Origin: Escherichia phage PJNS034
Reading direction: 5' to 3' (one strand)
Length of the DNA stretch: 64,000 nt
Sequence record: PP391266.1
Of the stretch, positions 1 to 64,000 are shown piece by piece (positions within the stretch are counted from its first letter, which is position 1; every line of letters begins with the position of its first letter). Both the position numbers and the translations under genes were made by a program. The notes under the pieces were generated by a model. It saw nothing but the letters and a program-made list of their open reading frames with translations, had not been told where the DNA came from and ran no database searches.

Positions 1-54
1 CGTAAAGATGTAAAAGGTAATGGCGGTTACTACGAACACAAAGATGAAATCAGC

Positions 55-267
55 ATGGGTAAATCTACTGCTTATTATCACAGTGACATGCCTTCTCGTG
101 GAGGCCGCTGGAGAATGACCGGCCCTGCTAAGGAGGACGAAAAGGTAACTCGTCGCAACTACATGCACAACGTCAATGCTCGTGATTTGTTGGATGAAGA
201 TGTTGACCTTGTTAATTGTGATAAGGTTTCTCGGAAACAAACCAACAAACACTATGCCCATTACTAA
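55..267 (+). CDS. hypothetical protein (70 aa)
   Basis: ORF-track ORF, co-oriented and tightly spaced with downstream early genes; no recognisable motif. Confidence 0.3.
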   Translation: MGKSTAYYHSDMPSRGGRWRMTGPAKEDEKVTRRNYMHNVNARDLLDEDVDLVNCDKVSRKQTNKHYAHY

Positions 268-313
268 AATCAAGGCTGGCTGAAAAGCTGGCCTTTCTTG
301 TCTCTGAGGTATT

Positions 314-511
314 ATGAAAGTCAGCATTGATTATATTATACGTTCTGCCATTCTTAAACATGGTGAACGGAAGTGGGCTTTGCTAGAAATCCAGCATAGC
401 TTAGGTGTCAGTCGAACTCGTGCAAAAGAACTCTTCTTTGCTTTTACCTATCATGCAAATGAAGAAAACTTACAACGTATTGCTCGTGGTGAAAAGGTAG
501 GTAAAATTTGA
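314..511 (+). CDS. hypothetical protein (65 aa)
   Basis: ORF-track ORF; its end overlaps the next ORF start at 508. Confidence 0.3.
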   Translation: MKVSIDYIIRSAILKHGERKWALLEIQHSLGVSRTRAKELFFAFTYHANEENLQRIARGEKVGKI

Positions 512-759
512 GTATACAACGCATTATCGGTGAACTTGAAGATATCGAAGTTCGCATGGATTCTCTTGAAACAGAGAATGCTGAGTTACGTGATGAACTT
601 AACCGTCTCGCTGAAGAACGTGATGAAGCTATCGAGGAGCGTGATGAAGCATTAGAGCAACTGGAAGTCGTAAACGACGCTCTTGCTCAGGGTGCAGATA
701 TCATTGCTCGTCAAAACGACGTGATTCGTGAATTAGAAAACGAACTCCAAGGAAGTTAA
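508..759 (+). CDS. hypothetical acidic coiled-coil protein (83 aa)
   Basis: ORF-track ORF rich in E/L/R heptad-like sequence (ELRDELNRLAEERDEAIEERDEALEQLE); start codon read as TTG. Confidence 0.3.
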   Translation: MSIQRIIGELEDIEVRMDSLETENAELRDELNRLAEERDEAIEERDEALEQLEVVNDALAQGADIIARQNDVIRELENELQGS

Positions 760-760
760 T

Positions 761-2446
761 TTGGCAAATATTTGGACAACTCCGCTCGCTTTGGAAGCGA
801 AGATAGCAAACATTATCTCCAATCAAGGGAAACATGGTGTTAACTTCAACAAGGCCAAAGCAGCGTTCGGTGTGTTTGTTCTTGCAGAGAAGATTATAAA
901 CATCGACAAAGAGCTTGTCCCTATGCTTCCCATGATGATGCACGTGGGCACTGAATATAAGGCTCCATTCAAAGCGAATGGCGACTTTAAGGTGTTTGTG
1001 CAGAAATATGCGGATAAGGTAGGGTTAAGTCGTTGCGATGTTGGTGGGCCGTTTACAGCGGTTCATTTCACACCATTTGACCCTTCCAAGACTGACCGCA
1101 TGAAGCACGTCATGGCTGACGCTGGATGGGTTCCGGCAGTTTGGAATATCAAGAAGAATCCGATTCAAGAGTTGGATGGTCTTGGTTATATAGAGCGTCA
1201 GAATGCGGAAGCATTGCTTCTTGATAAGTATATCGAGAAGAACATCTTAGGTCATGGTGCTGCATGGACTGAGTTGATGTTGAAAGAGCTTAAATTCCGT
1301 GGACAGCGGAAGATTAGTAAGCTCAAAGAACACATCAGAAAGGCTCGTTATTGGCCTACTTCACCGAAGATTACACCAGATGAAGACAAGTTCGTTGGTG
1401 ATTCAAGAATCGGTGAATTAATTCAATCTCGTATGGTATGGTCACATCGTCGGTCATTACTTGAAGGATTGATTAAACTTGTCAGACCAGATGGGAAGAT
1501 TAGCGCTGATGCAAACAGTTGTGCAACACCCACTGCTCGTATGCGGCATCGTGGTGTGGTCAACATTCCTGCCGCTCGTGCTCCTTTTGGTTATTGGTGC
1601 CGAAGTCTTTTCATGGGAGACTATGACAAGACGGTTAAGAAAGGTTCTGTGTTCTATCCGTTTGGTAAGGAATTGCCAGAAGGATTAAGACGTAAACCGG
1701 GCACAAACATTGTCGAGGAATACGACAAGAAGAAAGATAAATGGAAACACGCTGGTAAATATCGGAAGTTTGTTCCAGCGGGTCAACATATCTTTGTTGG
1801 TTATGATGGTGCAGGTCTTGAACTTCGTATGTTGGCTCACTATGTTGGTGATGAAAACTTTACGAACCAGATTCTTCACGGTGATATTCATAGCCACAAC
1901 CAGTCACTTGCTGGTCTTCCAACTCGTGATAACGCAAAGACGTTTATCTACGCATTCCTGTATGGTGCAGGTGATGCGAAAATCGGTTCTATCATCGGTG
2001 GTACTGCTGATGATGGTGCAGAAATCAAAGCTCGATTCATGAAATCACTTCCGAAACTTGCAGCACTGATTGAGCGTGTTCAACAGATTGCAGGAACTGA
2101 TGGTTATGTCGAAGCGATTGATGGTCGTCGTTTGTATCTTCGTAAAGGTACGAATGGTAAGTATCAGACTCACAAAGCATTGAACGTCTTGTTACAAGGT
2201 GCAGGTGCAATTGTCATGAAGTATGCGATGGCTTGGTTGGATTCTCAGATTAAGAAACAAGGTCTGAGGGCTTACAAGGTTATCGACATGCACGATGAAG
2301 GGCAATTCTCAGTGCATCCTGATGATGTTCCAGCGGTTCGTGAACTGATGGAAAGTTGTGTTAAATGGGCTGGTGAGTTCTTGAAAATGAACTGTCCACT
2401 GGCATCCGATTCAATTGTTGGTCATGACTGGTTTGACACGCATTGA
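761..2446 (+). CDS. DNA polymerase, family A, polymerase domain only (T7 gp5-like C-terminal part)
   Basis: Motif A-like YDGAGLELRMLAHY, motif B-like RDNAKTFIYAFLYGAGDAKIG, motif C-like HDEGQF; strong resemblance by recall to T7 gp5 around these motifs; no 3'-5' exonuclease motifs in this ORF; ORF-track start reads as TTG, first ATG is at codon 55. Confidence 0.85.
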   Translation: MANIWTTPLALEAKIANIISNQGKHGVNFNKAKAAFGVFVLAEKIINIDKELVPMLPMMMHVGTEYKAPFKANGDFKVFVQKYADKVGLSRCDVGGPFTAVHFTPFDPSKTDRMKHVMADAGWVPAVWNIKKNPIQELDGLGYIERQNAEALLLDKYIEKNILGHGAAWTELMLKELKFRGQRKISKLKEHIRKARYWPTSPKITPDEDKFVGDSRIGELIQSRMVWSHRRSLLEGLIKLVRPDGKISADANSCATPTARMRHRGVVNIPAARAPFGYWCRSLFMGDYDKTVKKGSVFYPFGKELPEGLRRKPGTNIVEEYDKKKDKWKHAGKYRKFVPAGQHIFVGYDGAGLELRMLAHYVGDENFTNQILHGDIHSHNQSLAGLPTRDNAKTFIYAFLYGAGDAKIGSIIGGTADDGAEIKARFMKSLPKLAALIERVQQIAGTDGYVEAIDGRRLYLRKGTNGKYQTHKALNVLLQGAGAIVMKYAMAWLDSQIKKQGLRAYKVIDMHDEGQFSVHPDDVPAVRELMESCVKWAGEFLKMNCPLASDSIVGHDWFDTH

Positions 2447-2862
2447 TTCACCCTAATCATTTTAAAGGTGCGGCATCTGAAATGAAGGCTGCTGCACACT
2501 TCCTATCGAAAGGTTACGAAGTATTCTTTCCAGCTATCACACAAAGTGCGGCTGACTTCGTTGTAAAAAGTGAAAGGGGTTATGAAGGTGTTCAAGTCAA
2601 ATCTGCAACACCTTTGAAGTCTGGTGAGGCGAACTACCTCCAAATACGACTACAAGGGAAACCTACTCCATATGCTACCCACAACTATTTAGAAGGTGAT
2701 TTCGAACATCTGGTAGTGGTTTATGGTGATATGATGTGGGACTTTCCGTGGGAATTAGTCAAAGACAAAACATCAATGACCTTCGGACGCCTGAATGAAG
2801 ATGGAACGATATCTACATCAGGGCGAGGTGGTTATAACCCAGAGGATTACAGACTACGATGA
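2443..2862 (+). CDS. hypothetical protein, possible PD-(D/E)xK nuclease fold
   Basis: ORF overlapping the polymerase stop; segment AADFVVKSERGYEGVQVKS resembles a D...E-x-K nuclease core; weak. Confidence 0.3.
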   Translation: MIHPNHFKGAASEMKAAAHFLSKGYEVFFPAITQSAADFVVKSERGYEGVQVKSATPLKSGEANYLQIRLQGKPTPYATHNYLEGDFEHLVVVYGDMMWDFPWELVKDKTSMTFGRLNEDGTISTSGRGGYNPEDYRLR

Positions 2863-3050
2863 TTCGTGTATACTATATGACTCGTGACTGTGGCGACGGT
2901 ACTTCCGTCGTCGATTTCTTCACTGACTTAGCATTTGCTGAGAGCCTTCGTGAAAACGACGAAGAGTTCTTCATGAACGAAAGCATTGATTACTTTGATG
3001 TTCCTGCTCTCGGTACTATCTCTATCTCAACTCCCAAGGATTATGAATAA
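2859..3050 (+). CDS. hypothetical protein (63 aa)
   Basis: ORF-track ORF with start/stop overlap to neighbours. Confidence 0.25.
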   Translation: MIRVYYMTRDCGDGTSVVDFFTDLAFAESLRENDEEFFMNESIDYFDVPALGTISISTPKDYE

Positions 3051-3304
3051 TGTCTCACTTATCTACTCAGAAAACTCTCAAATGGTCTGTAGCCTATCAG
3101 ATTGATACTTCTAAAGCTGTGACACACAGCCTCTTCAATACTCGTGAGGAGGCTCGTGAGCATAAGCGTGGTATGCAGAAGCTGTTAGCTGGTATGCCTA
3201 ACCAGAAGAATCACAAAGTCTGGCTGGAGCGTCATGAGACTGTGTACGACTTCAAAGATGGCAAACGCCACTTCACTATCACCAACGTATCTCGTATTCG
3301 CTAA
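3050..3304 (+). CDS. hypothetical protein (84 aa)
   Basis: ORF-track ORF, operon-like packing. Confidence 0.3.
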   Translation: MSHLSTQKTLKWSVAYQIDTSKAVTHSLFNTREEAREHKRGMQKLLAGMPNQKNHKVWLERHETVYDFKDGKRHFTITNVSRIR

Positions 3305-3597
3305 TGCAAAAGGAAACTACTGTGACGAACCCTATTAAACTGGAAGACGATGCAATCGCTGTTGTGGCATTCTCTGGCAAAGTTATCAAGAAGTCCTTCG
3401 AAGACCTTGACCGACTGATTCCTGACGATGCTGTAGTATCTAACGAGCTTGTGGAGTTCATGAGCACTATGTGGGCAATCATCGAGAAAGGTGTTGAACC
3501 AGTGACACCTGAAATGATTGCTGAAATGGAGGCTGAGGAAGGTGAGATTCAGCCAGACGACCGTTCTGCAATTGAGGGAGAACGTAAAGATGGGTAA
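3304..3597 (+). CDS. hypothetical acidic protein (97 aa)
   Basis: ORF-track ORF, start overlaps previous stop. Confidence 0.3.
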   Translation: MQKETTVTNPIKLEDDAIAVVAFSGKVIKKSFEDLDRLIPDDAVVSNELVEFMSTMWAIIEKGVEPVTPEMIAEMEAEEGEIQPDDRSAIEGERKDG

Positions 3598-3723
3598 ATT
3601 CTTCCTGAAACTGGTTAAGATTTTCAACATGATGGTTGATATCTTTGTCCTGTATGTTCTGCTGTTTGGTCATATGTCAGCGAACATCGGTGGTAAACTT
3701 TACGAATTTAATGGACTGTTCCT

Positions 3724-4047
3724 ATGATTCTATCTGGCACTGTAAATCTTCAAACTGTTAACACTGAGAAGTTAGTAGAAATTGGTGAAGCTGTCTGCAT
3801 CGCTATGGAGCAACGTAAGCAGCTCCTACGCAAGAAGTTCCGAAAGCATGGTAAGGATGCCCTTACTGACTTTGAACTCCGCCTGATTGACGAGGCGCAC
3901 GATTTGGGCACAGACTTCAACGAAGCACTGACTCTTGAATCAAAACGACACGATGAACAACTTGAATCTGACTTCGCTGCTATGAACGCTGCTGATAACG
4001 TCGGTTCAGAAACATTAAAACTGTTAGACATTCCAGCAGAACGATGA
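3724..4047 (+). CDS. hypothetical protein (107 aa)
   Basis: ORF-track ORF. Confidence 0.3.
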   Translation: MILSGTVNLQTVNTEKLVEIGEAVCIAMEQRKQLLRKKFRKHGKDALTDFELRLIDEAHDLGTDFNEALTLESKRHDEQLESDFAAMNAADNVGSETLKLLDIPAER

Positions 4048-4074
4048 TACTCTAGGGCTTCCCGTTAGGGGAGA

Positions 4075-4130
4075 GTAAGAAATAATATAAGGAATATTAG
4101 TAAGATATAATATTCCTTAATATTACTCCT
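4075..4130. repeat. AT-rich palindromic element (aaggaatatta / taatattcctt) with TAAGAAATAATATAAG core
   Basis: 11-bp inverted arms separated by 8 nt, immediately upstream of 4141. Confidence 0.5.
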
Positions 4131-4140
4131 GAGGTGACTC

Positions 4141-4335
4141 ATGCTTGACTCAAAATGTTCACTATGCGGTTGCACTGGTATTCATGCCTGTATGGGCAAG
4201 CCTTTAAGTGATGGTGTTATCTATTCAACTTACGGTAACACCGAAGTTAGAAAGTTAGCCGCGAAAGAGATTCAAGAAATCCAAGAATTATTGGAAAAGA
4301 TTGTTGACACACAACCCAATAACTTGGTATCTTAA
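4141..4335 (+). CDS. hypothetical small Cys-rich protein (64 aa)
   Basis: ATG at 4141 preceded by GAGG; CSLCGC...HAC cluster; sits just upstream of the tRNA array. Confidence 0.3.
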   Translation: MLDSKCSLCGCTGIHACMGKPLSDGVIYSTYGNTEVRKLAAKEIQEIQELLEKIVDTQPNNLVS

Positions 4336-4422
4336 ATACATGGGGTGAGCAATCACCTCTTCCAGAAGTAGTTGGTGTCCACTGTCCCACAAGGGCTGAA
4401 ACGGAACAGAACTTCTGGGTAT

Positions 4423-4500
4423 CTTGATGTAGCTCAGTTTGGTAGCAGCACTTGCTTTGGGAGCAAGGGGTCGAAGGTTCGAATCCTTCCATCAAGACCA
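4423..4500 (+). tRNA. tRNA-Pro (anticodon TGG), CCA encoded
   Basis: Hand-folded cloverleaf: acceptor cttgatg/catcaag, anticodon stem cttgc/gcaag with loop tttggga, T-arm gaagg-ttcgaat-ccttc; D-stem only 3 bp. Confidence 0.7.
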
Positions 4501-4501
4501 A

Positions 4502-4583
4502 GTGGGATTGGCTGAGTGGTCGAAAGCACCTGACTGTAAATCAGGCATATCACGCGGTGGTTCGAATCCATCATCCCACACCA
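4502..4583 (+). tRNA. tRNA-Tyr (anticodon GTA), CCA encoded
   Basis: Acceptor gtgggat/atcccac, anticodon stem cctga/tcagg with loop ctgtaaa, extended variable region, T-arm ggtgg-ttcgaat-ccatc. Confidence 0.65.
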
Positions 4584-4585
4584 AA

Positions 4586-4662
4586 GCGTCACTAACTCAA
4601 TTGGTTAGAGTAGCGGTCTTTTAAACCGCAGGTTCTGAGTTCGAGTCTCAGGTGGCGTACCA
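4586..4662 (+). tRNA. tRNA-Lys (anticodon TTT), CCA encoded
   Basis: Acceptor gcgtcac/gtggcgt (two G-U pairs), D-arm actc...gagt, anticodon stem gcggt/accgc with loop cttttaa, T-arm ctgag-ttcgagt-ctcag. Confidence 0.8.
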
Positions 4663-4664
4663 AA

Positions 4665-4754
4665 GGAAGTTAGGGCTTTGTGGAAAGCAATCGGTCTTGA
4701 AAACCGACCCACTGTAGCGATATGGTGATGGTTCGACTCCATTAGCTTCCTCCA
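4665..4754 (+). tRNA. tRNA-Ser (anticodon TGA), type II, CCA encoded
   Basis: Acceptor ggaagtt/agcttcc, anticodon stem tcggt/accga with loop cttgaaa, long variable arm, T-loop ttcgact. Confidence 0.75.
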
Positions 4755-4756
4755 AT

Positions 4757-4833
4757 TGTTTCGTAGCTCAGTTGGTAAGAGCGTTCGGCTGATAACCGAA
4801 AGGTCACAAGTTCGAGTCTTGTCGAAACAACCA
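4757..4833 (+). tRNA. tRNA-Ile (anticodon GAT), CCA encoded
   Basis: Canonical cloverleaf: acceptor tgtttcg/cgaaaca, D-arm gctc-agttggtaa-gagc, anticodon stem ttcgg/ccgaa with loop ctgataa, T-arm acaag-ttcgagt-cttgt. Confidence 0.85.
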
Positions 4834-4836
4834 AAT

Positions 4837-4925
4837 GACGGGTTGGCAGAGTTGGTTTATTGCAGCAGCTTGCTAAGTTGCCGAGTCGAAAGGCTCCGTG
4901 GGTTCGAATCCCACACCCGACGCCA
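4837..4925 (+). tRNA. tRNA-Ser (anticodon GCT), type II, CCA encoded
   Basis: Anticodon stem gcagc/gttgc with loop ttgctaa, 16-nt variable arm, T-arm gtggg-ttcgaat-cccac; acceptor has one A-A mismatch as read. Confidence 0.6.
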
Positions 4926-4926
4926 A

Positions 4927-5002
4927 GGACGATAAGCACATGTGGATGTGCGGCAGGCTGTTAACCTGATGGCAGTTGGTTCGAATCCAACATCGTCCGC
5001 CA
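4927..5002 (+). tRNA. tRNA-Asn (anticodon GTT), CCA encoded
   Basis: Acceptor ggacgat/atcgtcc, D-arm gcac...gtgc, anticodon loop ctgttaa, T-arm gttgg-ttcgaat-ccaac. Confidence 0.75.
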
Positions 5003-5004
5003 AT

Positions 5005-5079
5005 AGCGAGATAGTTCAGTGGTAGAATATCGGTTTCATACGCCGACCGTCGATGGTTCGATTCCATCTCTCGCTACCA
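5005..5079 (+). tRNA. tRNA with CAT anticodon (elongator Met or Ile2 type), CCA encoded
   Basis: Acceptor agcgaga/tctcgct fully paired at 1:72 (not initiator-like), anticodon stem tcggt/gccga with loop ttcatac, T-arm gatgg-ttcgatt-ccatc. Confidence 0.75.
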
Positions 5080-5095
5080 AACCTCTTTATCCGAT

Positions 5096-5167
5096 GGGAG
5101 TGTCCTTCTGGGAAGGATGTGGATTCCAACCCCACTAAGTAGAGTTCGATTCTTTACACTCCCGCCA
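5096..5167 (+). tRNA. tRNA-like, possibly tRNA-Gly (anticodon TCC), CCA encoded
   Basis: Acceptor gggagtg/cactccc and T-arm tagag-ttcgatt-cttta fold well; D-loop very short and one mismatch in the anticodon stem. Confidence 0.45.
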
Positions 5168-5174
5168 AATCCCT

Positions 5175-5251
5175 AGCCTTGTAGTGTAGTCTGGTTAGCA
5201 CACGTGACTTTGACTCACGGAGCTTAGGTTCGAATCCTGACAGGGCTGCCA
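5175..5251 (+). tRNA. tRNA-Gln (anticodon TTG), CCA encoded
   Basis: Acceptor agccttg/cagggct, D-arm gtgt...gcac, anticodon stem cgtga/tcacg with loop ctttgac, T-arm ttagg-ttcgaat-cctga. Confidence 0.8.
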
Positions 5252-5267
5252 ATAAGAGGTAATATCA

Positions 5268-5558
5268 ATGTCTGTTCGTTGTTGGAATGCCGCTGGAAAG
5301 CTGGTAGCAGATGTTGGTGACTACAATGTCCGATACTTAGGACGTCAGACGATTACTTACCCTGCGAAAGCTGCTTCAGCAAGAGGCAACTTAGCGGGGT
5401 TAACTGCATCTGGCTCCTTTGGAGTCATTGTGGGAGCCAGTCAAGGTGCCTTTAATGATTATGTAGTAAAGGCAGTTAACGGTGGGTATGAAGTTCTGGC
5501 TAACAGGACAATCTACCAAAATACGACACTTACAGTGGATTTATATAGCTTCGTATGA
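5268..5558 (+). CDS. hypothetical protein (96 aa)
   Basis: ATG at 5268 preceded by AAGAGG; no recognisable motif. Confidence 0.35.
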   Translation: MSVRCWNAAGKLVADVGDYNVRYLGRQTITYPAKAASARGNLAGLTASGSFGVIVGASQGAFNDYVVKAVNGGYEVLANRTIYQNTTLTVDLYSFV

Positions 5559-6220
5559 GTACCATTCAACTTCGTAATTCAGCAGGTGCGATAACGGTAG
5601 ACTCAGATAACAAGGCTGCCCACTACCGTGACCACGTAGCCATGACCACTATTACTGACCGAGGGTATTATGTTTTACCCAATAAGTTAGGTGGTACTGG
5701 TGATATGGGTTATCCTGCAAGGAATCAGCAATTTAAAGCTGATGATAACCTTCAATGGTTCCGATTCAATAACAATGCCAAAGCAATGTTCTGCATCAAC
5801 CAATACCTTGGTGGTGGCTTAGTTACACAGAATGCTGGAGTGATGGCTCGTACACACTTCAACCTTCCGGTAGCTAAAGGCTATATCAACATCTGGAATG
5901 CTCAAGGTCAGTTGATTTGGTCAGATGCTCAGGCAGCGAAGATTCCACGTATTGTGGGCTTCTTCACAATTCCTCCAAACTTTGACTTAGACAACAACGT
6001 GTACTCCCAAAACATTGGTCTGGACAAGTTCATTCTTGCCAGTATGTGTCCGGGTGAAATCAGTGATGATGGTACAGTAGCAGGTTGGTCAGGCTTGTTC
6101 TTTCGAATGGTAAATGGAACGCTGCAAGTGCAGTGGCTCAACAAATACCAGAAAACATGGGCGCAAACTTTTAAGGCAACAGGGATGAAAATCCCATATG
6201 CAATTTTTCCAAACTTATAG
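5555..6220 (+). CDS. hypothetical protein (221 aa)
   Basis: ORF-track ORF whose start overlaps the previous stop. Confidence 0.35.
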   Translation: MSTIQLRNSAGAITVDSDNKAAHYRDHVAMTTITDRGYYVLPNKLGGTGDMGYPARNQQFKADDNLQWFRFNNNAKAMFCINQYLGGGLVTQNAGVMARTHFNLPVAKGYINIWNAQGQLIWSDAQAAKIPRIVGFFTIPPNFDLDNNVYSQNIGLDKFILASMCPGEISDDGTVAGWSGLFFRMVNGTLQVQWLNKYQKTWAQTFKATGMKIPYAIFPNL

Positions 6221-6421
6221 TTGACGCCAAAGGTTCAATTTAGTATATTGAACTTAACAGAGATGTGTTCCCTGTTACGGCATTGCGTTCGTCATCACAG
6301 CACATCCTTCAACAAATTACCTTGGGACTTAGCCTCTACGCTTCTTCGGAACTAGAGGCTTTTCTTCCCTCATGAGGTTGTCCAAGCGACAACAAAACAA
6401 TCGACAAAGTGAGTATACATA

Positions 6422-7201
6422 ATGGCTAAGATTCCTTCTTCTCGTTCCGCTAAAGTTTCCAAAGTTCAGTACGAAGCAACCAAACCGGGTCTGTACCCTG
6501 CACGTCTGGTTCGTTTCACCGGTCTGGGCACTCAGCCTCAGCCAGAGTTCCAAGGTCAGGCTAAAGACCCTGCACCGAAAGTAGCTGTAATGTTTGAGTT
6601 GTATGACCCGCAGACAGCGAAACCTCTGGATGTTATCGGTGTGAACATCGAAACGGAAGAGAAGGTGGCACGTCCTTCTTGTGTGTTCCAAGACTACTTC
6701 CTGTTCCCAGGCGCTACTCGTGGTAAAGTCTTCGAGTTGACTCAGGCTCTGGATGCAAGCATGGAAAAAGTTCCAGATGATTTCGAATGGTTCCTGTCTC
6801 GTCTCGGTGCTCCAGTTCAGGTTCAGGTAGGCAACTACAAGAAGAAAGATGGTTCTGTTGGTGTTAAAGTTGTTTCCGTAACAGGTGTCAACTCTTTCGT
6901 TTCCAACGCAATGGAACCTGCTCGTTCTGAACTGGTTGGCTTTGACCCATACGATGATAACGTTGAGAAGTTCGAACGTGCTTATGCTCAGATGTTCCCA
7001 TTCCAGCGTACCATGCTGAAAGATGCACTGGATGCGAAACACATTCCTCTGGCTGGTACTGAACCAGTTAAGATTGACGATAACCCAGCTAACACTGAAA
7101 ACCGTCAGACTTCCAAGCCGGAAACTACTGTGACGCAAACTGGTTCTGCTCCAAGCGAACCGACTGGTAATTGGGAAGATGACGACGACCGTCCTTTCTA
7201 A
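6422..7201 (+). CDS. putative ssDNA-binding protein (acidic C-terminal tip)
   Basis: C-terminus NWEDDDDRPF resembles the acidic, aromatic-ended tip of bacterial SSB and T7 gp2.5; sits in the replication module and is followed by a strong terminator; body not recognised. Confidence 0.4.
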   Translation: MAKIPSSRSAKVSKVQYEATKPGLYPARLVRFTGLGTQPQPEFQGQAKDPAPKVAVMFELYDPQTAKPLDVIGVNIETEEKVARPSCVFQDYFLFPGATRGKVFELTQALDASMEKVPDDFEWFLSRLGAPVQVQVGNYKKKDGSVGVKVVSVTGVNSFVSNAMEPARSELVGFDPYDDNVEKFERAYAQMFPFQRTMLKDALDAKHIPLAGTEPVKIDDNPANTENRQTSKPETTVTQTGSAPSEPTGNWEDDDDRPF

Positions 7202-7210
7202 TTAAATAAT

Positions 7211-7239
7211 AACCTCGCCTTCGGGCGGGGTTTCTTTGT
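7211..7239 (+). terminator. Rho-independent terminator after 6422..7201
   Basis: Stem cctcgcc/ggcgggg with ttcg loop, followed by tttcttt. Confidence 0.6.
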
Positions 7240-7259
7240 CCCTAAATTCGAGGTAATAC

Positions 7260-7457
7260 ATGGCTGCTAAGCTGACAATTAAACGTACTGAAAAAGATAA
7301 CTTCCACATTCGCTTTGGTAACTTCGAAACTTACCTGACCTTTGTTGAACTGAGCGAAATCAGTGAACAAATTCGTGAAGTGGTAAGTGATGAAGAGTCT
7401 CGTCTGCTACAGGCAGAACTGAGCGGTTCTCTGGTTTGTGATGGTTGCACTATTTAA
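7260..7457 (+). CDS. hypothetical protein (65 aa)
   Basis: ORF-track ORF downstream of terminator, preceded by GAGG. Confidence 0.3.
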   Translation: MAAKLTIKRTEKDNFHIRFGNFETYLTFVELSEISEQIREVVSDEESRLLQAELSGSLVCDGCTI

Positions 7458-7460
7458 GGA

Positions 7461-7760
7461 ATGAAGATGGAAAAGTTAAAGATTGCAGGTTGTGGTAAAG
7501 TTCATCGTGAAGGTCGTTTCATTCACTTCGAAGTAAAACAGAAATCTCCCGGTTCTGCTTACCTGAAGGTAGTAGGCCAGATTCTGAATATCGTTGATGC
7601 TACTGGTCAGCGTGAGAACATCATCATTGACGTGAACAGTGACCACCCTGAGTTACATGCAATGCGAGCTAACTTGCATCGTATGCACCGTCATACTGGC
7701 ATCAAGGTAATGATTCGTCGTCATGGCGTACATGGCACTGTAACTGAGTTCGGGTGGTAA
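7461..7760 (+). CDS. hypothetical protein (99 aa)
   Basis: ORF-track ORF. Confidence 0.3.
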   Translation: MKMEKLKIAGCGKVHREGRFIHFEVKQKSPGSAYLKVVGQILNIVDATGQRENIIIDVNSDHPELHAMRANLHRMHRHTGIKVMIRRHGVHGTVTEFGW

Positions 7761-7761
7761 T

Positions 7762-7983
7762 ATGGAATTAGAGGTTGGTCGTCGCTATAAAGTGCTTTAC
7801 CGTAATTACAAAGGTGAATGGGCTTGGCGTAAGATTGAAGTCATTGGCTTCAACTTCAAGGTCAACACATTCCATAGCCCACAGGAGGCTCTATACTTAA
7901 CTGTGCTGGACGTAGAGCGTGAAGTAGTACGAGACTTCAAACCGTCTGACATTCGTGCTGTAACTCGCAAGGGAGCGAAATGA
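7762..7983 (+). CDS. hypothetical protein (73 aa)
   Basis: ORF-track ORF. Confidence 0.3.
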   Translation: MELEVGRRYKVLYRNYKGEWAWRKIEVIGFNFKVNTFHSPQEALYLTVLDVEREVVRDFKPSDIRAVTRKGAK

Positions 7984-8131
7984 CAGTATATGTCTTAATG
8001 GTTGAGAACCAAGTTGAAAGTGAGTGGGTGTTTGAGATGGACTCTATCTACTCCACTCACGAGAAAGCAACTGCGGCAGGGAAAGCCTTGCCAAGTGATT
8101 TTAATTTCTATGTCGAACCGATGGAGGTCGA

Positions 8132-8404
8132 ATGAGCGCATTAAATACTATGGTTGGTGGTTCACACTATCAGGCAGAAGGTGGCATTCAGCCGATTCAG
8201 TTCTACCACGCAAATCCACAGTTGAACTTTCAACAGTGTAATATGATTAAGTATGCTTTCCGTCACAAAGATAAGAACGGTTTGCAGGACTTACTCAAGG
8301 TTGTGCATTATGCCATGCTGGAGGCAGAGTTCCATTATCCGAAAGAAGATGTTGAGAAGTGGAAGTTACAGGTAGCGAATCTGATTGACCCACCTGCTTT
8401 TTGA
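8132..8404 (+). CDS. hypothetical protein (90 aa)
   Basis: ORF-track ORF. Confidence 0.3.
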   Translation: MSALNTMVGGSHYQAEGGIQPIQFYHANPQLNFQQCNMIKYAFRHKDKNGLQDLLKVVHYAMLEAEFHYPKEDVEKWKLQVANLIDPPAF

Positions 8405-8463
8405 TGTTACATTGGCTTTATTGATTCAGAACAATTTTAATTTCCATTCCAAGGTGGCAATAC

Positions 8464-8772
8464 ATGAACATGATTTACTCTAACGCACATTACGCAATCT
8501 ACTTCGTACCGAACGGTACTCCTGAGAAAGAACACGACTTTACCAAGCAGTTCACCATCGTGAATATGCACCTCGGTACTGTCGAAGCTCAGGTTGGTTC
8601 TTTCCCACATGCTGTACAGTATTGCGATGTGTTTGCTGCTGATTGGGAAGCACTGGTAATGAATGCAAAAGGCCAGTTCAATCCTGAGATTCAGGGCAAC
8701 GATAATGGTGCTGATAAAGCCGAAGCAAAAGCTGGTCTGAAACTGGCAACTGTGGATGGTGAAAACGTATAA
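8464..8772 (+). CDS. hypothetical protein (102 aa)
   Basis: ORF-track ORF; stop overlaps start of exonuclease gene. Confidence 0.3.
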   Translation: MNMIYSNAHYAIYFVPNGTPEKEHDFTKQFTIVNMHLGTVEAQVGSFPHAVQYCDVFAADWEALVMNAKGQFNPEIQGNDNGADKAEAKAGLKLATVDGENV

Positions 8773-9797
8773 TGAGCAAAATCCCCGTATGTAAGACAAC
8801 ACGACCTACGGTGGATTTAGCACTCATTGACGCAGACGTACTGCGTTACGAATTAGGGGCTGTGCAACTAGACCATCCTTATATCAAGGGTGAGAAGGTT
8901 CCAGCCCCTTCCTCGTTTGTTGAGGGCTTAGTTCAAGACCGTATTGAAACTATTCTGGACAGAACTGGTGCGAAAGACTTCTTATTGTTCCTCACAGGGC
9001 CGGGAAACTTCCGGTTTGATATTGCCAAACAGCAACCATATAAAGGCAACCGAGAAGATTTTGAAAAGCCTTTCCATTGGAAGACTGTTGACCGTTACCT
9101 CCGAACCGTTTATCCCTCCAAAATCCGTGAAGCATTCGGTAACGAGGCAGATGATGAATTGGGCATTACTCAATTACGTTCTGTCCTCGCAGGGGATAAG
9201 GATAACACCTGCATCGCTTCTCGTGACAAAGACCTGAGAACAGTGGAAGGATGGCATTACTCTTGGGCATGTGGTGAAGACCAGCCTGAGAAACCACTAC
9301 GTTACATCACTCAGCTTGAAGGTTATCGCTTCTTCTTCCAACAGATGCTTACTGGTGATAACACTGATAACATCATTGGTTGTGGTAAAAAGAAAGAAGT
9401 GATGTGGGGTGGTAAGCTCATGATGCGGCGTAAAGGCGTGGGCAAGAAAACTGCTGAGAAGTTACTTGCAGAGCTTGAGAACCAACAACAAATGTACGAT
9501 GTTGTTCGTGAACAGTATGTCGAAGTGTTTGAGGATGAAGCTGATACAGTGATGCTCGAACAAGCTCGGTTATTGTTTATTGGACAGACTGAGAAACAAC
9601 AATTTAAATGGCACTGGATTGAGGTGGTTGAATATGGAATTGGCTCCGAAGAAAGCGAAGTTGTGGAAGGAAAAGAACCTGAAGGGACGTTGGATGTTCC
9701 TGAGGAAAATCGACGGAGTGAGAGCACTTCGGAACCTAGACCCAACGATTCCAGCGAAGTATGTGAGCCGGAATGCGAAACCTCTGTACAATCTTGA
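8772..9797 (+). CDS. 5'-3' exonuclease (T7 gp6-like, FEN/RNase H-like)
   Basis: Segments ASRDKDLRTV and GDNTDNIIGCGKK match the CDKDF and GDITDGYSGIAGWG regions of T7 gene 6 exonuclease as recalled; last ~55 codons are low-complexity and overlap the ligase ORF. Confidence 0.7.
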   Translation: MSKIPVCKTTRPTVDLALIDADVLRYELGAVQLDHPYIKGEKVPAPSSFVEGLVQDRIETILDRTGAKDFLLFLTGPGNFRFDIAKQQPYKGNREDFEKPFHWKTVDRYLRTVYPSKIREAFGNEADDELGITQLRSVLAGDKDNTCIASRDKDLRTVEGWHYSWACGEDQPEKPLRYITQLEGYRFFFQQMLTGDNTDNIIGCGKKKEVMWGGKLMMRRKGVGKKTAEKLLAELENQQQMYDVVREQYVEVFEDEADTVMLEQARLLFIGQTEKQQFKWHWIEVVEYGIGSEESEVVEGKEPEGTLDVPEENRRSESTSEPRPNDSSEVCEPECETSVQS

Positions 9798-10332
9798 CCA
9801 CTTGGAGTTTGATGATGCTGAAATCTTTAATCAAAATTGGGAAACTTCCGTTTCAATGGTGCGTACTCATTGTGCGGCTCCTGTTCCTGCTGATTGCGTT
9901 TATCGTCTTGGTGATGGTCAGACCGATTCACGATTATACTTGTTCACGGTGCAAGACCCAACCGAAGAGTTCATTCGGAAGCATCTGGAAGAAGCTCTGG
10001 CGAAAGGTGATGAAGGCTTAATATTAAGGGAGGCCGATGTTGACGACCCGAAATGGCTCAAAGTCAAAAATAAAGAAACTCATGACGTGGTGGTTACGGG
10101 TTATCAGCCGGGCACCGGTAAGCATGAAGGACGGATGGGTGCTCTACTTACGACGAGAGGCAAAGTTGGTACAGGCTTCACAGACAGTGAACGAGACTAC
10201 TGGCAGCAACGCTGGGAAGAGGGTACTGTCGTAGGTGTTACGATTGAGGTGGAATGTATGGAGTTAACTTCCACTGGTAAATTCAGACACCCACGCTTTA
10301 TCCGTGAACGCCTTGATAAAGATGGCGAATAG
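9634..10332 (+). CDS. ATP-dependent DNA ligase (compact, T7 gp1.3-like)
   Basis: Adenylation motif I KIDGVR, EGLIL, WLKVK and C-terminal RHPRF-like motif; start placed at ATG 9634 (GAGG 10 nt upstream) rather than the TTG at 9580 given by the ORF track. Confidence 0.7.
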   Translation: MELAPKKAKLWKEKNLKGRWMFLRKIDGVRALRNLDPTIPAKYVSRNAKPLYNLDHLEFDDAEIFNQNWETSVSMVRTHCAAPVPADCVYRLGDGQTDSRLYLFTVQDPTEEFIRKHLEEALAKGDEGLILREADVDDPKWLKVKNKETHDVVVTGYQPGTGKHEGRMGALLTTRGKVGTGFTDSERDYWQQRWEEGTVVGVTIEVECMELTSTGKFRHPRFIRERLDKDGE

Positions 10333-10345
10333 CAGTATATTAACT

Positions 10346-10371
10346 AAGGTCACTTCGGTGGCCTTTTCTTT
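10346..10371 (+). terminator. Rho-independent terminator after ligase
   Basis: Stem aggtcac/gtggcct with ttcg loop, followed by tttcttt. Confidence 0.55.
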
Positions 10372-10450
10372 CATCTAACTATAGGCAAAACAATGAAACA
10401 GGCTGTATTTGATTTCGCTTCTCGCATGGTCGATAAGCTGACTGCTGATT

Positions 10451-11092
10451 ATGACAAAGCAGAAACCTCTGACGTTGCAGAACGCATCATGTCAGAACTC
10501 AAAAACTACATCAAAATGCGTGATGATGCACAACGTTCTCTGGAGAAAGCTAATGCGTAAGGTTTATATTGCAGGTCATATGTTAACTCGTGGTGCTCAG
10601 ATGCAACGTGCTGAGGAACGTGAGCTGGTATCTTCTTTGGGTCATCAACTCTACAACCCAATGGACAACAAGGAAATTAACGACAAGAAGCTCCACAAGG
10701 ACGATACAGGGCTGGCTGAACGAATCGTTAAGCAAGACACCGACGCTATTTTCTGGGCTGATACAGTGCTGATTGAGCCGCTTGCTGAGGCAAATGGCAC
10801 TCTGGTTGAGTTAGGACAGATTAAAGGTATGAAAGACCTCGCCAAGAAGCTGATGGAGTTACCTGCAACAAATGAGATTGAGTTCGCTGACCAAGCAATT
10901 GAATTGCTCAAACGAATCCTAGACCAGAAGGTTGTTGCTCACTTCGAAGATATCCGACGTGTCGAAGGTATCACCGAAACAGGCGACCGTCGCTCTCTTG
11001 GCATTAACCAGTATGTATATGGTACTGTCCTTGACCTGACAGATGGCAAAGGCTTCACTGAGTTTAAAGACTTGCCGGAGGCTCTTGCTTGA
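10451..11092 (+). CDS. nucleoside 2-deoxyribosyltransferase / Rcl(DNPH1)-like N-glycosidase family protein
   Basis: VYIAGHM near N-terminus and DTDAIFWADTVLIEPLAEANGTLVELGQ match the Rossmann-like core and Glu-containing active-site stretch of this family as recalled; true start probably the internal Met (codon 35). Confidence 0.55.
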   Translation: MTKQKPLTLQNASCQNSKTTSKCVMMHNVLWRKLMRKVYIAGHMLTRGAQMQRAEERELVSSLGHQLYNPMDNKEINDKKLHKDDTGLAERIVKQDTDAIFWADTVLIEPLAEANGTLVELGQIKGMKDLAKKLMELPATNEIEFADQAIELLKRILDQKVVAHFEDIRRVEGITETGDRRSLGINQYVYGTVLDLTDGKGFTEFKDLPEALA

Positions 11093-11751
11093 ACTGGAGA
11101 TTAATATGGTCAGTCTTTGCCGTGCTATCCATTCTGTTTGGGTGCGTTGTTTCAAAAGCAAGTTACGAAGTAATGGCGACGTCCCTAGTGGGCGTCATGT
11201 TCGTGATAGGGGTAGCCTTCAAGAAAGCAAGTGCGAATCTTTTGGGGGCTATACTGTGCGCTATGCTTGGGTTGATGAGCTGGCAAGCTGGATACTACAT
11301 GAACGCGATTATCAACATCTTCTTATTGCTACCACTCCAGTTATTAGCTTACGCCAATTGGACGACAGGGGTGTCGAAGCGAGAGCATCACAGGTACTTG
11401 GTGGAAACGGTCTGTCGCAAACGATTCTTGATTTACACATGTTGGCTAATTCCTCTCTTGGTAGCCGCATACTTCTCAGGCAGCCGTTTGTGGGTACACG
11501 ATGCTGTGACAGCCTCACTTGTGATTGTCGCAACACTTCTCCTCATGTTCAATACCAAAGAGCAATGGCAATTCTGGATTCCATACAATCTGGTAGAAGT
11601 CTTCATGTGGTTCATCGCAGCGAGTACAGCCCCTGAAATGCTTGCAATTATGTTCATGCGTATTGTATTCTTCATTAACAGTCTGATTGGCTATTACGAA
11701 TGGAGGAACGATGGCAATCCACGGACGCTACTTTCGACAGAAACCCGCTGA
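11089..11751 (+). CDS. PnuC-like nicotinamide riboside transporter (putative)
   Basis: 220-aa polytopic membrane protein; C-terminal LIGYYEWRN resembles the PnuC IYGWYEW signature; start overlaps stop of upstream Rcl-like gene. Confidence 0.45.
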   Translation: MNWRLIWSVFAVLSILFGCVVSKASYEVMATSLVGVMFVIGVAFKKASANLLGAILCAMLGLMSWQAGYYMNAIINIFLLLPLQLLAYANWTTGVSKREHHRYLVETVCRKRFLIYTCWLIPLLVAAYFSGSRLWVHDAVTASLVIVATLLLMFNTKEQWQFWIPYNLVEVFMWFIAASTAPEMLAIMFMRIVFFINSLIGYYEWRNDGNPRTLLSTETR

Positions 11752-12172
11752 GTTAAAAGGTACTGACTATGACTCACGTCTTGAGAAAAGGCTGCATGAG
11801 GCGCTTCCCGTCCTCAACCACCATCCAGCGAAAAGGCCGTATGTTCGACACCATACCTACGAGCCAGATTTCGAAGTACAAGGAAACAAGACATATCTTG
11901 TTGAAGCCAAAGGTTACTTCCAAGACCGTAACGAACTTGGCAAGTACCTCCCCATTGCGGAGTCTCTGGGCGATAGTGCTGAGTTGGTATTTGTGTTTGA
12001 GAATGCCGACAAACCAATCCACTTCCAAGCCAAACGTAAGGATGGAAGCAAAATGACACATCGTGAGTGGTGTGTTAAGAATGGATTTCAAGTCTTTGAC
12101 GAGGATGAGTTCCGAGTATGGATTCCAAGTGTTACTACTGTGACGGAATCGGGAGACACAGAGCTTTCGTAA
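11687..12172 (+). CDS. endonuclease I-like Holliday-junction resolvase (T7 gp3-like)
   Basis: HTYEPDFEVQGNKTYLVEAKGYF matches the T7 endonuclease I core HTYTPDFLLPNGIFVETKGLW (PD...E-x-K). Confidence 0.75.
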   Translation: MAITNGGTMAIHGRYFRQKPAELKGTDYDSRLEKRLHEALPVLNHHPAKRPYVRHHTYEPDFEVQGNKTYLVEAKGYFQDRNELGKYLPIAESLGDSAELVFVFENADKPIHFQAKRKDGSKMTHREWCVKNGFQVFDEDEFRVWIPSVTTVTESGDTELS

Positions 12173-12264
12173 TGAAAGTTCTTCTCTGCGAGAAATGTCA
12201 TGCCGCTGAATTAGCCAGTGTTCGTAAAGAGTACATGCCGATTCGCAAATACCGCCCCTATTGA
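12172..12264 (+). CDS. possible small protein (30 aa, CxxC-H)
   Basis: ATG overlapping the resolvase stop (TAATGA); read by eye, below ORF-track length cut-off. Confidence 0.2.
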   Translation: MKVLLCEKCHAAELASVRKEYMPIRKYRPY

Positions 12265-12271
12265 TACAACA

Positions 12272-12308
12272 AAGCCCCAAGGGATTTCTCCCAAGGGGCT
12301 TTTCTTTT
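12272..12308. terminator. bidirectional terminator between convergent gene blocks
   Basis: Palindromic agcccc-aaggga-tttc-tccc-aa-ggggct with T-runs on both strands, exactly where plus- and minus-strand gene blocks meet. Confidence 0.55.
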
Positions 12309-15300
12309 ACGCCATTCCTGCCACAGAACCACCGAGATTCATGTACTCTGCAAGGTTAGTGCCGTAAGCATCAGTTGCTCGTAAGTTACGAGACTGGAGA
12401 GCTTTCTTAACAGCACCATGACCAAGCAAGTGAGCAGAAGCTCGGATGCCTTCCATAGTTACCGGAACACCATCAATAGTCTGACCGATGTACTGGTCAA
12501 GACCCATGTTTTTGGTACGACGGTCTAACATCTTATTCCAATCTTCAAAAGCCTTTTCCTGTGCTTCTGGAGAGTTCAGGAACTCCTCTTTCGAGTTAAC
12601 CCCATACTTACCAGTCCAGTTAGACTTCTCGTTCAGAATAGATTTCTGACCACGACCAACACGACCTTGTGACTTGATAATACCTAAGTCAACAAGAGCA
12701 GGCCATCCAAATTGGTACTTACCGACATAACCGAGAGTGTTCTCGATATCGTACTTACCACCGGATTCACGCTGGCCTAACACGTCACCATATGCACTCA
12801 TCATACCTCCTGCATAAGCGCTACCAGCAAACATAGAAGTCAGACCAATTGCACTCAAACCTAATTTCTTAGCCAGTGCATTAGCTGATTTCTCGTTACG
12901 GGCATAACGAACGATAGTTTCTTTATCAGGGTCAACCATCGCATACTCATAGCCTTTATCAAAGGCTACCTCTGGTGAATCAACACCTTCTGCCAGTTCG
13001 TATGGGTTTACCACTTTGATTTCTGGGTCAGATTCCAGTGCTTTACCATCCAGAGCTTCTGCTGCGGTGTCTACAACTTGCTTAACCTGTTCGGTTGGCA
13101 TGTCTTGCATAGCATCGAGCATATTCTCTACTGGTGCTTCTGGAGTAGGAGTCGGTTCAGGTTGTGGTTCAGTTACCACTGGTTCTTCACGTACTGGAGC
13201 AGCAAAGTCTTCCTCAGCCATAACTACTGGCTTCTGTACTGGTTCATCCATCATCGCCTTAGCAATTGGGGATTCATCAGCACGTAAGGCTTGTTTGTAG
13301 TCTTCCAGACTGTTGTAAACCTTCGGAGCACGTTCTGGGTCATACAGGCCGTAAGCAGATGCGATTGCTCGCTGGTTAGCTGGCCCCATATAGTTGGTAG
13401 TCTCACCTTTCCCGAACACTGCTTTAATCTGGTTACGCATGTCCATAGTGTACAGGCCGTTAGCCCCATTCACCATTTTATCGTAGCCTTTAGAGCGACG
13501 GTATTCGATAGCACCAAGTACATCACCCATCGTCTTCGCCTGAGTCATTACGTCAGTAACAGATTCAGAAGCCTTACCTGCGTTGATTGCTTTCTTACCG
13601 AAGTTCTGAATTTGTTTCAGCATCGCATTGGATGCAGTAGCAATGTCAGCTTTCAGGGAATCAGCAATTGCAGCCACTTCTTCTGGAGTGTTACGGGCAA
13701 TGATTTCATCCAACGATGCACGAGTCTGTGCAGCCGTTTCTTCCAGTGACTTAACTTGCTCTTTCAGTGCCTTGATTGGAGCATCCAGTTGAGTTGCTTT
13801 CTTCTCAAGAATTTCCAGCTTACGTTCGTGTGCTTCTTTGCGTTTCTGCTCAGCAGCTTGTTCACGTTTCTGTTTGTCTTGGAGAGCCTTCTCTTCCTTC
13901 GCCTGTTTATCACGGAGAGCTTTGTCAGCAGCTTCTTGCTTATCGTGCATCTTCTGATATTCAGCAGCCAGTTTACGTTGTTCACGTTCCCAAGCCATAT
14001 CAGCTTTCTCACGAGCAGCTTCGTCTTTCGCTTGAGCTTTCGCTTCATCACGTTTAACACGAGCAGCATCTAACAGTTCTTTCTCACGGGCTTTGAAAGC
14101 AGCAATTTCCTCAGCATGTGAATCACGCTGTAAACGTTCTTCTGCACGTTGAGTTTCTTTCAGACGTTTCTGTTCAGCACTTGCTTGTTCTTTCTTCAGA
14201 CGGTCGCCACGTTGTAACAGCTTGTTAGCAGTTGCACGAAGTTCTTTCTGAGTCAGTGGAGCAGTAGAGCCGAAGGTCTGTGCTTCAACAACTTGTAATG
14301 CTTGTTCTTTCGGAATGCCAAGTGAATCAGCAAAGTCCATCAGGTTTTCATGCTGAGCATAAATCTGATTAACTGCATCATCTTCAGCTTTACGGGCTAC
14401 AGTCTCTTCTGGAGTCTCAGCACCTTTAGCCAGAGCATCACGCTCACGTTGCATTGCCTTAATCAGTGAAGCCTTCTCACTATTCGTAAGCTGACGCATA
14501 GAGCCAGTTACAGGGTCAATGTAAGGTGAAGTCAGGTCGTCCATTACGAACTGGTCAAGGCCGTACTTACTTGCCAAACCGGAAATATGTTCGTTCTGGG
14601 TTGTGATGTTTTTAGCTGCTTCATCACGGATACCTGCTTTAACTTCCTCTGCCTCTGTCTTAGCTTTCTCAGCCTGTGCATTACGAGCTTCCTCACGAGC
14701 ACGTTGAGCCAATTCAGTAATCTCACCAGCATCACGGATGTTAGCGATTTGGTCTTCCGGTACACCTGCACGACGAGCACGTTCTTCCAATGCTTGACGT
14801 TCAACTTGTGCTGCACGGTTACGAATGGTTTCAGTTTCACGAATAGCTGCACCCAATACTGCATCCAGACCACGAGGTGCTGGAGCATTTGGAGCAGGAG
14901 CCGCTGGAGTAGGTTCACCAGTTGCCAGTGCTTGCAGGTCAGATGGGTCACGAACTACAGGGGCAGGTTCTGGAACAACAGTAGGCTCTACAACCGTTGG
15001 TTCAGGAGTACGAGCGTATTCCATTGAAGCCAGAGATTGTAATGCTGCTTGTTCTTCTGCACGACTAATGAATCGAGCAGCCTGTTCAGAGTTAACTTCC
15101 GCAATCTGAGCATCAGACCAACCTTTGTTACGAAGCACTTCTGCCTGTACAGGAGAAACACCACCATCAGGTGCTGGCTGAGTCATTTCTGGAGTAACAA
15201 CTGGTTCAGGAGTTACAGTCTGTTCTGGAGCTACAGGTGGTACATCTGGAGTCGGCTCTGGAGCAACATCTGCTGGTGGCGGAGTTGGTTCTTCTGGAGC

Positions 15301-17139
15301 ACGAGCAGCCATAACACGGTTCTGAGCATCTGAGTCACGAGCGATTGCACGTAAGCCTTCGAAGTCCTGAGCCATACGAGCACGAGCTTTACCTTCACGA
15401 GAACGAGCGATGATACCCGGTAATTCAGTTGCACCGAAGGTTTTCAGAGCTACTACTGGCTTAGCCACTTTACCGATTGTCGCTGGTTGTGAAGCATAAT
15501 CTTCAATACCGTAACGATAAGCAGGGTCTTGGTTTGCCAACATCTTATCTTTGTAGATAAAGGATGCAGCATTCATTGCTGGGTTAAAACCTTTGTCACC
15601 AACAGTGAAACCATAGGTATCAAGTTGACGAGAGAGGTTTTCAGCACGTTGACCAATTGCATCGTAAATCAGTGAACGGTCAGAAGCGGTATCACGCATT
15701 GCTTTCACAATAGCGTTTGCATCGTTCATCATGTTACGCAGATTACGTTGCTGAGATATAGAAGCAGCAGGGTCAATCTCACCCATATCTTGACGCAGTT
15801 TCAGTTCCTGAATTGAATCATTCAACTGGTTAACTACATCTTCGAAAGCTGATACGTCTTGTGCTTGTGCTTTCTTACCATTACGACGGGCAGTAGCCAA
15901 TTCTTCTGGAGAGAACACGCGAGAACCGAAGTCCAAGTCACCAAGTGCTGATGCACCTGAAATCTTACGACGACGAGCAGCAGAGCGAATGTCACCTTCA
16001 GTCAGACCCATCATAGCTGCGGCAGAGCCGTAATCATCAGACAGTTCAGACAAGCCACGTTTCACACCAATGTCACGCATTGCTTCTGGAGAAATATCAA
16101 CACCAGCATCTTTCAAATCACCAAACGCTTTATAGAAAGCAGATGGGCCGATGTTTTCATTTACCTGAGCACGTTCCGTTACCAGTGCTTCACGCTGTTC
16201 TGGAGTAAGGTCTTTACCTACGAGGCTATTCAGTTCTTCATCACGGTGAAGGTTACGCATAGCTTCAACTTGGTCACGTTCAGTCAGGGCTGGATTACCA
16301 CCTGCTTCACGGATGTTACGGTCATTACGACCTGCAAAGCTACGAACTGCTGGAGCAATTTCCATTGGGGCACGAATACCACCAGAAACCAGACCACCAG
16401 TTACTGCATAATCCAACAGGTTTTGTGGGTCAACAGCAAGTTCCTGACGACGACCCATTTCGTATGCTGCACCAGAAGCGCCTGCACCGATTGCACCAGT
16501 TGCTACGGTTTCCGCCATTCGTCCAAGAGCAGTTTTACCGACAGTTGCAAAAGGCTTCCCATAGGGAATAAGCCCTAGAGCGGCTGCGGCAGTACCAGCA
16601 GTACGAGCGATATCCGTGTTACCAGCACCCTCTTGTTCAGCGTAGATAGAACCAGTGGTAGGGCCATATGAAGTAGCACCGAATGCTAAGTCACCAGCCA
16701 TTGTTGGTAAGCCAGATGCAGTTTGTTCTGCAACAAACGTACCCAAGTCACCTAAACCACGAATGTCACGCCAGTTTTCCACGGCATAACGTTGGTTCTT
16801 CTCACCATGCTCACGTAACTTACGGGCAAGTTCACGGTCATGATAAGACTGTTTAGTAACTTCACCTTCTTGCGTCTGACCAGCTTTCTGAGCCAAATCA
16901 GCCTGACGTGCTGCTGCTGCACCAAACAAACCTGATGCCAGTTCAGTACGTCCACGAGTAAACGCATTAGAGATGTTACCGAAGAATCCACGGTCTTCTG
17001 TTGGAGCTTCTTGTACAGGCAGGGGAGCCTGAGAGATGTTTTGTTCCTGAGCCATTGGGACATTGCCCGTAGGTTGTGGAGAGCCACCGCTTCCACTTTC
17101 CAATTGACGCAGTAATTCTGGGTCTGTAATTGGAGTCAT
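12307..17139 (-). CDS. large virion protein (1610 aa) with C-terminal lytic transglycosylase-like domain; internal ejection protein or tape-measure-like
   Basis: Gly/Ala-rich N-terminal third, Pro-rich linker (PEPTPDVPPVAPEQTVTPEP), long K/E/A coiled-coil, C-terminal QRESGGKY...GKYQFG resembling an SLT catalytic Glu-Ser segment. Confidence 0.55.
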   Translation of the reverse strand: MTPITDPELLRQLESGSGGSPQPTGNVPMAQEQNISQAPLPVQEAPTEDRGFFGNISNAFTRGRTELASGLFGAAAARQADLAQKAGQTQEGEVTKQSYHDRELARKLREHGEKNQRYAVENWRDIRGLGDLGTFVAEQTASGLPTMAGDLAFGATSYGPTTGSIYAEQEGAGNTDIARTAGTAAAALGLIPYGKPFATVGKTALGRMAETVATGAIGAGASGAAYEMGRRQELAVDPQNLLDYAVTGGLVSGGIRAPMEIAPAVRSFAGRNDRNIREAGGNPALTERDQVEAMRNLHRDEELNSLVGKDLTPEQREALVTERAQVNENIGPSAFYKAFGDLKDAGVDISPEAMRDIGVKRGLSELSDDYGSAAAMMGLTEGDIRSAARRRKISGASALGDLDFGSRVFSPEELATARRNGKKAQAQDVSAFEDVVNQLNDSIQELKLRQDMGEIDPAASISQQRNLRNMMNDANAIVKAMRDTASDRSLIYDAIGQRAENLSRQLDTYGFTVGDKGFNPAMNAASFIYKDKMLANQDPAYRYGIEDYASQPATIGKVAKPVVALKTFGATELPGIIARSREGKARARMAQDFEGLRAIARDSDAQNRVMAARAPEEPTPPPADVAPEPTPDVPPVAPEQTVTPEPVVTPEMTQPAPDGGVSPVQAEVLRNKGWSDAQIAEVNSEQAARFISRAEEQAALQSLASMEYARTPEPTVVEPTVVPEPAPVVRDPSDLQALATGEPTPAAPAPNAPAPRGLDAVLGAAIRETETIRNRAAQVERQALEERARRAGVPEDQIANIRDAGEITELAQRAREEARNAQAEKAKTEAEEVKAGIRDEAAKNITTQNEHISGLASKYGLDQFVMDDLTSPYIDPVTGSMRQLTNSEKASLIKAMQRERDALAKGAETPEETVARKAEDDAVNQIYAQHENLMDFADSLGIPKEQALQVVEAQTFGSTAPLTQKELRATANKLLQRGDRLKKEQASAEQKRLKETQRAEERLQRDSHAEEIAAFKAREKELLDAARVKRDEAKAQAKDEAAREKADMAWEREQRKLAAEYQKMHDKQEAADKALRDKQAKEEKALQDKQKREQAAEQKRKEAHERKLEILEKKATQLDAPIKALKEQVKSLEETAAQTRASLDEIIARNTPEEVAAIADSLKADIATASNAMLKQIQNFGKKAINAGKASESVTDVMTQAKTMGDVLGAIEYRRSKGYDKMVNGANGLYTMDMRNQIKAVFGKGETTNYMGPANQRAIASAYGLYDPERAPKVYNSLEDYKQALRADESPIAKAMMDEPVQKPVVMAEEDFAAPVREEPVVTEPQPEPTPTPEAPVENMLDAMQDMPTEQVKQVVDTAAEALDGKALESDPEIKVVNPYELAEGVDSPEVAFDKGYEYAMVDPDKETIVRYARNEKSANALAKKLGLSAIGLTSMFAGSAYAGGMMSAYGDVLGQRESGGKYDIENTLGYVGKYQFGWPALVDLGIIKSQGRVGRGQKSILNEKSNWTGKYGVNSKEEFLNSPEAQEKAFEDWNKMLDRRTKNMGLDQYIGQTIDGVPVTMEGIRASAHLLGHGAVKKALQSRNLRATDAYGTNLAEYMNLGGSVAGMA

Positions 17140-17200
17140 TTAAAGTCCTCACTCGTTAGGTCGTTTTAGAGAGTTTATTGGGTAATTATACACCGTACTC

Positions 17201-17229
17201 TACAAATAAGAAAGCCCTCCGAAGAGGGC
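17201..17229 (-). terminator. Rho-independent terminator (minus strand) after 17236..18729
   Basis: Stem gccctc/gagggc, UUCG loop on the minus-sense RNA, followed by U-rich tract. Confidence 0.5.
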
Positions 17230-17235
17230 AGTATA

Positions 17236-18729
17236 TTATTTACGATGCGTTGGGTCGCCACCAACAAGGTCAGAAACTTTGTACCAGTTTCCATCTTCCA
17301 GTTTAACAGCACCTGCACCACGGTTGTAATCACGCACTTTACCAGCGTAACCAGCCATTTCCTGAACGACTTTCTCACCTTGGTTATCAGACATGTTACC
17401 AGACTGAGCAAGGTTATACAGACTCTGAACAGTCATGTCACGTAACCACTGTTTCTGTCGGATAGATTGCTGAGTATCACCACGACGAGGGAAGTAGATG
17501 TGACCGTAGTTCTTCCATTCAGCCAAGCCGATAGCAGAACCAGATTCAGGACGCAGAACACCAGCCAGATAACCCATTTCGTTATCACGAGCTTTGATGA
17601 TTTCTGGATACACCGCTTTGAGAGCCGCAGGAATCATTCCCGGTTTCCAGTCAGAGACTTCATCCATGTACATCGCTGGAAGCGTTGCAAGTGGGTAGTC
17701 TTTAACATCCTGAGCAACATCACCATAGCTTTCCATCCAACGGTTCTGAGAAGCCAGAGCACGGTCAGCACCGAACTGAGCTTTCGCTTGTTGTTCAGTT
17801 AAACCTTTCGCACCTTTAGCCTGAGCAGCAGCCAGCTTGTCTTGAGCCATTTGCAGCTTAGTAGCTGATGGAATTTCAGGAAGAACACCTTCGTGAACGT
17901 AGTTATTAATCTCCGCAGAGTTATAACCTTTGCCATAAAGTTCTTTGGCATCTTGTTCACGTTGACGCATACCTTCTGTACCAGCCCAAGCAGCACCAGC
18001 GGCAGCAAGAGCAAATGGAATACCTGCACCAGTAGCAATGAACCCACCAAAGGTTGCCAGAGTAGCAAGGCTAGATACCAGTTTGGCACCGAAACTTTCA
18101 CGCTGTACATCGGCATCTTTCCCGGTCAGTACACCCTCTTTTCCCGGAGCTTGTTGAGCCTTTTGTGCTTCTGCCATCTTAGCGTTAGCTAAATCTTTAG
18201 CAAATGCAGTTGAGTCTGCAACAGTCTGAGCAGCAGGGTCGTCTACAGCGGCACGTTCAGCATTAGCCTGAGCGGTACGAGTAGGGTCAGTCGGGGTCAG
18301 AGGCTTAGCACCAATTGGTGATGGAGTACCAACCTCAGCTTCTGCTGCTTCGAGAACACCTTTAGGTGCAATTCGAGTTGCAACACCACGCTGTAAATCA
18401 GTCAACCAGTCACCTGAGCCACTCTCACCATACTGCTTATTCAGATAGGCTTGTTCATCCGCTGGCATACCACCTTGTGCCTTGACAGCCATTTGCCCTT
18501 CTGGAGTAGCCAGTTGAGCTTGAGCAGCAGGAGATAACTTCCCACCACCAGTAGCAATCATCAATTTACGTTGACGTGCTTCTTCATCCTCACGAGCTTT
18601 CTTCTGCTTCTGCATTTCGAGGACAGTAGGGTCAGTAGAACGCTTCTCGTACTTCAATCCCGTTTCAGGGTCAGTTGGACTCCAATCAGGCATCCAACCT
18701 TTAATTGTATCGAGTACACCGCCAGCCAT
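17236..18729 (-). CDS. virion-module protein (497 aa), function unknown
   Basis: Ala/Gln-rich protein with hydrophobic Gly-rich segment (LATLATFGGFIATGAGIPFALAAAGAAWAG), between the 1610-aa protein and tail fibre genes. Confidence 0.4.
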   Translation of the reverse strand: MAGGVLDTIKGWMPDWSPTDPETGLKYEKRSTDPTVLEMQKQKKAREDEEARQRKLMIATGGGKLSPAAQAQLATPEGQMAVKAQGGMPADEQAYLNKQYGESGSGDWLTDLQRGVATRIAPKGVLEAAEAEVGTPSPIGAKPLTPTDPTRTAQANAERAAVDDPAAQTVADSTAFAKDLANAKMAEAQKAQQAPGKEGVLTGKDADVQRESFGAKLVSSLATLATFGGFIATGAGIPFALAAAGAAWAGTEGMRQREQDAKELYGKGYNSAEINNYVHEGVLPEIPSATKLQMAQDKLAAAQAKGAKGLTEQQAKAQFGADRALASQNRWMESYGDVAQDVKDYPLATLPAMYMDEVSDWKPGMIPAALKAVYPEIIKARDNEMGYLAGVLRPESGSAIGLAEWKNYGHIYFPRRGDTQQSIRQKQWLRDMTVQSLYNLAQSGNMSDNQGEKVVQEMAGYAGKVRDYNRGAGAVKLEDGNWYKVSDLVGGDPTHRK

Positions 18730-19055
18730 TACTGTAACTCCCGTGCAATGAACAACTGAACTTGACGTTTGGCTTCGTCAGGAGAAATGTTCGGGTTAGT
18801 CTCACGAAGACCTTCTGCGAATTGCTGAACCTTCTGCATAGCGTTCTGTAAATCAGGGTCGCTATTCATATAGTTCTCAAACTGAGAAGCCTTCTCTTGG
18901 GTATCAACGTGTCGGGATAAGGCACTTGGAGGTTCCATCATCCCTTCCATACCAGATACATTGGGACGGGAAGTTTGATAACCTGCGTTGCCTGAAGTGA
19001 TTTGTTGTTGACGAACACTTGCATTACCACGAATGCGGTCATAAATATCTGGCAT
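18729..19055 (-). CDS. hypothetical protein (108 aa)
   Basis: ORF-track ORF in virion module; stop overlaps next start. Confidence 0.3.
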   Translation of the reverse strand: MPDIYDRIRGNASVRQQQITSGNAGYQTSRPNVSGMEGMMEPPSALSRHVDTQEKASQFENYMNSDPDLQNAMQKVQQFAEGLRETNPNISPDEAKRQVQLFIARELQ

Positions 19056-19116
19056 GTTGCCTCCTTCTTTTTAGTTATTATATCCCAACGGATTTACAAA
19101 CTCAAAATTATATGGT

Positions 19117-19152
19117 ATTTTAAGCTTCTAGCGTCCGAAGGGAAATAATAGG
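19117..19152. repeat. conserved ~36-bp intergenic element, copy 1 (tattttaagcttctagcgtccgaagggaaataatagg)
   Basis: Near-identical to 33004..33039; lies between minus-strand genes, preceded in transcript sense by a hairpin. Confidence 0.6.
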
Positions 19153-19196
19153 TAATAATATAGAAGGGAGAGATGTTACTCCCTCCCAACATACTA

Positions 19197-20213
19197 TTAC
19201 TTAAATGAACCTGTAGCACCCATAGAGGTATTCGAGGTAGAGCCAGAGGTTTTGCCAGAGCCAGTGGTGGTTTTGTCCATCAGTGGGTTCATCTTATTCA
19301 GAATATCCATGATAGTGTTAATATCCGTCACACCTGCATCTTTCAACTGCTGACCGACTTGGTTCATGTAGCCAGTGTCCAGTTCCTTCTGACCTTGTTG
19401 CTGCTGGAGATTACCAGACAGTAACTGGTTGAGGATAGACTGCTGACCTGCACCACTGATACGGTCAAGCTGGCCTAACGCCGAAGTACCACCTGAGATG
19501 GAGCCTAACAGACCTTGCAGACGGTTTTGAACGTTCTGCTGGTTCATGTTCTGAGAGATACCAAGACCTTGCTGATACATCTGAGAAGTCAAGTCAGCTT
19601 TCTGCTGGTTCGCTTGGTTCAAGATGTTTTGAGCAACATTGGAACTCTGCTCCATAGCTCCACGAGCAGCCACACCTTGAGCGATAGCAGAACGACTAGA
19701 GCCAACGTTGCCTTCGCCAACACCCTGACGGTAGATTGAGGGCATTGTGTTTTCTTGGAGGTTACGCTGGATAAGGCGGTTTGCTTGCTCAACTGAGCTT
19801 TGTGCAGACTGGTCGATTGCATCAGTTTGGTTCTTGAGAAAGTCACTGTTGACCATATCAAGAGCGCCCTGAGTCAGCTTACCAGTGGTCTGGTCAAAAG
19901 CACCTTCACCCATTTGGTTCAGGCTATCAACTGTACCCCACAGCTTATCAATACCGCCCTGAGTTTGGTCAAGAACAGATTGTAAGTGACCTGACTGATT
20001 GAGACGTTGAAGCGCAGCAAGCTGTTCTTCATTCATGCTCTCAATCTGTTTCTCAGTATAGCCTTGTTCTTTTAGCTTGTTATAGACACCATTGGCATCA
20101 CCTTTAATGGCATCAATGACGTCTTTTGGCAAGCCGGTTTGAGAAGTAGAAGTCGAAGACGACTTGCTGCTGCTCTTACCTTTACTCTTACCGAAACTTA
20201 ATCCGAAACCCAT
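19197..20213 (-). CDS. virion-module protein (338 aa), Ser/Gln/Asn-rich
   Basis: ORF-track ORF; start overlaps tail fibre stop; low-complexity S/T-rich C-terminus. Confidence 0.35.
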   Translation of the reverse strand: MGFGLSFGKSKGKSSSKSSSTSTSQTGLPKDVIDAIKGDANGVYNKLKEQGYTEKQIESMNEEQLAALQRLNQSGHLQSVLDQTQGGIDKLWGTVDSLNQMGEGAFDQTTGKLTQGALDMVNSDFLKNQTDAIDQSAQSSVEQANRLIQRNLQENTMPSIYRQGVGEGNVGSSRSAIAQGVAARGAMEQSSNVAQNILNQANQQKADLTSQMYQQGLGISQNMNQQNVQNRLQGLLGSISGGTSALGQLDRISGAGQQSILNQLLSGNLQQQQGQKELDTGYMNQVGQQLKDAGVTDINTIMDILNKMNPLMDKTTTGSGKTSGSTSNTSMGATGSFK

Positions 20214-22483
20214 TATGGAGTCTCCTCGTTGTTGATAGGAGGAGCCTCCGTAGAGACTCCATTCATCTTGTCATTATACAACGCATCCAGCTTCATCTCA
20301 AGCACTTGGACTCGTTCGTCAATCAGCCCCTTCACATTACTCTGTAACAGCTCTAAGGTCGTCCTGAGTGTCTCATTGTCGGCTTTGAGTTGTCGGTTCT
20401 GAGCAGAAAGTTCCTTGATAGCCTCGATGTGCAAAGCATGTAGCTGGTTGTAATCTACAGTGTAATAGTCCTCTTCATCCTCTTCGTCATTTGGATTGTT
20501 CCCAACGAAGACGGCATTGTCATATACTCCAAGCAATTCCTGAGCAATAACGCCTGCACTTGGTACATCGGAACCGTTATACATGAACGTATAACCATTC
20601 AGCTTCTCTACAGTTTCCAAGGCATTATCAACCTTTGTAACACTGTGTTTGAGACGTTCATCCGAGGCATTAACAACCTGACCAGTAATCTGACCATTCA
20701 CAGATAACTTAGATTGGTTATTTGCCAGACCTGTATTACGCTCCAGATACATGCCGTAGGGAAGACCTTCCCAACCCCATTCCAGAACAGTCTCACGAGC
20801 ACCAGAGCCCCACAAACGAAGGTTAGCCTCACGACCAGCACCATTAATACGTTTCCAGTATTGAGTAGAGTTGTAGTAAGTTGCACCATTCAAATGCGTA
20901 GGACAACCAAAAGAGGTAGCACCGTCGGTCATATTGATAGTGATAGGACGATGCCCTGTCCAGCCTCCCCAGCCGCCATCTGTATGAGATAACAGGAAGT
21001 ACATGTTTGCACCATCCTGACGGAATATGAAACCTTTGTTACCGTAGACAGCTCGGAATGAGTCAGCATGGGTCGAAGCTACACCGTAATACACAAACTT
21101 GTTAGGGTCGAAGTAACCTTTAACTGCACTGTTTGACCAGAGGTTTACTGCACCATCTGCTCGGAAGCCAAAACCTGAGTCATTATCGCCAATAGCTAAC
21201 TGTAAGGTGTTGTTAGCTTTGCTCTCAAGTTGGATTCGATTCCCAACATTCACAATGTCCTTGATGTTTGCATTACCTGAAGATGTAATGCTACGGTTGC
21301 AGATGTAACTATCTGTAGAAGTCTTCAGGTCAACTAACAAGTTGGCATTGGTTGGAGTTGTTACAGGGCCGACAGGAAATACAGCAGCATTAGGGGCAGT
21401 TCCCAACGATACTTGAGCTTTATGCAGAATTGGTGGAGTCTGAGACTCAATGTGGTATACATTATCTCCACGGACATAAACTACAAAACCGTAAAAATCC
21501 CTGCTACCAGCGAAAATGCCACCAAGTGTACGTTCATTATAATCGTAGACTGACAAAACACCGGAAACTACTTGAGGTGTATCAGACCAACCAGATGCTT
21601 GTACAAAACCAATAAATGAGTTCTGGTTGAAGGGGTCAGTACCGCCACGAGCTGTAGATTTGATACTCAGTCGAGTAGAGTTCCAAGTTTGGTCAAGGTT
21701 AAACTGGATTGGATAGAACCAGTCTTTATTCAATCCACGGGTATCAATTACATACCGTTTACCAATGTCCTGAGAAGCAGCATTCAATTCATCAAGAGAA
21801 GGTTTACGGCCTGTATGGTACACATCTTGGTCACTGTAAGTAAGGCGCCCATCATCTTTTAGTTGAAGGTACTTATTGGTTGCACCATTCTTCAGATAAA
21901 TGTCACCAGAACCAACGCCAAGGTCAAGAACTTTATTACCAGTTAGTTGTAGGTTCCCACCCTTCGGGATGTACTTACTGTCAGATTCACCTTTGGTATA
22001 AACACTAATCTTAGCCGCATATCCATTATCTGACTGAGCTTTAGTGTAGTATCGACCATCAGCTTCTGCTTTTGAATAGTATTGTTTGAGAGCTACCTGT
22101 ACTCGTGATTCTAGGTCTTGAATCCCTTCCGCTTGCTTGTTGAAATATGCAATAGCTGCTGAGATACGTTTAGCAAAGTCAGCAATTGTTTCATTCAGTG
22201 TGTTGATAATTGCATACTCCGTATCAGTCACACTGTCTTTGTTGAAAGCGGTACGAAGTTCAATCTCTGTGTTGGAGTTGACAGTCTTAATCTCTGCCAT
22301 CATGACATTATCGTCAGCAATAGAAATCAACACCAAGTCACCCGGAGTGATTCCCATCTTATCATCAGCCCACAAGGTATTTTTACCAGTGATTAAGGCT
22401 GAACCTGCCTTGTACGTTACCGTACCAGTTTTATACCACATACTACCTCCGAGGGAAGAAAGGCTCCAGAAGGAGCCAGTCAA
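20213..22483 (-). CDS. tail fibre/spike with C-terminal intramolecular chaperone (peptidase S74-like) domain
   Basis: C-terminal segment SDERLK...LNGYTFMYNG...GVIAQEL matches the self-cleaving chaperone module of endosialidase and T5 L-shaped fibre as recalled. Confidence 0.7.
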   Translation of the reverse strand: MTGSFWSLSSLGGSMWYKTGTVTYKAGSALITGKNTLWADDKMGITPGDLVLISIADDNVMMAEIKTVNSNTEIELRTAFNKDSVTDTEYAIINTLNETIADFAKRISAAIAYFNKQAEGIQDLESRVQVALKQYYSKAEADGRYYTKAQSDNGYAAKISVYTKGESDSKYIPKGGNLQLTGNKVLDLGVGSGDIYLKNGATNKYLQLKDDGRLTYSDQDVYHTGRKPSLDELNAASQDIGKRYVIDTRGLNKDWFYPIQFNLDQTWNSTRLSIKSTARGGTDPFNQNSFIGFVQASGWSDTPQVVSGVLSVYDYNERTLGGIFAGSRDFYGFVVYVRGDNVYHIESQTPPILHKAQVSLGTAPNAAVFPVGPVTTPTNANLLVDLKTSTDSYICNRSITSSGNANIKDIVNVGNRIQLESKANNTLQLAIGDNDSGFGFRADGAVNLWSNSAVKGYFDPNKFVYYGVASTHADSFRAVYGNKGFIFRQDGANMYFLLSHTDGGWGGWTGHRPITINMTDGATSFGCPTHLNGATYYNSTQYWKRINGAGREANLRLWGSGARETVLEWGWEGLPYGMYLERNTGLANNQSKLSVNGQITGQVVNASDERLKHSVTKVDNALETVEKLNGYTFMYNGSDVPSAGVIAQELLGVYDNAVFVGNNPNDEEDEEDYYTVDYNQLHALHIEAIKELSAQNRQLKADNETLRTTLELLQSNVKGLIDERVQVLEMKLDALYNDKMNGVSTEAPPINNEETP

Positions 22484-22735
22484 TTACTGCAACTTGCTGG
22501 CTAAGTCGCCATACAGATTATTCAATTCCATCATCTGATTAGTCAGGTCGAAAATTTGATTAGAGGTTTCAATTTTAAATGAAACCAACTGAGAGTTAAG
22601 TTCATCCACTTCTTTCTGAAGCTTACGGTTATTCTCAGCATTACTCTCAATCAAATCACGAAGTTCTTGAAGACGGCTATCGTGAGAAGACAGGGAATTT
22701 TCGATACCTGACAAGCGAAGTTCTAGTTCAGTCAT
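22484..22735 (-). CDS. hypothetical coiled-coil protein (83 aa)
   Basis: ORF-track ORF; heptad-rich. Confidence 0.3.
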   Translation of the reverse strand: MTELELRLSGIENSLSSHDSRLQELRDLIESNAENNRKLQKEVDELNSQLVSFKIETSNQIFDLTNQMMELNNLYGDLASKLQ

Positions 22736-22764
22736 TATTCACCTCAATGTTGTTGATAAATTAA

Positions 22765-25647
22765 TTATAACGAAATTTGTACACGCAGTACACCGGCATT
22801 GTCGTAGAGTCGGATTGCATTATTAGAAATCTTCAGACCACGGTTTGCGGCAGTGTTATCTTGAATCAAGATATTACCATTTGACTCCACCTTCATTCGG
22901 TTTGAAATATTCAAAGTACCACCTGTGATGTTAGTACCATTGATATTACCTCCATTAATGTTAGAGCCAGTGATGGTTGCACCATTCAAGTTCTTAACAT
23001 TAATCTGCTGTGCTGCAAGGTTCACAATAGCAGCAGTATCGATGTAGGCAGTCTTGATTCGGACTGTACCATTGATAATCTCAAATGGATTGATGGAGTT
23101 CTTTGAGTCTCGGTTACGAACAATGAATCGGTCAGCATCAACCACAAATGCAGAGTTAGCACCACCGTTAATCAAGCCAAAACCAGCAGGTACACCAGCC
23201 ACATTTGAACGAACAGCCCAAAGAGCTTCGTGCTTGTTGTTAGCACTAGATGCAACACTTGAGACTTGCTGTAAGGTAGTTTTAGTACCATTCAGGTCAG
23301 TCTGTAAAGTGTTTGCCTGAGAGGTAAGTGCATTCGTCTTATCAGTCAGAGTTTTTACCTCGTTCGTGATTCGAGAAGTGTTTGCATTCACCTTAGCATC
23401 AACGGAAGATACACGAGATGCCATTGCGGTATCTTTGGCAGTCACCACCTTTTCCAGTGCGGCAATCTGAGCCTTAACAGAAGTGTTCACTGTTGACTCA
23501 AGGCTGTTCAGTCGAGAGGTTACGTTACCATCGAGAGTAGAAACAGATTTCTTCACATCGTTGATAGAACCTTCGGCTGTACCTAAACGAGTGCTCAGTC
23601 CAGATACCTGAGTAGCGGTTGCGTTGGCTTTATCTGCTGTTGCCTTAACATCAGTTGTCACTTGTGCAATAGTTTTGCTCTGTGAATCTAAATTAAGAGC
23701 ATTATTAACTCCCGCTTTAGAAGCAGAATCAACACTAGCAACAAGATTGTCAACCCGCTGTGCAAGAGAAGAAGTGGAATCAGCAACTGTCTTCTTGAGT
23801 GCTTGTACCGATGCGTCATTGTCATTTACCGTTGATTGCATCGCTTCTACTTGCTTTGAAATAGCCAAGATAGCAGTAGAACGAGCTTCGCTTTCCGCCT
23901 GAATCTTAGATTCGTTACCGGCAACACGAGAATCCATGCTGTCTACTTTCTTAACTGCTGCATCCATTTTGGTGGTTACAGTGCTTTCCAGTTCGGTAAC
24001 TTTAGCGATAGTCTCGCCAATACGAGATTCAGCCCCAGATACTTTCTCAGTCACAGCTTTCAGTGCATCAGCCTGAGTCTGAGTTTGTTCTTTGATTGCA
24101 GCCTCATTGTGGTTAGCTTTTGCCTCGACACCACTTAACTGAGTAGCCAGAGAACCCATAGCATCTGAGCGAGCTTTGCTTTCATCAGTAATTCGAGTAT
24201 TAGCTAACTGCACTTCTTTCTCAAAGCGTTCAGCCTGAGAGTTGATACGGTCTTCAATCTCTTGGAATTGAGTAGCGGTAAAGCCATCTAAACCAGTCAA
24301 TTGGTCACGATACATAGAAGTGGTAACGTTGATTTTACCATCCATTTCAGGACGACCCACATGCTCCATACCTTGACCAGCGGGGATAGTGTCATATCCC
24401 ATCAGGGCATAAGAACCACCTTCTGCAACTGAGTCGATGCCAATTTCCGTACCACCAAGAGCAATCAGAGATTCTTTCAGTTTTGGAAGGAACTCACCAG
24501 CATACTGATAAGTATAAACCATCTGTAAGTAATCACGATTGAAGGATGCTACACGGTCTTTGAAATCTTGAACCCATTTAGCATCATCACCATCATTGAA
24601 CGACCAGTTGTAAGCACCAGTACGTTCCTGAGTCTTACGATTGATAACGACTAAGTTAATACCGGGTTTTGCAGTTGACAGGACAGTTTCTTCACGCAGT
24701 TCACGTACACCAAAGAACTCAGGGGCAGCCGCTTCACGTGAGGATGAAGCCACTTCTTCGTGAGGAGCACCGGCAGTAGACATATTATATGTCTTCATGA
24801 ACTCAGTGCTGTTCATTGCCATCTCTCCAGCTTTCTTCGCCTCGACAAAGGCTTGGTTCGCTGTATCGTTGACGTTGGTGTACTTGGTTTCTAGATTATC
24901 AATCTTCTGAGCAGTTGATTCCTTGTCAGTAGTGATAGTCTGCTTCATCTGCTCAATGTCAGCTTTGTTGGTGTTGGACTGTGACTTAACACCTTCAATC
25001 TGAGTAGCTGTAGCTTTGTCCTGTTCAGTTACAACCTGTTGGAATGCAGCCAATTGAGCCAGAACCAAATCATCACCAGCTTTCACCTTCTCAGCGATAT
25101 CAGATGATAGCGCATCCTTAATCCCCTGAAGGGCTTCCCCATCTGCACCAATGTTATCCCATTTCTCTTGAGCCTCTGTTGCTGACTTATTCAGATTCGA
25201 AATCTGTTCAGACAGTTTGGTTTGAGACTCTTTAAGAGCTTCACGAGCTTCATTGGTTTCTTTCAGGAGTTGGTTAACGACTTCATCCTGAGCGTGGGAG
25301 ATATCTTCACGGAGAAACTCACTCAACTTCTTGGTAAGGGCATCTTCATCAGTAGAGATTGCATCAAGTTGCTTTTTAACTTCATCAACTTGCTTTCCAA
25401 TGTCACCAAGTTCTGTCCCATTCAGTTTGTTGATAGCCTCCCAAAGTTTCTTGATTTCTTCCTTGAGAGCTTCAATAGCAGCGGGGTCGCCTCCCGAAGA
25501 AGAGAGGCGCATCAGTTCATCAATAGCGATTTCGAGTTTGTCGAACTCAGCCATTACGTCTGCCACCGACTGAGTTAAGTCGTTAGCGGTAATAAAACCA
25601 CGACGATATGGTAACGCTACTTCTAAACGCTTATTAGTGGCAGCCAT
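22765..25647 (-). CDS. fibrous virion protein (960 aa), tail fibre/needle-like
   Basis: Long coiled-coil/low-complexity T/S/A-rich central region and C-terminal NINGGNINGTNITGG repeats. Confidence 0.45.
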   Translation of the reverse strand: MAATNKRLEVALPYRRGFITANDLTQSVADVMAEFDKLEIAIDELMRLSSSGGDPAAIEALKEEIKKLWEAINKLNGTELGDIGKQVDEVKKQLDAISTDEDALTKKLSEFLREDISHAQDEVVNQLLKETNEAREALKESQTKLSEQISNLNKSATEAQEKWDNIGADGEALQGIKDALSSDIAEKVKAGDDLVLAQLAAFQQVVTEQDKATATQIEGVKSQSNTNKADIEQMKQTITTDKESTAQKIDNLETKYTNVNDTANQAFVEAKKAGEMAMNSTEFMKTYNMSTAGAPHEEVASSSREAAAPEFFGVRELREETVLSTAKPGINLVVINRKTQERTGAYNWSFNDGDDAKWVQDFKDRVASFNRDYLQMVYTYQYAGEFLPKLKESLIALGGTEIGIDSVAEGGSYALMGYDTIPAGQGMEHVGRPEMDGKINVTTSMYRDQLTGLDGFTATQFQEIEDRINSQAERFEKEVQLANTRITDESKARSDAMGSLATQLSGVEAKANHNEAAIKEQTQTQADALKAVTEKVSGAESRIGETIAKVTELESTVTTKMDAAVKKVDSMDSRVAGNESKIQAESEARSTAILAISKQVEAMQSTVNDNDASVQALKKTVADSTSSLAQRVDNLVASVDSASKAGVNNALNLDSQSKTIAQVTTDVKATADKANATATQVSGLSTRLGTAEGSINDVKKSVSTLDGNVTSRLNSLESTVNTSVKAQIAALEKVVTAKDTAMASRVSSVDAKVNANTSRITNEVKTLTDKTNALTSQANTLQTDLNGTKTTLQQVSSVASSANNKHEALWAVRSNVAGVPAGFGLINGGANSAFVVDADRFIVRNRDSKNSINPFEIINGTVRIKTAYIDTAAIVNLAAQQINVKNLNGATITGSNINGGNINGTNITGGTLNISNRMKVESNGNILIQDNTAANRGLKISNNAIRLYDNAGVLRVQISL

Positions 25648-25650
25648 AAT

Positions 25651-27375
25651 TTATCGAACTCCTCCTGCGACAATATCTAAGTCGTAGCCTGTAAATGCCC
25701 AACGACCGATATTATCATCTGTGAATCGCATAGCGATGTATTTATTGTTGGTTCGGAATGAAGTTTGGTACTGCTGACCAATGGTAAACATTTGCTGTTC
25801 TTTCCAATTTGGTGCCGAGTTAGAGTCATTAACACCACCAACTTCGATACGAACTGAACCCTCACCAGTGAATTGAGGGTAGCATTTACGAACCTTCACA
25901 TTCCCCCAAGTCTGTAGGCCAACCTCGTCAAAGTCCAACTGACGACGTTCCATTCGTGCCAGAAGAGGCTTCTGAACACTTTGATAAACATCCTGAGTAA
26001 TTGGGATAATAGCACCTGAGTCGGGCTTGTTATATGCCTCTGTGAACTCGTCGTTATAGAATCGCTCACCAGTATCAATCTGGAATACTGTACCGAACTT
26101 GCCCATAGCAACAAAGTGTTGAGATGCAAAGTTCTGAGAAGTGATTTCCCACTGTTCAAGAGGGTCAACATTTGCCCAAGAGTGTTTCGGGTCGTTAACA
26201 TCCTGACCATCATAGTCTTCCCATTTACGGGTATCAACTGCCAGAGGTGCTACGAGGTTTACGTCTGTGTTATCTGGAAGGTCATAGAAAGTCCAAGTAT
26301 CGAACTCCCAATTCCATACAGCAGCACGGTTCGTAGTCCAGTCACCTTCGTTACGTAAGTCAGTACCGGGACGTGCATAACACACCCAAATCTCTTTCTT
26401 TGGATAAATGGTGAATACACGAGTTGCCAGTGGGTTAACAGAGGTAATCTCACGCATCAATCGTTCACGAATACGACCAGCAACAATAGACTTACGAGAA
26501 GAACCGTCATGAACGTATACGTCGTTGTTAGAGATTACGAAGTGCTTACCATCGAACTCTGCAACACATTGACGTCCAAGAATACCGGAACCAGAGAACA
26601 GCTTGGTGAAACGGAAGATAGAGTTACCACCGATGAACTGCATCTGGAAGGTATCTTCTGTAGTGTAGATGATGAATGAGTCACGCATAGGCAGACCATC
26701 AATAATCTCACCAGTTGCATCAGTCAGGTCGTTAAAACCAGCACTGTTAGTTGTAGAGCGGTCATCCCAATCTTGTGGAAGGTCGTTTACATCGGCAATG
26801 TCACTCCAGCGAATACGCTGTGGATACTCTTTACCATCCTCGAAGGTGTTCAGAGCAATCAGGAAGTTTTTGTATGAACGCATCAGATAGGTACGCCATT
26901 CCAACTTCACCTTCTTACCATCTGCACCAGTAACCATACCCCACTCAGGTAATGGCTGGAACTTCTCTTCTGTTGGACGAATGCCTTGAGGTTCATCACC
27001 AAGGTTGTTCATTACCAAGCAGTTTGACAAGGTTGTATAGTACCAAGTCTGAGAAGGACGAGCATTGTATCCATCGAGAGTAGAAGAAGCAATAATTACA
27101 TCTGTTGGAGATTTAATTTTGTAGAGATTCTTGGTTGTACCGATAATCCATGAAGAGTCTGTACGGGTATCACGAAGCCCTGCAATTGCCAGAGTTACTT
27201 CACCATCCTTAACCTTACGCTCCATTGCACGGGAGTTACCACCAAACTTCTCAACCTTAGAACCTTCAAAGCGAACGTTCTGAGCATCATTCCACGCATT
27301 AGGTGGAAGGTCATATGGAGGGATATCTGAGATAACTCCCACCTGACCAACATTTCGAACTTTATACGTTGGCAT
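25651..27375 (-). CDS. virion structural protein (574 aa), function unknown
   Basis: ORF-track ORF in structural block; no motif recognised. Confidence 0.35.
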   Translation of the reverse strand: MPTYKVRNVGQVGVISDIPPYDLPPNAWNDAQNVRFEGSKVEKFGGNSRAMERKVKDGEVTLAIAGLRDTRTDSSWIIGTTKNLYKIKSPTDVIIASSTLDGYNARPSQTWYYTTLSNCLVMNNLGDEPQGIRPTEEKFQPLPEWGMVTGADGKKVKLEWRTYLMRSYKNFLIALNTFEDGKEYPQRIRWSDIADVNDLPQDWDDRSTTNSAGFNDLTDATGEIIDGLPMRDSFIIYTTEDTFQMQFIGGNSIFRFTKLFSGSGILGRQCVAEFDGKHFVISNNDVYVHDGSSRKSIVAGRIRERLMREITSVNPLATRVFTIYPKKEIWVCYARPGTDLRNEGDWTTNRAAVWNWEFDTWTFYDLPDNTDVNLVAPLAVDTRKWEDYDGQDVNDPKHSWANVDPLEQWEITSQNFASQHFVAMGKFGTVFQIDTGERFYNDEFTEAYNKPDSGAIIPITQDVYQSVQKPLLARMERRQLDFDEVGLQTWGNVKVRKCYPQFTGEGSVRIEVGGVNDSNSAPNWKEQQMFTIGQQYQTSFRTNNKYIAMRFTDDNIGRWAFTGYDLDIVAGGVR

Positions 27376-27430
27376 CTAATAAATCCTTTGGGTTTGTGTC
27401 AAGTTTTATTTTAGCACATTTGCTGTCGTT

Positions 27431-27458
27431 GTATACAAGAAAACCCTCCGAAGAGGGT
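27431..27458 (-). terminator. Rho-independent terminator (minus strand) after 27466..28350
   Basis: Stem aaccctc/gagggtt, UUCG loop on minus-sense RNA, then uuuucuugu. Confidence 0.5.
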
Positions 27459-27465
27459 TAACTTA

Positions 27466-28350
27466 TTAGGCAGTACGTTGCCAGATGAACATCGCAAAGC
27501 CTGGGTCATATGTATCGAAACGAGCGTTACCACCAGTGTTCTGAGAACGGAAGTCGATTCGGTGTGAGTGATTACCAGCCGCAGAGGTGTTGGTATCAAT
27601 ATACAGGAATCGGTCGTTATCGTTATCTGAACCTTTGGAACCGAGGTTACGGTTATAGCCACCCGGAGTTGGTTCGATAAAAGGCAGTGACCATACAGTC
27701 GTGTTTGCTTCGATGTAGTAACGGTCACGGTATGGGTGGGTGTGGTTCCCAGCATCCTGGGTCTGACCTACAACTTGGTGGCTGTGAGCAGGTAAGTTAC
27801 CTTCAACCAACTGAGTTTTATAGAAGCCCGGAGTCTTACCAACGTTAGGGAAGTTGATAGAATCACGACCATCTGAGTCAGAGCCTTGACCTACAATATA
27901 ACGACCAGCAGCAATACGAACCCAAGTACCTACGCCAAGTAACTGAGCAGGGTTTTGGTTTACCATAGTGAAGTACACAGAGCCTACAGGCCATGCTTGT
28001 CCACGAGCTGCTGCTGAGTTGAAGTAAGCAAGAGTTACTGCATCCTGAGGAGCAGCAGGGTTGGATACGTTCTGAAGACGGTTGCCACCACAGTTCATGG
28101 TCTTATTAGCTGCCATCGTTACAGAACCATTGATAGTCACATCACCATTCGTGTTAGTAGCTGAGAACGTCTTATCAAGGTTATTCAACTTGTCAGCACT
28201 CATTGTGACAACTTTGTTGATATTCGGGAAGGTAGTTTTCAGTACCTGCTTAATCAAACGGAGGTGGTCATCACCTTCTTTAATCAAGTCAACGTTACGC
28301 GGGAATGATGGATTGAGTTGGTCAATAGTGTTAGCTACTTCTACACTCAT
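27466..28350 (-). CDS. tail fibre-like protein (294 aa)
   Basis: Segment CGGNRLQNVSNPAAPQDAVTLAYF resembles the conserved attachment motif of many phage tail fibre proteins; followed by a terminator. Confidence 0.45.
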   Translation of the reverse strand: MSVEVANTIDQLNPSFPRNVDLIKEGDDHLRLIKQVLKTTFPNINKVVTMSADKLNNLDKTFSATNTNGDVTINGSVTMAANKTMNCGGNRLQNVSNPAAPQDAVTLAYFNSAAARGQAWPVGSVYFTMVNQNPAQLLGVGTWVRIAAGRYIVGQGSDSDGRDSINFPNVGKTPGFYKTQLVEGNLPAHSHQVVGQTQDAGNHTHPYRDRYYIEANTTVWSLPFIEPTPGGYNRNLGSKGSDNDNDRFLYIDTNTSAAGNHSHRIDFRSQNTGGNARFDTYDPGFAMFIWQRTA

Positions 28351-28595
28351 TTGCGTTTGTCCTCTTTCAGTTCTCGAAGTGCATCTTTCACTGCATCAAG
28401 AGCTTGGTTATTCAGGGCGACTTGCTTTTCCAGAGAAGCTACAACAGTAGACAAACTTGATTGCTGCTCTTGCTTCGCTTTCAGGATTTGCACGTCAGTA
28501 TAGAGAGTTAAGGCTAATCCAAGAGTAATAACAGATAGGGATGTTGCCACCCCTACCAACCACTCTTTCATAACCCCTTGTGGTTTGTTGTCCAT
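28347..28595 (-). CDS. membrane-anchored coiled-coil protein (82 aa); possible spanin- or holin-like
   Basis: N-terminal hydrophobic helix (WLVGVATSLSVITLGLALTLY) then coiled-coil; assignment speculative. Confidence 0.3.
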   Translation of the reverse strand: MDNKPQGVMKEWLVGVATSLSVITLGLALTLYTDVQILKAKQEQQSSLSTVVASLEKQVALNNQALDAVKDALRELKEDKRK

Positions 28596-28599
28596 TCGA

Positions 28600-31467
28600 T
28601 TACTTGTTCGTTTTGTCAGGTTTGATAGTCAGGTCGTACATGTCGTCGCCGACGTTCATCTGTTTCGTCAACAGATACAAGGCCATTCCTCGGAGAATCT
28701 CACCAGACCAGAAACCGAAGAACATACCGTTGTCAGTGCCCAGACGTACTGCTGGACTCCAAGAACCATTCATGATTTGGTCAGGTACACCAGTGTTAAT
28801 GAAGTTGTTTTCCAACTCAGTCACACAAGTTTCAATGAGGAAATCAAGACCTTCAACCTTACTACCAGCCAGCTTAGCGAAACAAGAACCTGCTAACCAC
28901 AGACCACACATGTGACCAGTGAAGTCATTCGGGTCAGGCTTAGGAAGGCTTTCTGGTGGGAAGTCAGTTGGAGTGATACCACCACTGTCCTTCACGAACT
29001 GTACAAGCCATTTAATCCAGTTCTCGGAATAATCTTTGAGCTTCTGAGGGATGGGCTTGCCTTGCAGCATAAGCTCATACCAAGCTCGACATGCACCCAT
29101 CATAGCACGAGGTTGGTATCCAGACCAAGCAGTTCCATCACCCCAATGGTACATTGTCCACGTATCAGGTTTACCATATTTCAGGTTATCCCAACGGTTC
29201 CAGATGTAAGCACTCATGCCCGGCCCAACGACACCAAATTTCTTCGTGTATGCAACCTGAGAGTCCCACAACATGTTAACCATCTGTGTCATGTGTCCCG
29301 CCCACTCGTTTGGAGTCTGGTCAATGGTGTAGATGAATGGATACTGATATCCCGGATAAGGCATACCACGCCAACCATCGAACTGAGCAGTATCAGGAAC
29401 AGAGATGTTCGAGAATGGAATAGTTCCCGGTGTGTACGCCAAGTTATTCTCTTTGAAGTCAACAATCGTACAGTCACCAACCTTAGCTACGAAGTCTTTC
29501 TGACCACTAATAGTTAAGGAGAATAGGAGAGTGTAAGTATCATTGGTAGTGAATCGACGAGGCAGTTCGTTTACAGAGTACCACTGGAAATAGCAATCCT
29601 TCTCGGTGTCCAGAATCACAGCAACAACTTGTTTCAGCTTGGTGTAATTAGGACGAGAAGGACGAGGAGGTGGAACCCAACCCGGAGGCTTGCCTTCTGG
29701 GTCTTCATTTGGCTGATACTCATTCAGAATCAAAGAAGAGCGAGGTAATGATTTATTTACCCACTTATCTTTTGTATCCTGCATCACCCAATGCCAACGC
29801 CAACCATCATCATCGACAACACGAAGCTCGAATGAGTTGTTAGTCTTGAACGACATTGCTGTTACATCCAGCGCTTCATCATCTAGAAGCCAGAAGCCGA
29901 TAATCAAGCCATCACTGAATTTAGACATATCCACTCGGTTAGTCAAGGCAGAGCGAGTATCAACAACATTGTTCTCATACACCATGTCTGATTTGGCATC
30001 ACCATAGACTACCACAGAACGAGAATCTGACAGGACGAATGATGAACCATCTGCTTTAGTTGCTTCAACCAAGCCAGAGAACGGAATATCAAAAGTATTA
30101 ACTGCACTCGTCTTTGAAACAGGGAAAGGGGCAGCCCAACGAGTTGAACCCGGAGCATCTGAATCTTTAACTGAGTTTAAGCGTAATACAGCACGAGCCT
30201 CTAATGCACTACCATCTGATGCAACACCACCGTATTGAACACGCAGTTTGGAGTTCTGACCAGCACGGAACCAAATAGCCTGTTGCTCAATCGTAACCTG
30301 AGCACCAGTTGGCTCTTTAATTTGGATGTTGATATAACCTTCTTCATCACGAGTGTAGATGGGTTCTACTTCAGATGGGTAGGTGTAATCGTAGGAGATG
30401 CCATCAGTGAATGGGGTATTATCGTTGACTGACTTACGGAAGAATTTATCTTTGCTGTCAATCTCTGAATAAGCACGACATGTTTCAAGGGCACATTGCC
30501 AACCCATCCAATACTTATCTTCGCCAGTAACACGCCACATCAGGTAACAAGCATCCGCCCACCATAACTCAGCATCCGCAGCATTACCAAGATAGTCAGG
30601 AGGTACAGGAACGTTCAAGGGGCGGTTGTGCCAAGGTTGGTTACGTTCGATATACTCACCACCAAACTCGATAGGTTGACGGTTAGCGAAGTTAGTTTTG
30701 TGTTCACCATTCACAGTGGTGTCTTGAAGTTTAATCAGACCTTTCTGGTCTTCAGGTAAACCTTCCTCAATTACATCACCATCCCAATTGATTTTCTTCC
30801 CTTCCCAATTGACAATCCAATCCACTGGATAAACAACACCGTCGTGATTCCAGTCAGTTGAACCATCTTCATTGATAGCCTGTACACTTGCGTTGATTGC
30901 ATCCCAAGCAAGAGCACCATCAAATGCGAAGGTAGCTTTATCAAGGAACTGACCGAAGTATTTATCATCGTGTGGAATCTGAGTGATACCATTATTGTAG
31001 AACATCATCTCACCCTTAAAACCTGAGTGAGTTGGAGCCTTACGGTCAATAGGCCAGTTAGCAAGGATAGGCTCCTTACCATTCACAATCCAGTTACAAA
31101 TGAACGGTTGTGGTGAGGTCGGCATCTTCTGACCCCAATAGAAGAAGTTGAAGTAAGCATCCCAACACCACTTCGCTTTCTCCAACCAAACTTCATCACG
31201 AGTTGCAATGTACATGTACACATAACCCATCACCTGAAGAGACTGACCTTCCGTGGTCGCGTCTCCATTAGGCTGTGCTTCCATCTGTGATGCAGCAATG
31301 AAGTGACGGTTGTTTGCAAGTACGCCATCAGGGTTAAACACAAAGTGGTCTACCTGAGCGTCATTAGTCAGGCCAGTGTTACGGTCGAGAAAGTATTGGT
31401 GGCCTTTAGCCATTTGCAATACACCTGCCGTATCACTAATGTTCTCGAAGCACAGCGATTTAATCAT
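28600..31467 (-). CDS. large virion protein (955 aa), tail/tailspike-like
   Basis: ORF-track ORF in structural block, aromatic-rich; no motif recognised. Confidence 0.4.
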   Translation of the reverse strand: MIKSLCFENISDTAGVLQMAKGHQYFLDRNTGLTNDAQVDHFVFNPDGVLANNRHFIAASQMEAQPNGDATTEGQSLQVMGYVYMYIATRDEVWLEKAKWCWDAYFNFFYWGQKMPTSPQPFICNWIVNGKEPILANWPIDRKAPTHSGFKGEMMFYNNGITQIPHDDKYFGQFLDKATFAFDGALAWDAINASVQAINEDGSTDWNHDGVVYPVDWIVNWEGKKINWDGDVIEEGLPEDQKGLIKLQDTTVNGEHKTNFANRQPIEFGGEYIERNQPWHNRPLNVPVPPDYLGNAADAELWWADACYLMWRVTGEDKYWMGWQCALETCRAYSEIDSKDKFFRKSVNDNTPFTDGISYDYTYPSEVEPIYTRDEEGYINIQIKEPTGAQVTIEQQAIWFRAGQNSKLRVQYGGVASDGSALEARAVLRLNSVKDSDAPGSTRWAAPFPVSKTSAVNTFDIPFSGLVEATKADGSSFVLSDSRSVVVYGDAKSDMVYENNVVDTRSALTNRVDMSKFSDGLIIGFWLLDDEALDVTAMSFKTNNSFELRVVDDDGWRWHWVMQDTKDKWVNKSLPRSSLILNEYQPNEDPEGKPPGWVPPPRPSRPNYTKLKQVVAVILDTEKDCYFQWYSVNELPRRFTTNDTYTLLFSLTISGQKDFVAKVGDCTIVDFKENNLAYTPGTIPFSNISVPDTAQFDGWRGMPYPGYQYPFIYTIDQTPNEWAGHMTQMVNMLWDSQVAYTKKFGVVGPGMSAYIWNRWDNLKYGKPDTWTMYHWGDGTAWSGYQPRAMMGACRAWYELMLQGKPIPQKLKDYSENWIKWLVQFVKDSGGITPTDFPPESLPKPDPNDFTGHMCGLWLAGSCFAKLAGSKVEGLDFLIETCVTELENNFINTGVPDQIMNGSWSPAVRLGTDNGMFFGFWSGEILRGMALYLLTKQMNVGDDMYDLTIKPDKTNK

Positions 31468-32282
31468 TTAAACCAACCTCCATTGAAGAATCCTAACCAA
31501 GTTTTACCTTCGTCATAAGTCAGGAGCGTAACAACATCCTTACGTCCCATTTCCAATGATAACACAGGTTTACGGTCTTGACTCCACTTAATCTTGCTGT
31601 CCCAATTTGGAATCTTGTTCGCACCAGTACCTTGTTCCAGAATAACAGTCAACTGACGTGCTACTGTAGGCTCTGTCTTGAACTCAGCAAAACTGACAGA
31701 GGTTTCTGCTTCCATGAGTACATGGTGAGATACAGAACCCTTAGTTGGGTCTAGTACGATGAAGTTGGATGCGTCTTCTTCCCAGAAAGAGTAAGCAGAA
31801 GCAAGGGCGTAAGACTTAATCAAAGCTAAGGTTTCATTTACTTCTTTTCGGAAGTTAGCCATCTGAACTTCAAGGGCATTCATCTCACCCTTCAGTTCTT
31901 CTGACATTTGACGAATCACAACAACTTGAGCATCAATGTAAGGCTTCTGAACATTAACAATGTCGTCGTACACTTCCATGATGTTATCCAGAACACCGAG
32001 CTTATCAATGATTTCTTCCAGACGAGGATAGTAATCATCAATCAGCTTCATATAGTCCTGCATCTTTTCATCAATCTGACGAACCTCTTTAAGCGTATCC
32101 TCAATCAACTGAGTCTTATACAGCAGAGAAATGATATCCATAATCTCTGCTGTGTTATTCCCGAACTGACCAACGTTTGCCTCATAACGTTCGATGATTG
32201 CACGTTGCTCAGCATCGAGAGCTTCAGCGGGCATGATTGAGTTGGGAGCATAAGATTCGACAGTACGTGAATATAAGCCCAT
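31464..32282 (-). CDS. virion-module protein (272 aa)
   Basis: ORF-track ORF; stop overlaps next start. Confidence 0.35.
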   Translation of the reverse strand: MGLYSRTVESYAPNSIMPAEALDAEQRAIIERYEANVGQFGNNTAEIMDIISLLYKTQLIEDTLKEVRQIDEKMQDYMKLIDDYYPRLEEIIDKLGVLDNIMEVYDDIVNVQKPYIDAQVVVIRQMSEELKGEMNALEVQMANFRKEVNETLALIKSYALASAYSFWEEDASNFIVLDPTKGSVSHHVLMEAETSVSFAEFKTEPTVARQLTVILEQGTGANKIPNWDSKIKWSQDRKPVLSLEMGRKDVVTLLTYDEGKTWLGFFNGGWFK

Positions 32283-32291
32283 CTCTAGTCC

Positions 32292-32957
32292 TTACCAGTA
32301 AACGCGAGAACGAGTCTCACTATAGAATTGAGTATTCTTCTCAACCACCTGAGGAGAACCTGACATGTCATCGTCTTCGAGTTGTTGCTTAACTTCACCC
32401 ATGACGTTATCTGCACGTTGTTCCCAAATCGCAGCCTTCTCCATGTCTTCCGCGTAAACAGAACCATGACGTAACGCTGTGAACAAAAGCAGGTCAGGGG
32501 ATAGAGTCAGGAGGGGAGTTACTTGGTTGTTATAGCTCAACTCTTCTGGGTCACAGAAATAGTGACAATATACTTCCAACTTCCCTTCATCACCCGGAGC
32601 ACTATCCATGTCCTTGAAGAAGTGGTACTCGTTACCAACACGAGAGAAATAGAACTGCTCATGCAGAACATCATCTGATTGGTGACGAATCAATTCTCGG
32701 TGTGAGGTATGACGACCGACACGTTTGTCGTTTGTATAAATCTCGATAAGCTGGACGAGGTTAAATGGAACCTCTGCACGACCATTCTTAATAGTCAGTT
32801 GCACTACCGATTCATAAACAGGAAGTTTCAGAACACGATAGATTTCCTTCTCAGCGAAGTTGATGAACGTTGGGATTCGGTTGATTGTGTCAGGGTCATC
32901 TCGGTTGAGCCAAGCCTTAACTTCTTCAACCAGTTCCGCATAGTTAGTTGCTGCCAT
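32292..32957 (-). CDS. virion-module protein (221 aa)
   Basis: ORF-track ORF; the conserved 36-bp element lies ~46 nt upstream. Confidence 0.35.
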   Translation of the reverse strand: MAATNYAELVEEVKAWLNRDDPDTINRIPTFINFAEKEIYRVLKLPVYESVVQLTIKNGRAEVPFNLVQLIEIYTNDKRVGRHTSHRELIRHQSDDVLHEQFYFSRVGNEYHFFKDMDSAPGDEGKLEVYCHYFCDPEELSYNNQVTPLLTLSPDLLLFTALRHGSVYAEDMEKAAIWEQRADNVMGEVKQQLEDDDMSGSPQVVEKNTQFYSETRSRVYW

Positions 32958-33003
32958 GTTTCACCTCGTTGAAATAACACTTCCCTTCTTCAACTTTTCA
33001 TGC

Positions 33004-33039
33004 TATTTTAAGCTTCTAGCGTCCGAAGGGAATAATAGG
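33004..33039. repeat. conserved ~36-bp intergenic element, copy 2
   Basis: tattttaagcttctagcgtccgaagggaataatagg; differs from copy 1 by one A. Confidence 0.6.
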
Positions 33040-33214
33040 GTATGTATTACCAACCCATAGTTTTCTTCACCTTCTCCCACACTTCATCATCGTATGGGGT
33101 CTTGGTGTTCTTCACTAACACATCAATTGATGCTTTAGCGATAGCTTGAGTCAGTTGCAAACCAAGAGCCTTCATAGCCCAAGTCAGAACGATTGGCATA
33201 ATGCCTCCTACAAT

Positions 33215-33478
33215 TTAGATTTCATCCCACCAGTTTACACCCATCTCACTAAAAGGTACACCCGACATTGAGGGATTGTTGACGTACTGTTTGTACGCTT
33301 TCAAAGCTCGCTTACGCCATTTCAGTTTGTAACCGTAACGTTGCAAGTTGTCTGCTGCATTACTCTCATCCAGTGAGAATGCGATGATTGCTTTCACTTG
33401 GTTAAGGATATGAGGTGATGCCCAGAATTTCTGAGCTTCGGGAGTTTCAATTGGAAAGTTGAGAATGGTCTTTGCCAT
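33215..33478 (-). CDS. hypothetical protein (87 aa)
   Basis: ORF-track ORF in structural block. Confidence 0.3.
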   Translation of the reverse strand: MAKTILNFPIETPEAQKFWASPHILNQVKAIIAFSLDESNAADNLQRYGYKLKWRKRALKAYKQYVNNPSMSGVPFSEMGVNWWDEI

Positions 33479-33816
33479 ACAAACCTCATAAACGAAAAAA
33501 GGGAGGCGGAGAGATTAACCCTCCAACCTCCCATTCAGGTTGTTACTCCTATTAACTCCATAGAGTTATTTAAGAGCTTCTTAGTGTGAAACCACACACT
33601 TACTTGACTCTACCGACCCATGCAGAGGTGCGGAGGCTACGAAATGAACCGTACCTACGCGGTTGTCGATAAGAGTATCCTGTAGTGTCTCTAATGACTC
33701 GTCTCGAATAAGACTCCCATCAAGGAACCACTGGAAAGTAGAACGCTTATCTACTACTCCTGTTAGCTGCCAGTTCTCCCCTTCCGTTGCTTTCAACGTT
33801 GGAGGAAGGTCGGTTA

Positions 33817-34278
33817 CTACATTACCGCTTCAAGGTCTTCCGCAGGGATTACATTCACTCGGCTACCACCAGTAGGGCCGGTAGTCCACTCGCTACCATC
33901 AACGGTAACTTTAAAACCAATACGACCACCGCCACCCGCTGTAACACCAGTTAGGTCACAAGACTTACCATCAGCAGATTGTTTGAAAGTGAAGCTTCCT
34001 TCTTGCCCAGAGTCATAAGTAGCGAACCACTCATACACAGCAGAATCAGGAAGAGTACCACCAGAAATAACCACTTTGTCAGTTTTAGTCTCACCTACTT
34101 TGAGGTCTTGACCAATACCATCAGTATCAATTGAAATGTCTAACACTTCAACTTCGATTGAATCTTTCTTAGTTGCATCACTCACAGACTCTACAGTAAT
34201 AGTGCTGGTGCCCTTATCGACACCAGTCACTTCAAGAGCCTGAGTAGCGAGAGCAGCTTTAGCTTGACGCTTCGCCAT
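33817..34278 (-). CDS. Ig-like domain protein (153 aa), possible capsid decoration
   Basis: Ig-like beta-rich sequence (GTSTITVESVSD...KVTVDGSEW); own ATG with AAGAGGA upstream. Confidence 0.45.
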   Translation of the reverse strand: MAKRQAKAALATQALEVTGVDKGTSTITVESVSDATKKDSIEVEVLDISIDTDGIGQDLKVGETKTDKVVISGGTLPDSAVYEWFATYDSGQEGSFTFKQSADGKSCDLTGVTAGGGGRIGFKVTVDGSEWTTGPTGGSRVNVIPAEDLEAVM

Positions 34279-34290
34279 TCACGATTCCTC

Positions 34291-34692
34291 TTATGCTACA
34301 GTTGCAGCAGCAGGGTCGCTAGAGGTTGCTTTAATTTCCTGAGGAGCACCATCTGGAGAGACAGTTACTGACAGAGGAAGTTTAGCACCCTTCTTAACGT
34401 ACCGCTTTTTTGCACCGGCTATTGCCACACTTTCTACGGCTGGTTGTTCGTCGTTGACTACCACAGTTGCTGCATTGGTAGGAGTAGTACCAACTTTGTT
34501 AGTAAACTCGGCTACATACGAACCTGCATCTTCTTTCTGAGCATTAGCTTTGGTGAAAGATGGAGAGGTTGCACCTTCGATTGCAGCCCCATCCTTTTTC
34601 CACTGCACGGAGTCAAAGTTCTCCGCAGCAGCAGTTAAGGTAAAACTACCGCCAACAACGACGGTAGCATTACTTGGATGGGTTAGGATTTT
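34291..34692 (-). CDS. Ig-like C-terminal extension of major capsid protein reached by predicted -1 frameshift
   Basis: Frame -1 relative to capsid ORF stays open from the slippery site and encodes [27 protein letters not shown]...VTVSPDGA. Confidence 0.5.
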
Positions 34693-35588
34693 GGGGCAGT
34701 ATCTCCACCCGCTTTAGCAGTAATCATAGCCGCTGCTTTAGGGTTGTTCAGACGCAGACCAACTTCCTGCTCAATCATGAACTTCTCAGCAGAACCAGAT
34801 TTCGCCAGAGCTACTTTCTTAGGAGCACGCAGTACAGCCATACCGAGGTCAGATGGGTTGAAGATGTAGATAACATCTTTCGGCATCCAACGGTTAGGAA
34901 TGCACTTCAGTTCCTGGCCCAGCGGGTCAACGATGTACTCAACCTGCTTAACAAAGCGTTTGTCGTTCTCGAAGATACGCATACGAGTACCAGACTTCTC
35001 TTGCAGTGAAGCGAAGAAGTCAGCTTTGCTTGGGTGGTACATGATGATGCTTGGGTCAGCACCTTCGGTGTACAGCAGAGCAGTAGTTTCGAACAGCAGT
35101 TCTTCTTTCAGCTCGCCAGTTTTCTTCATGGTTGCATCAATCATCGTACCGAAAGAAGCAGTCAGACGAGCAGTACCAGCAGCACCCGGAGTTGCTTTCT
35201 GGTCAGCCAACAGGAAGATACCTTCGTTGTCACGCTTCAGCTCTTTAGCAGCTTTCTTCAGTTGATAGAACAGCTCTTTCTCACGACCATGAGAACTAAC
35301 GGCGTTAGCAGAGTCAGATACGAACACAACTTTACGCATAATCTGAGTGTAGTTCTGAACCACAGTGGTTGGGGTCAGGTCTACGTCTTCAGCATCAGAT
35401 GCTTCAGCGAATGCGTTGCCGGTGTTGATATCACTCAGCTTATCCCACTGCCACTGGAACATAGTGTTGTGAACAGGGAATTTGCGAATCATGGAAATCA
35501 GCGGAGTGTATTCAGGAGAGATGTTGCTGACCCAATCAGCAAAGTCTTCCTTGATGCCAGCCATCTTGTAAGTCTGGTAAGTTGCCAT
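34683..35588 (-). CDS. major capsid protein
   Basis: Follows scaffold in terminase-portal-scaffold-capsid order; [13 protein letters not shown] resembles T7 gp10 LTAGGAGTAREGT as recalled. Confidence 0.65.
34689..34695 (-). other. candidate -1 programmed frameshift slippery heptamer CCCAAAA
   Basis: X_XXY_YYZ heptamer two codons before capsid stop; hairpin ctaccg...cggtag ~21 nt downstream. Confidence 0.5.
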
Positions 35589-35609
35589 GAGTTTGTTTCC
35601 TCAATAGTG

Positions 35610-36629
35610 TTAAATGAATTTCAAGAACTCGGTAAACTCAGAGGCTTCCGAACCTTGTAGGCCAGTAGTATTCACAGGCTTCTTAGAAGCAGTGGATTTC
35701 TTGGCTTGAGCAGAGACTACACGTGATGGAGACTTAACAGCCTTCTTCACTTTCGCCTTAACAACATTCTCGCCCTTAGCTAAACGCATAGAGTCGTAGA
35801 ACGCCTTGAGTACGCTGGCATCAGTACAGGTGGTAATGTATTTTTCATCCACACCTGAGTTCACAGCATATTCTAGGATTTGGTGATACAGACCATTGCT
35901 CCAGCCCGGAATGTTCTTCTGAAGAGAACGAACACACTCTACAGCTTTCGCTTGGTTTTCTGTTTCGGCTTTCTTAGCTTCTTTAGCATTAAGGTCAGCC
36001 ATTGCTTTCTGAATGTCTTGGGAACGCTTCTGATAGCGCTCGACAAACATTTTAGTTTTGCCAAACTCTTCTGGCGATTCTTGCAGGAGTGCATTCCAGT
36101 CGAAGCCTTCAAACTTCTCTAGCACATCATCTGCTTCCAGCTTAGCCAGTTTCAGCTTATCGGACAGGTCAGCATACTGAGAAGCATATTCATCTTCTTT
36201 TGCTTTCAGAGCTTGTTCACGTTCAGCGATAAGGGTGTTATCGGCAAAGCCTTGAGTCAATTCTTCAATAGTACGTTCAGTACCATCGGGCAGAGTAATA
36301 ACGGTATCGAGGTCAACTTCGAGAGGGGAATCATCCTCCTCAGCCTCTTCTTCATCGTTTTCTTCTGCGGGGAGTTCTTCTTCCTCTTCCTCAGTTTCAG
36401 ACTCTTCTTCGTCTTCATCTGCTGGGAGTGGTTCATCGTTTTCTTCATCGACCGCTTCATCAGGGTCAACAGGAATTTCGTTTTCGTCGGACTCAGGTTC
36501 AGCAGTGACGGATTCACCGTTCATCATTGCTAGGAAACCTTCATAGTCGTCTTCGGGGCGAATCACGCTATCGGTGATTACTTCGTTTTCGTCATCCATC
36601 GTTTCAACCTTCGTCGTCTTCAAGTTCAT
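35610..36629 (-). CDS. scaffolding protein (putative)
   Basis: Highly acidic (EEEEELPAEENDEEEAEEDD), between portal and capsid. Confidence 0.5.
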   Translation of the reverse strand: MNLKTTKVETMDDENEVITDSVIRPEDDYEGFLAMMNGESVTAEPESDENEIPVDPDEAVDEENDEPLPADEDEEESETEEEEEELPAEENDEEEAEEDDSPLEVDLDTVITLPDGTERTIEELTQGFADNTLIAEREQALKAKEDEYASQYADLSDKLKLAKLEADDVLEKFEGFDWNALLQESPEEFGKTKMFVERYQKRSQDIQKAMADLNAKEAKKAETENQAKAVECVRSLQKNIPGWSNGLYHQILEYAVNSGVDEKYITTCTDASVLKAFYDSMRLAKGENVVKAKVKKAVKSPSRVVSAQAKKSTASKKPVNTTGLQGSEASEFTEFLKFI

Positions 36630-36822
36630 TCATGACATTTTGGATTTCAGATTCAAGTGCTTTCAACCCACGAATCATATTGATAGTATCGTCTAATGCC
36701 TTCGGATTGTCAATAGTTAATTTGAAGGAATTGTAACATTTTTTATCAATGATTGATGTTAGGGTTGAAAGGGCACCCGACTCTACAAGATTGCGAATAC
36801 ACGCACGTTGGTAGTCGTTCAC
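36604..36822 (-). CDS. hypothetical protein (72 aa)
   Basis: ORF-track ORF between portal and scaffold. Confidence 0.3.
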   Translation of the reverse strand: MNDYQRACIRNLVESGALSTLTSIIDKKCYNSFKLTIDNPKALDDTINMIRGLKALESEIQNVMNELEDDEG

Positions 36823-36835
36823 CCTTTCTTACCTC

Positions 36836-39016
36836 TTATTGTGGAAGTGTGGTTGTTGGTTTGCGAGTTCCCATAGACAGGGCTACAGGTCGCTGTTGAG
36901 CCATTTCAAGTTGAGCTTCAATCTCAATCTGACGAGCCTTGAGGTCTAACTCTTGCTTCATCAGCTCAAGCTCCAGCATCTTGAGTTCCAGCTTACGTTC
37001 TTCAAGTTCCAATCCACGTTCAGCAACAAACGAATCACTAGCCATCTTACTCTGACGAGATTCAGATTCAGCTTGGTCAATGTTCATCTTATCACCTGCA
37101 ACCGCTTCATCCAACTCAGCACGTTTCAGCTTAGCTTGCGCTTCCATCTGCTCAGCCTGCATACGACCAGTTGCAACTTCCATCTCATTCTGAATCTTCT
37201 GGAGTTCAAGTTGAACACGTTGTGATTCGAGTTCGATACGTTGCTGCTCAGCTTGCTGTTCTGGAGTCGGGCCTTGAGGTTGAACTTGTTCCATCGGAGT
37301 GATGAAGTTGTTCACATCATAGAATCCCATTGCCAGTGTAAGTTCACGAGCAAGGTGGTTTGCATTCTCAGCGGTGAAAGTAGTACCAGCCAGTAACGGG
37401 TTCTGGGTCAAGAACTGAGAGAGTTGTACAAGGTTGTTAGCACGTTCACGACGTTCGTTCTGACCAATCGCAACTGCAACAATCACTTTGTCTCGGTCAG
37501 GCCAATTCGCTGGCATGACTTCCTTCATCTCACCATTAACTTCAATACGGAGGGTGTTTGTTTCACTCTCTTTCAGAAGACGGTAGATAGCAAGGAACAG
37601 TTGAGTCATGAAGTTCTGAGCGATGTTACGAGCAACCATACGCATACGGTTCTGTGCAGCACTCATCATCATATCAACAGTAGCGTAGCTGTTGTCGTTC
37701 TTAAACACTTCAGGGGACAAGCCCATGCCGATACGGGTTACACCAGTACGACGTTCTTTAGCTTGTTCGATTTGTTCAAGGATATTATCAACACCTGCTG
37801 GCAGGGGGTGATGTGGGAACAGGTCTACCATCCCTACAGCATTCTCTTCTACTACACCACCCGGACGGTTATCCAGAAGGGAGCGCTTATCATACTGACC
37901 TTTAACAGCACGGAAGCGACCATAGTTAGCAGACATGATGTTATCAATGTAACCACGAACCAGTGCAGTCTTAACGTTCTGAATGTCACGAGTAATATCG
38001 AAGACTGACTCACCAATGATGCTGCCCGGAACAGGGAATGGGGTACAGACGTCGAATGGAATCTCACTCACTTCCTCGTAACTGACAATCTGGTTGTTCA
38101 CTTGGAACACCTGATACAGACGAGTCTTACGTCCTTTCAGATTAGTACGAACATAGACTTCATCTACGATGTACTTCTCAAAGTCACGTGGGTCGCCAAA
38201 GTCCAGACCAGTCATGTCTTGGTCACGAGTCATTTCGATATCTTCTGCCACAAGGTCAGTTGAACCTGCACGAGCACGTTCGATATCTTCTTCATCAAAG
38301 CCAAGGTCTACCAGTTCGTTACGAGTCTTCTGAACACGATGGCGGAAGTATGAACATTCCTGAATATTCTTGGAGAATTGGTCGAAGTCGATTTCCTCAG
38401 CGGGAACAAACTCAACACGTACACCAGAGGTATTCACTGGAATGGAGATAGTAGCAGAAACAGTACCATCGTCATTCTTCTCAATCGTCAACATTGAATC
38501 GTCAACTTCATCATTGTCGTCATATTCAGACAGGATGATTTTCAGTTCGTCTTCAGTGACATGCTCCACCTTACGAACGTCTTGTTCAACAGAATGCTGC
38601 CAGTAACGTTTAACAAACGAAACTTTAGACAGGAGACACTCTTTGAATGCGTCGTGAAGTGTGATGTAACCGGGGTTGTCACGCAGCAGAACTTTGTTAA
38701 CCATTGCAGTAGCAGCACGGGCACCATCTGCATCGTAACTGTTTAGAGGAGCAAATCGAACAGCATCTTCACCTGATGTAAATACATTGAGCAGGTCTTG
38801 AAGAGTACCGTTAACTGATTCCCATACAGTTCGGTCAACATAAGAACTACCACCGCGAGTATAAGCAGCAGGAAGTTCACCATAGTAATACTTGTATGCC
38901 TCCTTGATTGATTCACCCAACTTACCTTCCGTAATCGTCAGACTACGACCAGTAAATTGGGTGATGGCTGACTTGAGTTTAGTTAACTCTTTCGTGTCAC
39001 GTTTAATCGCCATCAC
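36836..39016 (-). CDS. portal protein (putative)
   Basis: 726-aa protein immediately downstream of terminase large subunit; C-terminal coiled-coil; assignment by synteny and size. Confidence 0.6.
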   Translation of the reverse strand: MMAIKRDTKELTKLKSAITQFTGRSLTITEGKLGESIKEAYKYYYGELPAAYTRGGSSYVDRTVWESVNGTLQDLLNVFTSGEDAVRFAPLNSYDADGARAATAMVNKVLLRDNPGYITLHDAFKECLLSKVSFVKRYWQHSVEQDVRKVEHVTEDELKIILSEYDDNDEVDDSMLTIEKNDDGTVSATISIPVNTSGVRVEFVPAEEIDFDQFSKNIQECSYFRHRVQKTRNELVDLGFDEEDIERARAGSTDLVAEDIEMTRDQDMTGLDFGDPRDFEKYIVDEVYVRTNLKGRKTRLYQVFQVNNQIVSYEEVSEIPFDVCTPFPVPGSIIGESVFDITRDIQNVKTALVRGYIDNIMSANYGRFRAVKGQYDKRSLLDNRPGGVVEENAVGMVDLFPHHPLPAGVDNILEQIEQAKERRTGVTRIGMGLSPEVFKNDNSYATVDMMMSAAQNRMRMVARNIAQNFMTQLFLAIYRLLKESETNTLRIEVNGEMKEVMPANWPDRDKVIVAVAIGQNERRERANNLVQLSQFLTQNPLLAGTTFTAENANHLARELTLAMGFYDVNNFITPMEQVQPQGPTPEQQAEQQRIELESQRVQLELQKIQNEMEVATGRMQAEQMEAQAKLKRAELDEAVAGDKMNIDQAESESRQSKMASDSFVAERGLELEERKLELKMLELELMKQELDLKARQIEIEAQLEMAQQRPVALSMGTRKPTTTLPQ

Positions 39017-39025
39017 CGCTCCTAA

Positions 39026-40525
39026 TTAATAAGCGTTATTGAAGTTATTCCAGTTGTCATTATAACTCATTGAGCCATTAAGTCCAGCATGTTCTGAAAT
39101 ACCTCGATGGGTAACAGACAATGCTGCATAACGCATAGCATCCACAGAGTCATCTTCGACCTTTTTAATCTTACCTTCTTTACGTTGGTAAGAGCGCATT
39201 TCTTCGAAGATTTTATGACAAGTGTTGAAGATTTTGAATCGACCGGTTTTCATTCGCTGGAGAATTTCCATGATGCCGGGTTCAACAAAGTTATTTTTCT
39301 TCCCATCAAACCCGATTGGGTTGTAGAAAGTGTCTGGCTGTACGTTCACACCAGCTTCACGATAGTACATAGCAACACTACGTCCAGAACCACGTTCAAC
39401 GTTGTCAGCGTCGTGAGGCAGAACAACAGGAATCCAAGTCCCTCGTTGGTTAATGGCGTGTGCGTGGATGGCTGGGATGCCTTCGGCTGCTGCATAGTGG
39501 TCATAGATGTAAATCGTGTCTGTATCGACGTCATAAGCCGCCCAAGAAGCCGCAGTATCGTGGTTGATACCGATATCAACACCACATACACGAGGCCAAT
39601 GGTCTGGAATTTTGAAGGGTTCCACCTTAATGGATTCTTCACTAACTGGATACACGAGTCCGCTCCCCAAGATTGGTAAACCTTTAGAACGCATGTCATG
39701 TTGCCACTCAGGAATAGACGCCAGAAGCTCTTTCTTCGTCTCTTCACTCAGGTGAGGTGCATCATCCCACGTTGCGTTCTGCCAATACAGTGCTCCAGAC
39801 TCATCATTCATGAACTTCTTAACCAGTTCAGTCAGACCGTTCTCAGGAGTAGCTGTGATAGTTACAAGACCGCCTGTAGTAGCTGTACGAGTAACACATT
39901 GTGCATAAATCTGCATTGAACGATAAGGGTCTTCTTCGTCAATCCAGATAAAATCAACTGTAGCACCCATCAGAACGTGTTCACCCTGCTGGGTAGAACG
40001 AAATTCGATAGTGCTGTAACCATCTTGACGTCCTTTCGCATCAAAATGCTTAATTCGACAGGCCAGAATACGTTGACCGTCTTTTGCCAGCGAATCAAAG
40101 TCGATATATTTCTTCGGAATAGCACCAGTACCAATAGCTTTTGTATCACGCACGTCAGCAGTACCGAACAATTCCTTCTGAAGCACCTTCTGGGTTGATT
40201 CACCAGTAATACCAACACACCAAGCTAGAATCGGCTTCTCAAAACGATGCCCATCCCACCAATCCTTATATACGCCTGTAAGGTGCTGAGACACTTCCTG
40301 TGCCTCTGAAAAGGATTTACCAATACGGTTAGCTGCACAAAGAAAACGTCGCTTAAAACGCTTCCCAGCCGCATAGAAATCGCGTTGGAATTTGTAAGGT
40401 TTGAAGTAATCCAGCGAGTTGTAGCGTTGATACTGCTCTCGCATCTGGATTAGCTCCAGTAACTCAATCTTGTCGTCAGGAGATAAGGCTGACAGGTCGA
40501 GTCCTTGCAGAATTTCATCAATCAT
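39026..40525 (-). CDS. terminase large subunit
   Basis: Walker A-like AANRIGKS in N-terminal ATPase region; typical size and position. Confidence 0.8.
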   Translation of the reverse strand: MIDEILQGLDLSALSPDDKIELLELIQMREQYQRYNSLDYFKPYKFQRDFYAAGKRFKRRFLCAANRIGKSFSEAQEVSQHLTGVYKDWWDGHRFEKPILAWCVGITGESTQKVLQKELFGTADVRDTKAIGTGAIPKKYIDFDSLAKDGQRILACRIKHFDAKGRQDGYSTIEFRSTQQGEHVLMGATVDFIWIDEEDPYRSMQIYAQCVTRTATTGGLVTITATPENGLTELVKKFMNDESGALYWQNATWDDAPHLSEETKKELLASIPEWQHDMRSKGLPILGSGLVYPVSEESIKVEPFKIPDHWPRVCGVDIGINHDTAASWAAYDVDTDTIYIYDHYAAAEGIPAIHAHAINQRGTWIPVVLPHDADNVERGSGRSVAMYYREAGVNVQPDTFYNPIGFDGKKNNFVEPGIMEILQRMKTGRFKIFNTCHKIFEEMRSYQRKEGKIKKVEDDSVDAMRYAALSVTHRGISEHAGLNGSMSYNDNWNNFNNAY

Positions 40526-40745
40526 AGAAGCCTCTCACTTCTGTATCGACGGCTCGACACCGCCAACCTTTAACTTTCACATCACAGTGCATTAAAAGGG
40601 TTAAGTCTTCATCCTTAATCCCTTGTTCCAGAGCAAATTTTCGAGGGTGGCTGACGACGACATGTTCAAATGGGTCAGCATCCTTGTAGAACTCATAGGT
40701 GCGTACAGTCAGAATACCATCATCCGAGTAAATCATCGCCAGCAC
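40518..40745 (-). CDS. hypothetical protein (75 aa)
   Basis: ORF-track ORF between the two terminase genes. Confidence 0.25.
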   Translation of the reverse strand: MLAMIYSDDGILTVRTYEFYKDADPFEHVVVSHPRKFALEQGIKDEDLTLLMHCDVKVKGWRCRAVDTEVRGFYD

Positions 40746-40748
40746 CTC

Positions 40749-41204
40749 TTAGTTACTTTCTGGAACAGCAACAGTCAGCTTAATACCAGCCAACTTGTCT
40801 GCAATCATCTTGTCCAGCTCTTCAGCAGTCAGTTCTTCATCATTCTTAATGTCCACTTCAACAGAAGCAGCTTTAGGATAGACGATATCGACCAGCTTCA
40901 TAGCAGCCATCAGACGCTCTTTAGGAGTAGCTGTGGGGCTTTCCATCACATCAATGAGGTATTCATCAGGGCGAATACGAGCGTTTGCTATAGCGTCTAA
41001 CATTTGCTGTGTGAGCTTGTTACGGGAGCCTTTCTTACGACCGCGACCAAAATTATTGCCGGGTAAGAAGGTGTTTTTGACAAGATTTCGACCTTTCGAG
41101 CAGGGATGGCCTTCTTCACTGAAAAATTCAATGGTTTTGCCTTTATACTCGTCTCCTACGCTGAGATGAGAGTAATCATCCACATAAGTCTTTTCATTAG
41201 ACAT
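40749..41204 (-). CDS. terminase small subunit (putative)
   Basis: First gene of the leftward block, directly upstream of the large subunit; basic GRGRKKGSRNKLTQ segment. Confidence 0.5.
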   Translation of the reverse strand: MSNEKTYVDDYSHLSVGDEYKGKTIEFFSEEGHPCSKGRNLVKNTFLPGNNFGRGRKKGSRNKLTQQMLDAIANARIRPDEYLIDVMESPTATPKERLMAAMKLVDIVYPKAASVEVDIKNDEELTAEELDKMIADKLAGIKLTVAVPESN

Positions 41205-42072
41205 TCATGCCACCTAATAATGGGGTTAGTTGAAAGATACACTGTAAGATGGAACCATTCATGCCAGTTCATCTACATGCCATGTCATAAGTATACACTG
41301 ATAAGAGGCTATCATGCCACCTCATACATGCCAGTCCATACTTCTGTGGGGATATAGGTAAGAGATGCTACATCTTACACTACTTATACCTATTATTTCC
41401 CTTCGGAATATAATGTTTAGGGTACAGGAAGAAGTGCCATATGACAAGACTTATTTACCAATTGAATTACAAATTCAGTGAATTTATAAGTGTGAGATAA
41501 CAAAGTGTGGATATTGCTCACTTTTTAACCAGAAACGTAAATTTCACTTGAGCGGTATGTGGCATATCAGCTTTAGCATAATGTTCAAAAAGGGGGAACG
41601 GGTTCCGCTCATGTTCCGGCGTGTGAATGAGGCGTGTAGACTACCACTAGCCCCTACCCTGAGTCAATACCCTCACTGGTCTGATGAGTGTGACTGCTCA
41701 AGTAGTAACCGTGTGATGCCGTGTGATGAGTACCCATCGTGCATAGTTATTCATGATAATTTATTTTTGGATAGCCTGAATAAATAATAGCCAGTGACCC
41801 GTTAGAATCTGCGTGCGTGTCTGATACTGCCTGAGTTATACCTCCATAACGCCAACGTTTAAACGGTGTATTGATAACGGGTAACAAGCCAGCGACAAGT
41901 GAATAAATATTCCAAGAGATAGCATATCTAATCAATCTATCTTCTCTTTATTCCTTTTACAGTGTAATTCTTATTTGTTTATAAGTAATAATTCTCCTCG
42001 ACCTATTGACAATTACCGTCGAGTAAATTACGCGTGTGTTTCATTACGTCTTAAAGAAATGATTTGTTTGTT

Positions 42073-42100
42073 TTGCTATTGACTTTTTAACTCATTCGTT
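42073..42100 (+). promoter_or_regulatory. sigma70-type promoter (TTGACT-16-TAATAT)
   Basis: Hexamers read directly from sequence. Confidence 0.5.
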
Positions 42101-42161
42101 TAATATAGCTCCCCGTTGAAACGCAGAACATCGCGGAGTAAACAAGTTAATCACTAAGTGG

Positions 42162-42190
42162 TTGACTGAATCGGGTTAGTATGTTTTAAT
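42162..42190 (+). promoter_or_regulatory. sigma70-type promoter (TTGACT-17-TTTAAT)
   Basis: Hexamers read directly; followed by AACGCTCTTTAA leader motif. Confidence 0.4.
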
Positions 42191-42371
42191 GCTTACCGAT
42201 TCAAACGCTCTTTAAAAATGTGGTCTGTCTTTAGGTGGTGTTTAACATCATTACTACAAGGCGCTTAGTTAGTTATCTGGTTTTGATTCCTGTTTCATTA
42301 GTGATTCAGGCGGATTGATAAAGCATCTTCAATAAGTCTTTAACAGTTCGATACTTCGAAGAAATTAACGA

Positions 42372-42399
42372 TTGACAGCGTACTAGATTCCTGTAAGAT
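42372..42399 (+). promoter_or_regulatory. sigma70-type promoter (TTGACA-16-TAAGAT)
   Basis: Consensus -35; followed by AACGCTCTTTAA leader motif. Confidence 0.5.
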
Positions 42400-42517
42400 A
42401 GACCACGTTTTAACGCTCTTTAACAATATGAATCATTAACGCTTAAACGTTAGTTTAATCAGACGTTATCAAGTGAAGCTGAAAAGTAACACGATAACAA
42501 ATGATGAAAATAAACGG

Positions 42518-42545
42518 TTGACAGCGTGAAATGATTCGGTATAAT
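42518..42545 (+). promoter_or_regulatory. strong sigma70-type promoter (TTGACA-16-TATAAT)
   Basis: Both hexamers perfect consensus. Confidence 0.65.
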
Positions 42546-43026
42546 GAGCGCCATCGAATGACAGAACGTTGTCAGACGATAGCCGGATAAGTGGATAACT
42601 TATAACGGCAGTTCGATAAAGTAGTGTGGTAGCGGGTAGCGGTATGTAACACGGATAATCTACGGATTAACGGCTTATTTGTTGCTTGCTTAAAGCATAA
42701 AACGTCGGGCGGCACGATGGGAGAAGTGCATAAAATCAATTAGGCTCCCTGACTCTTTAACAATTAGGAAACTACGCACCACAATTAACGTTGGATAACG
42801 TAAAGAGTGGGTTAATTTAGGGTGATTCCCTGCGTAGGCTTGTCGAGCTGATAACAGCGGTATGTGATGGACGCTTATATACTCCCTCCATGATAGTGTA
42901 TGACTGATTCCACCTAGGCCAAAGTGAAAGGGCGATAACGAATAGCAAGTAACAATCTCGTTTGATATGGGCATTTAATAGTGAGTGTCCAGATTAAACG
43001 ATAAAACTGAATTGAGGATTAAACCT

Positions 43027-43608
43027 ATGTCTATCTTAATTGCTGACCTGATTCGTAACGCTGACGGTGTTAACTCTCTGGCTGACTCTATCCAGTCCGA
43101 AGGTAAAAAGCTGGATAACATGATTCATCTGGCGCTGGCTTCTGCTACTGTTCTGGTGCATGAGCATGGCGATGTTACCGTGTTAAACCGTGTCATTAAC
43201 AAGCTGTCTTCTGGTGTCCGTACCAATGCGGCTCGTGCTTTCGCTGAAACTTTCGCTCCGGTAACTTTCGATAAGAAAGCAAAAGAGTTCCGCTTCAACA
43301 AACACAAACGCAATGAAGCATTCATTGACAGTGAAGCGGCGAAAGAAATGTGTGAAACTGTCTGGACTAAATTCCGTCCTGAGCCTGAGTATAAGCCAAT
43401 GAATCTGGCTGACTCTTTCACTAAGCTGATTGACCGTGCCGCTAACGATATGGATAAGAACGACACCATTTCCGAAGCACAAATCGCTCTGCTGCGCTCT
43501 TTCCAAGAGCAATTGGTAACACTCCAGACCAAAGAAGCGGCTGAACGTGATGCGGCAAAGGCACAAGCTGCAATCGCTGACGCTCCGGCTGAGGAAGTAG
43601 CGGCATAA
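43027..43608 (+). CDS. first early protein (193 aa), function unknown
   Basis: First ORF downstream of the promoter cluster; ATG 43027 with GAGG upstream (ORF track starts at GTG 42985); followed by a hairpin. Confidence 0.5.
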   Translation: MSILIADLIRNADGVNSLADSIQSEGKKLDNMIHLALASATVLVHEHGDVTVLNRVINKLSSGVRTNAARAFAETFAPVTFDKKAKEFRFNKHKRNEAFIDSEAAKEMCETVWTKFRPEPEYKPMNLADSFTKLIDRAANDMDKNDTISEAQIALLRSFQEQLVTLQTKEAAERDAAKAQAAIADAPAEEVAA

Positions 43609-43632
43609 GATAGGCGATAGTCTATAAACATC

Positions 43633-43670
43633 TAGCCCCTTGCATTGAATAAATGTGAGGGGCTTTTTGT
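43633..43670 (+). terminator. terminator-like hairpin after first early gene
   Basis: agcccct...aggggct stem with large loop, then tttttgttt. Confidence 0.4.
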
Positions 43671-43681
43671 TTATGTACTGA

Positions 43682-44002
43682 ATGGAATTAATCCGCATGA
43701 CTCCTTTACAGATTAGACGTAACGCCAAACGTAAGGCGGCAGCAATGAAACAAGTTGTAACTCTCAAGTCTAAGCGTGAGAAAACTTTACTCATTACTCC
43801 ACCTGACGATGTTAAAAAGATTGTGGATAACTTTAAGTTCCCATCTGGTAAAACGTTTCGGGCTGTTCCCACTCGCAACAAAGGCACTGATGCGAAAGGT
43901 GCTAGCAGTGCTGATAAGATTGCTTGCCGTGGTAAACAGAAGTGTAAAGGGTCTAGCGTTAGGCCGTCTGGTTGGTATAGCAAGTCACAATTAGCGGGGT
44001 AA
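43682..44002 (+). CDS. basic protein (106 aa), possible nucleic-acid binding
   Basis: Lys/Arg-rich ORF. Confidence 0.35.
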   Translation: MELIRMTPLQIRRNAKRKAAAMKQVVTLKSKREKTLLITPPDDVKKIVDNFKFPSGKTFRAVPTRNKGTDAKGASSADKIACRGKQKCKGSSVRPSGWYSKSQLAG

Positions 44003-44003
44003 C

Positions 44004-44264
44004 ATGGCTGCGGGATATTTAGGCGGTGATTGTGTACACGGTGAGATTCAAGCCGTTGTAGATAACGCCGTTGACTTTGCCCGTTCTCAATTGAATTGTG
44101 GCGAGTCAGAAATGTTTTGTCTTGAATGTGATGAAGAAATCCCACAAGCAAGGCGTGAGGTTGCGAAAGGCTGCAAGTATTGTATTACCTGCCAGTCTAA
44201 GCACGATAGAAAACAAGCCAGCCAATTCAACAGGCGAGGCAGTAAAGATAGTCAATTGAGGTAA
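44004..44264 (+). CDS. DksA/TraR-family C4 zinc-finger protein
   Basis: FCLECDEEIPQARREVAKGCKYCITC matches the C-x2-C...C-x2-C TraR/DksA zinc finger as recalled. Confidence 0.7.
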   Translation: MAAGYLGGDCVHGEIQAVVDNAVDFARSQLNCGESEMFCLECDEEIPQARREVAKGCKYCITCQSKHDRKQASQFNRRGSKDSQLR

Positions 44265-44268
44265 TAGA

Positions 44269-44850
44269 ATGAGTCAGTGGTCTGAGTTTTACAAAGGGCG
44301 TCTAGGTGGACGCTATCAAGCCCACGTTTTAAAGCAGTATGCCCCATTCATCAATCGAATCATTCAGGCTGGGCGTGGTATCAGTTCGCCAGTGGTTAAC
44401 TTCCGTGAGGAGGGCGCTGGTATTGGTACGGTTACGGCTATCCTGCAACAATATGCTGAGTCTCGCTTTGACTTAGACAACTGGAAGTTTGAAATGGTTG
44501 ACCGTTGCCCTGAAATGGCTGAGTTAGCTTTTCAAAATACCGGTGTACGCTGTGAGATATTCGATATCCTTAAACGGCGTGAAATGCTGGATTCTTTACG
44601 GCCTCACATTATCCATTCTCATGGTGTACTTGAACACTTCGAGGACGATGATATACGGGCAATCATTGACAATCAGCGTACACTTGCAAAGTCTTGTGTA
44701 ATTGCATACGTTCCCACTAACGGCTATGAAAAGCCTAGCTTCGGTGATGAACGGCTCTTAGATGTGAAACATTGGGTCAAAGAGTTTAGACCTACAGATG
44801 TTCACGCTTTCAACAATGGCTGCGACCTGATGCTTTACTGGCGGGCGTAG
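44269..44850 (+). CDS. hypothetical protein (193 aa)
   Basis: ORF-track ORF; weak Gly-rich loop EEGAGIG. Confidence 0.35.
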   Translation: MSQWSEFYKGRLGGRYQAHVLKQYAPFINRIIQAGRGISSPVVNFREEGAGIGTVTAILQQYAESRFDLDNWKFEMVDRCPEMAELAFQNTGVRCEIFDILKRREMLDSLRPHIIHSHGVLEHFEDDDIRAIIDNQRTLAKSCVIAYVPTNGYEKPSFGDERLLDVKHWVKEFRPTDVHAFNNGCDLMLYWRA

Positions 44851-44928
44851 TTTACTACTGTGACGGGTGGCTCTTATGGTCGAGTATGGTGAAGAAGATT
44901 TTGTTAAGGCGGCTAATCGCTTCTGGCT

Positions 44929-45171
44929 TTGGGTCGCTATCGTTGGGACTGTAATTATCTGGGCGGTGTGCTGATGGAAGTATTAACAATGTTCGCTGTG
45001 TTCGTCATAGAGCTTCTCTGGGTGCATCCTATGGCATTCTTCGCAGACTTAGGTGCTGCGGGTCACTTTGGCTGGTCTTTGGCCTTCCTGATGGTGTACG
45101 GGCTGTTTATCGCTACGTTGCCATACAATATCCTCAAGCTATTCATTAAACGTAAGGAAATCCCTGCATGA
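44929..45171 (+). CDS. small membrane protein (80 aa)
   Basis: Two hydrophobic helices. Confidence 0.3.
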   Translation: MGRYRWDCNYLGGVLMEVLTMFAVFVIELLWVHPMAFFADLGAAGHFGWSLAFLMVYGLFIATLPYNILKLFIKRKEIPA

Positions 45172-45494
45172 TTACTATCGGAGACCGTGTACTGTATCGT
45201 TATTCACCTGCTGGCTTACCTGTGTATGGTGTGGTAGCTGATGTGTTTCAAGGTGTTGCGGCTGTAAGGGTTAACATTGAGAACCCAAACCAGACAAGAA
45301 GCGGCACTAAGGCGCTAGTCATGTATCGTAAGGTGGAAAGCTGGGAGCCTTTGAGTGAGAAGTCGCCTCTTCACGATGATTTTGTGTTGCTTGTACTGCC
45401 TCATAACGTTCGTATTTGGATTGTTAAGCAGTTGAAACGACACTCCGTAACACCCGTCATGCTTGAAAAGCTGATGGATATGAGCCGAGTTTAA
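45168..45494 (+). CDS. hypothetical protein (108 aa)
   Basis: ORF-track ORF; start overlaps previous stop. Confidence 0.3.
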   Translation: MITIGDRVLYRYSPAGLPVYGVVADVFQGVAAVRVNIENPNQTRSGTKALVMYRKVESWEPLSEKSPLHDDFVLLVLPHNVRIWIVKQLKRHSVTPVMLEKLMDMSRV

Positions 45495-45527
45495 TCCGGC
45501 TATTGACAACCTTCGGATGTGACGGTA

Positions 45528-45615
45528 AGCTAAGCCCAAGCGTCCGAAGGGAATATTACTAAGAAATAATATAAGAAAGATTATATCTAACTATATTACT
45601 TCTTATTAATATTCC
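45528..45615. repeat. AT-rich palindromic element sharing TAAGAAATAATATAAG core with 4075..4130
   Basis: Inverted arms gggaatattactaagaa / ttcttattaatattccc; same 16-mer as upstream of 4141. Confidence 0.5.
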
Positions 45616-45717
45616 CTTACTTATTGGAGGAGTTATGTTATCTCTTATCAAACTTCATCAAGATAAACTAATCATTGCACTGGTTGTGATTCTGTCCTGC
45701 TTGAACATGGATGGTGT

Positions 45718-46077
45718 GTGATGCAGGGTGTTTATCTTAAACCTCGCATTCAAGACCACATTAAAGCGACTCTGGACTTTCACTCTGCGGGTGGCAAGAT
45801 TAACGAGGTGATGGTGTTGGAGTTGTGTGATGTGATGCTGACCTTCGGCATATGTCTGCGAAATCATCCACCAGAAGCTCAAGGACAGGCTCTAAAGGGT
45901 TGCGCTAGGGAAATGCTCAAGCGGATTAAATATCCTGCCCTGCGTATTCTGGTGCGTAAAATGCTAGTGCCTTTCGCTTTACCTAAAGGTGTGTTTAACG
46001 AGTTGGAACACATCATGGAATCCTGCATCAACGGGATGAATGAAACAACTCACCAAACGATTGAACAAAAGGATTAA
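45718..46077 (+). CDS. hypothetical protein (119 aa)
   Basis: ORF-track ORF. Confidence 0.3.
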   Translation: MMQGVYLKPRIQDHIKATLDFHSAGGKINEVMVLELCDVMLTFGICLRNHPPEAQGQALKGCAREMLKRIKYPALRILVRKMLVPFALPKGVFNELEHIMESCINGMNETTHQTIEQKD

Positions 46078-46336
46078 TAACATGGCTAAGATTGCAACTG
46101 TGTGGTTTAACAAAACTGGTACTAACACTGTGTACCTCAAGCTGAATGGTAAGCTGCACAAGACTGAGGTGACTATCCCTCGTACTCACCTTATCAGCGG
46201 TCACATGCTAAATGATGCTGTTAAGAAGAAGCTGGTCGAAGAAGCGATTCGTGCTGACCTCGGCTGTGGCGTAGTTATCGCTGACAACCTCAAGAACTAT
46301 CAACACAATGGGGTACGCTTCCAGTATGGAAAATAA
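46040..46336 (+). CDS. hypothetical protein (start probably at internal Met, MAKIATVW)
   Basis: ORF-track ORF. Confidence 0.3.
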   Translation: MKQLTKRLNKRINNMAKIATVWFNKTGTNTVYLKLNGKLHKTEVTIPRTHLISGHMLNDAVKKKLVEEAIRADLGCGVVIADNLKNYQHNGVRFQYGK

Positions 46337-46754
46337 AATGAAGCGTGTGCTTAACCTGTCTGCCGATAAGGTGAACGGGTATGTGTTTAAAGATAGCCCG
46401 TCTATCTACTGGTCATGGTGGCATGTATTGCTCACCGTGGCCTTTGTTGTATTGGTGGTGTTCGCTTTGTGTGCTCCATTCAGTAAGGCACACGCTGCAT
46501 CATTCCCTGCTGGTGAGCATTTACAATGCCGCATTGAATTAGAAAGTGTTGGTGGTGGTCGTAAGCTGACGTTTAAATCTTACGATGATTCACACATCAA
46601 ACTTGCTAATAGTAATACTCTGGTGCTTCGCGGTGATGCTCAAGTGCCTGAGTCAACTGTTAACCTGAACAATGGTGAGTTGTTCGCAACAAGGGGTAGC
46701 TGGACTTATCGCGGCCTCTGTAAAAACGTAGATAATATCAGGATAAACCCATGA
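46308..46754 (+). CDS. membrane-anchored protein (148 aa)
   Basis: One hydrophobic helix followed by soluble domain. Confidence 0.35.
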   Translation: MGYASSMENKMKRVLNLSADKVNGYVFKDSPSIYWSWWHVLLTVAFVVLVVFALCAPFSKAHAASFPAGEHLQCRIELESVGGGRKLTFKSYDDSHIKLANSNTLVLRGDAQVPESTVNLNNGELFATRGSWTYRGLCKNVDNIRINP

Positions 46755-47074
46755 AAAAGATTTTTACTACTGTGACGATTCTGGCTGGCCTGTTTGCTTC
46801 ATCGGCTAACGCCTTTGTTTGCACTGGTACTGCTACCCATAAAGACGGTGGCACGGCTGACATTATCGTTAACACCAACGATATGGTGTTTGATGATGCT
46901 GTCGGTCTGTATCGTGCTGAAACTCAGTGGCATCCTAAGCTGGCCTCTACGCTGTATGTAGACCAGTCTGAAAAGACAATCGAAGGTGTTGGCTTCCGTG
47001 GCATGTACACCGCCGTAGCAGTCGATAGCAAAGACGTTATCATGATTGCTGACGACCTTGTTTGCTATGAGTAA
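46751..47074 (+). CDS. secreted protein with signal peptide (107 aa)
   Basis: N-terminal MKKIFTTVTILAGLFASSANA signal-like sequence. Confidence 0.4.
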   Translation: MKKIFTTVTILAGLFASSANAFVCTGTATHKDGGTADIIVNTNDMVFDDAVGLYRAETQWHPKLASTLYVDQSEKTIEGVGFRGMYTAVAVDSKDVIMIADDLVCYE

Positions 47075-47459
47075 ACTTGAGTGGGCTTGGTATATCTTTG
47101 CAATTACTGCCATAGTTGCATGGGGTGTATGGCTCAATAGTCTGCTGTAAGCTGCCTAATGCCTGCCTCATTGGTGGGCATTGTGAAGCATACCGCTTCA
47201 AACAACATTCTCATTAATTCCCTTTAGGGACTATCGCTATGTCTGAATGGCAATCCGATAGCCAACTTGGAACCTGTCCGTGAGTTGAAAAGAATCCTCT
47301 ATATGAGGGGTTTTGGGATAAGTAACGCAATATGGTAATCAACCTCAGGGGTGGGGTTGGTTATCTAAGTGTGTTTACGGAAATCATTGGTCATTGAGCT
47401 AAAGTACCAGTGGTAACTGATAAGCATACTTAGACAACCAACTAAATAAGGAATCCCCA

Positions 47460-47738
47460 ATGAAAAGAATTGCAATGCTGTTAAGTGCTGTAATGCTGAC
47501 TGGCTGTGTATCACTGACTGAGCAGACTGATAAAGAGTTGTGCTTTGGTTATGGTCGTGCTGAGTCAGAAGCGATGCGTGATGCTATCTTGCAAGAGATG
47601 CAAGAGCGTCAGGATGCTGGTATGTTCCCGATTGCTATCGAGGAATGTAAGAAGCAAGTGTTTCGTGGTATTCAATCACGGAATGAATCAAACCTTCTAT
47701 CTGCGAGCATGATTGGTGCTCGTTACCAACAACAATAA
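47460..47738 (+). CDS. lipoprotein (92 aa)
   Basis: Lipobox-like MKRIAMLLSAVMLTGC. Confidence 0.45.
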   Translation: MKRIAMLLSAVMLTGCVSLTEQTDKELCFGYGRAESEAMRDAILQEMQERQDAGMFPIAIEECKKQVFRGIQSRNESNLLSASMIGARYQQQ

Positions 47739-48198
47739 GGATGTAACAATGTCTCAAGTTCTGAATGATGTAAACCGCAGCTTTGGTTATGAGTTCTACG
47801 AAGAATCAAAAGCTCTGTCTGGTGTTCAAGGCTATCTGGCTGACCAGCCTAAGTTTCGTGTGTTCCTCAAGCTGCGTCGTCGCATGATTGAAGGTGAACT
47901 GCGTCAACTGAAAGTGATGCTGAAAACTGCCTCTGGTCTGGATGCTGCCGCTATCTACAAGCTGCGCTCTGCACTGAAAGATGATTTGCGTCGTATCGGT
48001 CAGCAACTGAAAGACCTGCGACTGCATACGCTGGGTGCTAAGAAAGCAGAAGCACAGCGTTACCTGAACGTAATGGCAATGCACGACCAGTGTGAGAAGG
48101 TCGGTGTTGATGGTACAAAACTCCTGAATGAAGTACATGCTGAAATTCAGGCTCGTAAGGCTTTGGATAATGAGTCTCGCAAACTGGTTTCTGAATAA
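47713..48198 (+). CDS. hypothetical protein (161 aa)
   Basis: ORF-track ORF. Confidence 0.3.
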   Translation: MVLVTNNNKDVTMSQVLNDVNRSFGYEFYEESKALSGVQGYLADQPKFRVFLKLRRRMIEGELRQLKVMLKTASGLDAAAIYKLRSALKDDLRRIGQQLKDLRLHTLGAKKAEAQRYLNVMAMHDQCEKVGVDGTKLLNEVHAEIQARKALDNESRKLVSE

Positions 48199-48339
48199 GA
48201 TGGAAGCAGGGGTTGATTTGACCCCTGTTAAAAATGTAGGGCTGGTTAAGGCCAGCACCTCACACAATGGCGGCGTTAACTTATCTGAGAAAGAACGTTA
48301 TCGTCGTCGTGAATTATCTGGAGGGATTGCTGAGCATCA

Positions 48340-49059
48340 TTGCACACATCCCGGTTATCAAATCTTCCCTTCATAAGAGAGTACAAAGTGAAACGTCCTG
48401 AAACTGCAATCCGACCGTTTATGAAGTCCAGCATTGAGAAGCTGGAAGCTGGTCAACTGTTCTATGTTCGCAATGAGAAAGGTAGTGGTTATCGTCCTCG
48501 TTGCTTTGTTGGTGTGTTGCCTGATGGTAAGACGTATCAGTATCAGTCTTACATGAACAACGATATCTTTGATTCGGTTTATGAAGAACCGCATCTTGAC
48601 GACCAGCCTGTGTTTGTCCCGAAACCATTTGCAATGAAAATCATGCAACGTGGTAAGGCACTGGCTGAGGAAGTTGCTGAGGTATTCAGCGAGATTCCAG
48701 CGAACGAAATTCAACGTTCGAATCTGGATGAACTGTTCGACCGTCTGCCTGATGAAGTTATCGACTACGACGCTTATGAAGCGATTCGTCAGGCTGTACG
48801 TCGTTTGGGTTGGCAGGACGCATCAATTGTTCGTCGTCAGAATGGCGGCTGGATGGTTGATGATGAAGCGTTTGAATATATGTACAACGCTGTGACTGGC
48901 AAGGCTGAGCGTGAAGCAGCGGATACTACTGTGACGATTGCTCCGGTGGTTGATGTGGTTGATAGCTCGATTAGCCGACCAAAAGCTAATTCATTCGTTA
49001 AGAAGCTGAGCGGTTTCTTGTTTGGTAATTCTAAGCAAGGGGATAGCTGCGGCATCTAA
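48340..49059 (+). CDS. hypothetical protein (239 aa)
   Basis: ORF-track ORF. Confidence 0.3.
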   Translation: MHTSRLSNLPFIREYKVKRPETAIRPFMKSSIEKLEAGQLFYVRNEKGSGYRPRCFVGVLPDGKTYQYQSYMNNDIFDSVYEEPHLDDQPVFVPKPFAMKIMQRGKALAEEVAEVFSEIPANEIQRSNLDELFDRLPDEVIDYDAYEAIRQAVRRLGWQDASIVRRQNGGWMVDDEAFEYMYNAVTGKAEREAADTTVTIAPVVDVVDSSISRPKANSFVKKLSGFLFGNSKQGDSCGI

Positions 49060-49070
49060 ACGGTGATTGT

Positions 49071-49520
49071 ATGAGTGTTGCAGCAACAGCAGCATTTCTG
49101 TGTATGACGTTAGTTATTCACGAAGAAGCACGAGGCGAGCCTATCGCTGTGAAATACGAGGTAGGCCACGTGGTGAAGAATCGGATGGATTCACGCCAGT
49201 ATCCAGATACATGCGAGGCGGTTGTACTGCAACCCAAACAGTTCTCGTGGACAAAAACAAAAGGTGTACAAGATGAGTACGATTTGCGACAACGTTATTA
49301 TCGCGTCCTTGACTCGCTCGACACTCCCCAAAAGCGACTTTCGTTTGCTGCTTCTCAAAGAGCGGCAGATGAAGTGCTCAGTGGTAAGCATAAATCTCGA
49401 ATCGGAGCTGCGCTCCACTTCGTTACTCGCGGTCACTCAACTCATTGGGCGTCCAAATTTAAACGCCATACTATAGCAGGTATGGATTTCCTACTCCCAA
49501 GGAAGAAGAAAAATGCTTAA
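49071..49520 (+). CDS. SleB-like cell-wall hydrolase (endolysin candidate)
   Basis: HEEARGEP matches the conserved EARGE segment of the SleB/Hydrolase_2 family as recalled. Confidence 0.55.
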   Translation: MSVAATAAFLCMTLVIHEEARGEPIAVKYEVGHVVKNRMDSRQYPDTCEAVVLQPKQFSWTKTKGVQDEYDLRQRYYRVLDSLDTPQKRLSFAASQRAADEVLSGKHKSRIGAALHFVTRGHSTHWASKFKRHTIAGMDFLLPRKKKNA

Positions 49521-49716
49521 ATGGCTGTTCCGTCAGGGAAAAGACCTGAACTCTATTCTGGCTCCGCTTCGTAAGATGAAGCTGGAACTGGAAGAACGCC
49601 TCCACAAGAATGCTGATGATATTGTGGAAGCACAAAAGACCATCACCGAAAAGACCAAAGAAAATGGTTCTATTGGTGAAGCCCTGCAAACTGACCTGTT
49701 CAAATCTATCAAGTGA
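49513..49716 (+). CDS. hypothetical protein (67 aa)
   Basis: ORF-track ORF overlapping neighbours at both ends. Confidence 0.3.
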   Translation: MLKWLFRQGKDLNSILAPLRKMKLELEERLHKNADDIVEAQKTITEKTKENGSIGEALQTDLFKSIK

Positions 49717-50645
49717 GACAAACGACTATGATTCGCACCCCATTCGGTAACTTCTCTGGTAAGACTATCGGTATCACTGCTGGCGTGATTGTGTTCCTCT
49801 TCATCCTGCTGCTGTTGAAGCCGTTCAAAGTTATCTCTGACACCGAGGAGGGTGTGCAGAAGTCGTGGTCAGGCCAGATTTACAGTCAACCAATGACTGC
49901 TGGCTTCCACTGGATGAACCCGTTCAACAGCGTCACAACGTTCCCAATGACGTATAAGAACGTTCAACTGACAAATATCGGCGTTCCTGCTCAGGACGGT
50001 TTCAAAACCACGATGGATATCAGCGTAACTGGTAAATTTATTCCGGGCATGACCCCTGCTGTCCTGAAGTCTACCGGTAATTCTGAACAGTTTGCAGCAG
50101 TGCATATCTCTAAACGTATCACAGCTAAGCTGATTGATGCTGGTAAGAAGCACGCTGTAATCAGTCAGAACTTCTACGATGAAAGCACTCTGAACAAAGT
50201 TCGTGAAGAAATCATCGTAACGGCTAACCAAGAGCTTGAGCCTCTGGGTTGGAAAGTGACTGCGGTTGAAATCAGCAACATCGACCTGCCGGACGTTATC
50301 AAGAACGCTATCAGCGAGTCCAAGGTTCGTGCTGAACAGGTTAAGCGTCAGAAAGAATCCTTAGCAATTGCTGCTCTGAAAGCACAAGAGATTGAGAAAG
50401 TTGCAGAGTCTAACTCTAAAGCAACTATCCTCGATGCTGATGCTAACGAGTACAAAGCTAAGAAAGAAGCTGATGCTAAAGTGTATGCTGCTGCTCAGGA
50501 AGCAAAAGGTAACAAAGAAGTTGCTGCCTCTGTAACTCCTGCTCTGGTTGAATACATGAATGCTCAAGCTAAGATGAAGTGGGATGGTCAGATGCCAACA
50601 ACGAATGTTGGTTCTAACACTCCTGTCATCATGAGCATGAAGTAA
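49713..50645 (+). CDS. SPFH/band-7 (stomatin/prohibitin-like) membrane protein
   Basis: N-terminal hydrophobic anchor, then band-7-like core and Ala/Lys/Glu-rich coiled-coil tail. Confidence 0.55.
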   Translation: MRQTTMIRTPFGNFSGKTIGITAGVIVFLFILLLLKPFKVISDTEEGVQKSWSGQIYSQPMTAGFHWMNPFNSVTTFPMTYKNVQLTNIGVPAQDGFKTTMDISVTGKFIPGMTPAVLKSTGNSEQFAAVHISKRITAKLIDAGKKHAVISQNFYDESTLNKVREEIIVTANQELEPLGWKVTAVEISNIDLPDVIKNAISESKVRAEQVKRQKESLAIAALKAQEIEKVAESNSKATILDADANEYKAKKEADAKVYAAAQEAKGNKEVAASVTPALVEYMNAQAKMKWDGQMPTTNVGSNTPVIMSMK

Positions 50646-50653
50646 TATACTCA

Positions 50654-50677
50654 AGCCCATCTATATGGTGGGCTTTA
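50654..50677 (+). terminator. intergenic hairpin with conserved flanks (cassette copy 1)
   Basis: agcccatc...gatgggct stem, flanked by ATACTCAAG and CTTTATGAAT. Confidence 0.4.
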
Positions 50678-50706
50678 TGAATGTTACTTAAACGAGGAAC
50701 TAAAAG

Positions 50707-50844
50707 ATGTTTGAATTTATCGGTGATTGTATTGCAACAACACTCAAGGCTGGATTGGGTGTGGTATTCATTGTGCTTATCTGGGTTGGCTTCCAGATGG
50801 CATGGAACTGGACGCTTGACCGTATTCGCTGGGGATTCAAATGA
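50707..50844 (+). CDS. small membrane protein (45 aa), holin-like size
   Basis: Read by eye: MFEFIGDCIATTLKAGLGVVFIVLIWVGFQMAWNW; preceded by conserved leader. Confidence 0.3.
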   Translation: MFEFIGDCIATTLKAGLGVVFIVLIWVGFQMAWNWTLDRIRWGFK

Positions 50845-51014
50845 AAATTGAGTTCACTGGAATGAAAGGTGGTCAGCATTGCTTCAAGAAAGGGGCATTG
50901 ACTTACCGCTTTAGCGAGGACGAACTCGCACAAATCGTTGGCTATGCTGTACGTATGGCAAAGGCTAACAACAACAAAACCCTGAAACAAACTAACTCCA
51001 AAAAGGACAAATGA
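50841..51014 (+). CDS. hypothetical small protein (57 aa)
   Basis: Read by eye; ATGA overlap with previous ORF. Confidence 0.25.
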   Translation: MKIEFTGMKGGQHCFKKGALTYRFSEDELAQIVGYAVRMAKANNNKTLKQTNSKKDK

Positions 51015-51015
51015 A

Positions 51016-52413
51016 ATGCCAATCGTAACTATCGTAACTAACCGTAATAACTCTGAAACTAAGCGTGTTGAAGCTCAGTCAGGCGGTTGCTTCGGCTTTA
51101 TGGCATCAACCTCTTTCTTCCGTGACCATCGCCGCGATGTTGAGTACGTTGGTTATCATATGGAGTCATCCAATCAGGCTAAGCATTGTAGCGAAGTCTT
51201 TGATGGTAAGAATAAGTTATTCCCGTATCACAAATTCATGACCAACAATGAGTTCCATGCTATGTTCGGTGAGAACTTTGTGGATACTCGCCACGGTACT
51301 GTTAGTCACCACGGTTATGTGGTTGTTGAAATGCAGCCAGAAGGTTTTGAAGGTGTTGGTATTCCACAGGACATGTTCATCTCTGGTCTGTTCACTGCTC
51401 GTCAGTTGAGCTATGGCCTGTATCCGAACATGCGTGACACCATTAAGAAAGGTGTTCACCCAATGATGGCTTACGTTATCAGTGAGCTGATTCAGTGGGA
51501 AGATACAAGCACTGCTCTTGCTGCACAGCTTCGCTGGAAACGTCAGCGTGTTAGTTCTTCCAACATCGACAGCACAGCGTTCGGTAAGAAGAACCTGATT
51601 AACATGTTCAACTGCCTGAAAGGTAAGAAGCATGTGCCTTACTTCGGTCACGAAGGTGGCATCATTCAGCGTGGTGGTTACAAGCGTGACCATAACTTCA
51701 ACACCTCTGCTGATAATCGTCCGGGTATTTATCAGACAATCACGGCGAACATGAACACTTCATCTGCACCGATTGAAGCTGATGAACCAATCATCAACCC
51801 GTTCCACTTCTCTCCAGCTTACCTCGGTCATGTACTGAATGAACTGCTGGGTTGTGAAGTATTTGATATGTCGAAGATGCTTGACCGTCAGGGTATGAAA
51901 GTTAACCCAAAATCTTCGGTGTACAAGTTCTACCAGATGCGTGATGTGAAGTTCCGTAAGTCATATCGAAAAGGTGATATGGTTGAAGTTCGTGCTGATA
52001 TGTTCGGTGCTGACCAGTACATCAACCGTCACAACACTCCGCTGAGCAATCTGGTTTCTTATCGTCATGGTGAGAACAACACCACTAACCGTGTTGGTTT
52101 CGTACCGGTTAAGACTCATGTTGAGAAGGTCAGCGTGAAGAACGGTGTGGAAAGCGTTAAGCTGGAAAACGGTTGCTGGGTATCTCCACGTTACATCAAA
52201 ACTGCTGGTACTCATGCGGTTGAAGGTGTGAAGATTCAGGCAGGTACTGACACTCCGGTAAATGCACTGTATACAGTTCGTAATTCAAAAGAAGTGTATG
52301 CTGCACGTACCTTTGACTTGTTCGAAGCATCTGTTCGACTGATTCAGGTTACTGGTAACAGTATCGGTCAAGAGATTATCAAGCGTCCACGTGACCTGAT
52401 TCCAGCGCTCTAA
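51016..52413 (+). CDS. hypothetical protein (465 aa), first large gene of the ligase cluster
   Basis: Long ORF with no motif I can assign; contiguous with the amide-ligase genes. Confidence 0.5.
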   Translation: MPIVTIVTNRNNSETKRVEAQSGGCFGFMASTSFFRDHRRDVEYVGYHMESSNQAKHCSEVFDGKNKLFPYHKFMTNNEFHAMFGENFVDTRHGTVSHHGYVVVEMQPEGFEGVGIPQDMFISGLFTARQLSYGLYPNMRDTIKKGVHPMMAYVISELIQWEDTSTALAAQLRWKRQRVSSSNIDSTAFGKKNLINMFNCLKGKKHVPYFGHEGGIIQRGGYKRDHNFNTSADNRPGIYQTITANMNTSSAPIEADEPIINPFHFSPAYLGHVLNELLGCEVFDMSKMLDRQGMKVNPKSSVYKFYQMRDVKFRKSYRKGDMVEVRADMFGADQYINRHNTPLSNLVSYRHGENNTTNRVGFVPVKTHVEKVSVKNGVESVKLENGCWVSPRYIKTAGTHAVEGVKIQAGTDTPVNALYTVRNSKEVYAARTFDLFEASVRLIQVTGNSIGQEIIKRPRDLIPAL

Positions 52414-52567
52414 TGGGTATTAATAAGACCATGACTACAGCGTTCTTTATCCTCGCTGTAGCATCGCCAATACTTGCCTGTTTCAATACAACAGCAGCAG
52501 CATTTAGTGCTGGCATGGCTGTCTTCGCAATGCTTTGTTATGTTGTAGCGAACGGTTGATATACTCA

Positions 52568-52595
52568 AGGTCATTCACAAAGTGAGTGGCCTTTA
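52568..52595 (+). terminator. intergenic hairpin with conserved flanks (cassette copy 2)
   Basis: aggtcattcac / gtgagtggcct stem, flanked by ATACTCAAG and CTTTATGAAT. Confidence 0.4.
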
Positions 52596-52645
52596 TGAAT
52601 ATCATCTGCCAATAACGGCAACTTAAACTGAACGAGGAAACTACT

Positions 52646-53455
52646 ATGACGATTCGCCTGATTACTCTTGGTGCTGACCCTGAAACTATTGTTGCTCGCA
52701 ACGGTGTTCCAACTCACGCTATTGGTCTTATCGGCGGTACTAAGGAAGAACCACGTAAGATTATCCGTGGTGGTCGTGAAGTTGGTGCGGTGCAGGAAGA
52801 TAATGTCCTGTATGAGTTCAACATCATGCCACACGATACTCGTCAGGGATTCATTGACAACATTCAGCAGATGTTGGAAGTGGGTCGTGAGATTCTGGGT
52901 GATGGTTACGAAATCACTAATAAGACTTCTCACATCTTCTCTGATGAAGACATGGCTCATTTCCCTGACTCAGCGTTTATCTTCGGTTGTGAACCGGATT
53001 TCTTCGCTGGTAATGGTGAGATGAATCCGAAGCCTGCTGCACCGTGGCCGGGTCTGCGTACCGCAGGTGGTCATGTTCACTTCGGGTTCGATGAGCGTGT
53101 AGTTCGTGATGATGAGAATGTTCGTTCTCTGATTCAACTGTGCGATATGTATATGGCGTTGCCGTCAATGCTTCTGGACACTGACGACCTGCGTAAAGAA
53201 CTGTATGGTAAGGCCGGTGCATTCCGTCCGAAAGCATATGGTGCTGAATATCGTACACTGTCAGGTTTCTGGATTCATAATCCTGAAAATACTGGCTTCG
53301 TGTTTGACCAAGCGCAGAAAGCGTATGATGCGTTGGCAACTGGTCTGGGTCGTGAGATGTTGGCACGTTTCCCATACGAACTGGTTGTCGATATCATCAA
53401 CAGCAATGACCGTGGACGTGCTGAACGTGCCCTGAAAGTTATGCAGGTTGCATAA
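52646..53455 (+). CDS. amidoligase-like protein, divergent (269 aa)
   Basis: GADPETIV and TAGGHVHFGF parallel the GLELELE and STHVHLD segments of the downstream amidoligase-like ORF; preceded by conserved leader. Confidence 0.4.
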   Translation: MTIRLITLGADPETIVARNGVPTHAIGLIGGTKEEPRKIIRGGREVGAVQEDNVLYEFNIMPHDTRQGFIDNIQQMLEVGREILGDGYEITNKTSHIFSDEDMAHFPDSAFIFGCEPDFFAGNGEMNPKPAAPWPGLRTAGGHVHFGFDERVVRDDENVRSLIQLCDMYMALPSMLLDTDDLRKELYGKAGAFRPKAYGAEYRTLSGFWIHNPENTGFVFDQAQKAYDALATGLGREMLARFPYELVVDIINSNDRGRAERALKVMQVA

Positions 53456-53637
53456 TGGAAGAAGGTCTGCTGATTAGCTGGGTTGAATCTCCAGCGAACC
53501 GTAAGACCAAGACTCATACCCTCTTCTTCGAAAGCCTGGACGAGGGTTATGAGTTCATGGCCTCTAAAAGTTGTGTAATTCAAGTACAACGCATTCCACT
53601 GGTGAGAAAGAATGGCGAAACTGGTAACGGTAAATAA
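53455..53637 (+). CDS. hypothetical protein (60 aa)
   Basis: ORF-track ORF, start overlaps previous stop. Confidence 0.25.
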   Translation: MEEGLLISWVESPANRKTKTHTLFFESLDEGYEFMASKSCVIQVQRIPLVRKNGETGNGK

Positions 53638-53803
53638 CGCAGATAAAACTGTAACTCGTCGTGTCTTTATGGACAACGAAGAGGGTATCATGTGGGCAGT
53701 TGACCAAGCCCGCACAGCACTGTCAGTCGTGACTGATGATGTGGAAGTGGTCGAGGCTTCCAGCCGTAAAGGTTGGGAAGGTCATATCGCATGTGATTGC
53801 TAA
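53612..53803 (+). CDS. hypothetical protein (63 aa)
   Basis: ORF-track ORF. Confidence 0.25.
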   Translation: MAKLVTVNNADKTVTRRVFMDNEEGIMWAVDQARTALSVVTDDVEVVEASSRKGWEGHIACDC

Positions 53804-53827
53804 TTTAAACTGAACGAGAGAACTAAA

Positions 53828-54436
53828 ATGTCAATCAATATGTCAAGTGGTGATTTACGTCTGTATTGGGGTGGGTGTTATGCACCTGTTGCATGGGATG
53901 CAGCAGATAGTGGCGTAGCAACACTGGTAATTCACGACGTTCGTGTGATAAATCCAATGTCACGTGACTACACCGAAGCACGAGTTCAAGGTGAACTATT
54001 CTTCATTCGTAATGGAGAAGAGGCTCGTGGTAATTTTGAAGGTCGTATGTCTGACCTCCTCGGTGATGGGTTCACCACTCCTCAACGCAATATCGGTTAT
54101 ATCCGTGTTCACGGTCAACCGTATTGGATTACCTTCAAACGTCGTCGTACAAATCGTAAAGGCATCACCAATGACCGTCTGGCTGTGTATGTAGCTGGGC
54201 ATCGTGGTGAAGCAGGTTTGAACTTCGGTAGTGATGTGTTGTGTCGTCTGTATGCAACCTTTGATGGTCGTATCTCTGATGATTTCTGTATTCATCAGAA
54301 CATGATTCATTATAAAGGTGTGGTTGTCGGACGTTATGAGCGTCACAATCGTATTGTATTAGCTGAACGTTTTGCGTATCTTAGCTGGTCGCTGGAACGT
54401 ATCGGTGGTTACGACGTAACGGTGGAGGTTGAGTAA
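53828..54436 (+). CDS. hypothetical protein (202 aa) inside ligase cluster
   Basis: Preceded by conserved TTAAACTGAACGAG leader; stop overlaps amidoligase start. Confidence 0.4.
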   Translation: MSINMSSGDLRLYWGGCYAPVAWDAADSGVATLVIHDVRVINPMSRDYTEARVQGELFFIRNGEEARGNFEGRMSDLLGDGFTTPQRNIGYIRVHGQPYWITFKRRRTNRKGITNDRLAVYVAGHRGEAGLNFGSDVLCRLYATFDGRISDDFCIHQNMIHYKGVVVGRYERHNRIVLAERFAYLSWSLERIGGYDVTVEVE

Positions 54437-55260
54437 TGATTATTGCTGACATTTTAGGGCATGGTCGTGGGTCGGATGTTGTTGATACGCATCCGTTGAT
54501 TGTTGGTCGAGGCCGTGTAGGACTCGAATTAGAACTGGAGAATATGCCAAATGCTCGACAAGCTGCTGGTTGGACAGTTACTGGTGACGGTTCTCTGCGT
54601 AATAGCGGCGTGGAATATGTACTCCGTGGTGCTCAGGGAGGTATGGAGTTATTTAATTCGATACTTTCTCTGGAAGAAGCACTCATGGCACATCAATGTG
54701 ATGCTAACCTTCGCTGCTCTACTCACGTTCACCTTGATATACGTCGGCTCACTGTGGCTCAACTCAAGCGTTTACTTCTGGCTTATACAGTCTTTGAGCC
54801 ATTAATCTTTGAGTTGTCCGGTGCGCATCGTCGTACTAACAACTTCTGTCCGTCGTTTAGTTTCGCTCAGCAACAAATTCGTAAGCTGAGTAACAACTGG
54901 CATCATGATGGTGAACGATTCCTTGCTCGTATTGTGGAAGGTCGTGACCGCCAATCCAGTGATAAGTATTCAGCACTGAATCTGGTTCCAATCTTCACTC
55001 AGGGTTCTGTAGAGTTCCGTGGTGCAGAAGCGAAGCCAAGTGCAGGTAAGATGATTCGTCTGGCTAACCGTATTCTAAGTCTGTATGACTTAGCGGTTAA
55101 CTCTGATATGAATCAGTCTGATGCTGAGTTCATTAACTCACTGGCGAACCTTGATGTTCAACAGGCATTGATGGGTACGATTCCTCGTGACTTCGAACTC
55201 AGCGAAGAACTGGTGAATGAAGGACGTGTCTTAGCGTTCGATATTATCTCTCTGGGGTGA
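54436..55260 (+). CDS. amidoligase (Amidoligase_2 / carboxylate-amine ligase-like) protein
   Basis: VGLELELE...DGSLRNSGVEYV...STHVHLD resembles the putative amidoligase family (glutamine-synthetase-like fold) as recalled. Confidence 0.5.
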   Translation: MIIADILGHGRGSDVVDTHPLIVGRGRVGLELELENMPNARQAAGWTVTGDGSLRNSGVEYVLRGAQGGMELFNSILSLEEALMAHQCDANLRCSTHVHLDIRRLTVAQLKRLLLAYTVFEPLIFELSGAHRRTNNFCPSFSFAQQQIRKLSNNWHHDGERFLARIVEGRDRQSSDKYSALNLVPIFTQGSVEFRGAEAKPSAGKMIRLANRILSLYDLAVNSDMNQSDAEFINSLANLDVQQALMGTIPRDFELSEELVNEGRVLAFDIISLG

Positions 55261-55261
55261 C

Positions 55262-55477
55262 ATGAGCTGGAACGAACGAGAGTATCGTAAACCAAAGTTG
55301 GGCACTGTATGTGTCCACTTCGAACCTTCGTATAAGTCAACCTTTGGAAGTACGAAGAAGTTCCCTAACGCATCGTTCTACTTGAGTACGAACGGTGTAA
55401 TCATCATCCGTGATATGGATGGTGACAACATCTGTGCATACCCTGAAGGTGTGTGGCTGAATGTTGAAATGAAGTGA
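55262..55477 (+). CDS. hypothetical protein (71 aa)
   Basis: ORF-track ORF; followed by a clean terminator hairpin. Confidence 0.3.
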   Translation: MSWNEREYRKPKLGTVCVHFEPSYKSTFGSTKKFPNASFYLSTNGVIIIRDMDGDNICAYPEGVWLNVEMK

Positions 55478-55485
55478 TTAACTCA

Positions 55486-55508
55486 AGCCCTTCTTCGGGA
55501 GGGTTTTA
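55486..55508 (+). terminator. Rho-independent terminator (cassette copy 3)
   Basis: 8-bp stem agcccttc/ggagggtt with ttcg loop, then tttta; preceded by AACTCAAG. Confidence 0.55.
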
Positions 55509-55563
55509 TGGTAATCATTACCACAAACTATTGAAACTAACTATTGAACTTGAGGAAAGTATT

Positions 55564-57156
55564 ATGTGCGGAATCGTTGGAATTATGCGTGGCGTTATGA
55601 CTGAAGGTATGGTGGACATGTTTGAACAACTGCTGTATGCAGATGTGTTCCGTGGCCCGCACTCCACTGGCGTCTATCGTGTTAATAAAGATGGTCAATC
55701 AGGGTTGTATAAGGATGCAGTACCTGCGTCTTTATATCTTGGCTCGAAAGGCTGGGATGATTTACGTGGGAATCTGAATGGAACTGCTGGTCATCAGGCA
55801 CTGTCTCAAGTTTATGTTGGTCATAACCGTTGGGCAACTGTAGGTGCAGTTAACGCTGTGAACTCACATCCATTCAAGTGCGGTAACATCACGATGGTAC
55901 ACAATGGTACTGTTGCGAAGTGGCGTTTGAATGACCACCTGAAGTATGACGTTGATAGTCATGCGGTGTGTGCGATGTTGGATTCACATGGTCTGGCTGA
56001 AACTCTGAAAGTTCTGGATGGTAAGTTTACTCTGGTGTGGCATGACGCATCTGATAACACCATGAACTTTATCCGTAATGCAGAACGTCCTCTGCACATG
56101 GTTGAGTTCACTGATGGTGGTTGGGCGTTTGCATCAGAAGGTGAGATGTTAACGTGGATTAATGGTCGTCGTAAGACCCCGTTTGGTATTAAACGTGCTT
56201 TCGAACTGCCAGTTGGCTTCCATCATAAATTCCAGTTATCCGCGAGCAAAGTAGAGCTTGCGGAGGTCGTTAAGTACGAACTCCCAAAGTTCACCAGCTA
56301 CGCCAGCAACAGCACGTATTATCCAAACCGAAGCTCAGTCGCAAGCAGCAGCGCAAGCTCAACAAACTCAGAAAGCGCAACCGCTAGACGTGTGCGTCTG
56401 ATGAAAGAGTGGGGCATTGACGTTGGAGACCGCAAAGATGTAGAGAACATGATTGTGTCTCTGGATAACATCGCGTTCACAGCGTACTCAACCAATGCAG
56501 CATCAGGTCGTATTGATGCAGACGCATGGGGTTACGATGAAGCTGTTGATGCCTGTGATGCTGGTCATATGGAAATTGACTGTAAGCGTGGTGGTAAAAC
56601 TGAAGATGTTCAGGTAACAGTTTACGGTGTTGATACTGTTAAGTGGAAAGACAACTACTCTCAGGGCGACCGTCTGTACGGTAAGATTGACAGTGTGTTT
56701 GAATCCACTGAGCATGGCAAGACTCGTCTTCGTATCACTTTGAAACCACTGACTCTGTGTACTGAGTTGGCTGATGGCGTTGAAGCCTTTAATGAGAAAG
56801 TGTTCCCGCTCCTCATTAAGAAAGAGGCCGAAAAGGTTGATGCCGACAAAAGTAAATCAGATGTTGCAGGAAGCACTGGAAGCGCAGGAACTGCAACTGG
56901 TCAGGGAACTCAGTTATCGGTTGTAGTGGATAACACTGCAAAAAAGCCGGAAGGTACGGACTCATCAAGCGGCTCGCCGAACTTGTTCAACATGTCCGCA
57001 ATTCCAATGAGTCTTAAAGACTTGCGTGAAGACAAGCTGAGTTGTGCTTGGTGCGGAAATGCAATCCACGAACATAACTACGAAATGTCTGATATGTTCT
57101 TTAAATCTCACATCTGCCCAGATTGTGCCAAGGAGTTACCGGGTTATGGCGACTGA
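55564..57156 (+). CDS. class II (Ntn-type) glutamine amidotransferase-like protein with C-terminal zinc ribbon
   Basis: Begins MCGIVGI (Cys directly after Met, hallmark of N-terminal nucleophile amidotransferases); Ser-rich linker; C-terminal CAWCG...CPDC; start moved to internal ATG with GAGG upstream. Confidence 0.7.
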   Translation: MCGIVGIMRGVMTEGMVDMFEQLLYADVFRGPHSTGVYRVNKDGQSGLYKDAVPASLYLGSKGWDDLRGNLNGTAGHQALSQVYVGHNRWATVGAVNAVNSHPFKCGNITMVHNGTVAKWRLNDHLKYDVDSHAVCAMLDSHGLAETLKVLDGKFTLVWHDASDNTMNFIRNAERPLHMVEFTDGGWAFASEGEMLTWINGRRKTPFGIKRAFELPVGFHHKFQLSASKVELAEVVKYELPKFTSYASNSTYYPNRSSVASSSASSTNSESATARRVRLMKEWGIDVGDRKDVENMIVSLDNIAFTAYSTNAASGRIDADAWGYDEAVDACDAGHMEIDCKRGGKTEDVQVTVYGVDTVKWKDNYSQGDRLYGKIDSVFESTEHGKTRLRITLKPLTLCTELADGVEAFNEKVFPLLIKKEAEKVDADKSKSDVAGSTGSAGTATGQGTQLSVVVDNTAKKPEGTDSSSGSPNLFNMSAIPMSLKDLREDKLSCAWCGNAIHEHNYEMSDMFFKSHICPDCAKELPGYGD

Positions 57157-57439
57157 TAAAATTGTAATTCGTATGCCGAAAGACGACATTGAATGTGAGC
57201 GGAAATATCCGTTCACTTACTTCATGAATGCAGCGCTGCGTGGTATGCAGCGTCGCTACTCTGAACAAGCGTCGGCAAAGTTTGGTAGTGAAGTTGAGAT
57301 TCTATTCCCAACTGCATTATCAAAAATGATTCATGACCACATGGTCACTCTGTATCAACAGGAAGGATTCGAACTCGCTGAAGAAGATTTCGAAGACTCC
57401 GAACAATACCGCAAATATCTGAAACTAATTAAGGGCTAA
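57146..57439 (+). CDS. hypothetical protein (97 aa)
   Basis: ATG overlapping the amidotransferase stop; ORF-track frame. Confidence 0.35.
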   Translation: MATDKIVIRMPKDDIECERKYPFTYFMNAALRGMQRRYSEQASAKFGSEVEILFPTALSKMIHDHMVTLYQQEGFELAEEDFEDSEQYRKYLKLIKG

Positions 57440-57444
57440 AACAA

Positions 57445-58938
57445 ATGCTGCGTATCTTCAACTACAACAACGGTTCTCAAGGTCTGGGTGCTCTGCGTGA
57501 ACATGTAGAGCCATTGATTCGTGAGATGAATACTCATCGTGGTTTCCGTAACATTCGTCCGGTTATGGGTAGCGAGAATGGTTCTGCTCGTCTGTTTCAG
57601 GCGACTAACCGCTTCATTATGAACTGGGGTTCTTCGCAACCCCTGAACACTGATGAAAGCAACTTCGTTCTCAACAAACCGGAAGCTGTTGGTTTAGCAA
57701 CTCATAAACTCCGCTTCTTCCAACATGTTCACCAGTGGAACCAAGAGAAGATTGCTCAGGGTGTGAATGGCCTGACTGTTCCGATTCCTGAGTGGACAAC
57801 TTCTCGTGATGAAGCTCAGACTTGGGCAGGGCATGACCATCTGGTTTATGCCCGTCAACGTCTGCAAGGTCATAGCGGTGAAGGTATCGAAGTATACGGT
57901 ATCAATCAGGTTGTTGAACGTGCTCCACTGTACACCAAAGGCATCATCGGTGCTCGTCGTGAGTATCGTGTTCATGTCATTGCTGGTCAGGTGGCACTGG
58001 TTCAGTTGAAGAAACGCCGCAATGGTGGTGAGGCTGTGGGCAATGGTAATGACCATGTTCGTAACCTCGGCTCTGGTTGGGTGTATGCAGTAAGTGATGC
58101 TCGTCCATCACCAGTCGTATTGAGTGCAGCACAGAATGCAGTTCGTGCTCTGGGTCTGGACTTTGGTGCGGTAGACATTATCGCTAAAGGTCGTAAAGGT
58201 CAGGAGCGTGAGTGCTGGGTGTTGGAAGTTAACACTGCACCGGGTCAGCGTGGTGATACTACTGTGACGCTGTATGCTCGTGCTGTTGCATCGGCATATG
58301 CAATCTGGATGAATCGTGATAGCGTTGACGTCCGTGATTTAGGAGGTGTCAAAGCTGCATGGGAAACACTTCCTTGGCTGAACGATGAAACCTTCCTTGC
58401 TCTGATGCGTGATGAAGGTGCAGATGGTTCGGTACTTCTGCGTTCTCAGCGTGAAACTCAGGCAGCAGAGGCAGAAATGCCTAACACTGACGATGATGTG
58501 GCGGCAGATGAAAACTTTGCCCTTCCTGCTGATGAACTGACACCTGCTCGTGCAACCTCTGGTGCTCATGTAGTTCACACTGGTACTCGTTGGGTTGATG
58601 TAGAAGCAGCACCTCAAGTTCGTGCTGAGCCTGTACGTCGTCGTGACGGTGAGCCAATGCCGTTCAATGGTAATCCATTCGATGCACGTATTCGTCGTGA
58701 ACCTGCACCACGTCCTGCACCTGAACCGGTTGTAATGCCAGAACGTCGTGTCATGTTGTCTCGTCTGGGACAGAATGACCCACAGAACGAACAGTTCGTG
58801 GTATTCACATGGAACGGTCGTCGTGAAGTCGGTGTAGTCAATACTCGTCTGGGTGTTGTTTACATGGCTGGTAGCGAAGTTCAACTTCCACTGGCTCAGG
58901 TTGATTTGATTGCGGTAGTTGATACCGAAATTCGTTAA
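57445..58938 (+). CDS. ATP-grasp ligase (RimK-like) with ~200-aa C-terminal extension
   Basis: YRVHVIAG and GLDFGAVDII...VLEVNTAPG match the RimK/GshB-type ATP-grasp C-terminal motifs as recalled; C-terminal half Pro/Arg-rich, unassigned. Confidence 0.7.
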   Translation: MLRIFNYNNGSQGLGALREHVEPLIREMNTHRGFRNIRPVMGSENGSARLFQATNRFIMNWGSSQPLNTDESNFVLNKPEAVGLATHKLRFFQHVHQWNQEKIAQGVNGLTVPIPEWTTSRDEAQTWAGHDHLVYARQRLQGHSGEGIEVYGINQVVERAPLYTKGIIGARREYRVHVIAGQVALVQLKKRRNGGEAVGNGNDHVRNLGSGWVYAVSDARPSPVVLSAAQNAVRALGLDFGAVDIIAKGRKGQERECWVLEVNTAPGQRGDTTVTLYARAVASAYAIWMNRDSVDVRDLGGVKAAWETLPWLNDETFLALMRDEGADGSVLLRSQRETQAAEAEMPNTDDDVAADENFALPADELTPARATSGAHVVHTGTRWVDVEAAPQVRAEPVRRRDGEPMPFNGNPFDARIRREPAPRPAPEPVVMPERRVMLSRLGQNDPQNEQFVVFTWNGRREVGVVNTRLGVVYMAGSEVQLPLAQVDLIAVVDTEIR

Positions 58939-58967
58939 TTGCTTTAGGGTATTCTTCGGAGTACCCT

Positions 58968-59189
58968 ATGTCGATTGAACCGAACGAGGAATATATGAAA
59001 GTATGGGTAGTTATGTTCCAAGAGTATGACCTAGCCGAAGTGCTGGAAATCTACTCGAAGGAAGAAGATGCTATAGCACATCGTCAGGCTGAAATTGATA
59101 AGAGCTTGTCATACGCTAAGAAGTGGAATGTCAAACCACACCCTGCGCTCGAACAGTTTTATACAATTCACGAAAAAGAGGTAAAGTAA
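58968..59189 (+). CDS. hypothetical protein (73 aa)
   Basis: ATG lies at the 3' edge of a hairpin whose loop carries GGAG. Confidence 0.3.
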   Translation: MSIEPNEEYMKVWVVMFQEYDLAEVLEIYSKEEDAIAHRQAEIDKSLSYAKKWNVKPHPALEQFYTIHEKEVK

Positions 59190-59596
59190 TGAGCAATTTA
59201 GTCGCTGTATATGGTTCCCTTCTGTCTGGTCTGCATAACCACGGTGTTATGGAACGTGCAAAGGGTAAGTTGATTGGTGCTGGTGAATCGGTGCAGAACA
59301 TCAACATGTATTCTCTGGGTGGTTTCCCTTCCATCTCTCTGGAACACTCCAGCCACGGTAATACAATTCGTGTTGAAGTATATGAAGTACCGGATGAAGG
59401 TATGCGTCCTCTGAATGCACTGGAAGGTTATCGTGGTGAAGATGGCCCGAACTTCTACAACCGCACTCCAATCAAAATTAAGATGGACAACGGTGATATG
59501 CTGGAAGCGTTCATCTATCACATCGACGAAACTCAATCCCATCCGGTTATTGATGGTGACTGGCGTAAATATCTGGAACAGCGAGGTCGTGCATAG
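59189..59596 (+). CDS. gamma-glutamyl cyclotransferase-like (AIG2/GGCT fold) protein
   Basis: N-terminal VAVYGSLL matches the YGS(L/N) signature; conserved Glu in LEGYRGE; start moved to internal ATG with AGAGG upstream. Confidence 0.6.
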   Translation: MSNLVAVYGSLLSGLHNHGVMERAKGKLIGAGESVQNINMYSLGGFPSISLEHSSHGNTIRVEVYEVPDEGMRPLNALEGYRGEDGPNFYNRTPIKIKMDNGDMLEAFIYHIDETQSHPVIDGDWRKYLEQRGRA

Positions 59597-59808
59597 TGGA
59601 ATATGATGCAATCCTTGAAGACCCAAGACTCTCACCAATTAGTAAGAGCAAGAAGGTCGCCGTAGGTTATATCTACGAAGATAAGAAAGGCCGCTGGCCT
59701 GATGGAACTTTCATTCGTACCTCTCTGATTGAAAAGGAAATCAAAGAAGGGAATGATGTTTACATCAAAACAATGAACACTGTGTATAAGGTGCGTGAGA
59801 ATGCCTAA
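59596..59808 (+). CDS. hypothetical protein (70 aa)
   Basis: ORF-track ORF. Confidence 0.3.
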   Translation: MEYDAILEDPRLSPISKSKKVAVGYIYEDKKGRWPDGTFIRTSLIEKEIKEGNDVYIKTMNTVYKVRENA

Positions 59809-60220
59809 TGTTGTAATTTTCCAGAAGCGTAATGGTCTGTATGTTCAATTCAATGAACGTGGTGAGCGTATTGCAACACCGTACATTCATCTGGCTAAAC
59901 GTTACGAAGCTGGTGAGGAAACTCGTCGTGTCATTACGCAGTTGAATGCGAATGGTCATGAGTTCTCCGCTGTAGTGGTAACTAATCCGCCGTATTACAG
60001 TGAACGTGGTGGCTGGCACCTGACGTCAGTGAAGGAAGCTAAGAAATTAGCTGAAGCTCTGGGAATTAAGAATGTATCCCGTTTCATTAACCAAATCCCA
60101 CACATGCGAGCATTAGCCGATGCTGGGAAGATTGAGGAGTTAAACGAGTATGTCTTATCCATCAAATCTAGTCGGGTCGCAATCGGTTATCCTAACTCGT
60201 ATACCTACTACAACGGTTGA
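59795..60220 (+). CDS. hypothetical protein (141 aa)
   Basis: ORF-track ORF; contains VVTNPPYY but lacks other methyltransferase motifs. Confidence 0.3.
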   Translation: MRMPNVVIFQKRNGLYVQFNERGERIATPYIHLAKRYEAGEETRRVITQLNANGHEFSAVVVTNPPYYSERGGWHLTSVKEAKKLAEALGIKNVSRFINQIPHMRALADAGKIEELNEYVLSIKSSRVAIGYPNSYTYYNG

Positions 60221-60396
60221 GTTTCTCAGAGACTTAGCTGATGTATGTAACAAACATGGGATGGGCATTCACCCGTCCCACGAACCACTTGAAGTGTACA
60301 AATTTGACCGGATGGATTTTCACTTTGACTTCCGGTTCTCTAACTCCAGTGAATTGGTAGATAAATTTCTACCGTCCCTTTTCCCAATCCAAGGTA

Positions 60397-60855
60397 ATGA
60401 TAATGAATCTGTCTAAAATCGAAAACAAAGCTGACTTCCTGCGTCGTGTCTCTGCTGGTAAGTTCATTGTTCGTAAGCGTGGTGTGAGTGTTCTGGGCTT
60501 CTATAAGGTTCGCTCTGTCACTGAGCGTCATATCATCACTGATACCCGTACCTTTACCTATCAGGAGCTGTTCAACTTCGCTAAGGTGTTCCTGCTGACT
60601 GGCGAGATTGCACCGAAGGAAGAGACAGCACCTCAATTCAAGAAAGATGCGAAGTTCATCCTGTGGGCACCGAAGTCAAACAAGCCACCTCGTGTAGTGC
60701 TGGAAGATGGTATCGACGCTGCCCTGCATGTAGCGAATGATATGGCTCGTCGTCACGGTGGCAAGTTCTACGTTGCCCATCTGGTCGCTGAGGCTGAGAA
60801 GAAAGTAACTCGTCGTGTTATCGAAGATGTTACTCAAACCTCTCGTATGCTGTAA
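60397..60855 (+). CDS. hypothetical protein (152 aa)
   Basis: ORF-track ORF. Confidence 0.35.
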   Translation: MIMNLSKIENKADFLRRVSAGKFIVRKRGVSVLGFYKVRSVTERHIITDTRTFTYQELFNFAKVFLLTGEIAPKEETAPQFKKDAKFILWAPKSNKPPRVVLEDGIDAALHVANDMARRHGGKFYVAHLVAEAEKKVTRRVIEDVTQTSRML

Positions 60856-61022
60856 GGAGCCATCATGCTACCATTATCTTGCCTCCTAATTGGAGGCTTG
60901 ATTGGCTTCTTTATCAGCGGTATGATTGTCTCCTCTGTCTACAAGCGTCAGATTCGTGATGGCTATGTGGAAATCAAAGGTGTGGTCTACCGTACCTATA
61001 AAGCAAGCAAGTGAGGTAAACA

Positions 61023-62765
61023 TTGTCCCAAGAGTATCAAGGTGGTAAACGATTAACGCACGACGGCCCATGTCCAACATGTCGTTCTCATGGACGTGAC
61101 AGAACTGGCAACCACTTACAGTTCTGGGAGAATGATAAAGGCGAGCATTGGGCTTTCTGTAACCGATGCGGTCACTACGAAGACGATGGAAACAAACTCG
61201 GCTCGTATGAAAAGAAAGAACGTCGTGAGTTAAGCGATGAAGAAGTAGCGGAGGTGTTGTCAGAGATTGCCGAACTTCCGTATCAAGCGTTGGGTAGTCG
61301 TGGTATCACATTAGCAGTTGCCGAACGTTATGGTGTTCGTGTTGGATTAAGTCCACAGGACGGACAAACTCAAGTCTCTCACTTCTATCCGAAGATGAAG
61401 GGCAAGGATATCACTGGTTACAAAGTACGTCAGTTGAATCCGAAGTTCTTTTATCATCAAGGTCGTGGTGGTGGATGTGACTTGTTTGGTATGCAGCAAG
61501 CGTTGTTGAAGGATGTGTTTAAACATTCGTTGTATATCTTCGAAGATGAGTTGTCGGCAATGTCTGGTTTTCAGGTATTGAAACAATTCGCAAAAGAGGG
61601 TTACAAGAACTACTCACCAGCGGTTGTTTCATTGCCAGATGGAACGAAATCAGCAGCACGAGTGTGTGGTCAGAACCGTGAGTTCATCCAGAGTTTCAAA
61701 GAAGTTGTTGTCTGTATGGATAACGACAAAGCTGGTGATGATGCGGTTGAAGTGATTCGTTCACTTTATCCTGACAAAGTAAAAGTGGTACGACTTCCGC
61801 TGAAAGATGCGAACGATATGCTTATGGCAGGTCGTGAAATGGAGTTGTATCAGCACTTACGATTCAATGCCAAGACTGAGACGCCAGACGGTGCAGTATC
61901 CATTATGGATTGCATTGAAGATGCGTTGAAGAAACCGGAATGGGGTTTATCATTCCCGTGGCAGGGTCTTACGAACTTAACTTATGGCATTCAGTACGGT
62001 GAGATTATCGCTGTTGGTGGTGGTGTAGGTTTGGGTAAGACCTTGATTGGTCATGAGTTGTGTGCTCACTTGATTAATGTCGAGAAACAACGAATCGGCA
62101 TGTTCATGCTGGAGGAAACTGTTGGCAATACCATCAAGAACATTTCTGGTAAGGTTGCTAATATTCCTTTCCATCGCCCAGATGTTGAGTATGACCCTCA
62201 AACCCTTCGTGACGTAGCAATGTCGTTTGGCGACAATGTAGCGTTGTGGCAGAACAAAGGTCAGAACTCATGGGAGAACATTAAGGCATGTATGCGGTTC
62301 TGGGCTGTAGTTGAGGGTCGTAAGATTATGATTCTCGATAACATCACAGCGTTAACTGCTCACTTAACTCCAAGTGAAATCAACACGGAAATCAGTAAGA
62401 TTGCATCTGAACTTGCTGGCCTGTGTGACGAGTTAGGTATTGCATGTTTTGTATTCTCTCACTTAAATCCACCGTCAGGTGGTAAGCCACACGAAGAAGG
62501 TGGTGAAGTTAAAGAGGTTCAGTTCACTGGTTCACGAGCGTTGATGCGTTGGTGTCAGGTGATTCTTGGCTTCGAACGTAACAAATATGCAGAAGGGGAT
62601 GCAAAGAACATCTCACGCATTAAGTTACTGAAAGACCGTAAGTATGGTCAGTCTGGTTATATTCATACACGGTTCTATCCTGAAACTGGTCGTTTACTCG
62701 AAGTGACTGAACAAGAAGCTGGCGAGTACGAACAGACAGAGGAAGATAAAGACCGTTCATTCTAA
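61023..62765 (+). CDS. primase-helicase (T7 gp4-like)
   Basis: N-terminal zinc-binding CPTC...CNRC, central primase-like region, helicase Walker A GGGVGLGKT and Walker B-like MILDNIT; start read as TTG. Confidence 0.85.
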   Translation: MSQEYQGGKRLTHDGPCPTCRSHGRDRTGNHLQFWENDKGEHWAFCNRCGHYEDDGNKLGSYEKKERRELSDEEVAEVLSEIAELPYQALGSRGITLAVAERYGVRVGLSPQDGQTQVSHFYPKMKGKDITGYKVRQLNPKFFYHQGRGGGCDLFGMQQALLKDVFKHSLYIFEDELSAMSGFQVLKQFAKEGYKNYSPAVVSLPDGTKSAARVCGQNREFIQSFKEVVVCMDNDKAGDDAVEVIRSLYPDKVKVVRLPLKDANDMLMAGREMELYQHLRFNAKTETPDGAVSIMDCIEDALKKPEWGLSFPWQGLTNLTYGIQYGEIIAVGGGVGLGKTLIGHELCAHLINVEKQRIGMFMLEETVGNTIKNISGKVANIPFHRPDVEYDPQTLRDVAMSFGDNVALWQNKGQNSWENIKACMRFWAVVEGRKIMILDNITALTAHLTPSEINTEISKIASELAGLCDELGIACFVFSHLNPPSGGKPHEEGGEVKEVQFTGSRALMRWCQVILGFERNKYAEGDAKNISRIKLLKDRKYGQSGYIHTRFYPETGRLLEVTEQEAGEYEQTEEDKDRSF

Positions 62766-62777
62766 GAGGTAAGTTAT

Positions 62778-63080
62778 ATGTCCAATGGTATTACATTAGA
62801 AGTTCATGACTGGCACAAAGATGGTACTCGTCGTCCATTCTTCGGAAATAATGATAAGGGTTACTTCTGGCTTCACCTGTATTATGCTTCTGGTGTGCAA
62901 GCATCTTTGGGTGGCTCGATTGAACACTACTTCATGAAAGAAGATGAAACTACCAAAGCAACCTCGAAGATGAATGTTGCTATCCGTGGTAATGATGGTA
63001 AGTTTATCTCTTACCGTAAACTTCAGAACACTGACCATGAACATGTGTTTGAGGGGATTGATGCACTACCAAACATTTGA
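62778..63080 (+). CDS. hypothetical protein (100 aa)
   Basis: ORF-track ORF between primase-helicase and exonuclease-domain gene. Confidence 0.3.
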   Translation: MSNGITLEVHDWHKDGTRRPFFGNNDKGYFWLHLYYASGVQASLGGSIEHYFMKEDETTKATSKMNVAIRGNDGKFISYRKLQNTDHEHVFEGIDALPNI

Positions 63081-63609
63081 TGCGTTCGATATTGAGACGG
63101 ATAACTTATATCATGGAGTTACCCGTCTTTGGTGCAGCAGTCACATCGACGTTGATAGCGGTTGTGTTACTGAGTATCGTCCTGAATGTTATCAAAGCGT
63201 TGGTGAGCACTTATTACGGTGTAAACGAGACAACGTTGTTGTGGTCGGTCATAACATCGTAGACTTCGACTTACCAGCGATTGAGAAAGTGTTGGGTGTG
63301 GATTTGGATGGTATTGCATTCATTGATACACTCGTCATTTCTCGTGCTCTGGAACCTGACCTCGAAGGAGGTCATTCCTTGAAGATGTGGGGTAAACGTC
63401 TTGGTATCTTAAAAGGTACTTATGGGGAAGATGAAGGGGAAGCAGCATGGGACAAGTTCTCAGAAGACATGATGGAATACTGTACACAGGACGTTAAGGT
63501 CACTGTTGCACTGGTTAAACATCTGCTTGAGGATTTAGCAGGTATCCCACGGAACGAATGGTACAAGGTTGTACAAGTTTATAATTCACCACTTAAAGGT
63601 AAACGTTAA
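63061..63609 (+). CDS. DNA polymerase 3'-5' proofreading exonuclease domain, separately encoded
   Basis: Exo I-like FDIETD and Exo II-like VVGHNIVDFD; ends in a stop overlapping the dUTPase start; start taken at internal ATG with GAGG upstream. Confidence 0.75.
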   Translation: MHYQTFDAFDIETDNLYHGVTRLWCSSHIDVDSGCVTEYRPECYQSVGEHLLRCKRDNVVVVGHNIVDFDLPAIEKVLGVDLDGIAFIDTLVISRALEPDLEGGHSLKMWGKRLGILKGTYGEDEGEAAWDKFSEDMMEYCTQDVKVTVALVKHLLEDLAGIPRNEWYKVVQVYNSPLKGKR

Positions 63610-64000
63610 TGTCTGCAAAAATTAAAGTTGAAGTAATCGGTAATGCACCTGTAGCAATGTCTCCGGGTGCGAATGGCATGGACGTTAAGGCAGCGAAGAC
63701 TGTCGTAATCCCGGCAGGTGGTATTGCTCTGGTTCCAACTGGAACTCGTATTCAAATCATTGACGAGGATGTGAATGACCCAACTAACGACGTTACAATC
63801 GCTACGCTGTCTCTTCCACGTTCCTCGCTTGCCAAGTCTGGTCTTATGCTGGCTAACAGTGTTGGCCTTATCGACACCGACTATCAAGGCGATATCGGAT
63901 TCATGTTCTTCAACCGAACTAGTGAAGATATTACAGTCGAGAAAGACACTCGGTTAGGTCAGCTTCTGTTTACTCTTGCAGTCAAGCCAAGTATGTTTGA
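63609..64000 (+). CDS. dut: dUTPase (partial, runs off window end)
   Basis: Read by eye: motif III-like GLIDTDYQGD and motif IV-like RLGQLLF; no stop before window end. Confidence 0.7.
   Translation, partial: MSAKIKVEVIGNAPVAMSPGANGMDVKAAKTVVIPAGGIALVPTGTRIQIIDEDVNDPTNDVTIATLSLPRSSLAKSGLMLANSVGLIDTDYQGDIGFMFFNRTSEDITVEKDTRLGQLLFTLAVKPSMF

What the first reader, a model, noticed from the sequence alone, without database searches (positions are those of the whole stretch)
42204..42764. Repeated AACGCTCTTTAA motif just downstream of early promoters
AACGCTCTTTAA(A/C)AAT occurs near 42204 and 42412, each a few nucleotides downstream of the predicted start sites of two promoters, and CTCTTTAACAAT recurs near 42753. 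A conserved initial transcribed sequence could be an operator, an RNA processing site or the 5' end of small regulatory RNAs.
Basis: seen in the sequence. Interest (0 to 1): 0.4.

Follow-up and report, generated by a model that had tools for sequence, protein, structure and literature searches.

The report
Ribosomal-type boxA sites in phage early leader
The repeated motif is boxA, the RNA signal that bacterial ribosomal RNA operons, phage lambda and phage T7 carry to load host Nus factors onto RNA polymerase; here it sits after the early promoters of a new lytic phage, where it most likely keeps polymerase going through about 830 bases of untranslated, highly folded leader RNA.

Summary
AACGCTCTTTAA occurs at 42204 and 42412, and CTCTTTAACAAT at 42416 and 42753, all on the + strand.

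Copies 1 and 2 match the published gamma-proteobacterial boxA consensus GYTCTTTAANA exactly, and they are the only exact matches in 64 kb. Copy 2 shares 13 bases with the E. coli rrn leader boxA and 15 with the T7 early-leader boxA. Copy 3 has A at the critical first G, so it is a doubtful, degenerate copy.

The window is a lytic phage whose closest relative is Pantoea phage TacPo2. Thirteen phiEco32-like phages carry 3-5 boxA copies in their 1.9-kb noncoding early region. Across 15 loci, 57 copies lie on the transcribed strand and 1 on the other. Distances to the predicted promoters vary, which fits an RNA element and not an operator.

Best explanation: Nus-factor (NusB/S10) antitermination of the rrn type, without an N protein. 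This is inferred, not shown.

A side finding is more novel. Copy 1 abuts a covariation-supported structured RNA of about 190 nt (42218-42408). This RNA is shared only with phiEco32-like phages, is absent from Rfam, and is closed by a helix that starts right after boxA, much like an rRNA leader-trailer helix.

Verdict: a new member of a known kind, of moderate interest.

The parts
42079..42106 (+). Promoter-like site P0 (TTGACT-16-TAATAT, 9/12), about 95 nt upstream of boxA-1
   Evidence: Consensus scan; prediction only.
42162..42190 (+). Promoter-like site P1 (TTGACT-17-TTTAAT with a TGn extended -10); predicted start near 42197
   Evidence: Read directly from the sequence. Conserved in TacPo2 as TTGACG-17-TTTAAT. 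Not listed by the scan because position 2 of the -10 is T.
42204..42219 (+). boxA copy 1 (AACGCTCTTTAAAAAT; core GCTCTTTAAAA at 42207-42217), exact match to GYTCTTTAANA
   Evidence: Consensus from PMC5725501. Predicted to be unpaired in the fold.
42218..42408 (+). Structured RNA cassette 1. The closing helix pairs 42218-42231 (ATGTGGTCTGTCTT) with 42395-42408 (AAGATAGACCACGT); five inner helices follow. Shared only with phiEco32-like phages.
   Evidence: 46 pairs, 97.2% paired, 12 pairs with compensatory changes against 5.5 in shuffles (0 of 500 reach 12) and 0-2 in slid controls; z-score -3.35. No Rfam match.
42372..42399 (+). Promoter-like site P2 (TTGACA-16-TAAGAT, 10/12) embedded in the 3' part of cassette 1; predicted start near 42406
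   Evidence: Shares the 20-mer AAATWAACGRTTGACAGCGT with P3 (family D2). The equivalent position in kuraviruses is not promoter-like.
42412..42427 (+). boxA copy 2 (AACGCTCTTTAACAAT; core at 42415-42425), exact consensus match. Its 13-mer GCTCTTTAACAAT is identical to the E. coli rrnG leader and its 15-mer ACGCTCTTTAACAAT is identical to the T7 early leader.
   Evidence: A 31-nt block around it is identical in TacPo2.
42429..42538 (+). Cassette 2. The 5' strand TGAATCATT (42429-42437) pairs with AATGATTCG (42530-42538), which lies in the spacer of promoter P3.
   Evidence: The pairing is kept in TacPo2 (TGAATCATT/AATGATTCA) and in kuraviruses (TATGAATCAT(G)/(C)ATGATTCATA). Both strands are conserved, so there is little covariation; p_shuffle in the window is 0.09.
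42518..42545 (+). Promoter-like site P3 (TTGACA-16-TATAAT, 12/12); predicted start near 42552
   Evidence: Conserved in TacPo2 (TTGACG-16-TATAAT).
42552..43026 (+). Untranslated, apparently highly structured leader of the first early gene
   Evidence: No + strand ORF of 40 aa or more. 106 predicted pairs, 20 of them compensated between the window and TacPo2 (only two sequences, so the evidence is weak).
42752..42764 (+). boxA-like copy 3 (ACTCTTTAACAAT), with one mismatch to the consensus at the first G. It is followed by helix 42772-42778 (CTACGCA) / 42831-42837 (TGCGTAG).
   Evidence: Relatives have GTACTTTAACA (TacPo2) or ACTCTTTCACA (kuraviruses), never the canonical sequence. Mutation of the G1 equivalent (lambda boxA5) lowers NusB:NusE affinity about 60-fold (PMC2800207).
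43027..43608 (+). First early gene (193 aa, phrog_1448, function unknown)
43634..43673 (+). Intrinsic-terminator-like hairpin (13 bp, 6 GC) with a T-run directly after the first early gene. Later early genes have no detected promoter of their own.
   Evidence: The stem and T-run are conserved in TacPo2 (L001 5955-5984).

Best explanation
Copies 1 and 2 are rrn-type boxA elements. When transcribed from the sigma-70 early promoters just upstream, the single-stranded RNA sequence GCUCUUUAA(A/C)AAU is bound by the host NusB-S10 (NusE) dimer. That dimer nucleates a Nus-factor complex (NusA, NusG, SuhB, possibly S4) on the elongating host RNA polymerase.

The modified polymerase resists Rho and pauses less. 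It can therefore traverse about 830 nt of untranslated leader (42197-43026) and continue into the early operon. No phage N protein is needed, as in rRNA operons and boxA-led CRISPR arrays.

A second, inferred role follows from the anatomy. Because boxA stays tethered at the RNA exit channel, the 5' strand of the helix that begins 1-3 nt after each boxA is held ready to pair with its 3' partner when that emerges. This would promote folding, and perhaps RNase III excision, of the enclosed RNA cassettes in the manner of the rRNA leader-trailer helix.

What is shown: sequence identity, strand, position, conservation and RNA structure. What is inferred: Nus binding, antitermination and processing.
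For: 1. Consensus match. Copies 1 and 2 match the published consensus GYTCTTTAANA exactly (PMC5725501) and are the only exact matches in 64 kb.

2. Identity to known boxA sites. The E. coli rrnG leader has TGCTCTTTAACAAT 38 nt after the P2 -10 and 140 nt before 16S; this sequence occurs about 7 times per genome in all 5426 E. coli genomes. T7 has GACGCTCTTTAACAATCTGG between promoter A3 and gene 0.3.

3. Conservation and strand. TacPo2 keeps copy 2 in a 31-nt identical block. Thirteen phiEco32-like loci carry 3-5 exact copies in their 1.9-kb noncoding early region, most of them downstream of a sigma-70-like promoter. Overall 57 copies are on the transcribed strand against 1 on the other. Positions -1 to +12 are conserved while the flanks vary.

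4. Accessibility. Both copies are predicted to be unpaired, flanking a stable fold.

5. Need. The region has no + strand ORF of 40 aa or more between 41788 and 42984. Rho terminates untranslated RNA, and boxA counters this for rRNA and CRISPR arrays (PMC7665894). boxA is necessary and sufficient for rrnTAC formation (PMC10250234).

6. Type. The sequence is of the high-affinity rrn type with UUU (Kd 5-8 nM), not the lambda nut type (Kd 80-90 nM) (PMC2800207).

7. Generality. In IMG/VR, 29 of 121 exact CGCTCTTTAACAAT sites have a promoter scoring 10/12 or better within 150 nt upstream, against 1-2 in control windows.

8. Helix after boxA. The closing helix of cassette 1 starts 1-3 nt after boxA and covaries across three sequence types. 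In rrn, boxC lies 18-19 nt after boxA and is the 5' strand of the leader-trailer helix.
Against: Nothing here demonstrates binding or antitermination.

The strongest promoter, P3 (12/12), is followed only by the degenerate copy 3. That copy has A at the G whose mutation in lambda boxA5 abolishes function. So the bulk of early transcripts may not be modified, or copy 3 works in some other way.

rrn-type complexes are known to act mainly on Rho-dependent termination (established knowledge). Read-through of the strong intrinsic terminator at 43634 is therefore not explained.

The leader is C-poor (C 17%, G 23%) and heavily structured. It may be a poor Rho substrate even without boxA.

The rrn boxC sequence is absent, and the region is not homologous to the host rrn leader.

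The helix-after-boxA arrangement is not general among phage boxA sites: 10% against 9% in controls.
Confidence: 0.7

Rival explanations
1. Lambda-style nut sites. boxA works together with an adjacent boxB-like hairpin and an unrecognised phage-encoded N-like protein. This would give antitermination that also overrides intrinsic terminators such as the one at 43634.
For: A strong, conserved intrinsic terminator follows the first early gene, and no detectable promoter follows it. This is the layout in which lambda needs N. In kuraviruses, hairpin P2 of cassette 1 lies about 19 nt after boxA and always carries a GNRA tetraloop: GUAA, GUGA, GCGA, GGAA or GCAA. Most early ORFs have no known function. 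Copy 3 is a sub-consensus boxA, as lambda's own boxA is.
Against: In the window no local hairpin follows either boxA; the next bases are the 5' strand of a long-range helix. The window's P2 loop is UUUAA and TH34's is UAACAA, so the GNRA loop is not conserved across the family. There is no Pfam or PHROG hit to N-like proteins, although N is small and divergent, so this is weak evidence. The boxA is the high-affinity rrn type, which works without N.
Confidence: 0.1
2. The motif marks processing or stability determinants. Its role is to define the 5' edge of small RNAs cut out of the leader by RNase III or RNase E, independent of Nus factors.
For: Every copy is followed within 1-10 nt by the 5' strand of a helix: 14 bp for copy 1, 9 bp for copy 2 and 7 bp for copy 3. 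In TH34 a 21-bp helix after a boxA encloses a small ORF; that length suits RNase III. From my own knowledge (not checked here), the T7 boxA is followed by the R0.3 RNase III hairpin; the stem itself is visible.
Against: The conserved bases are exactly those of the NusB/S10 site and are predicted to be single-stranded. RNase III recognises helices, not this sequence. The motif matches no known RNase E or RNase III determinant. This reading is compatible with the best explanation rather than exclusive of it.
Confidence: 0.1
3. A DNA operator. A phage or host DNA-binding protein recognises the motif at the early promoters to shut them off or activate them.
For: In the window copies 1 and 2 lie at about +7 to +22 of two predicted promoters, a position where repressors can block transcription.
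Against: The motif has no dyad symmetry. Strand bias is 57 to 1. The distance to the -10 ranges from 14 to 144 nt in relatives. The identical sequence in rrn and T7 is known as an RNA site.
Confidence: 0.04
4. Chance recurrence, or a passive by-product of duplicated promoter modules, with no function of its own.
For: Count statistics in the window alone are only modestly significant, at p of about 0.02-0.05 by shuffling. P2 and P3 share a duplicated 20-mer.
Against: The flanks of copies 1 and 2 are unrelated, so only the 16-19 nt core is shared. The core is invariant in 38 distinct sequence contexts in 15 loci from two unrelated phage groups.
Confidence: 0.02

Closest known systems
[quoted passage not shown]
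   Same: The 13-mer GCTCTTTAACAAT is identical. It lies shortly after tandem sigma-70 promoters and precedes long untranslated, structured RNA. It is followed by the 5' strand of a long-range helix that closes an RNA domain, the analogue of boxC and the leader-trailer helix. No N protein is evident.
   Different: There is no boxB hairpin upstream, and no boxC sequence at up to 2 mismatches. The helix starts 1-3 nt after boxA, against 18-19 nt in rrn. The region is not homologous to the host rrn leader. The cargo is a 190-nt RNA of unknown function plus an mRNA leader, not rRNA.
Phage T7 early leader (promoters A1, A2, A3, then boxA, then the R0.3 RNase III site, then gene 0.3)
   Same: Both are lytic phages with tandem strong host-type early promoters and an identical 15-mer ACGCTCTTTAACAAT in the untranslated leader before the first early gene. 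A hairpin follows the boxA. GATAA-type motifs are also visible in the T7 leader.
   Different: T7 has a single boxA after all three promoters, whereas here and in kuraviruses there is one per promoter. The leader here is 3-4 times longer and contains a discrete conserved structured RNA. The function of the T7 boxA has, to my knowledge, never been firmly established, and no paper on it was found in the library.
Lambda nutL/nutR (boxA + boxB + N protein)
   Same: Both are phage early-transcript boxA sites placed just downstream of early promoters, and a terminator follows the first early gene.
   Different: Lambda's boxA is the weaker CGCUCUUA type (Kd 80-90 nM against 5-8 nM for rrn). It needs a boxB hairpin and N. 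Neither was found here.
boxA upstream of CRISPR arrays and in the suhB 5' UTR (non-rRNA Nus targets)
   Same: A consensus boxA is placed ahead of long untranslated RNA to counter Rho (PMC7665894). The same consensus defines the site (PMC5725501).
   Different: Those are host loci with a single copy each. The suhB boxA represses its gene rather than promoting expression.
phiEco32-like phages (Gordonclarkvirinae) noncoding early region
   Same: They show the same promoter-boxA-helix cassette organisation. Cassette 1 is truly homologous at about 75% identity, with a shared structure.
   Different: The rest of the genomes are unrelated: only the 190-nt module and the boxA flanks match. No paper in the library mentions boxA in these phages. 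One paper says the antitermination strategy of the related phage 7-11 'remains to be defined' (PMC8948821).

Membership tests
boxA (NusB-NusE/S10 binding RNA element, gamma-proteobacterial type) | Matches the consensus GYTCTTTAANA | tested here: met
   Copies 1 (42207-42217) and 2 (42415-42425) match exactly. Copy 3 (42752-42762) fails at position 1, with A for G.
boxA (NusB-NusE/S10 binding RNA element, gamma-proteobacterial type) | Lies on the sense strand of a transcript, downstream of a promoter, in RNA that is not being translated | tested here: met
   Predicted sigma-70 promoters lie 15-16 nt upstream. There is no + strand ORF of 40 aa or more. Strand bias is 57:1 in 15 loci. Promoters are predictions; no transcript starts have been mapped.
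boxA (NusB-NusE/S10 binding RNA element, gamma-proteobacterial type) | Single-stranded in the nascent RNA | tested here: met
   Both copies are unpaired in the minimum-free-energy structure (the centroid pairs a few bases of copy 1) of 42204-42427, and they lie outside the consensus structure. This is prediction only.
boxA (NusB-NusE/S10 binding RNA element, gamma-proteobacterial type) | Core conserved in relatives while the flanks diverge | tested here: met
   The core GCTCTTTAA and the two A at +10 and +11 are invariant, with T at +12 in 33 of 38, in 38 distinct contexts; upstream positions vary (alignments).
boxA (NusB-NusE/S10 binding RNA element, gamma-proteobacterial type) | Binds NusB:NusE and confers Nus-dependent resistance to termination | not testable with these tools
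   Needs binding assays, ChIP, reporter fusions and nus mutant hosts.
Lambda-type nut site | A boxB hairpin (about 5 bp, GNRA-like pentaloop) a few nt 3' of boxA | tested here: not met
   In the window the bases after boxA form a long-range helix, not a local hairpin. The nearest hairpin (P2) has loop UUUAA in the window and GNRA only in kuraviruses.
Lambda-type nut site | Phage-encoded N-like arginine-rich antiterminator among the early genes | tested here: inconclusive
   There is no Pfam or PHROG hit to N. N proteins are short and divergent, so absence of a hit is weak evidence.
rrn leader antitermination region (boxB-boxA-boxC with leader-trailer helix) | boxC (UCUGUGUGGG) 18-19 nt downstream of boxA | tested here: not met
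   There is no match with up to 2 mismatches anywhere in 42196-43026.
rrn leader antitermination region (boxB-boxA-boxC with leader-trailer helix) | A sequence just after boxA forms the 5' strand of a covarying long-range helix that encloses a structured RNA | tested here: met
   Helix 1 of cassette 1 has 14 pairs, 5 of them with compensatory changes, and 98.7% of cells paired. It starts 1-3 nt after boxA.
rrn leader antitermination region (boxB-boxA-boxC with leader-trailer helix) | Homology to the host rrn leader (that is, captured host DNA) | tested here: not met
   blastn of 42150-42800 against 5426 E. coli genomes found no match at E<=1.
Any curated RNA family (Rfam 15), for cassette 1 and the leader | Covariance-model match | tested here: not met
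   There were no non-tRNA hits at gathering score in the window. Only chance-level hits appeared at E<=10 in 41900-43100.

The most novel reading that the evidence does not exclude
The boxA copies are the punctuation of an rrn-like 'RNA operon' in lytic phages. Each cassette consists of a promoter, a boxA, the 5' strand of a helix, a cargo and the 3' strand of the helix. Host Nus-modified polymerase is used both to avoid termination and to chaperone, and possibly release, structured noncoding RNAs very early in infection.

Cassette 1 (42218-42408) would then be a new, functional phage ncRNA family. It has GNRA and UNCG loops and a multi-helix junction. It appears to have moved horizontally between unrelated phages by recombination at the boxA repeats: it is present here and in Gordonclarkvirinae but absent from the closest relative, TacPo2. 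Candidate roles are a decoy or anti-defence RNA, or a regulator of host RNA polymerase or translation.
Probability: 0.35. Interest if true: 0.65.

Novelty: new member of a known kind. Interest (0 to 1): 0.45.

Why it matters
boxA is textbook biology for rRNA operons and lambda, but its use by strictly lytic phages has hardly been examined.

This result gives a concrete, testable answer to how this phage and the phiEco32-like phages get host polymerase through 0.8-1.6 kb of untranslated early leader. One paper on the related phage 7-11 states that its antitermination strategy is undefined (PMC8948821).

It predicts that these phages depend on host NusB, S10 and SuhB, which could be a host-range or resistance determinant.

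It also uncovers a covariation-supported structured RNA that is absent from Rfam, is transcribed first in infection, and is shared across unrelated phages. That RNA is a good candidate for a new functional phage RNA, and a natural system in which the 'boxA tether helps long-range helix formation' model of the rrn complex could be tested on a 190-nt RNA instead of 16S rRNA.

Tried and rejected
- **Host origin.** blastn of 42150-42800 against all complete E. coli genomes found nothing. The region is not captured rrn DNA.
- **Rfam.** There was nothing at gathering score and only chance-level hits at E<=10.
- **More homologues of cassette 1.** Pattern scans of IMG/VR and the metagenome collection returned only kuravirus-type contigs. 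A covariance model (R1) found no further homologue in the window or in 100 boxA-bearing viral loci. L022 and L042 share only the architecture.
- **Helix after boxA as a general rule.** I tested whether a long-range helix directly after boxA is general in phages. It is not: 10% of noncoding IMG/VR sites against 9% of in-ORF controls at p<=0.05. I therefore restrict that claim to this lineage.
- **Relatives through the first early protein.** The IMG/VR search found none. The first early proteins of the window and of phiEco32 are not detectably homologous by BLASTP.
- **N-like antiterminator.** There were no Pfam or PHROG hits.
- **rrn boxC.** It is absent.
- **Small ORF inside cassette 1.** The only candidate is the 27-aa GTG ORF at 42235-42318. 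I rejected it because the conservation pattern is compensatory base pairing, not codon-like.
- **Complementarity to the start of gene 1.** There is a 10-bp perfect complement between 42394-42403 and 43029-43038 (pair I1). It is about what chance gives in 1.9 kb and is not conserved in TacPo2 or kuraviruses, so I rejected it.
- **Copy 3 pairing with the Shine-Dalgarno region.** This pairing is predicted. It has 6 bp with 2 G-U pairs and no covariation, so I kept it only as a remark.
- **Literature.** I found no paper linking phiEco32 and boxA, none on the T7 boxA, and none on a phiEco32 noncoding RNA (one search was a badly posed query). The Pavlova 2012 paper on the phiEco32 transcription programme is not held.
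Full report
**Observation.** AACGCTCTTTAA occurs exactly at 42204-42215 and 42412-42423. CTCTTTAACAAT occurs exactly at 42416-42427 and 42753-42764, and with one mismatch at 42208-42219. All copies are on the + strand.

Shuffling gives only a modest excess by count: 2 matches against 0.34 expected, and 3 against 0.44. However, the copies share one strand and one ORF-free region. Apart from a 16-19 nt core, the flanks of copies 1 and 2 are unrelated.

**Genomic setting.** The window is a lytic tailed phage. Its minus-strand genes from 12.3 to 41.2 kb are structural (large terminase, portal, tail proteins). Its plus-strand genes from 43027 onward are early and replication genes (DksA/TraR-type zinc finger, primase-helicase, DNA polymerase).

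The finding lies in the 1.8-kb divergent noncoding region between these two blocks. The only close relative in 50,697 phage records is Pantoea phage TacPo2, at about 79% identity over this region.

Predicted sigma-70 promoters point rightward:
- P0, TTGACT-16-TAATAT at 42079.
- P1, TTGACT-17-TTTAAT with an extended -10 at 42162. This one was read by eye, is conserved in TacPo2, and was not listed by the scan.
- P2, TTGACA-16-TAAGAT at 42372.
- P3, a perfect TTGACA-16-TATAAT at 42518.

Copies 1 and 2 begin about 7-8 nt after the predicted starts of P1 and P2. Copy 3 lies about 200 nt after the predicted start of P3. The first start codon is at 43027, so transcripts from P1 carry about 830 nt of untranslated RNA. 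No transcript starts have been mapped.

**What the motif is.** I recalled GCTCTTTAACAAT as the boxA of rRNA operon leaders and then tested that recollection.
- The published gamma-proteobacterial boxA consensus is GYTCTTTAANA (Baniulyte et al. 2017, PMC5725501). Copies 1 and 2 match it exactly and are the only exact matches on either strand of the 64-kb window. Copy 3 (ACTCTTTAACA) misses at position 1.
In the example fetched it lies between clpB and a 16S gene. There TGCTCTTTAACAAT sits 38 nt after the P2 -10 and 140 nt before 16S.
- Phage T7 carries GACGCTCTTTAACAATCTGG between its annotated host-type promoter A3 and gene 0.3.

Copy 2 therefore shares 13 contiguous bases with the rrn boxA and 15 with the T7 sequence.

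**Conservation.** A distant search with the window's noncoding region unexpectedly hit the noncoding early region of 43 phiEco32-like podophages (Gordonclarkvirinae).

In thirteen such loci that I fetched, a noncoding stretch of about 1.9 kb holds 3-5 exact boxA consensus copies. Most lie downstream of a sigma-70-like promoter, at 14 to 144 nt from the -10. [quoted passage not shown]

Across the window, TacPo2 and these loci there are 57 consensus copies on the transcribed strand and one on the other strand; that one lies inside a TacPo2 gene. In 38 distinct sequence contexts the core and the next two or three bases, (C)GCTCTTTAA(A/C)AA(T), are conserved while upstream positions vary.

Extreme strand bias, lack of symmetry and variable distance to promoters argue for an RNA element and against an operator.

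More broadly, the exact 14-mer CGCTCTTTAACAAT occurs in at least 120 IMG/VR contigs. That number alone is about what chance would give. However, 29 of 121 sites have a promoter scoring 10/12 or better within 150 nt upstream, against 1-2 in control windows. So a promoter followed by an rrn-type boxA is a recurrent phage arrangement. T7-like contigs, where the site lies about 750-800 nt from the contig end, are among them.

**Mechanism proposed.** From the literature:
- NusB-S10 binds single-stranded boxA.
- boxA is necessary and sufficient for formation of the rrn antitermination complex with NusA, NusG, SuhB and S4.
- That complex resists Rho (PMC10250234; PMC7665894).
- rrn-type boxA binds NusB:NusE at 5-8 nM, against 80-90 nM for lambda nut boxA, which needs N (PMC2800207).

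The phage copies are of the rrn type. They are predicted to be unpaired. They precede long untranslated RNA. No boxB-like hairpin or N-like protein accompanies them.

I therefore propose N-independent, Nus-factor antitermination of the early leader. This step is inferred, not shown.

**The third copy.** Copy 3 has A in place of the first G. The lambda boxA5 mutation at the equivalent G raises the NusB:NusE Kd from about 90 nM to about 5200 nM and blocks N function.

The equivalent site is GTACTTTAACA in TacPo2 (one mismatch, at position 3) and ACTCTTTCACA in kuraviruses. So this site is conserved as a near-consensus boxA but is never canonical. I treat it as a doubtful or weak boxA.

This is also the main weakness of the model. 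The strongest promoter, P3, is followed only by this copy. A second gap is the conserved intrinsic terminator right after the first early gene (43634-43673). By established knowledge, rrn-type complexes are not known to override intrinsic terminators efficiently.

**What follows each boxA.**

*Cassette 1 is a shared, structured RNA.* The 190 nt after copy 1 (42218-42408) are about 75% identical to a kuravirus module that also starts at a boxA. TacPo2 lacks this module. Divergent versions occur in phages TH34 and Bas88.

An 11-sequence alignment gives a consensus fold of 46 pairs in six helices:
- 97.2% of cells are paired.
- 12 pairs carry compensatory double changes. Column shuffles give 5.5 +/- 1.5, and 0 of 500 reach 12. 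Controls with partners slid by 1-3 columns give 0-2.

*The closing helix covaries.* It starts 1-3 nt after boxA and is kept with three different sequences:
- window: TGGTCTGTCTT / AAGATAGACCA
- kuravirus: TGATTTGTCTT / AAGACAAATCA
- TH34: CAAGGTTTGCTT / AAGGCAAACTTTG

*Other signs of a real structured RNA.* One hairpin loop is always GNRA in kuraviruses, and another is UACG or UGCG. TH34 lacks the tip of one helix but keeps its base through an A-U to C-G change. G-U pairs occur only when the + strand is read. The window sequence alone folds the same way, with a z-score of -3.35 and both flanking boxA copies unpaired.

*The RNA is not a known family.* It is not in Rfam and not in E. coli genomes. 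It was found nowhere else in IMG/VR, in the metagenome collection, or among 100 boxA-bearing viral loci.

*Copies 2 and 3 are also followed by helices.* Copy 2 is followed by TGAATCATT, which pairs with AATGATTCG in the spacer of P3. This pairing is also present in TacPo2 and kuraviruses, but both strands are conserved, so there is little covariation. Copy 3 is followed by CTACGCA/TGCGTAG, which is compensated in TacPo2 as CTAGAC/GTCTAG. In TH34 one boxA is followed by a 21-bp helix that encloses a small ORF.

*Parallel with rrn.* In rrn, boxC lies 18-19 nt after boxA and is the 5' strand of the leader-trailer helix. The current model is that boxA tethered to NusB holds that strand near the RNA exit channel until the trailer emerges (PMC10250234).

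I could not generalise the arrangement. Among IMG/VR boxA sites a helix directly after boxA is no more frequent than in controls. Individual contigs do show it, for example L022 and L126 with 18-19 bp.

**Comparison and novelty.** As a sequence element, this is boxA: a new member of a known kind.

The closest functional analogues are the rrn leader and the T7 early leader. It fails the tests for a lambda-type nut site (no boxB, no N found). It also fails two rrn tests: no boxC sequence and no homology to the host rrn leader.

I found no paper in the searchable library that mentions boxA in phiEco32-like phages. A 2022 paper on the related phage 7-11 says its antitermination strategy 'remains to be defined' (PMC8948821). 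That Dunn and Studier noted the T7 boxA is my recollection and was not verified here.

The boxA-flanked structured RNA is the more novel part. Its function is unknown. The most interesting reading the evidence allows is an rrn-style cassette for making an early phage noncoding RNA.

**Verdict.**
- Best explanation: Nus-factor boxA antitermination of a long untranslated early leader, confidence about 0.7.
- Interest: 0.45.

Noticed in passing
window 42317-43004 (+): GATAA occurs 10 times on the + strand of the early leader, against 1.6 expected from its density in the window, while the reverse form TTATC occurs only twice. Four copies are GGATAA, and one (AGTGGATAA at 42590) is 8/9 of a DnaA box. 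By eye, similar GGATAAG, TGATAAG and GGATAAC motifs sit in the T7 A1-A3 leader (L004 200-515) and in the phiEco32 leader. The meaning is unknown (an RNA-binding protein site? CsrA-like GGA motifs?).
   Followed up: partly
window 41202-41340: Iteron-like direct repeats CAT(T/A)CATGCCA(N)5CAT occur at least 4-6 times with spacings of about 54, 53 and 14 nt. They lie in the left half of the same noncoding region, next to the leftward structural operon. Similar repeats are present in TacPo2 (L001 3760-3860). They could be a replication origin or a late-regulator binding array.
   Followed up: no
window 42552-43026; L001 4880-5339: The whole leader between P3 and the first start codon looks structured. 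RNAalifold on the window plus TacPo2 gives 106 pairs, 20 of them with compensatory changes. These include hairpins whose stems differ completely between the two phages (for example GCAC/GTGC against CTGG/CCAG). With only two sequences the evidence is weak.
   Followed up: partly
window 43634-43673; L001 5955-5984: A strong intrinsic-terminator-like hairpin (13 bp, then TTTTTGTTTAT) lies immediately after the first early gene. Its stem is conserved in TacPo2 while its loop differs. No promoter was detected before the next genes, so downstream early genes appear to depend on read-through.
   Followed up: partly
window 44004-44264 (+): An early gene encodes an 86-aa DksA/TraR-type C4 zinc-finger protein (Pfam PF01258, phrog_54). 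It is a possible binder of the RNA polymerase secondary channel, and the phage may use it to reprogramme host transcription.
   Followed up: no
window 4423-5251 (+): A tight cluster of 10 tRNA genes (Pro, Tyr, Lys, Ser, Ile, Ser, Asn, Met, Trp, Gln).
   Followed up: no
L016 (phage TH34) 1886-2204; L017 likewise: In TH34 and Bas88 a boxA is followed by a 21-bp long-range helix (TTCGATTAGTGTATCTTGATA / TATCAAGATGCATTAATCGAA) that encloses a small ORF of about 66 codons. It looks like an RNase III-bounded gene cassette inserted between promoter-boxA units.
   Followed up: partly
L022 3774-3987 (-), L126, L042 2973-3179 (+): Unrelated IMG/VR viral contigs show the same architecture with different sequences: a boxA, then within 1-3 nt the 5' strand of a 10-19 bp helix whose partner lies about 200-300 nt downstream. 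The enclosed RNA is not homologous to cassette 1.
   Followed up: partly
window 42362-42381 and 42508-42527: Promoters P2 and P3 share the 20-mer AAAT(T/A)AACG(A/G)TTGACAGCGT, which covers the -35 and the upstream A-rich stretch. This suggests promoter duplication. In kuraviruses the position equivalent to P2 is part of the structured RNA and is not promoter-like.
   Followed up: partly
window vs L001 (TacPo2), 42190-42430 vs 4650-4710: TacPo2 looks like the window minus the segment from boxA-1 through cassette 1 and P2, as if cassettes are gained or lost by recombination at the boxA repeats. Cassette 1 is shared with otherwise unrelated Gordonclarkvirinae.
   Followed up: partly
window 55474-58938 (+): The phage encodes a glutamine-fructose-6-phosphate aminotransferase-like protein (560 aa) and a protein matching a PHROG family (phrog_2599) annotated 'ribosomal protein S6 glutaminyl transferase' (497 aa). 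These are unusual auxiliary genes.
   Followed up: no
IMG/VR boxA sites (loci L020-L139): Many phage boxA copies continue as AAT-N-TGG (for example AATCTGG, AATATGGATTAG, AATTTGG), a 3' extension that the E. coli rrn leader lacks (AATTTATCAG). The window's copy 1 (AAATGTGG) fits it loosely. This may be a phage-specific extended boxA context.
   Followed up: no

What the first reader, a model, noticed from the sequence alone, without database searches (positions are those of the whole stretch)
44004..44264. DksA/TraR-type zinc finger among the first early genes
The C4 zinc-finger pattern matches the TraR/DksA family, which binds the RNA polymerase secondary channel. As the third gene behind strong host-type promoters it is well placed to reprogramme host transcription early in infection.
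Basis: partly seen in the sequence, partly recalled or inferred. Interest (0 to 1): 0.35.

Follow-up and report, generated by a model that had tools for sequence, protein, structure and literature searches.

The report
YbiI-type zinc-finger early phage gene
This is a real, strongly conserved 86-residue zinc-finger gene of the DksA/TraR superfamily in a phage early operon, but it belongs to the uncharacterised YbiI branch, which lacks the acidic tip that TraR needs to regulate RNA polymerase, so it is an ordinary family member whose presumed action on host transcription is still unproven.

Summary
The ORF at 44004-44264 (+) is real. It has CxxC-x17-CxxC and passes Pfam zf-dskA_traR (31.4 bits, cut-off 24.9). 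It is under strong purifying selection (dN/dS 0.068 against Pantoea phage TacPo2).

It is not a TraR or a DksA. It passes the NCBIfam YbiI equivalog (100.1 vs 96) and matches E. coli YbiI (PDB 2KGO) end to end. It fails the TraR (23 vs 108) and DksA (20 vs 105) models.

A profile comparison shows a shared core, residues 10-72 against TraR 7-70. This core includes the invariant IPxARR patch that in TraR contacts RNA polymerase. The ends differ:
- The DxxDxA tip is absent (1 of 118 family members has it).
- A family-specific MAxG[WFY] cap and a 100%-invariant tail, NRRGSKDSQLR, take its place at the two ends.

The gene is third in the early arm. Upstream lies the window's only perfect sigma-70 promoter, and three rrn-type boxA copies sit in the same leader. 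A conserved terminator sits between gene 1 and the finger gene.

Homologues occur in 695 phage records, many annotated 'DksA-like zinc-finger protein'. RNA polymerase binding is plausible but inferred. This is a new member of a known kind, of modest interest.

The parts
44004..44264 (+). YbiI-type DksA/TraR-superfamily C4 zinc-finger gene (86 aa plus stop)
   Evidence: ORF; Pfam, PHROG, NCBIfam and PDB matches; dN/dS 0.068 vs TacPo2
44004..44030 (+). Residues 1-9 (MAAGYLGGD): family-specific N-terminal cap MAxG[WFY]..D. It replaces the DxxDxA tip of TraR.
   Evidence: G4 is invariant and position 5 is always aromatic. All 118 members have an acidic residue at position 8 or 9, and none at position 6, the TraR D3 equivalent. 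This segment lies outside the hhalign core.
44031..44096 (+). Residues 10-31: predicted amphipathic helix, homologous to the TraR N-terminal helix (TraR 7-28)
   Evidence: hhalign register 10-72 vs TraR 7-70; conserved hydrophobic positions V11, I15, V19, A22, V23, A26, L30 and invariant R27; helix 16-29 in a low-confidence AF2 model
44118..44192 (+). Zinc ribbon, C39-x2-C42-x17-C60-x2-C63. It includes I46-P47-Q48-A49-R50-R51 (nt 44139-44156), the counterpart of TraR I44-P45-E46-A47-R48-R49.
   Evidence: The four Cys and R50 are invariant in 118 sequences; I46 and P47 are in 117 and R51 in 113. Residue mapping from the HMMER alignment to TraR chains 5W1S/6N57.
44229..44261 (+). Residues 76-86, NRRGSKDSQLR: C-terminal tail, absent from TraR and DksA
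   Evidence: N76-Q84 and R86 are 100% identical in 118 phage and bacterial sequences; position 85 is L in 112 and I in 6. The tail is identical in E. coli YbiI.
42518..42545 (+). Context: consensus sigma-70 promoter, TTGACA-16-TATAAT. It has an upstream A-tract and a GC-rich discriminator, GAGCGCC.
   Evidence: The only 12/12 match in the window; conserved in TacPo2 and recognisable in Cronobacter phage A24. Function is inferred.
42752..42763 (+). Context: rrn-type boxA-like element (ACTCTTTAACAA). Further copies lie at 42207-42218 and 42415-42426.
   Evidence: 3 matches against 0.49 expected, all on the + strand and all in the early leader. E. coli rrnB boxA was read. Copies also occur in TacPo2 and A24.
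43634..43675 (+). Context: intrinsic terminator-like hairpin plus T-run between gene 1 and genes 2-3
   Evidence: 13-bp stem followed by TTTTTGTTTAT; outer stem and T-run conserved in TacPo2
43697..44002 (+). Context: gene 2, a basic orphan protein whose stop lies 1 nt before the zinc-finger ATG
   Evidence: ORF. The conserved start is ATG 43697. Homologues occur only in TacPo2, plus a partial match in LIMElight.
44269..44850 (+). Context: downstream gene, weakly SAM-methyltransferase-like, starting 4 nt after the finger gene
   Evidence: Sub-threshold Pfam methyltransferase hits. Found in only 13 phage records and not co-distributed with the finger gene.

Best explanation
The gene encodes a small zinc-ribbon protein of the YbiI branch of the DksA/TraR superfamily. 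It sits in the early, host-RNA-polymerase-transcribed arm of a virulent podophage related to Pantoea phage TacPo2 and Serratia phage KSP100.

Most likely mechanism (inferred): it docks on host RNA polymerase the way TraR does. [quoted passage not shown] It would change initiation kinetics without ppGpp and without binding DNA.

The acidic DxxDxA tip is replaced by a different conserved cap, and an invariant basic tail is added. Its effect on the enzyme is therefore probably not identical to TraR's.

Shown: family membership, the conserved core, the divergent ends, purifying selection and the early-arm position. Inferred: zinc binding, RNA polymerase binding, early timing and any effect on transcription.
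For: - Family: Pfam above gathering score; the YbiI equivalog NF008243 is passed over the full length; full-length match to solved YbiI 2KGO and a partial match to TraR in RNAP complexes 5W1S and 6N57.
- Shared core: hhalign of 118 YbiI-like against 16 TraR-type sequences gives 99.3% probability, E=1.8e-20, with 10-72 aligned to TraR 7-70.
- Binding patch: TraR P45, R48 and R49 are needed for binding RNAP or for the beta' Si3 contact (PMC6970531, PMC9239242). Their counterparts P47, R50 and R51 are (nearly) invariant.
- Experiment on a relative: over-expressed E. coli YbiI rescues dksA auxotrophy (PMC2613031, data not shown).
- Constraint: dN/dS is 0.068. This is also the best-conserved early gene against the distant relative A24, at 65% identity versus 30% for gene 1.
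- Position: it lies in the first few kb of the early arm here, in TacPo2 and in A24. Upstream are the only perfect sigma-70 promoter and boxA-like elements.
- No phage RNA polymerase or sigma factor was recognised in the ORFs tested. The phage therefore appears to depend on the host enzyme.
Against: - The DxxDxA motif is absent here and in 117 of 118 relatives. It is required for TraR, lambda Orf73 and VP882 TraR function, and DksA-family proteins lacking it were inactive (PMC9239242; bioRxiv 10.64898/2026.07.27.740977).
- The TraR, TraR-subfamily and DksA models are failed (23 vs 108, 44.5 vs 59.7, 20 vs 105).
- The only functional statement on YbiI is 'data not shown', and its authors thought an iron-related role more likely (PMC2613031).
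- No usable structure model was obtained (pLDDT 49.6).
- A terminator lies between the promoters and the gene.
- No expression or binding data exist.
Confidence: 0.45

Rival explanations
1. It binds the secondary channel or rim helices but acts as a passive competitor, like Rnk, rather than a TraR-like regulator. By occupying the site it would exclude DksA/ppGpp and the Gre factors. This would blunt the host stringent response, keeping rrn-type promoters active during infection, including the phage's own early promoters.
For: - The rim-helix patch IPxARR is kept while the catalytic-site tip DxxDxA is lost.
- The phage early promoters look rrn P1-like, with a 16-bp spacer, a GC-rich discriminator, an A-tract and boxA. 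By established knowledge this is the promoter class that DksA/ppGpp inhibits.
- Rnk sets a precedent for a competing channel binder (PMC9239242, section 18).
Against: Reported YbiI over-expression rescues a dksA mutant rather than mimicking it (PMC2613031). This points to DksA-like activity, not anti-DksA activity. The strictly conserved N-cap and tail suggest an active role. There is no direct data.
Confidence: 0.2
2. YbiI-type proteins do not act on RNA polymerase at all. The zinc ribbon and helix are a scaffold, and the invariant termini bind some other highly conserved host partner. The phage copy would mimic or hijack a host stress-response protein: ybiI sits next to the iron genes fiu-ybiX and has a sigma-S SELEX site upstream.
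For: - The most conserved parts of the family, MAxG[WFY] and NRRGSKDSQLR, have no counterpart in TraR or DksA.
- E. coli ybiI lies directly downstream of fiu-ybiX and has a sigma-S SELEX peak upstream (PMC5493296).
- The authors of PMC2613031 favoured an iron-related role.
- Not every C4 family member acts on RNA polymerase (PMC9239242, section 18).
Against: The TraR residues used for RNA polymerase contact are invariant. The dksA rescue report also argues against it (PMC2613031). No alternative partner is known. No conserved neighbouring gene was found across phages.
Confidence: 0.3
3. The ORF is a chance open frame or a decaying gene with a fortuitous cysteine pattern.
For: None beyond its small size.
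Against: E-values run from 1e-7 to 1e-29 against four independent libraries. dN/dS is 0.068. More than 4,500 homologues were found, and 695 phage records carry one.
Confidence: 0.01

Closest known systems
E. coli YbiI (b0803; PDB 2KGO; NCBIfam NF008243/PRK11019)
   Same: 44% identity over the full length, the same size (86 vs 88 aa), the same MAxG[WY] start, the same zinc ribbon and an identical NRRGSKDSQLR end.
   Different: The gene here is phage-borne. It belongs to an 86-aa phage-type group with Y/F at position 5, F25, C57 and a linker two residues shorter. It is 60-66% identical to other phage copies and 50-57% to bacterial ones. The function of YbiI itself is unknown.
F-plasmid TraR and its phage homologues (lambda Orf73, P2 Orf82, VP882 Orf61/TraR)
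   Same: Homologous helix and C4 zinc-ribbon core (hhalign 99.3%). The P45, R48 and R49 equivalents are conserved. Both are small, mobile-element-encoded proteins placed in early or regulatory operons.
   Different: No DxxDxA tip, whereas D3 is invariant in the TraR-type alignment. The protein here has 3-4 extra N-terminal residues and an 11-residue invariant tail. It fails the TraR models. TraR-type genes are mostly in temperate phages of 30-55 kb; the YbiI type is mostly in large virulent phages.
DksA
   Same: The same Pfam zinc-finger domain.
   Different: DksA is 151 aa with a two-helix coiled coil and ppGpp-binding residues. Only residues 38-70 here align to the DksA-like model, at 20 bits against a cut-off of 105.
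PHROG_54 'DksA-like zinc-finger protein' of Straboviridae, jumbo phages and Grimontviridae (e.g. Cronobacter phage A24, Serratia phage BF)
   Same: Full-length homologues at 45-66% identity, usually among small early or accessory genes.
   Different: None of substance. The closest relative, TacPo2, annotates its copy only as a hypothetical protein.

Membership tests
DksA/TraR C4 zinc-finger superfamily (Pfam PF01258) | CxxC-x17-CxxC zinc ribbon scoring above the Pfam gathering threshold | tested here: met
   C39, C42, C60, C63; 31.4 bits vs 24.9. The four Cys are invariant in 118 homologues.
DksA/TraR C4 zinc-finger superfamily (Pfam PF01258) | Zinc is actually bound | not testable with these tools
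   Inferred from four invariant Cys and homology to the zinc-binding proteins YbiI and TraR.
YbiI subfamily (NCBIfam NF008243 / PRK11019) | Full-length match above the curated equivalog cut-off | tested here: met
   100.1 bits vs 96, residues 1-86 on profile 1-88. 2KGO matches at E=1.4e-17 over the full length.
YbiI subfamily (NCBIfam NF008243 / PRK11019) | Signature termini: N-terminal MAxG[WFY] and C-terminal NRRGSKDSQLR | tested here: met
   MAAGY... and ...NRRGSKDSQLR are present. G4 and N76-Q84/R86 are invariant in 118 sequences.
TraR family of RNA polymerase regulators (as defined functionally in PMC9239242 and PMC6970531) | N-terminal helix tip with a DxxDxA motif reaching the active site | tested here: not met
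   The sequence is GGDCVHGE. DxxDxA occurs in 1 of 118 YbiI-like sequences, whereas D3 is invariant in the TraR-type set. The tip lies outside the hhalign core. Only the D6-equivalent acidic residue (D9) is kept.
TraR family of RNA polymerase regulators (as defined functionally in PMC9239242 and PMC6970531) | Globular C4 domain with the R48/R49 (and P45) equivalents that contact the beta' rim helices and Si3 | tested here: met
   P47, R50 and R51 align to TraR P45, R48 and R49. They are present in 117, 118 and 113 of 118 sequences.
TraR family of RNA polymerase regulators (as defined functionally in PMC9239242 and PMC6970531) | C-terminal helix that contacts beta Si1 | tested here: inconclusive
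   Residues 60-72 align to TraR 58-70, but they are followed by a foreign 11-residue tail. No reliable structure model was obtained (pLDDT 49.6).
TraR family of RNA polymerase regulators (as defined functionally in PMC9239242 and PMC6970531) | Scores above the TraR family models | tested here: not met
   NF010268 scores 23.2 vs 108; TIGR02419 scores 44.5 vs 59.7.
TraR family of RNA polymerase regulators (as defined functionally in PMC9239242 and PMC6970531) | Binds RNA polymerase and changes initiation without ppGpp | not testable with these tools
   The only support is indirect: YbiI over-expression rescues a dksA mutant (PMC2613031, data not shown).
DksA | A protein of about 150 aa with a two-helix coiled coil, a DxxDxA tip and ppGpp-binding residues | tested here: not met
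   The protein is 86 aa. The DksA_like model NF033459 scores 20.4 vs 105 and matches only residues 38-70.

The most novel reading that the evidence does not exclude
YbiI-type proteins may be a functionally separate class within the DksA/TraR superfamily. Their working parts would be the invariant MAxG[WFY] cap and the NRRGSKDSQLR tail rather than an acidic helix tip.

In this phage lineage the gene is wired to an early control region that imitates a host rRNA operon: rrn P1-like promoters with a 16-bp spacer and a GC-rich discriminator, plus three boxA antitermination elements. On this reading the phage both borrows the host's rRNA transcription circuit and manipulates it. It would either switch that circuit off, giving host rRNA shut-off plus self-limiting early transcription, or shield it from DksA/ppGpp.
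Probability: 0.2. Interest if true: 0.6.

Novelty: new member of a known kind. Interest (0 to 1): 0.3.

Why it matters
On its own the gene adds one more member to a family already annotated in hundreds of phages. Its value lies in sharpening the label. 'DksA/TraR-like' hides two different kinds of protein, and only the TraR kind has been shown to act on RNA polymerase.

The YbiI kind is common in virulent phages and in Gammaproteobacteria (Pseudomonas, enterobacteria and relatives) and has an extraordinarily conserved tail, yet it has no established function. A phage copy in a compact early operon, behind rRNA-like promoters, is a convenient system for finding out what YbiI proteins do.

Tried and rejected
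**Structure**
- The single-sequence model was unusable (pLDDT 49.6), so no fold search was run.

**Genomic context of bacterial homologues**
- The window protein itself is not in that collection.

**A conserved partner gene, as with QisA and TraR in VP882**
- Genes downstream of the finger gene in Privateer and in BF are unrelated to each other.
- The methyltransferase-like neighbour occurs in only 13 phage records.
- Gene 2 is an orphan.
- Gene 2's weak Pfam hit to ribosomal protein S10 (E=0.027) got no support from a PDB sequence search at E<=10. I treat it as chance.

**Other negative searches**
- No defence-system match (PADLOC).
- No Rfam family in 41000-45000.
- No phiEco32-type sigma factor: the slot next to the gp40-like gene holds only small ORFs with no sigma domains.
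- The late-promoter motif TAATGTATA, which I recalled from memory as the phiEco32 late-promoter motif, is not enriched.
- The 322-aa antisense ORF is spurious.
- Literature searches for a YbiI function found only the 2009 remark and regulon or SELEX listings.

**Lost tool**
- The scripting machine was lost, so the tblastn of phiEco32 proteins against the window was not completed.

Full report
**1. The observation**

The upstream gene ends with TAA at 44000-44002, one base before the ATG. The protein carries C39-x2-C42-x17-C60-x2-C63.

Four independent libraries recognise it:
- Pfam zf-dskA_traR: 31.4 bits against a gathering score of 24.9.
- PHROG_54 'DksA-like zinc-finger protein': E=8e-19.
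- NCBIfam NF008243: 100.1 bits against a cut-off of 96.
- The solved structure of E. coli YbiI, 2KGO: E=1.4e-17 over the whole length.

Against the orthologue in Pantoea phage TacPo2 the protein is 93% identical, with dN/dS 0.068. That is the lowest of the four early genes compared. A long antisense ORF across the region is not kept open in TacPo2, so it is spurious. No second gene of this type exists in the window.

**2. Which kind of DksA/TraR protein it is**

The superfamily label hides distinct groups. This protein passes the YbiI equivalog model. It fails the TraR equivalog (23 vs 108 bits), the TraR-type subfamily model (44.5 vs 59.7) and the DksA-like model (20 vs 105). It is 44% identical to E. 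coli YbiI end to end.

I aligned 118 homologues from phages and from bacterial chromosomes such as Pseudomonas, Brenneria, Providencia and Morganella. The alignment shows:
- Invariant: G4, R27, the four Cys, R50, and the last eleven residues NRRGSKDSQLR apart from an occasional L85I.
- Position 5 is always aromatic.
- I46, P47, R51, G56 and Q64 are nearly invariant.

A profile-profile comparison against 16 TraR-type sequences (F-plasmid TraR, VP882, P2-like, Mannheimia, Pseudomonas and Vibrio phages) gave 99.3% probability and E=1.8e-20. The aligned core is residues 10-72 against TraR 7-70. The helix, the zinc ribbon and the start of the C-terminal helix are therefore homologous. The two ends are not.

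**3. Testing the TraR mechanism feature by feature**

Cryo-EM and mutagenesis define three TraR elements (PMC6970531; PMC9239242):
- A globular C4 domain (28-57) that sits on the beta' rim helices. P45 and R48 contribute to binding; E46, R49 and K50 contact beta' Si3.
- A C-terminal helix (58-73) that contacts beta Si1.

From the HMMER alignment to TraR chains, the mapping is: I46=I44, P47=P45, Q48=E46, R50=R48, R51=R49. The binding patch is conserved, and invariant across the family.

The tip is not conserved. The sequence reads MAAGYLGGDCVHGE, and DxxDxA occurs in only 1 of 118 relatives. In my TraR-type alignment D3 is invariant. All 118 YbiI-like sequences keep one acidic residue at position 8 or 9, the D6 register. 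None has one at position 6, the D3 register.

Replacing the two aspartates abolishes growth suppression by VP882 TraR (bioRxiv 10.64898/2026.07.27.740977). DksA-family proteins lacking the motif were inactive (PMC9239242, section 18). The protein therefore cannot be filed as a TraR.

This lowers the claim 'it is a TraR'. It lowers 'it binds RNA polymerase' less. The only experimental statement on YbiI is that over-expression rescues the amino-acid auxotrophy of a dksA mutant. That was reported as data not shown, by authors who nevertheless favoured an iron-related role (PMC2613031).

**4. Genomic setting**

The window is most of the genome of a podophage related to TacPo2 (82.8% nucleotide identity around the gene) and to Serratia phage KSP100 (portal proteins 89% and 93% identical, respectively). 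It is more distantly related to Grimontviridae such as Cronobacter phage A24 and Proteus phage Privateer, and to phiEco32-like phages.

Structural genes run leftward from about 41.2 kb. A 1.8-kb non-coding region follows, and then a rightward arm of small genes and replication genes. The finger gene is the third ORF of that arm.

The only 12/12 sigma-70 consensus match in the 64 kb is at 42518-42545, pointing rightward. It is conserved in TacPo2 and recognisable in A24. Two weaker promoter-like sites lie at 42079 and 42372.

A terminator-like hairpin with a T-run at 43634-43675 separates gene 1 from genes 2-4. It too is conserved in TacPo2. The finger gene would therefore be expressed by read-through, probably at a lower level than gene 1.

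In A24 the homologue is the seventh gene of the equivalent arm. It is by far the best-conserved early gene between the two phages, at 65% identity against 30% for gene 1. 'Early' is thus supported by position in three related genomes. No expression data were available.

I recognised no phage RNA polymerase or sigma factor in the ORFs tested. In Salmonella phage SE131 an ECF sigma factor sits next to the gp40-like gene. The same slot here holds only small ORFs.

**5. An unexpected feature of the upstream region**

I read the E. coli rrnB leader for comparison. The motif repeated in the phage leader, (A)CGCTCTTTAA[C/A]AAT, turned out to be the rrn boxA, TGCTCTTTAACAA.

The window has three such copies within one mismatch, at 42207, 42415 and 42752. 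All are on the + strand and all lie inside the early leader. Only 0.49 are expected in the whole window, and 1 of 100 shuffles reached three.

TacPo2 has an exact copy. A24 has a one-mismatch copy directly after a TTGACT-16-TAATAC promoter in its own early leader.

The perfect promoter also has a 16-bp spacer, an upstream A-tract and a GC-rich discriminator (TATAAT-GAGCGCC-A). rrnB P1 reads TATAAT-GCGCCACC-A with a 16-bp spacer. That these features mark promoters sensitive to DksA/ppGpp and TraR is established knowledge from the rRNA-promoter literature. I recalled it; I did not test it here.

The early control region thus resembles a host rRNA operon. This makes a DksA/TraR-superfamily gene in the operon more interesting. 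It also offers a way past the terminator, through Nus-factor antitermination, which is an inference.

**6. Mechanism and rivals**

- *Best explanation (0.45).* The protein docks on host RNA polymerase through the conserved zinc ribbon and helix and alters initiation independently of ppGpp. Its tip chemistry differs, so the outcome may differ from TraR's.
- *Rival 1 (0.2).* It occupies the same site passively and excludes DksA and the Gre factors. This would protect rrn-like promoters, including the phage's own.
- *Rival 2 (0.3).* The invariant termini serve a different, unknown host partner, and the phage copy mimics a host stress protein. E. coli ybiI lies downstream of fiu-ybiX and has a sigma-S SELEX site upstream (PMC5493296).
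- *Chance ORF.* Excluded.

**7. Comparison with what is known, and novelty**

Homologues occur in 695 of 50,697 phage records. Most are large virulent phages: Klebsiella, Acinetobacter, Aeromonas and Proteus T4-like phages, jumbo phages and Grimontviridae. Many are already annotated 'DksA-like zinc-finger protein' or 'DksA/TraR family C4-type zinc finger protein'.

TraR-type genes occur in 276 records, mostly temperate phages of 30-55 kb.

This gene is a new member of a known kind. In the closest relative it is still annotated as hypothetical. The refinement is the useful result: it is YbiI-type, not TraR-type, and the function of that type is unknown. The rrn-like early region is the more surprising observation, but it lies outside the finding as given.

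**8. Limits**

- The scripting machine was lost.
- Zinc binding, RNA polymerase binding, timing of expression and boxA function are all inferred.

Noticed in passing
window 42207-42218, 42415-42426, 42752-42763 (+): Three rrn-type boxA-like elements (GCTCTTTAA[A/C]AA), all in the early leader, all in the sense orientation and each downstream of a sigma-70-like promoter. Only 0.49 are expected in the whole window. Copies also occur in the TacPo2 and A24 early leaders. This suggests Nus-factor antitermination of early transcripts.
   Followed up: partly
window 42496-42553 (+): The perfect promoter resembles rrnB P1. It has an A-rich UP-like tract (GAAAATAAACGG), a 16-bp spacer and a GC-rich discriminator (GAGCGCC) before a likely +1 A. 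The other two promoter-like sites (42079, 42372) also have 16-bp spacers.
   Followed up: partly
window 42552-42730 (+): The leader downstream of the perfect promoter folds at -57.7 kcal/mol (z = -4.9 against shuffles). By eye it is more conserved against TacPo2 than the rest of the intergenic region. It has no Rfam match. It could be a structured leader or an early small RNA.
   Followed up: partly
window 41202-41340: Five copies of a CAT(T/A)CATGCCA(C/G) repeat lie next to the start of the leftward gene at 40749-41204, spaced about 14-54 bp apart. They are conserved in TacPo2. They may be iterons, a packaging site or regulator-binding sites.
   Followed up: no
window 52646-58938 (+) and 59123-59596: A cluster of amidoligase-type genes: COOH-NH2 ligase, Amidoligase_2, a GlmS-like glutamine amidotransferase, an ATP-grasp RimK-like protein and a gamma-glutamyl cyclotransferase. 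Purpose unknown; possibly a modification pathway.
   Followed up: no
window 10451-11751 (+): A nucleoside 2-deoxyribosyltransferase-like gene and a PnuC nicotinamide mononucleotide transporter. Related Grimontviridae carry NAD-salvage genes in their early arms.
   Followed up: no
window 44269-44850 (+): A weakly SAM-methyltransferase-like gene starts 4 nt after the finger gene. It is rare, occurring in 13 phage records, one of them annotated as a tRNA cmo5U methyltransferase.
   Followed up: partly
window 7260-8772 (+): In Salmonella phage SE131 (Grimontviridae) an ECF sigma factor sits between the gp40-like gene and the exonuclease. Here the same slot holds six small ORFs with no sigma domain, so this lineage may lack the phage sigma factor.
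   Followed up: partly
window 43682-44002 (+): The first ATG of gene 2 (43682) is not conserved in TacPo2, so the likely start is ATG 43697. A weak Pfam hit to ribosomal protein S10 (E=0.027) was not supported by a PDB sequence search.
   Followed up: yes

What the first reader, a model, noticed from the sequence alone, without database searches (positions are those of the whole stretch)
46308..47738. Run of envelope-targeted early proteins
Three consecutive early genes encode a membrane-anchored protein, a signal-peptide protein and a lipobox lipoprotein. Early expression of envelope proteins is typical of superinfection exclusion or receptor masking; the lipoprotein could alternatively be a spanin component, but it is not proline-rich and sits far from the other lysis candidates.
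Basis: inference. Interest (0 to 1): 0.35.

Follow-up and report, generated by a model that had tools for sequence, protein, structure and literature searches.

The report
Exported phage protein cassette plus RNA
This stretch of a coliphage genome encodes four small proteins that are sent to the bacterial envelope, plus a folded RNA that matches no Rfam family; they probably tamper with the cell surface, for example to keep other phages out, but nothing links them to any protein of known function.

Summary
The window is Escherichia phage PJNS034, a 65.7-kb podovirus distantly related to phiEco32/SU10-type phages.

**The three ORFs are real.** Related phage genomes (nine loci) keep gene order, export signals and a cysteine pair in each exported domain.

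**The description needs correcting:**
- B and C are not adjacent. A conserved 27-aa single-helix membrane ORF (47067-47150) and a ~300-nt structured RNA (47148-47451) lie between them.
- The RNA has 67 base pairs, 20 with compensatory changes, and no Rfam match.
- A may be cleaved after a conserved A-x-A site rather than anchored.
- "Early" rests on position only.
- A SleB-type cell-wall hydrolase lies 1.3 kb downstream.

**No known function.** A, B and C match no Pfam, PHROG, NCBIfam, PADLOC or PDB entry beyond signal peptides.

**Accessory and fast-evolving.** A's periplasmic domain comes in three types that reassort independently of B, C and D. C is missing in one relative.

**C fails the spanin tests:** 1 proline in 77 residues, predicted helical, no adjacent inner-membrane spanin partner.

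**Verdict.** This is an accessory envelope-interaction cassette. Superinfection exclusion or receptor masking is the best guess (confidence ~0.4) and is untested. The RNA is the most novel item.

The parts
46326..46754 (+). Gene A (142 aa from 46326; the longest ORF starts at 46308 and the GenBank record uses 46338). It has a conserved 33-aa basic cytoplasmic tail, a hydrophobic helix, an A-H-A|A site, and an ~85-aa periplasmic beta domain with 2 invariant Cys.
   Evidence: AlphaFold gives pLDDT 76-88 for residues 61-130, with seven strands. The N-tail is under purifying selection. The periplasmic domain has three reassorting allele types.
46751..47074 (+). Gene B (107 aa). It has a Sec-type signal peptide (cleavage predicted after A21) and an 86-aa acidic mature protein with invariant Cys24 and Cys105. 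Its ATG overlaps A's stop codon (ATGA).
   Evidence: There are two allele classes, 78-98% identical within a class and 19-27% between classes.
47067..47150 (+). 27-aa single-helix membrane micro-ORF (MSKLEWAWYIFAITAIVAWGVWLNSLL). Its ATG lies 8 nt before B's stop.
   Evidence: Present in all close relatives, with an invariant ...WG(I/V)WLNSLL end and 5-8 synonymous codon changes. In L007 it starts with GTG.
47148..47451 (+). Conserved structured RNA element. The 5' domain (47148-47262) has helices H1-H5. A variable middle follows. The 3' domain (47335-47443) has H6, the long hairpin H7/H8, and an alternative pairing of 47355-47364 with 47434-47443.
   Evidence: The + strand folds at MFE -106.7 kcal/mol, z = -5.25; the - strand gives z = -1.40. 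Of 67 pairs, 98.2% of cells are paired and 20 pairs have compensatory changes, against 9.4 +/- 1.7 in shuffles and 3-6 when partners are slid. One copy per genome. No Rfam family. Coordinates.
47460..47738 (+). Gene C (92 aa). Lipoprotein precursor with lipobox LTG|C and Val at +2, so outer-membrane sorting is expected. The 77-aa mature protein has invariant Cys28 and Cys63 and three predicted helices.
   Evidence: It is absent from L010/L012, where the RNA element is followed directly by the D homologue.

Best explanation
**Shown.** The interval holds a conserved accessory module of a small podovirus clade (PJNS034/TacPo2-like).
- A, B and a 27-aa membrane peptide are joined by overlapping stop and start codons.
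- A ~300-nt structured RNA follows on the sense strand, then an outer-membrane lipoprotein gene, C.
- All four proteins carry export or membrane signals.
- The three larger ones each have a conserved Cys pair in the exported part.
- None has a detectable relative of known function.

**Inferred.** The products sit in the periplasm, inner membrane and inner face of the outer membrane of the infected cell. There they act as small binders or blockers of envelope components, not as enzymes. The most likely specific role is superinfection exclusion or receptor masking: C on an outer-membrane protein from the periplasmic side, as T5 Llp and Rtp45 do, and A and B on something that varies between hosts or competing phages. 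The RNA is most likely a cis-acting leader or processing element that sets expression of whatever gene follows it (C, or D where C is missing).
For: **Real genes.**
- Gene order and signals are conserved in up to nine related loci.
- Synonymous changes far outnumber non-synonymous ones in A's tail, and synonymous changes are common in the 27-aa ORF.

**Export.**
- C's lipobox is the only one in the genome.
- B has a classic n-h-c signal.
- A has a helix plus a conserved A-x-A site, and distant homologues carry a plain Sec signal.
- Each exported domain has two invariant Cys.

**Accessory or arms-race behaviour.**
- A's periplasmic domain is 43-48% identical where neighbouring genes are 84-99%.
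- Its three allele types cut across the two B/C/D lineages. For example, L003 against TacPo2 is 85% in A's periplasmic domain but 26% in B and 36% in D.
- C is present or absent among relatives.

**Clade-restricted.**
- An exhaustive HMMER search of 1.84 billion representatives with mature C found two true clusters.
- There is no match in E. coli genomes or plasmids.

**Small, no catalytic motifs, no family hits**.

**Precedent.** Small periplasmic-face lipoproteins Llp and Rtp45 block receptor use (PMC12685063).

**RNA.**
Against: - There is no sequence or fold similarity to any known exclusion protein. The Cor PHROG hit (E = 5e-4) covers only residues 1-31, which is the signal peptide. Foldseek against the PDB gave best E = 0.9 for C and 0.16 for A.
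- C is not adjacent to a tail-fibre or receptor-binding gene, unlike llp in T5.
- Expression timing is unknown, and a strong terminator lies upstream.
- The structure models are of moderate confidence (pLDDT 71 and 63).
- Clustering of exported proteins may be partly coincidental, because this phage has many small membrane ORFs.
- The lytic-phage context gives no lysogen to protect, although T5, Rtp and T4 show that lytic phages do this too.
Confidence: 0.4

Rival explanations
1. Lysis function. C is the outer-membrane spanin, with A or another membrane protein as the inner-membrane partner, fusing the membranes at the end of infection.
For: C is the only lipobox ORF in the genome, so no other canonical o-spanin candidate exists. 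A has the N-in/C-out topology of an i-spanin. A SleB-like hydrolase and several small TM ORFs lie 1.3-3 kb downstream. There is a weak PHROG Rz-like hit (E = 0.0098).
Against: - The Rz-like hit covers only signal-peptide residues 4-22.
- Mature C has 1 Pro in 77 residues and three predicted helices.
- No TM-plus-coiled-coil gene is adjacent, overlapping or embedded. Downstream gene D had no segment above the hydrophobicity threshold.
- A's periplasmic domain is a beta sandwich, not a coiled coil.
- A's alleles reassort independently of C's, which is unexpected for a co-evolving spanin pair.
- C is absent in L010/L012.
Confidence: 0.07
2. Envelope management for the phage's own cycle. The periplasmic proteins regulate or sense something during infection, such as lysis timing or lysis inhibition (as with T4 RI), or they restrain the phage's own cell-wall hydrolase or a host periplasmic machine. 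They do not exclude other phages.
For: The cassette sits in the same + strand block as a Hydrolase_2 enzyme, an SPFH/Band_7 membrane protein and several small TM ORFs. A's cytoplasmic tail is strongly conserved, which suggests signalling or an interaction on the cytoplasmic side.
Against: A housekeeping partner such as the phage's own hydrolase (85-94% conserved) would not explain three divergent, reassorting alleles of A's periplasmic domain, nor the loss of C. There is no similarity to RI, RIII or known lysozyme inhibitors.
Confidence: 0.2
3. The grouping is incidental. The proteins are unrelated small accessory genes. The only element under strong constraint is the RNA, which acts on its own, for example as an RNase III/E processing site, a stabiliser of the upstream mRNA, or a small RNA.
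For: - The RNA 5' domain is 77-89% identical across all ten genomes. This includes L006, whose A-like and C-like proteins are only 29-36% identical.
- In L006 the element sits between different genes.
- In L010/L012 it precedes D, not C.
- The long H7/H8 hairpin, up to ~35 bp with the alternative extension, resembles an RNase III substrate.
Against: A, B and the 27-aa ORF are joined by overlapping stops and starts in the close relatives, which argues for co-expression. A-like and C-like genes still co-occur in the distant L006. This reading does not conflict with an envelope role for the proteins.
Confidence: 0.25
4. Counter-defence or competition. The exported proteins neutralise a host envelope-associated defence, or a competitor's periplasm-acting toxin or lysin, in the manner of immunity proteins.
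For: The products are small, disulfide-bonded, fast-evolving periplasmic proteins with lineage-independent alleles. One non-significant Foldseek hit of C is to the Tai4 immunity protein (E = 5.7).
Against: No significant match to any immunity or anti-defence family. No cognate effector is evident.
Confidence: 0.1

Closest known systems
T5 Llp, Rtp45 and Cor: small outer-membrane lipoproteins that exclude superinfecting phage by binding the periplasmic face of the receptor (FhuA, LptDE)
   Same: C is a small lipoprotein precursor (77-aa mature form) with a canonical lipobox and no inner-membrane retention residue. It is encoded by a lytic phage outside the structural genes, and it is dispensable in at least one relative. 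Precedent from PMC12685063 and PMC9586334.
   Different: No sequence similarity beyond the signal peptide. It is predicted helical, and no fold match was found in the PDB search. It is not adjacent to a receptor-binding gene. No functional data exist.
T4 Imm (inner membrane) plus Sp/spackle (periplasmic inhibitor of the incoming tail lysozyme)
   Same: This is a set of small membrane and periplasmic proteins made by a lytic phage. This phage also injects a virion protein with a lysozyme domain (12307-17139), which such a protein could target.
   Different: No homology or fold match. Comparison with T4 Imm/Sp rests on my own knowledge of those proteins, not on a test here.
Lambda Rz/Rz1-type two-component spanins
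   Same: There is an outer-membrane lipoprotein (C) and an N-in/C-out membrane protein (A) in the same genome, and no other lipobox ORF.
   Different: The genes are not adjacent or embedded. C is proline-poor and helical. A's periplasmic domain is beta-rich. The alleles reassort independently. C is missing in a relative.
Intercistronic structured RNAs of lytic phages (T7 RNase III processing hairpins) and cis-regulatory leaders with alternative pairings
   Same: It is a sense-strand, intergenic, multi-hairpin element with a long imperfect hairpin just upstream of a ribosome-binding site. One segment (GGUUGGUUAU) has two mutually exclusive conserved partners.
   Different: It is much larger (~300 nt, at least 8 helices). 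The 5' domain is almost invariant in sequence. There is a single copy per genome and no Rfam match. No ligand, protein partner or processing has been shown.
Extended signal peptide regions (ESPR) of autotransporters
   Same: A carries a conserved ~33-aa extension N-terminal to an otherwise signal-peptide-like h- and c-region.
   Different: No Pfam ESPR hit. The h-region is 19 or more residues, which is anchor-like. The comparison comes from my own knowledge only.

Membership tests
Llp/Cor/Rtp45-type exclusion lipoproteins | Lipoprotein signal peptide with lipobox and outer-membrane sorting (no Asp at +2) | tested here: met
   MKRIAMLLSAVMLTG|CVS. The pattern L-(T/A/S)-G-C followed by V or I is conserved in the seven homologues. 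It is the only lipobox ORF in the window.
Llp/Cor/Rtp45-type exclusion lipoproteins | Sequence or profile similarity of the mature protein to Cor, Llp or Rtp45 | tested here: not met
   PHROG 1119 (Cor) gives E = 5.3e-4, but only residues 1-31 align, which is the signal peptide. Pfam, NCBIfam and PADLOC give nothing. A PDB sequence profile search gives E of 0.24 or worse. An exhaustive HMMER search finds only clade members.
Llp/Cor/Rtp45-type exclusion lipoproteins | Fold similar to the solved exclusion lipoproteins | tested here: inconclusive
   Foldseek against the PDB gives best E = 0.9, and no Llp or Rtp45 chain is among the 50 listed hits. The model is only pLDDT 62.7, from a 2-sequence alignment.
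Llp/Cor/Rtp45-type exclusion lipoproteins | Gene placed next to the receptor-binding protein gene (true of T5 llp; from my own knowledge) | tested here: not met
   Tail-fibre-like genes lie at 20213-25647 and 31464-32282 on the opposite strand, more than 15 kb away.
Llp/Cor/Rtp45-type exclusion lipoproteins | Blocks adsorption or infection when expressed | not testable with these tools
   Needs plating and adsorption assays.
Two-component spanin (Rz/Rz1) | o-spanin gene embedded in, overlapping or adjacent to an i-spanin gene (N-terminal TM plus periplasmic coiled coil) | tested here: not met
   Upstream are the RNA element and a 27-aa ORF. Downstream gene D (47749-48198) had no segment above the hydrophobicity threshold.
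Two-component spanin (Rz/Rz1) | Mature o-spanin is proline-rich with little secondary structure | tested here: not met
   1 Pro in 77 residues. Three helices are predicted at residues 20-32, 37-52 and 60-85.
Two-component spanin (Rz/Rz1) | Retained in all close relatives | tested here: not met
   C is absent from L010/L012, while flanking genes are present.
Unimolecular spanin (T1 gp11 type) | N-terminal lipobox plus C-terminal transmembrane helix | tested here: not met
   C has no hydrophobic segment after the signal peptide.
T4 Imm/Sp exclusion pair | Homology or fold similarity of A, B or the 27-aa peptide to Imm or Sp | tested here: not met
   No PHROG or Pfam hit. No PDB sequence hit. Foldseek of A against the PDB gives best E = 0.16. 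B was not modelled.
Sec / signal peptidase I substrates (B, possibly A) | Basic n-region, hydrophobic h-region, small residues at -3 and -1 | tested here: met
   B has MKK / IFTTVTILAGLFASS / A-N-A. A has A-H-A, A-Q-A, S-K-A or S-T-A at the same site in all ten aligned homologues. This is by rule and conservation only; no SignalP or LipoP run was possible.
Any Rfam RNA family | Covariance-model score at or above the gathering threshold | tested here: not met
   At gathering thresholds the whole window gives only tRNAs. In E-value mode on 46900-47600 there are only sub-threshold miRNA-type hairpin hits, the best at 23.1 bits against a gathering score of 58.

The most novel reading that the evidence does not exclude
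The ~300-nt element is a new class of phage riboregulator. Its almost invariant 5' domain (H1-H5) would be a recognition module for a protein or ligand. Its 3' domain would toggle between H6 and an extended H7 hairpin, because the same GGUUGGUUAU segment has two conserved partners. That toggle would gate translation or processing of whatever variable envelope gene is plugged in behind it. The cassette as a whole would then be a swappable exclusion-specificity locus whose A-domain alleles are traded between phage lineages.
Probability: 0.15. Interest if true: 0.6.

Novelty: new variant of a known kind. Interest (0 to 1): 0.4.

Why it matters
- **If the proteins block reinfection or mask a receptor**, they would add unrelated protein families to the few exclusion factors of lytic coliphages studied so far. 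They would also point to the envelope component this broad-host-range biocontrol phage depends on. That bears on phage cocktail design, because co-applied phages could be excluded.
- **The allele shuffling of A's periplasmic domain** offers a natural series for mapping specificity.
- **The structured RNA** is a well-supported, undescribed motif. Its 5' domain is conserved as well as or better than the adjacent protein-coding genes. It has a candidate two-state 3' domain that can be tested directly with reporters and probing.
- **If all of this turns out negative**, the region is one more block of small phage genes with no known relatives.

Tried and rejected
**Protein searches**
- Pfam, PHROG, NCBIfam and PADLOC scans of A, B, C, the 27-aa ORF and neighbours gave only signal-peptide-level or sub-threshold hits.
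- PDB sequence-profile searches gave nothing with E below 0.04.
- A profile-profile test of A against B, to see whether they are paralogues, gave probability 0.5%.
- tblastn of A, B, C and D against the whole window found no paralogues, and none resembles the tail proteins.

**Structure searches**
- Foldseek of the A and C models against the PDB found nothing significant.
- Against BFVD, the A model's best hit was an unnamed 128-aa viral protein (E = 2.9e-4, TM about 0.4), which is uninformative.

**Exhaustive search**
- The HMMER search with mature C gave two true clusters plus a spurious repeat-protein hit.

**Looking for more relatives**
- The search for related loci with A in IMG/VR found none.
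- Two RNA-motif patterns scanned across viral, metagenome and genome contigs gave no hits. Three calls were lost to a pattern syntax error.
- blastn or tblastn against phages found only TacPo2. E. coli genomes and plasmids gave nothing.

**RNA follow-up**
- Complementarity of the RNA to the rest of the genome did not exceed chance.
- A short peptide-coding reading of the conserved AUG inside H4/H5 (MSxWQSDS...) is disfavoured. There are no synonymous changes in ten sequences, the one amino-acid change is matched by a compensatory change across the stem, and the peptide lengths differ between genomes.
- No sigma-70 promoter or intrinsic terminator was found inside 47.0-47.5 kb.
Full report
**Identity and context**

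The window matches proteins of Escherichia phage PJNS034 (65,715 bp) at 100% identity. The only relative in the GenBank phage collection is Pantoea phage TacPo2, where every gene is annotated as hypothetical. Its portal is about 41% identical to those of phiEco32/Kuravirus-like podoviruses.

The genome has two blocks:
- A - strand structural block at 12.3-41.2 kb holds the terminase, an SU10-type portal, scaffold, capsid, tail proteins and a 1610-aa virion protein ending in a lysozyme domain.
- A + strand block runs from about 43 kb through the window end to 12.2 kb. It holds a DksA-type zinc finger, the cassette studied here, a SleB-type hydrolase, an SPFH protein, an amidoligase/GATase cluster, primase-helicase, a split DNA polymerase, ten tRNAs, a deoxyribosyltransferase and PnuC.

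Consensus sigma-70 promoters lie at 42079, 42372 and 42518. A 13-bp-stem terminator lies at 43634-43664, between the promoters and the cassette. "Early" is therefore a positional inference.

**The observation**

The three ORFs are present.
- **A** has a single strong hydrophobic helix.
- **B** has a textbook Sec signal peptide.
- **C** has the lipobox L-T-G-C with Val at +2. A lipobox scan of every ORF start in six frames finds C as the only credible case on a coding strand. Ten shuffles of the window gave 0-2. A relaxed pattern adds nothing convincing.

Relatives came from TacPo2 and from Logan assemblies found through homologues (L003-L013). They keep the same order: A, B, a gap, C, D. Alignments show invariant signal features and exactly two invariant Cys in each exported domain. 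In A's first 34 codons there are 13 synonymous against 2-3 non-synonymous codon differences to the two TacPo2-type loci, L001 and L007. These are real, selected genes.

1. A 27-aa single-helix ORF (47067-47150) starts 8 nt before B's stop. It is kept in all close relatives, with an invariant ...WG(I/V)WLNSLL end and 5-8 synonymous changes. A's stop and B's start also overlap (ATGA), so A, B and the 27-aa ORF look translationally coupled.
2. The 310-nt "gap" before C is not empty. It is as conserved as the adjacent coding genes or more so: 85.6% nucleotide identity to TacPo2 in the 5' domain, against 55-71% for those genes.

**The RNA element**

- On the + strand it folds at -106.7 kcal/mol (z = -5.25). 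The - strand gives z = -1.40.
- RNAalifold on ten sequences predicts 69 pairs.
- Counting 67 of them gives 98.2% paired cells and 20 pairs with compensatory changes. Shuffles give 9.4 +/- 1.7 (0 of 500 reach 20), and sliding the partners gives 3-6.
- Many G-U pairs fit only the + strand.
- There is one copy per genome.
- There is no Rfam match.
- No copy was found in IMG/VR, JGI metagenomes, GTDB genomes, E. coli genomes or other GenBank phages.
- The 5' domain (helices H1-H5, 47148-47262) survives at 77% identity even in the distant L006, including a compensatory U-A to C-G change in H4.
- In the 3' domain, the segment 47355-47364 (GGUUGGUUAU) can pair either with 47335-47343, forming the base of H6, or with 47434-47443, extending the long H7/H8 hairpin to within about 7 nt of C's Shine-Dalgarno sequence. 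The second pairing holds in 8 of 9 distinct sequences, with one compensatory change. This suggests a two-state element, but it is not proof.

**The proteins**

None of A, B, C or the 27-aa ORF matches Pfam, PHROG, NCBIfam or PADLOC beyond signal peptides. PDB sequences give nothing either.

- **Family size.** A's family has ten members in 5.8 billion proteins. The two distant members (114 aa) carry an ordinary Sec signal peptide in place of A's long N-terminus. Mature C finds only two true clusters in 1.84 billion representatives.
- **Structure of A.** AlphaFold models A's periplasmic part as a seven-strand beta domain with pLDDT 76-88. There is no PDB match, and the best BFVD match is an unnamed viral protein.
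- **Structure of C.** C is modelled as three helices at pLDDT 62.7, with no PDB match.
- **Paralogy.** A and B are not detectable paralogues. None resembles any other protein of the phage.

**Evolutionary behaviour**

Among genomes whose flanking genes are 84-99% identical to the window, A's periplasmic domain is only 43-48% identical, while its N-terminal 58 residues are 76-91%.

Pairwise matrices show three A-domain types:
- the window alone;
- L003, TacPo2 and L007;
- L004, L005, L009 and L010.

These types cut across the two clear lineages defined by B, C and D. The A domain is therefore exchanged between lineages independently of its neighbours. This is typical of specificity determinants under diversifying selection. 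It also argues against A and C being a co-evolving pair.

C is absent from L010/L012. There the RNA element runs straight into the D homologue. These are two assemblies from runs with adjacent accession numbers, probably one phage. C is therefore dispensable.

**Mechanism**

The best-supported reading is an accessory module whose products act as small binders in the periplasm and at the outer membrane. Superinfection exclusion or receptor masking is the most likely specific role. Lytic phages T5 and Rtp do this with small lipoproteins that bind FhuA or LptDE from the periplasmic side. That step is inference only. The tested membership features for Llp/Cor (mature-protein similarity, adjacency to the receptor-binding gene) are not met, and the fold test is inconclusive.

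The spanin reading fails on four tested features: adjacency, proline content, secondary structure and conservation. It keeps one point in its favour, since no other lipobox ORF exists in the genome.

A role in the phage's own lysis control, an immunity-like role, or an RNA that works independently of the proteins all remain possible.

**Verdict**

The proteins belong to new families within a familiar kind of phage accessory gene. The structured RNA inside the interval is the most novel and most directly testable feature.

Noticed in passing
window 47148-47451 (+): A ~300-nt conserved structured RNA lies between the 27-aa ORF and gene C. It has 8 helices, 20 covarying pairs and no Rfam family. 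The 5' domain is conserved even in the distant L006. A candidate alternative pairing joins 47355-64 with 47434-43.
   Followed up: yes
window 47067-47150 (+): A conserved 27-aa single-TM micro-ORF overlaps B's stop codon. It was not mentioned in the finding, and the gene calls held for the Logan loci do not list it.
   Followed up: yes
window 49071-50645 (+): A Hydrolase_2/SleB-like cell-wall hydrolase (E = 3e-16) is followed by a 67-aa ORF and an SPFH/Band_7 protein with an N-terminal TM. Relatives call the hydrolase from a later Met (138 aa), so the hydrophobic-looking N-terminus may not be translated. This is a possible endolysin only 1.3 kb from gene C.
   Followed up: partly
window 50707-50844 and 52413-52559 (+); 28347-28595 (-): These are small membrane ORFs that could be holin-type proteins: 45 aa with 1 TM, and 48 aa with 2 hydrophobic segments, the first ending in a lipobox-like I-L-A-C. 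An 82-aa TM-plus-coiled-coil ORF inside the tail module hits a virion-protein PHROG (E = 4e-8) and, weakly, an Rz-like PHROG (E = 0.008). No clear lysis cassette was identified.
   Followed up: partly
window 41204-43664: A ~1.8-kb stretch with no long ORF sits between the divergent blocks. It has three sigma-70-like promoters, one a perfect TTGACA-16-TATAAT at 42518. One gene follows (42985-43608, PHROG 1448, unknown function). A 13-bp-stem terminator lies at 43634-43664, only 18 nt before the next gene, so downstream genes need read-through or antitermination.
   Followed up: no
window 52646-58938 (+): A cluster of COOH-NH2 ligase, amidoligase, class-II glutamine amidotransferase and an ATP-grasp-like (RimK-type) gene. 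This is a peptide or metabolite-modification module of the kind seen in several phage groups.
   Followed up: no
window 10451-11751 (+): A nucleoside 2-deoxyribosyltransferase is followed by a PnuC-like nicotinamide riboside transporter (TIGR01528, E = 1.7e-20), a six-helix membrane protein at the end of the + strand block.
   Followed up: no
window 4423-5251 (+): A block of ten tRNA genes (Pro, Tyr, Lys, Ser x2, Ile, Asn, Met, Trp, Gln). TacPo2 has eleven, with a partly different set.
   Followed up: no
window 62974-63609 and 761-2446 (+): The DNA polymerase I-type enzyme is split into an exonuclease ORF and a polymerase ORF. They are separated by the window boundary and by several small ORFs.
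   Followed up: no
L006 2364-2717, 3415-3759, 4141-4268, 5395-5691: A more distant phage contig (Logan ERR11479828) keeps an A-like protein with a plain signal peptide, the RNA 5' domain and a C-like lipoprotein (SLTG|C). They are interleaved with other genes. It also has a further 117-aa exported protein with a lipobox-like LTSC.
   Followed up: partly
window 46326-46424 (A residues 1-33): The cytoplasmic N-terminal tail of A (MxxKVKRVLNLSADKVxGYVFKDSPSIYWSWWH) is far more conserved than the exported domain, and it is absent from the distant homologues. If A is cleaved, this tail plus the helix would remain as a separate conserved membrane peptide.
   Followed up: partly
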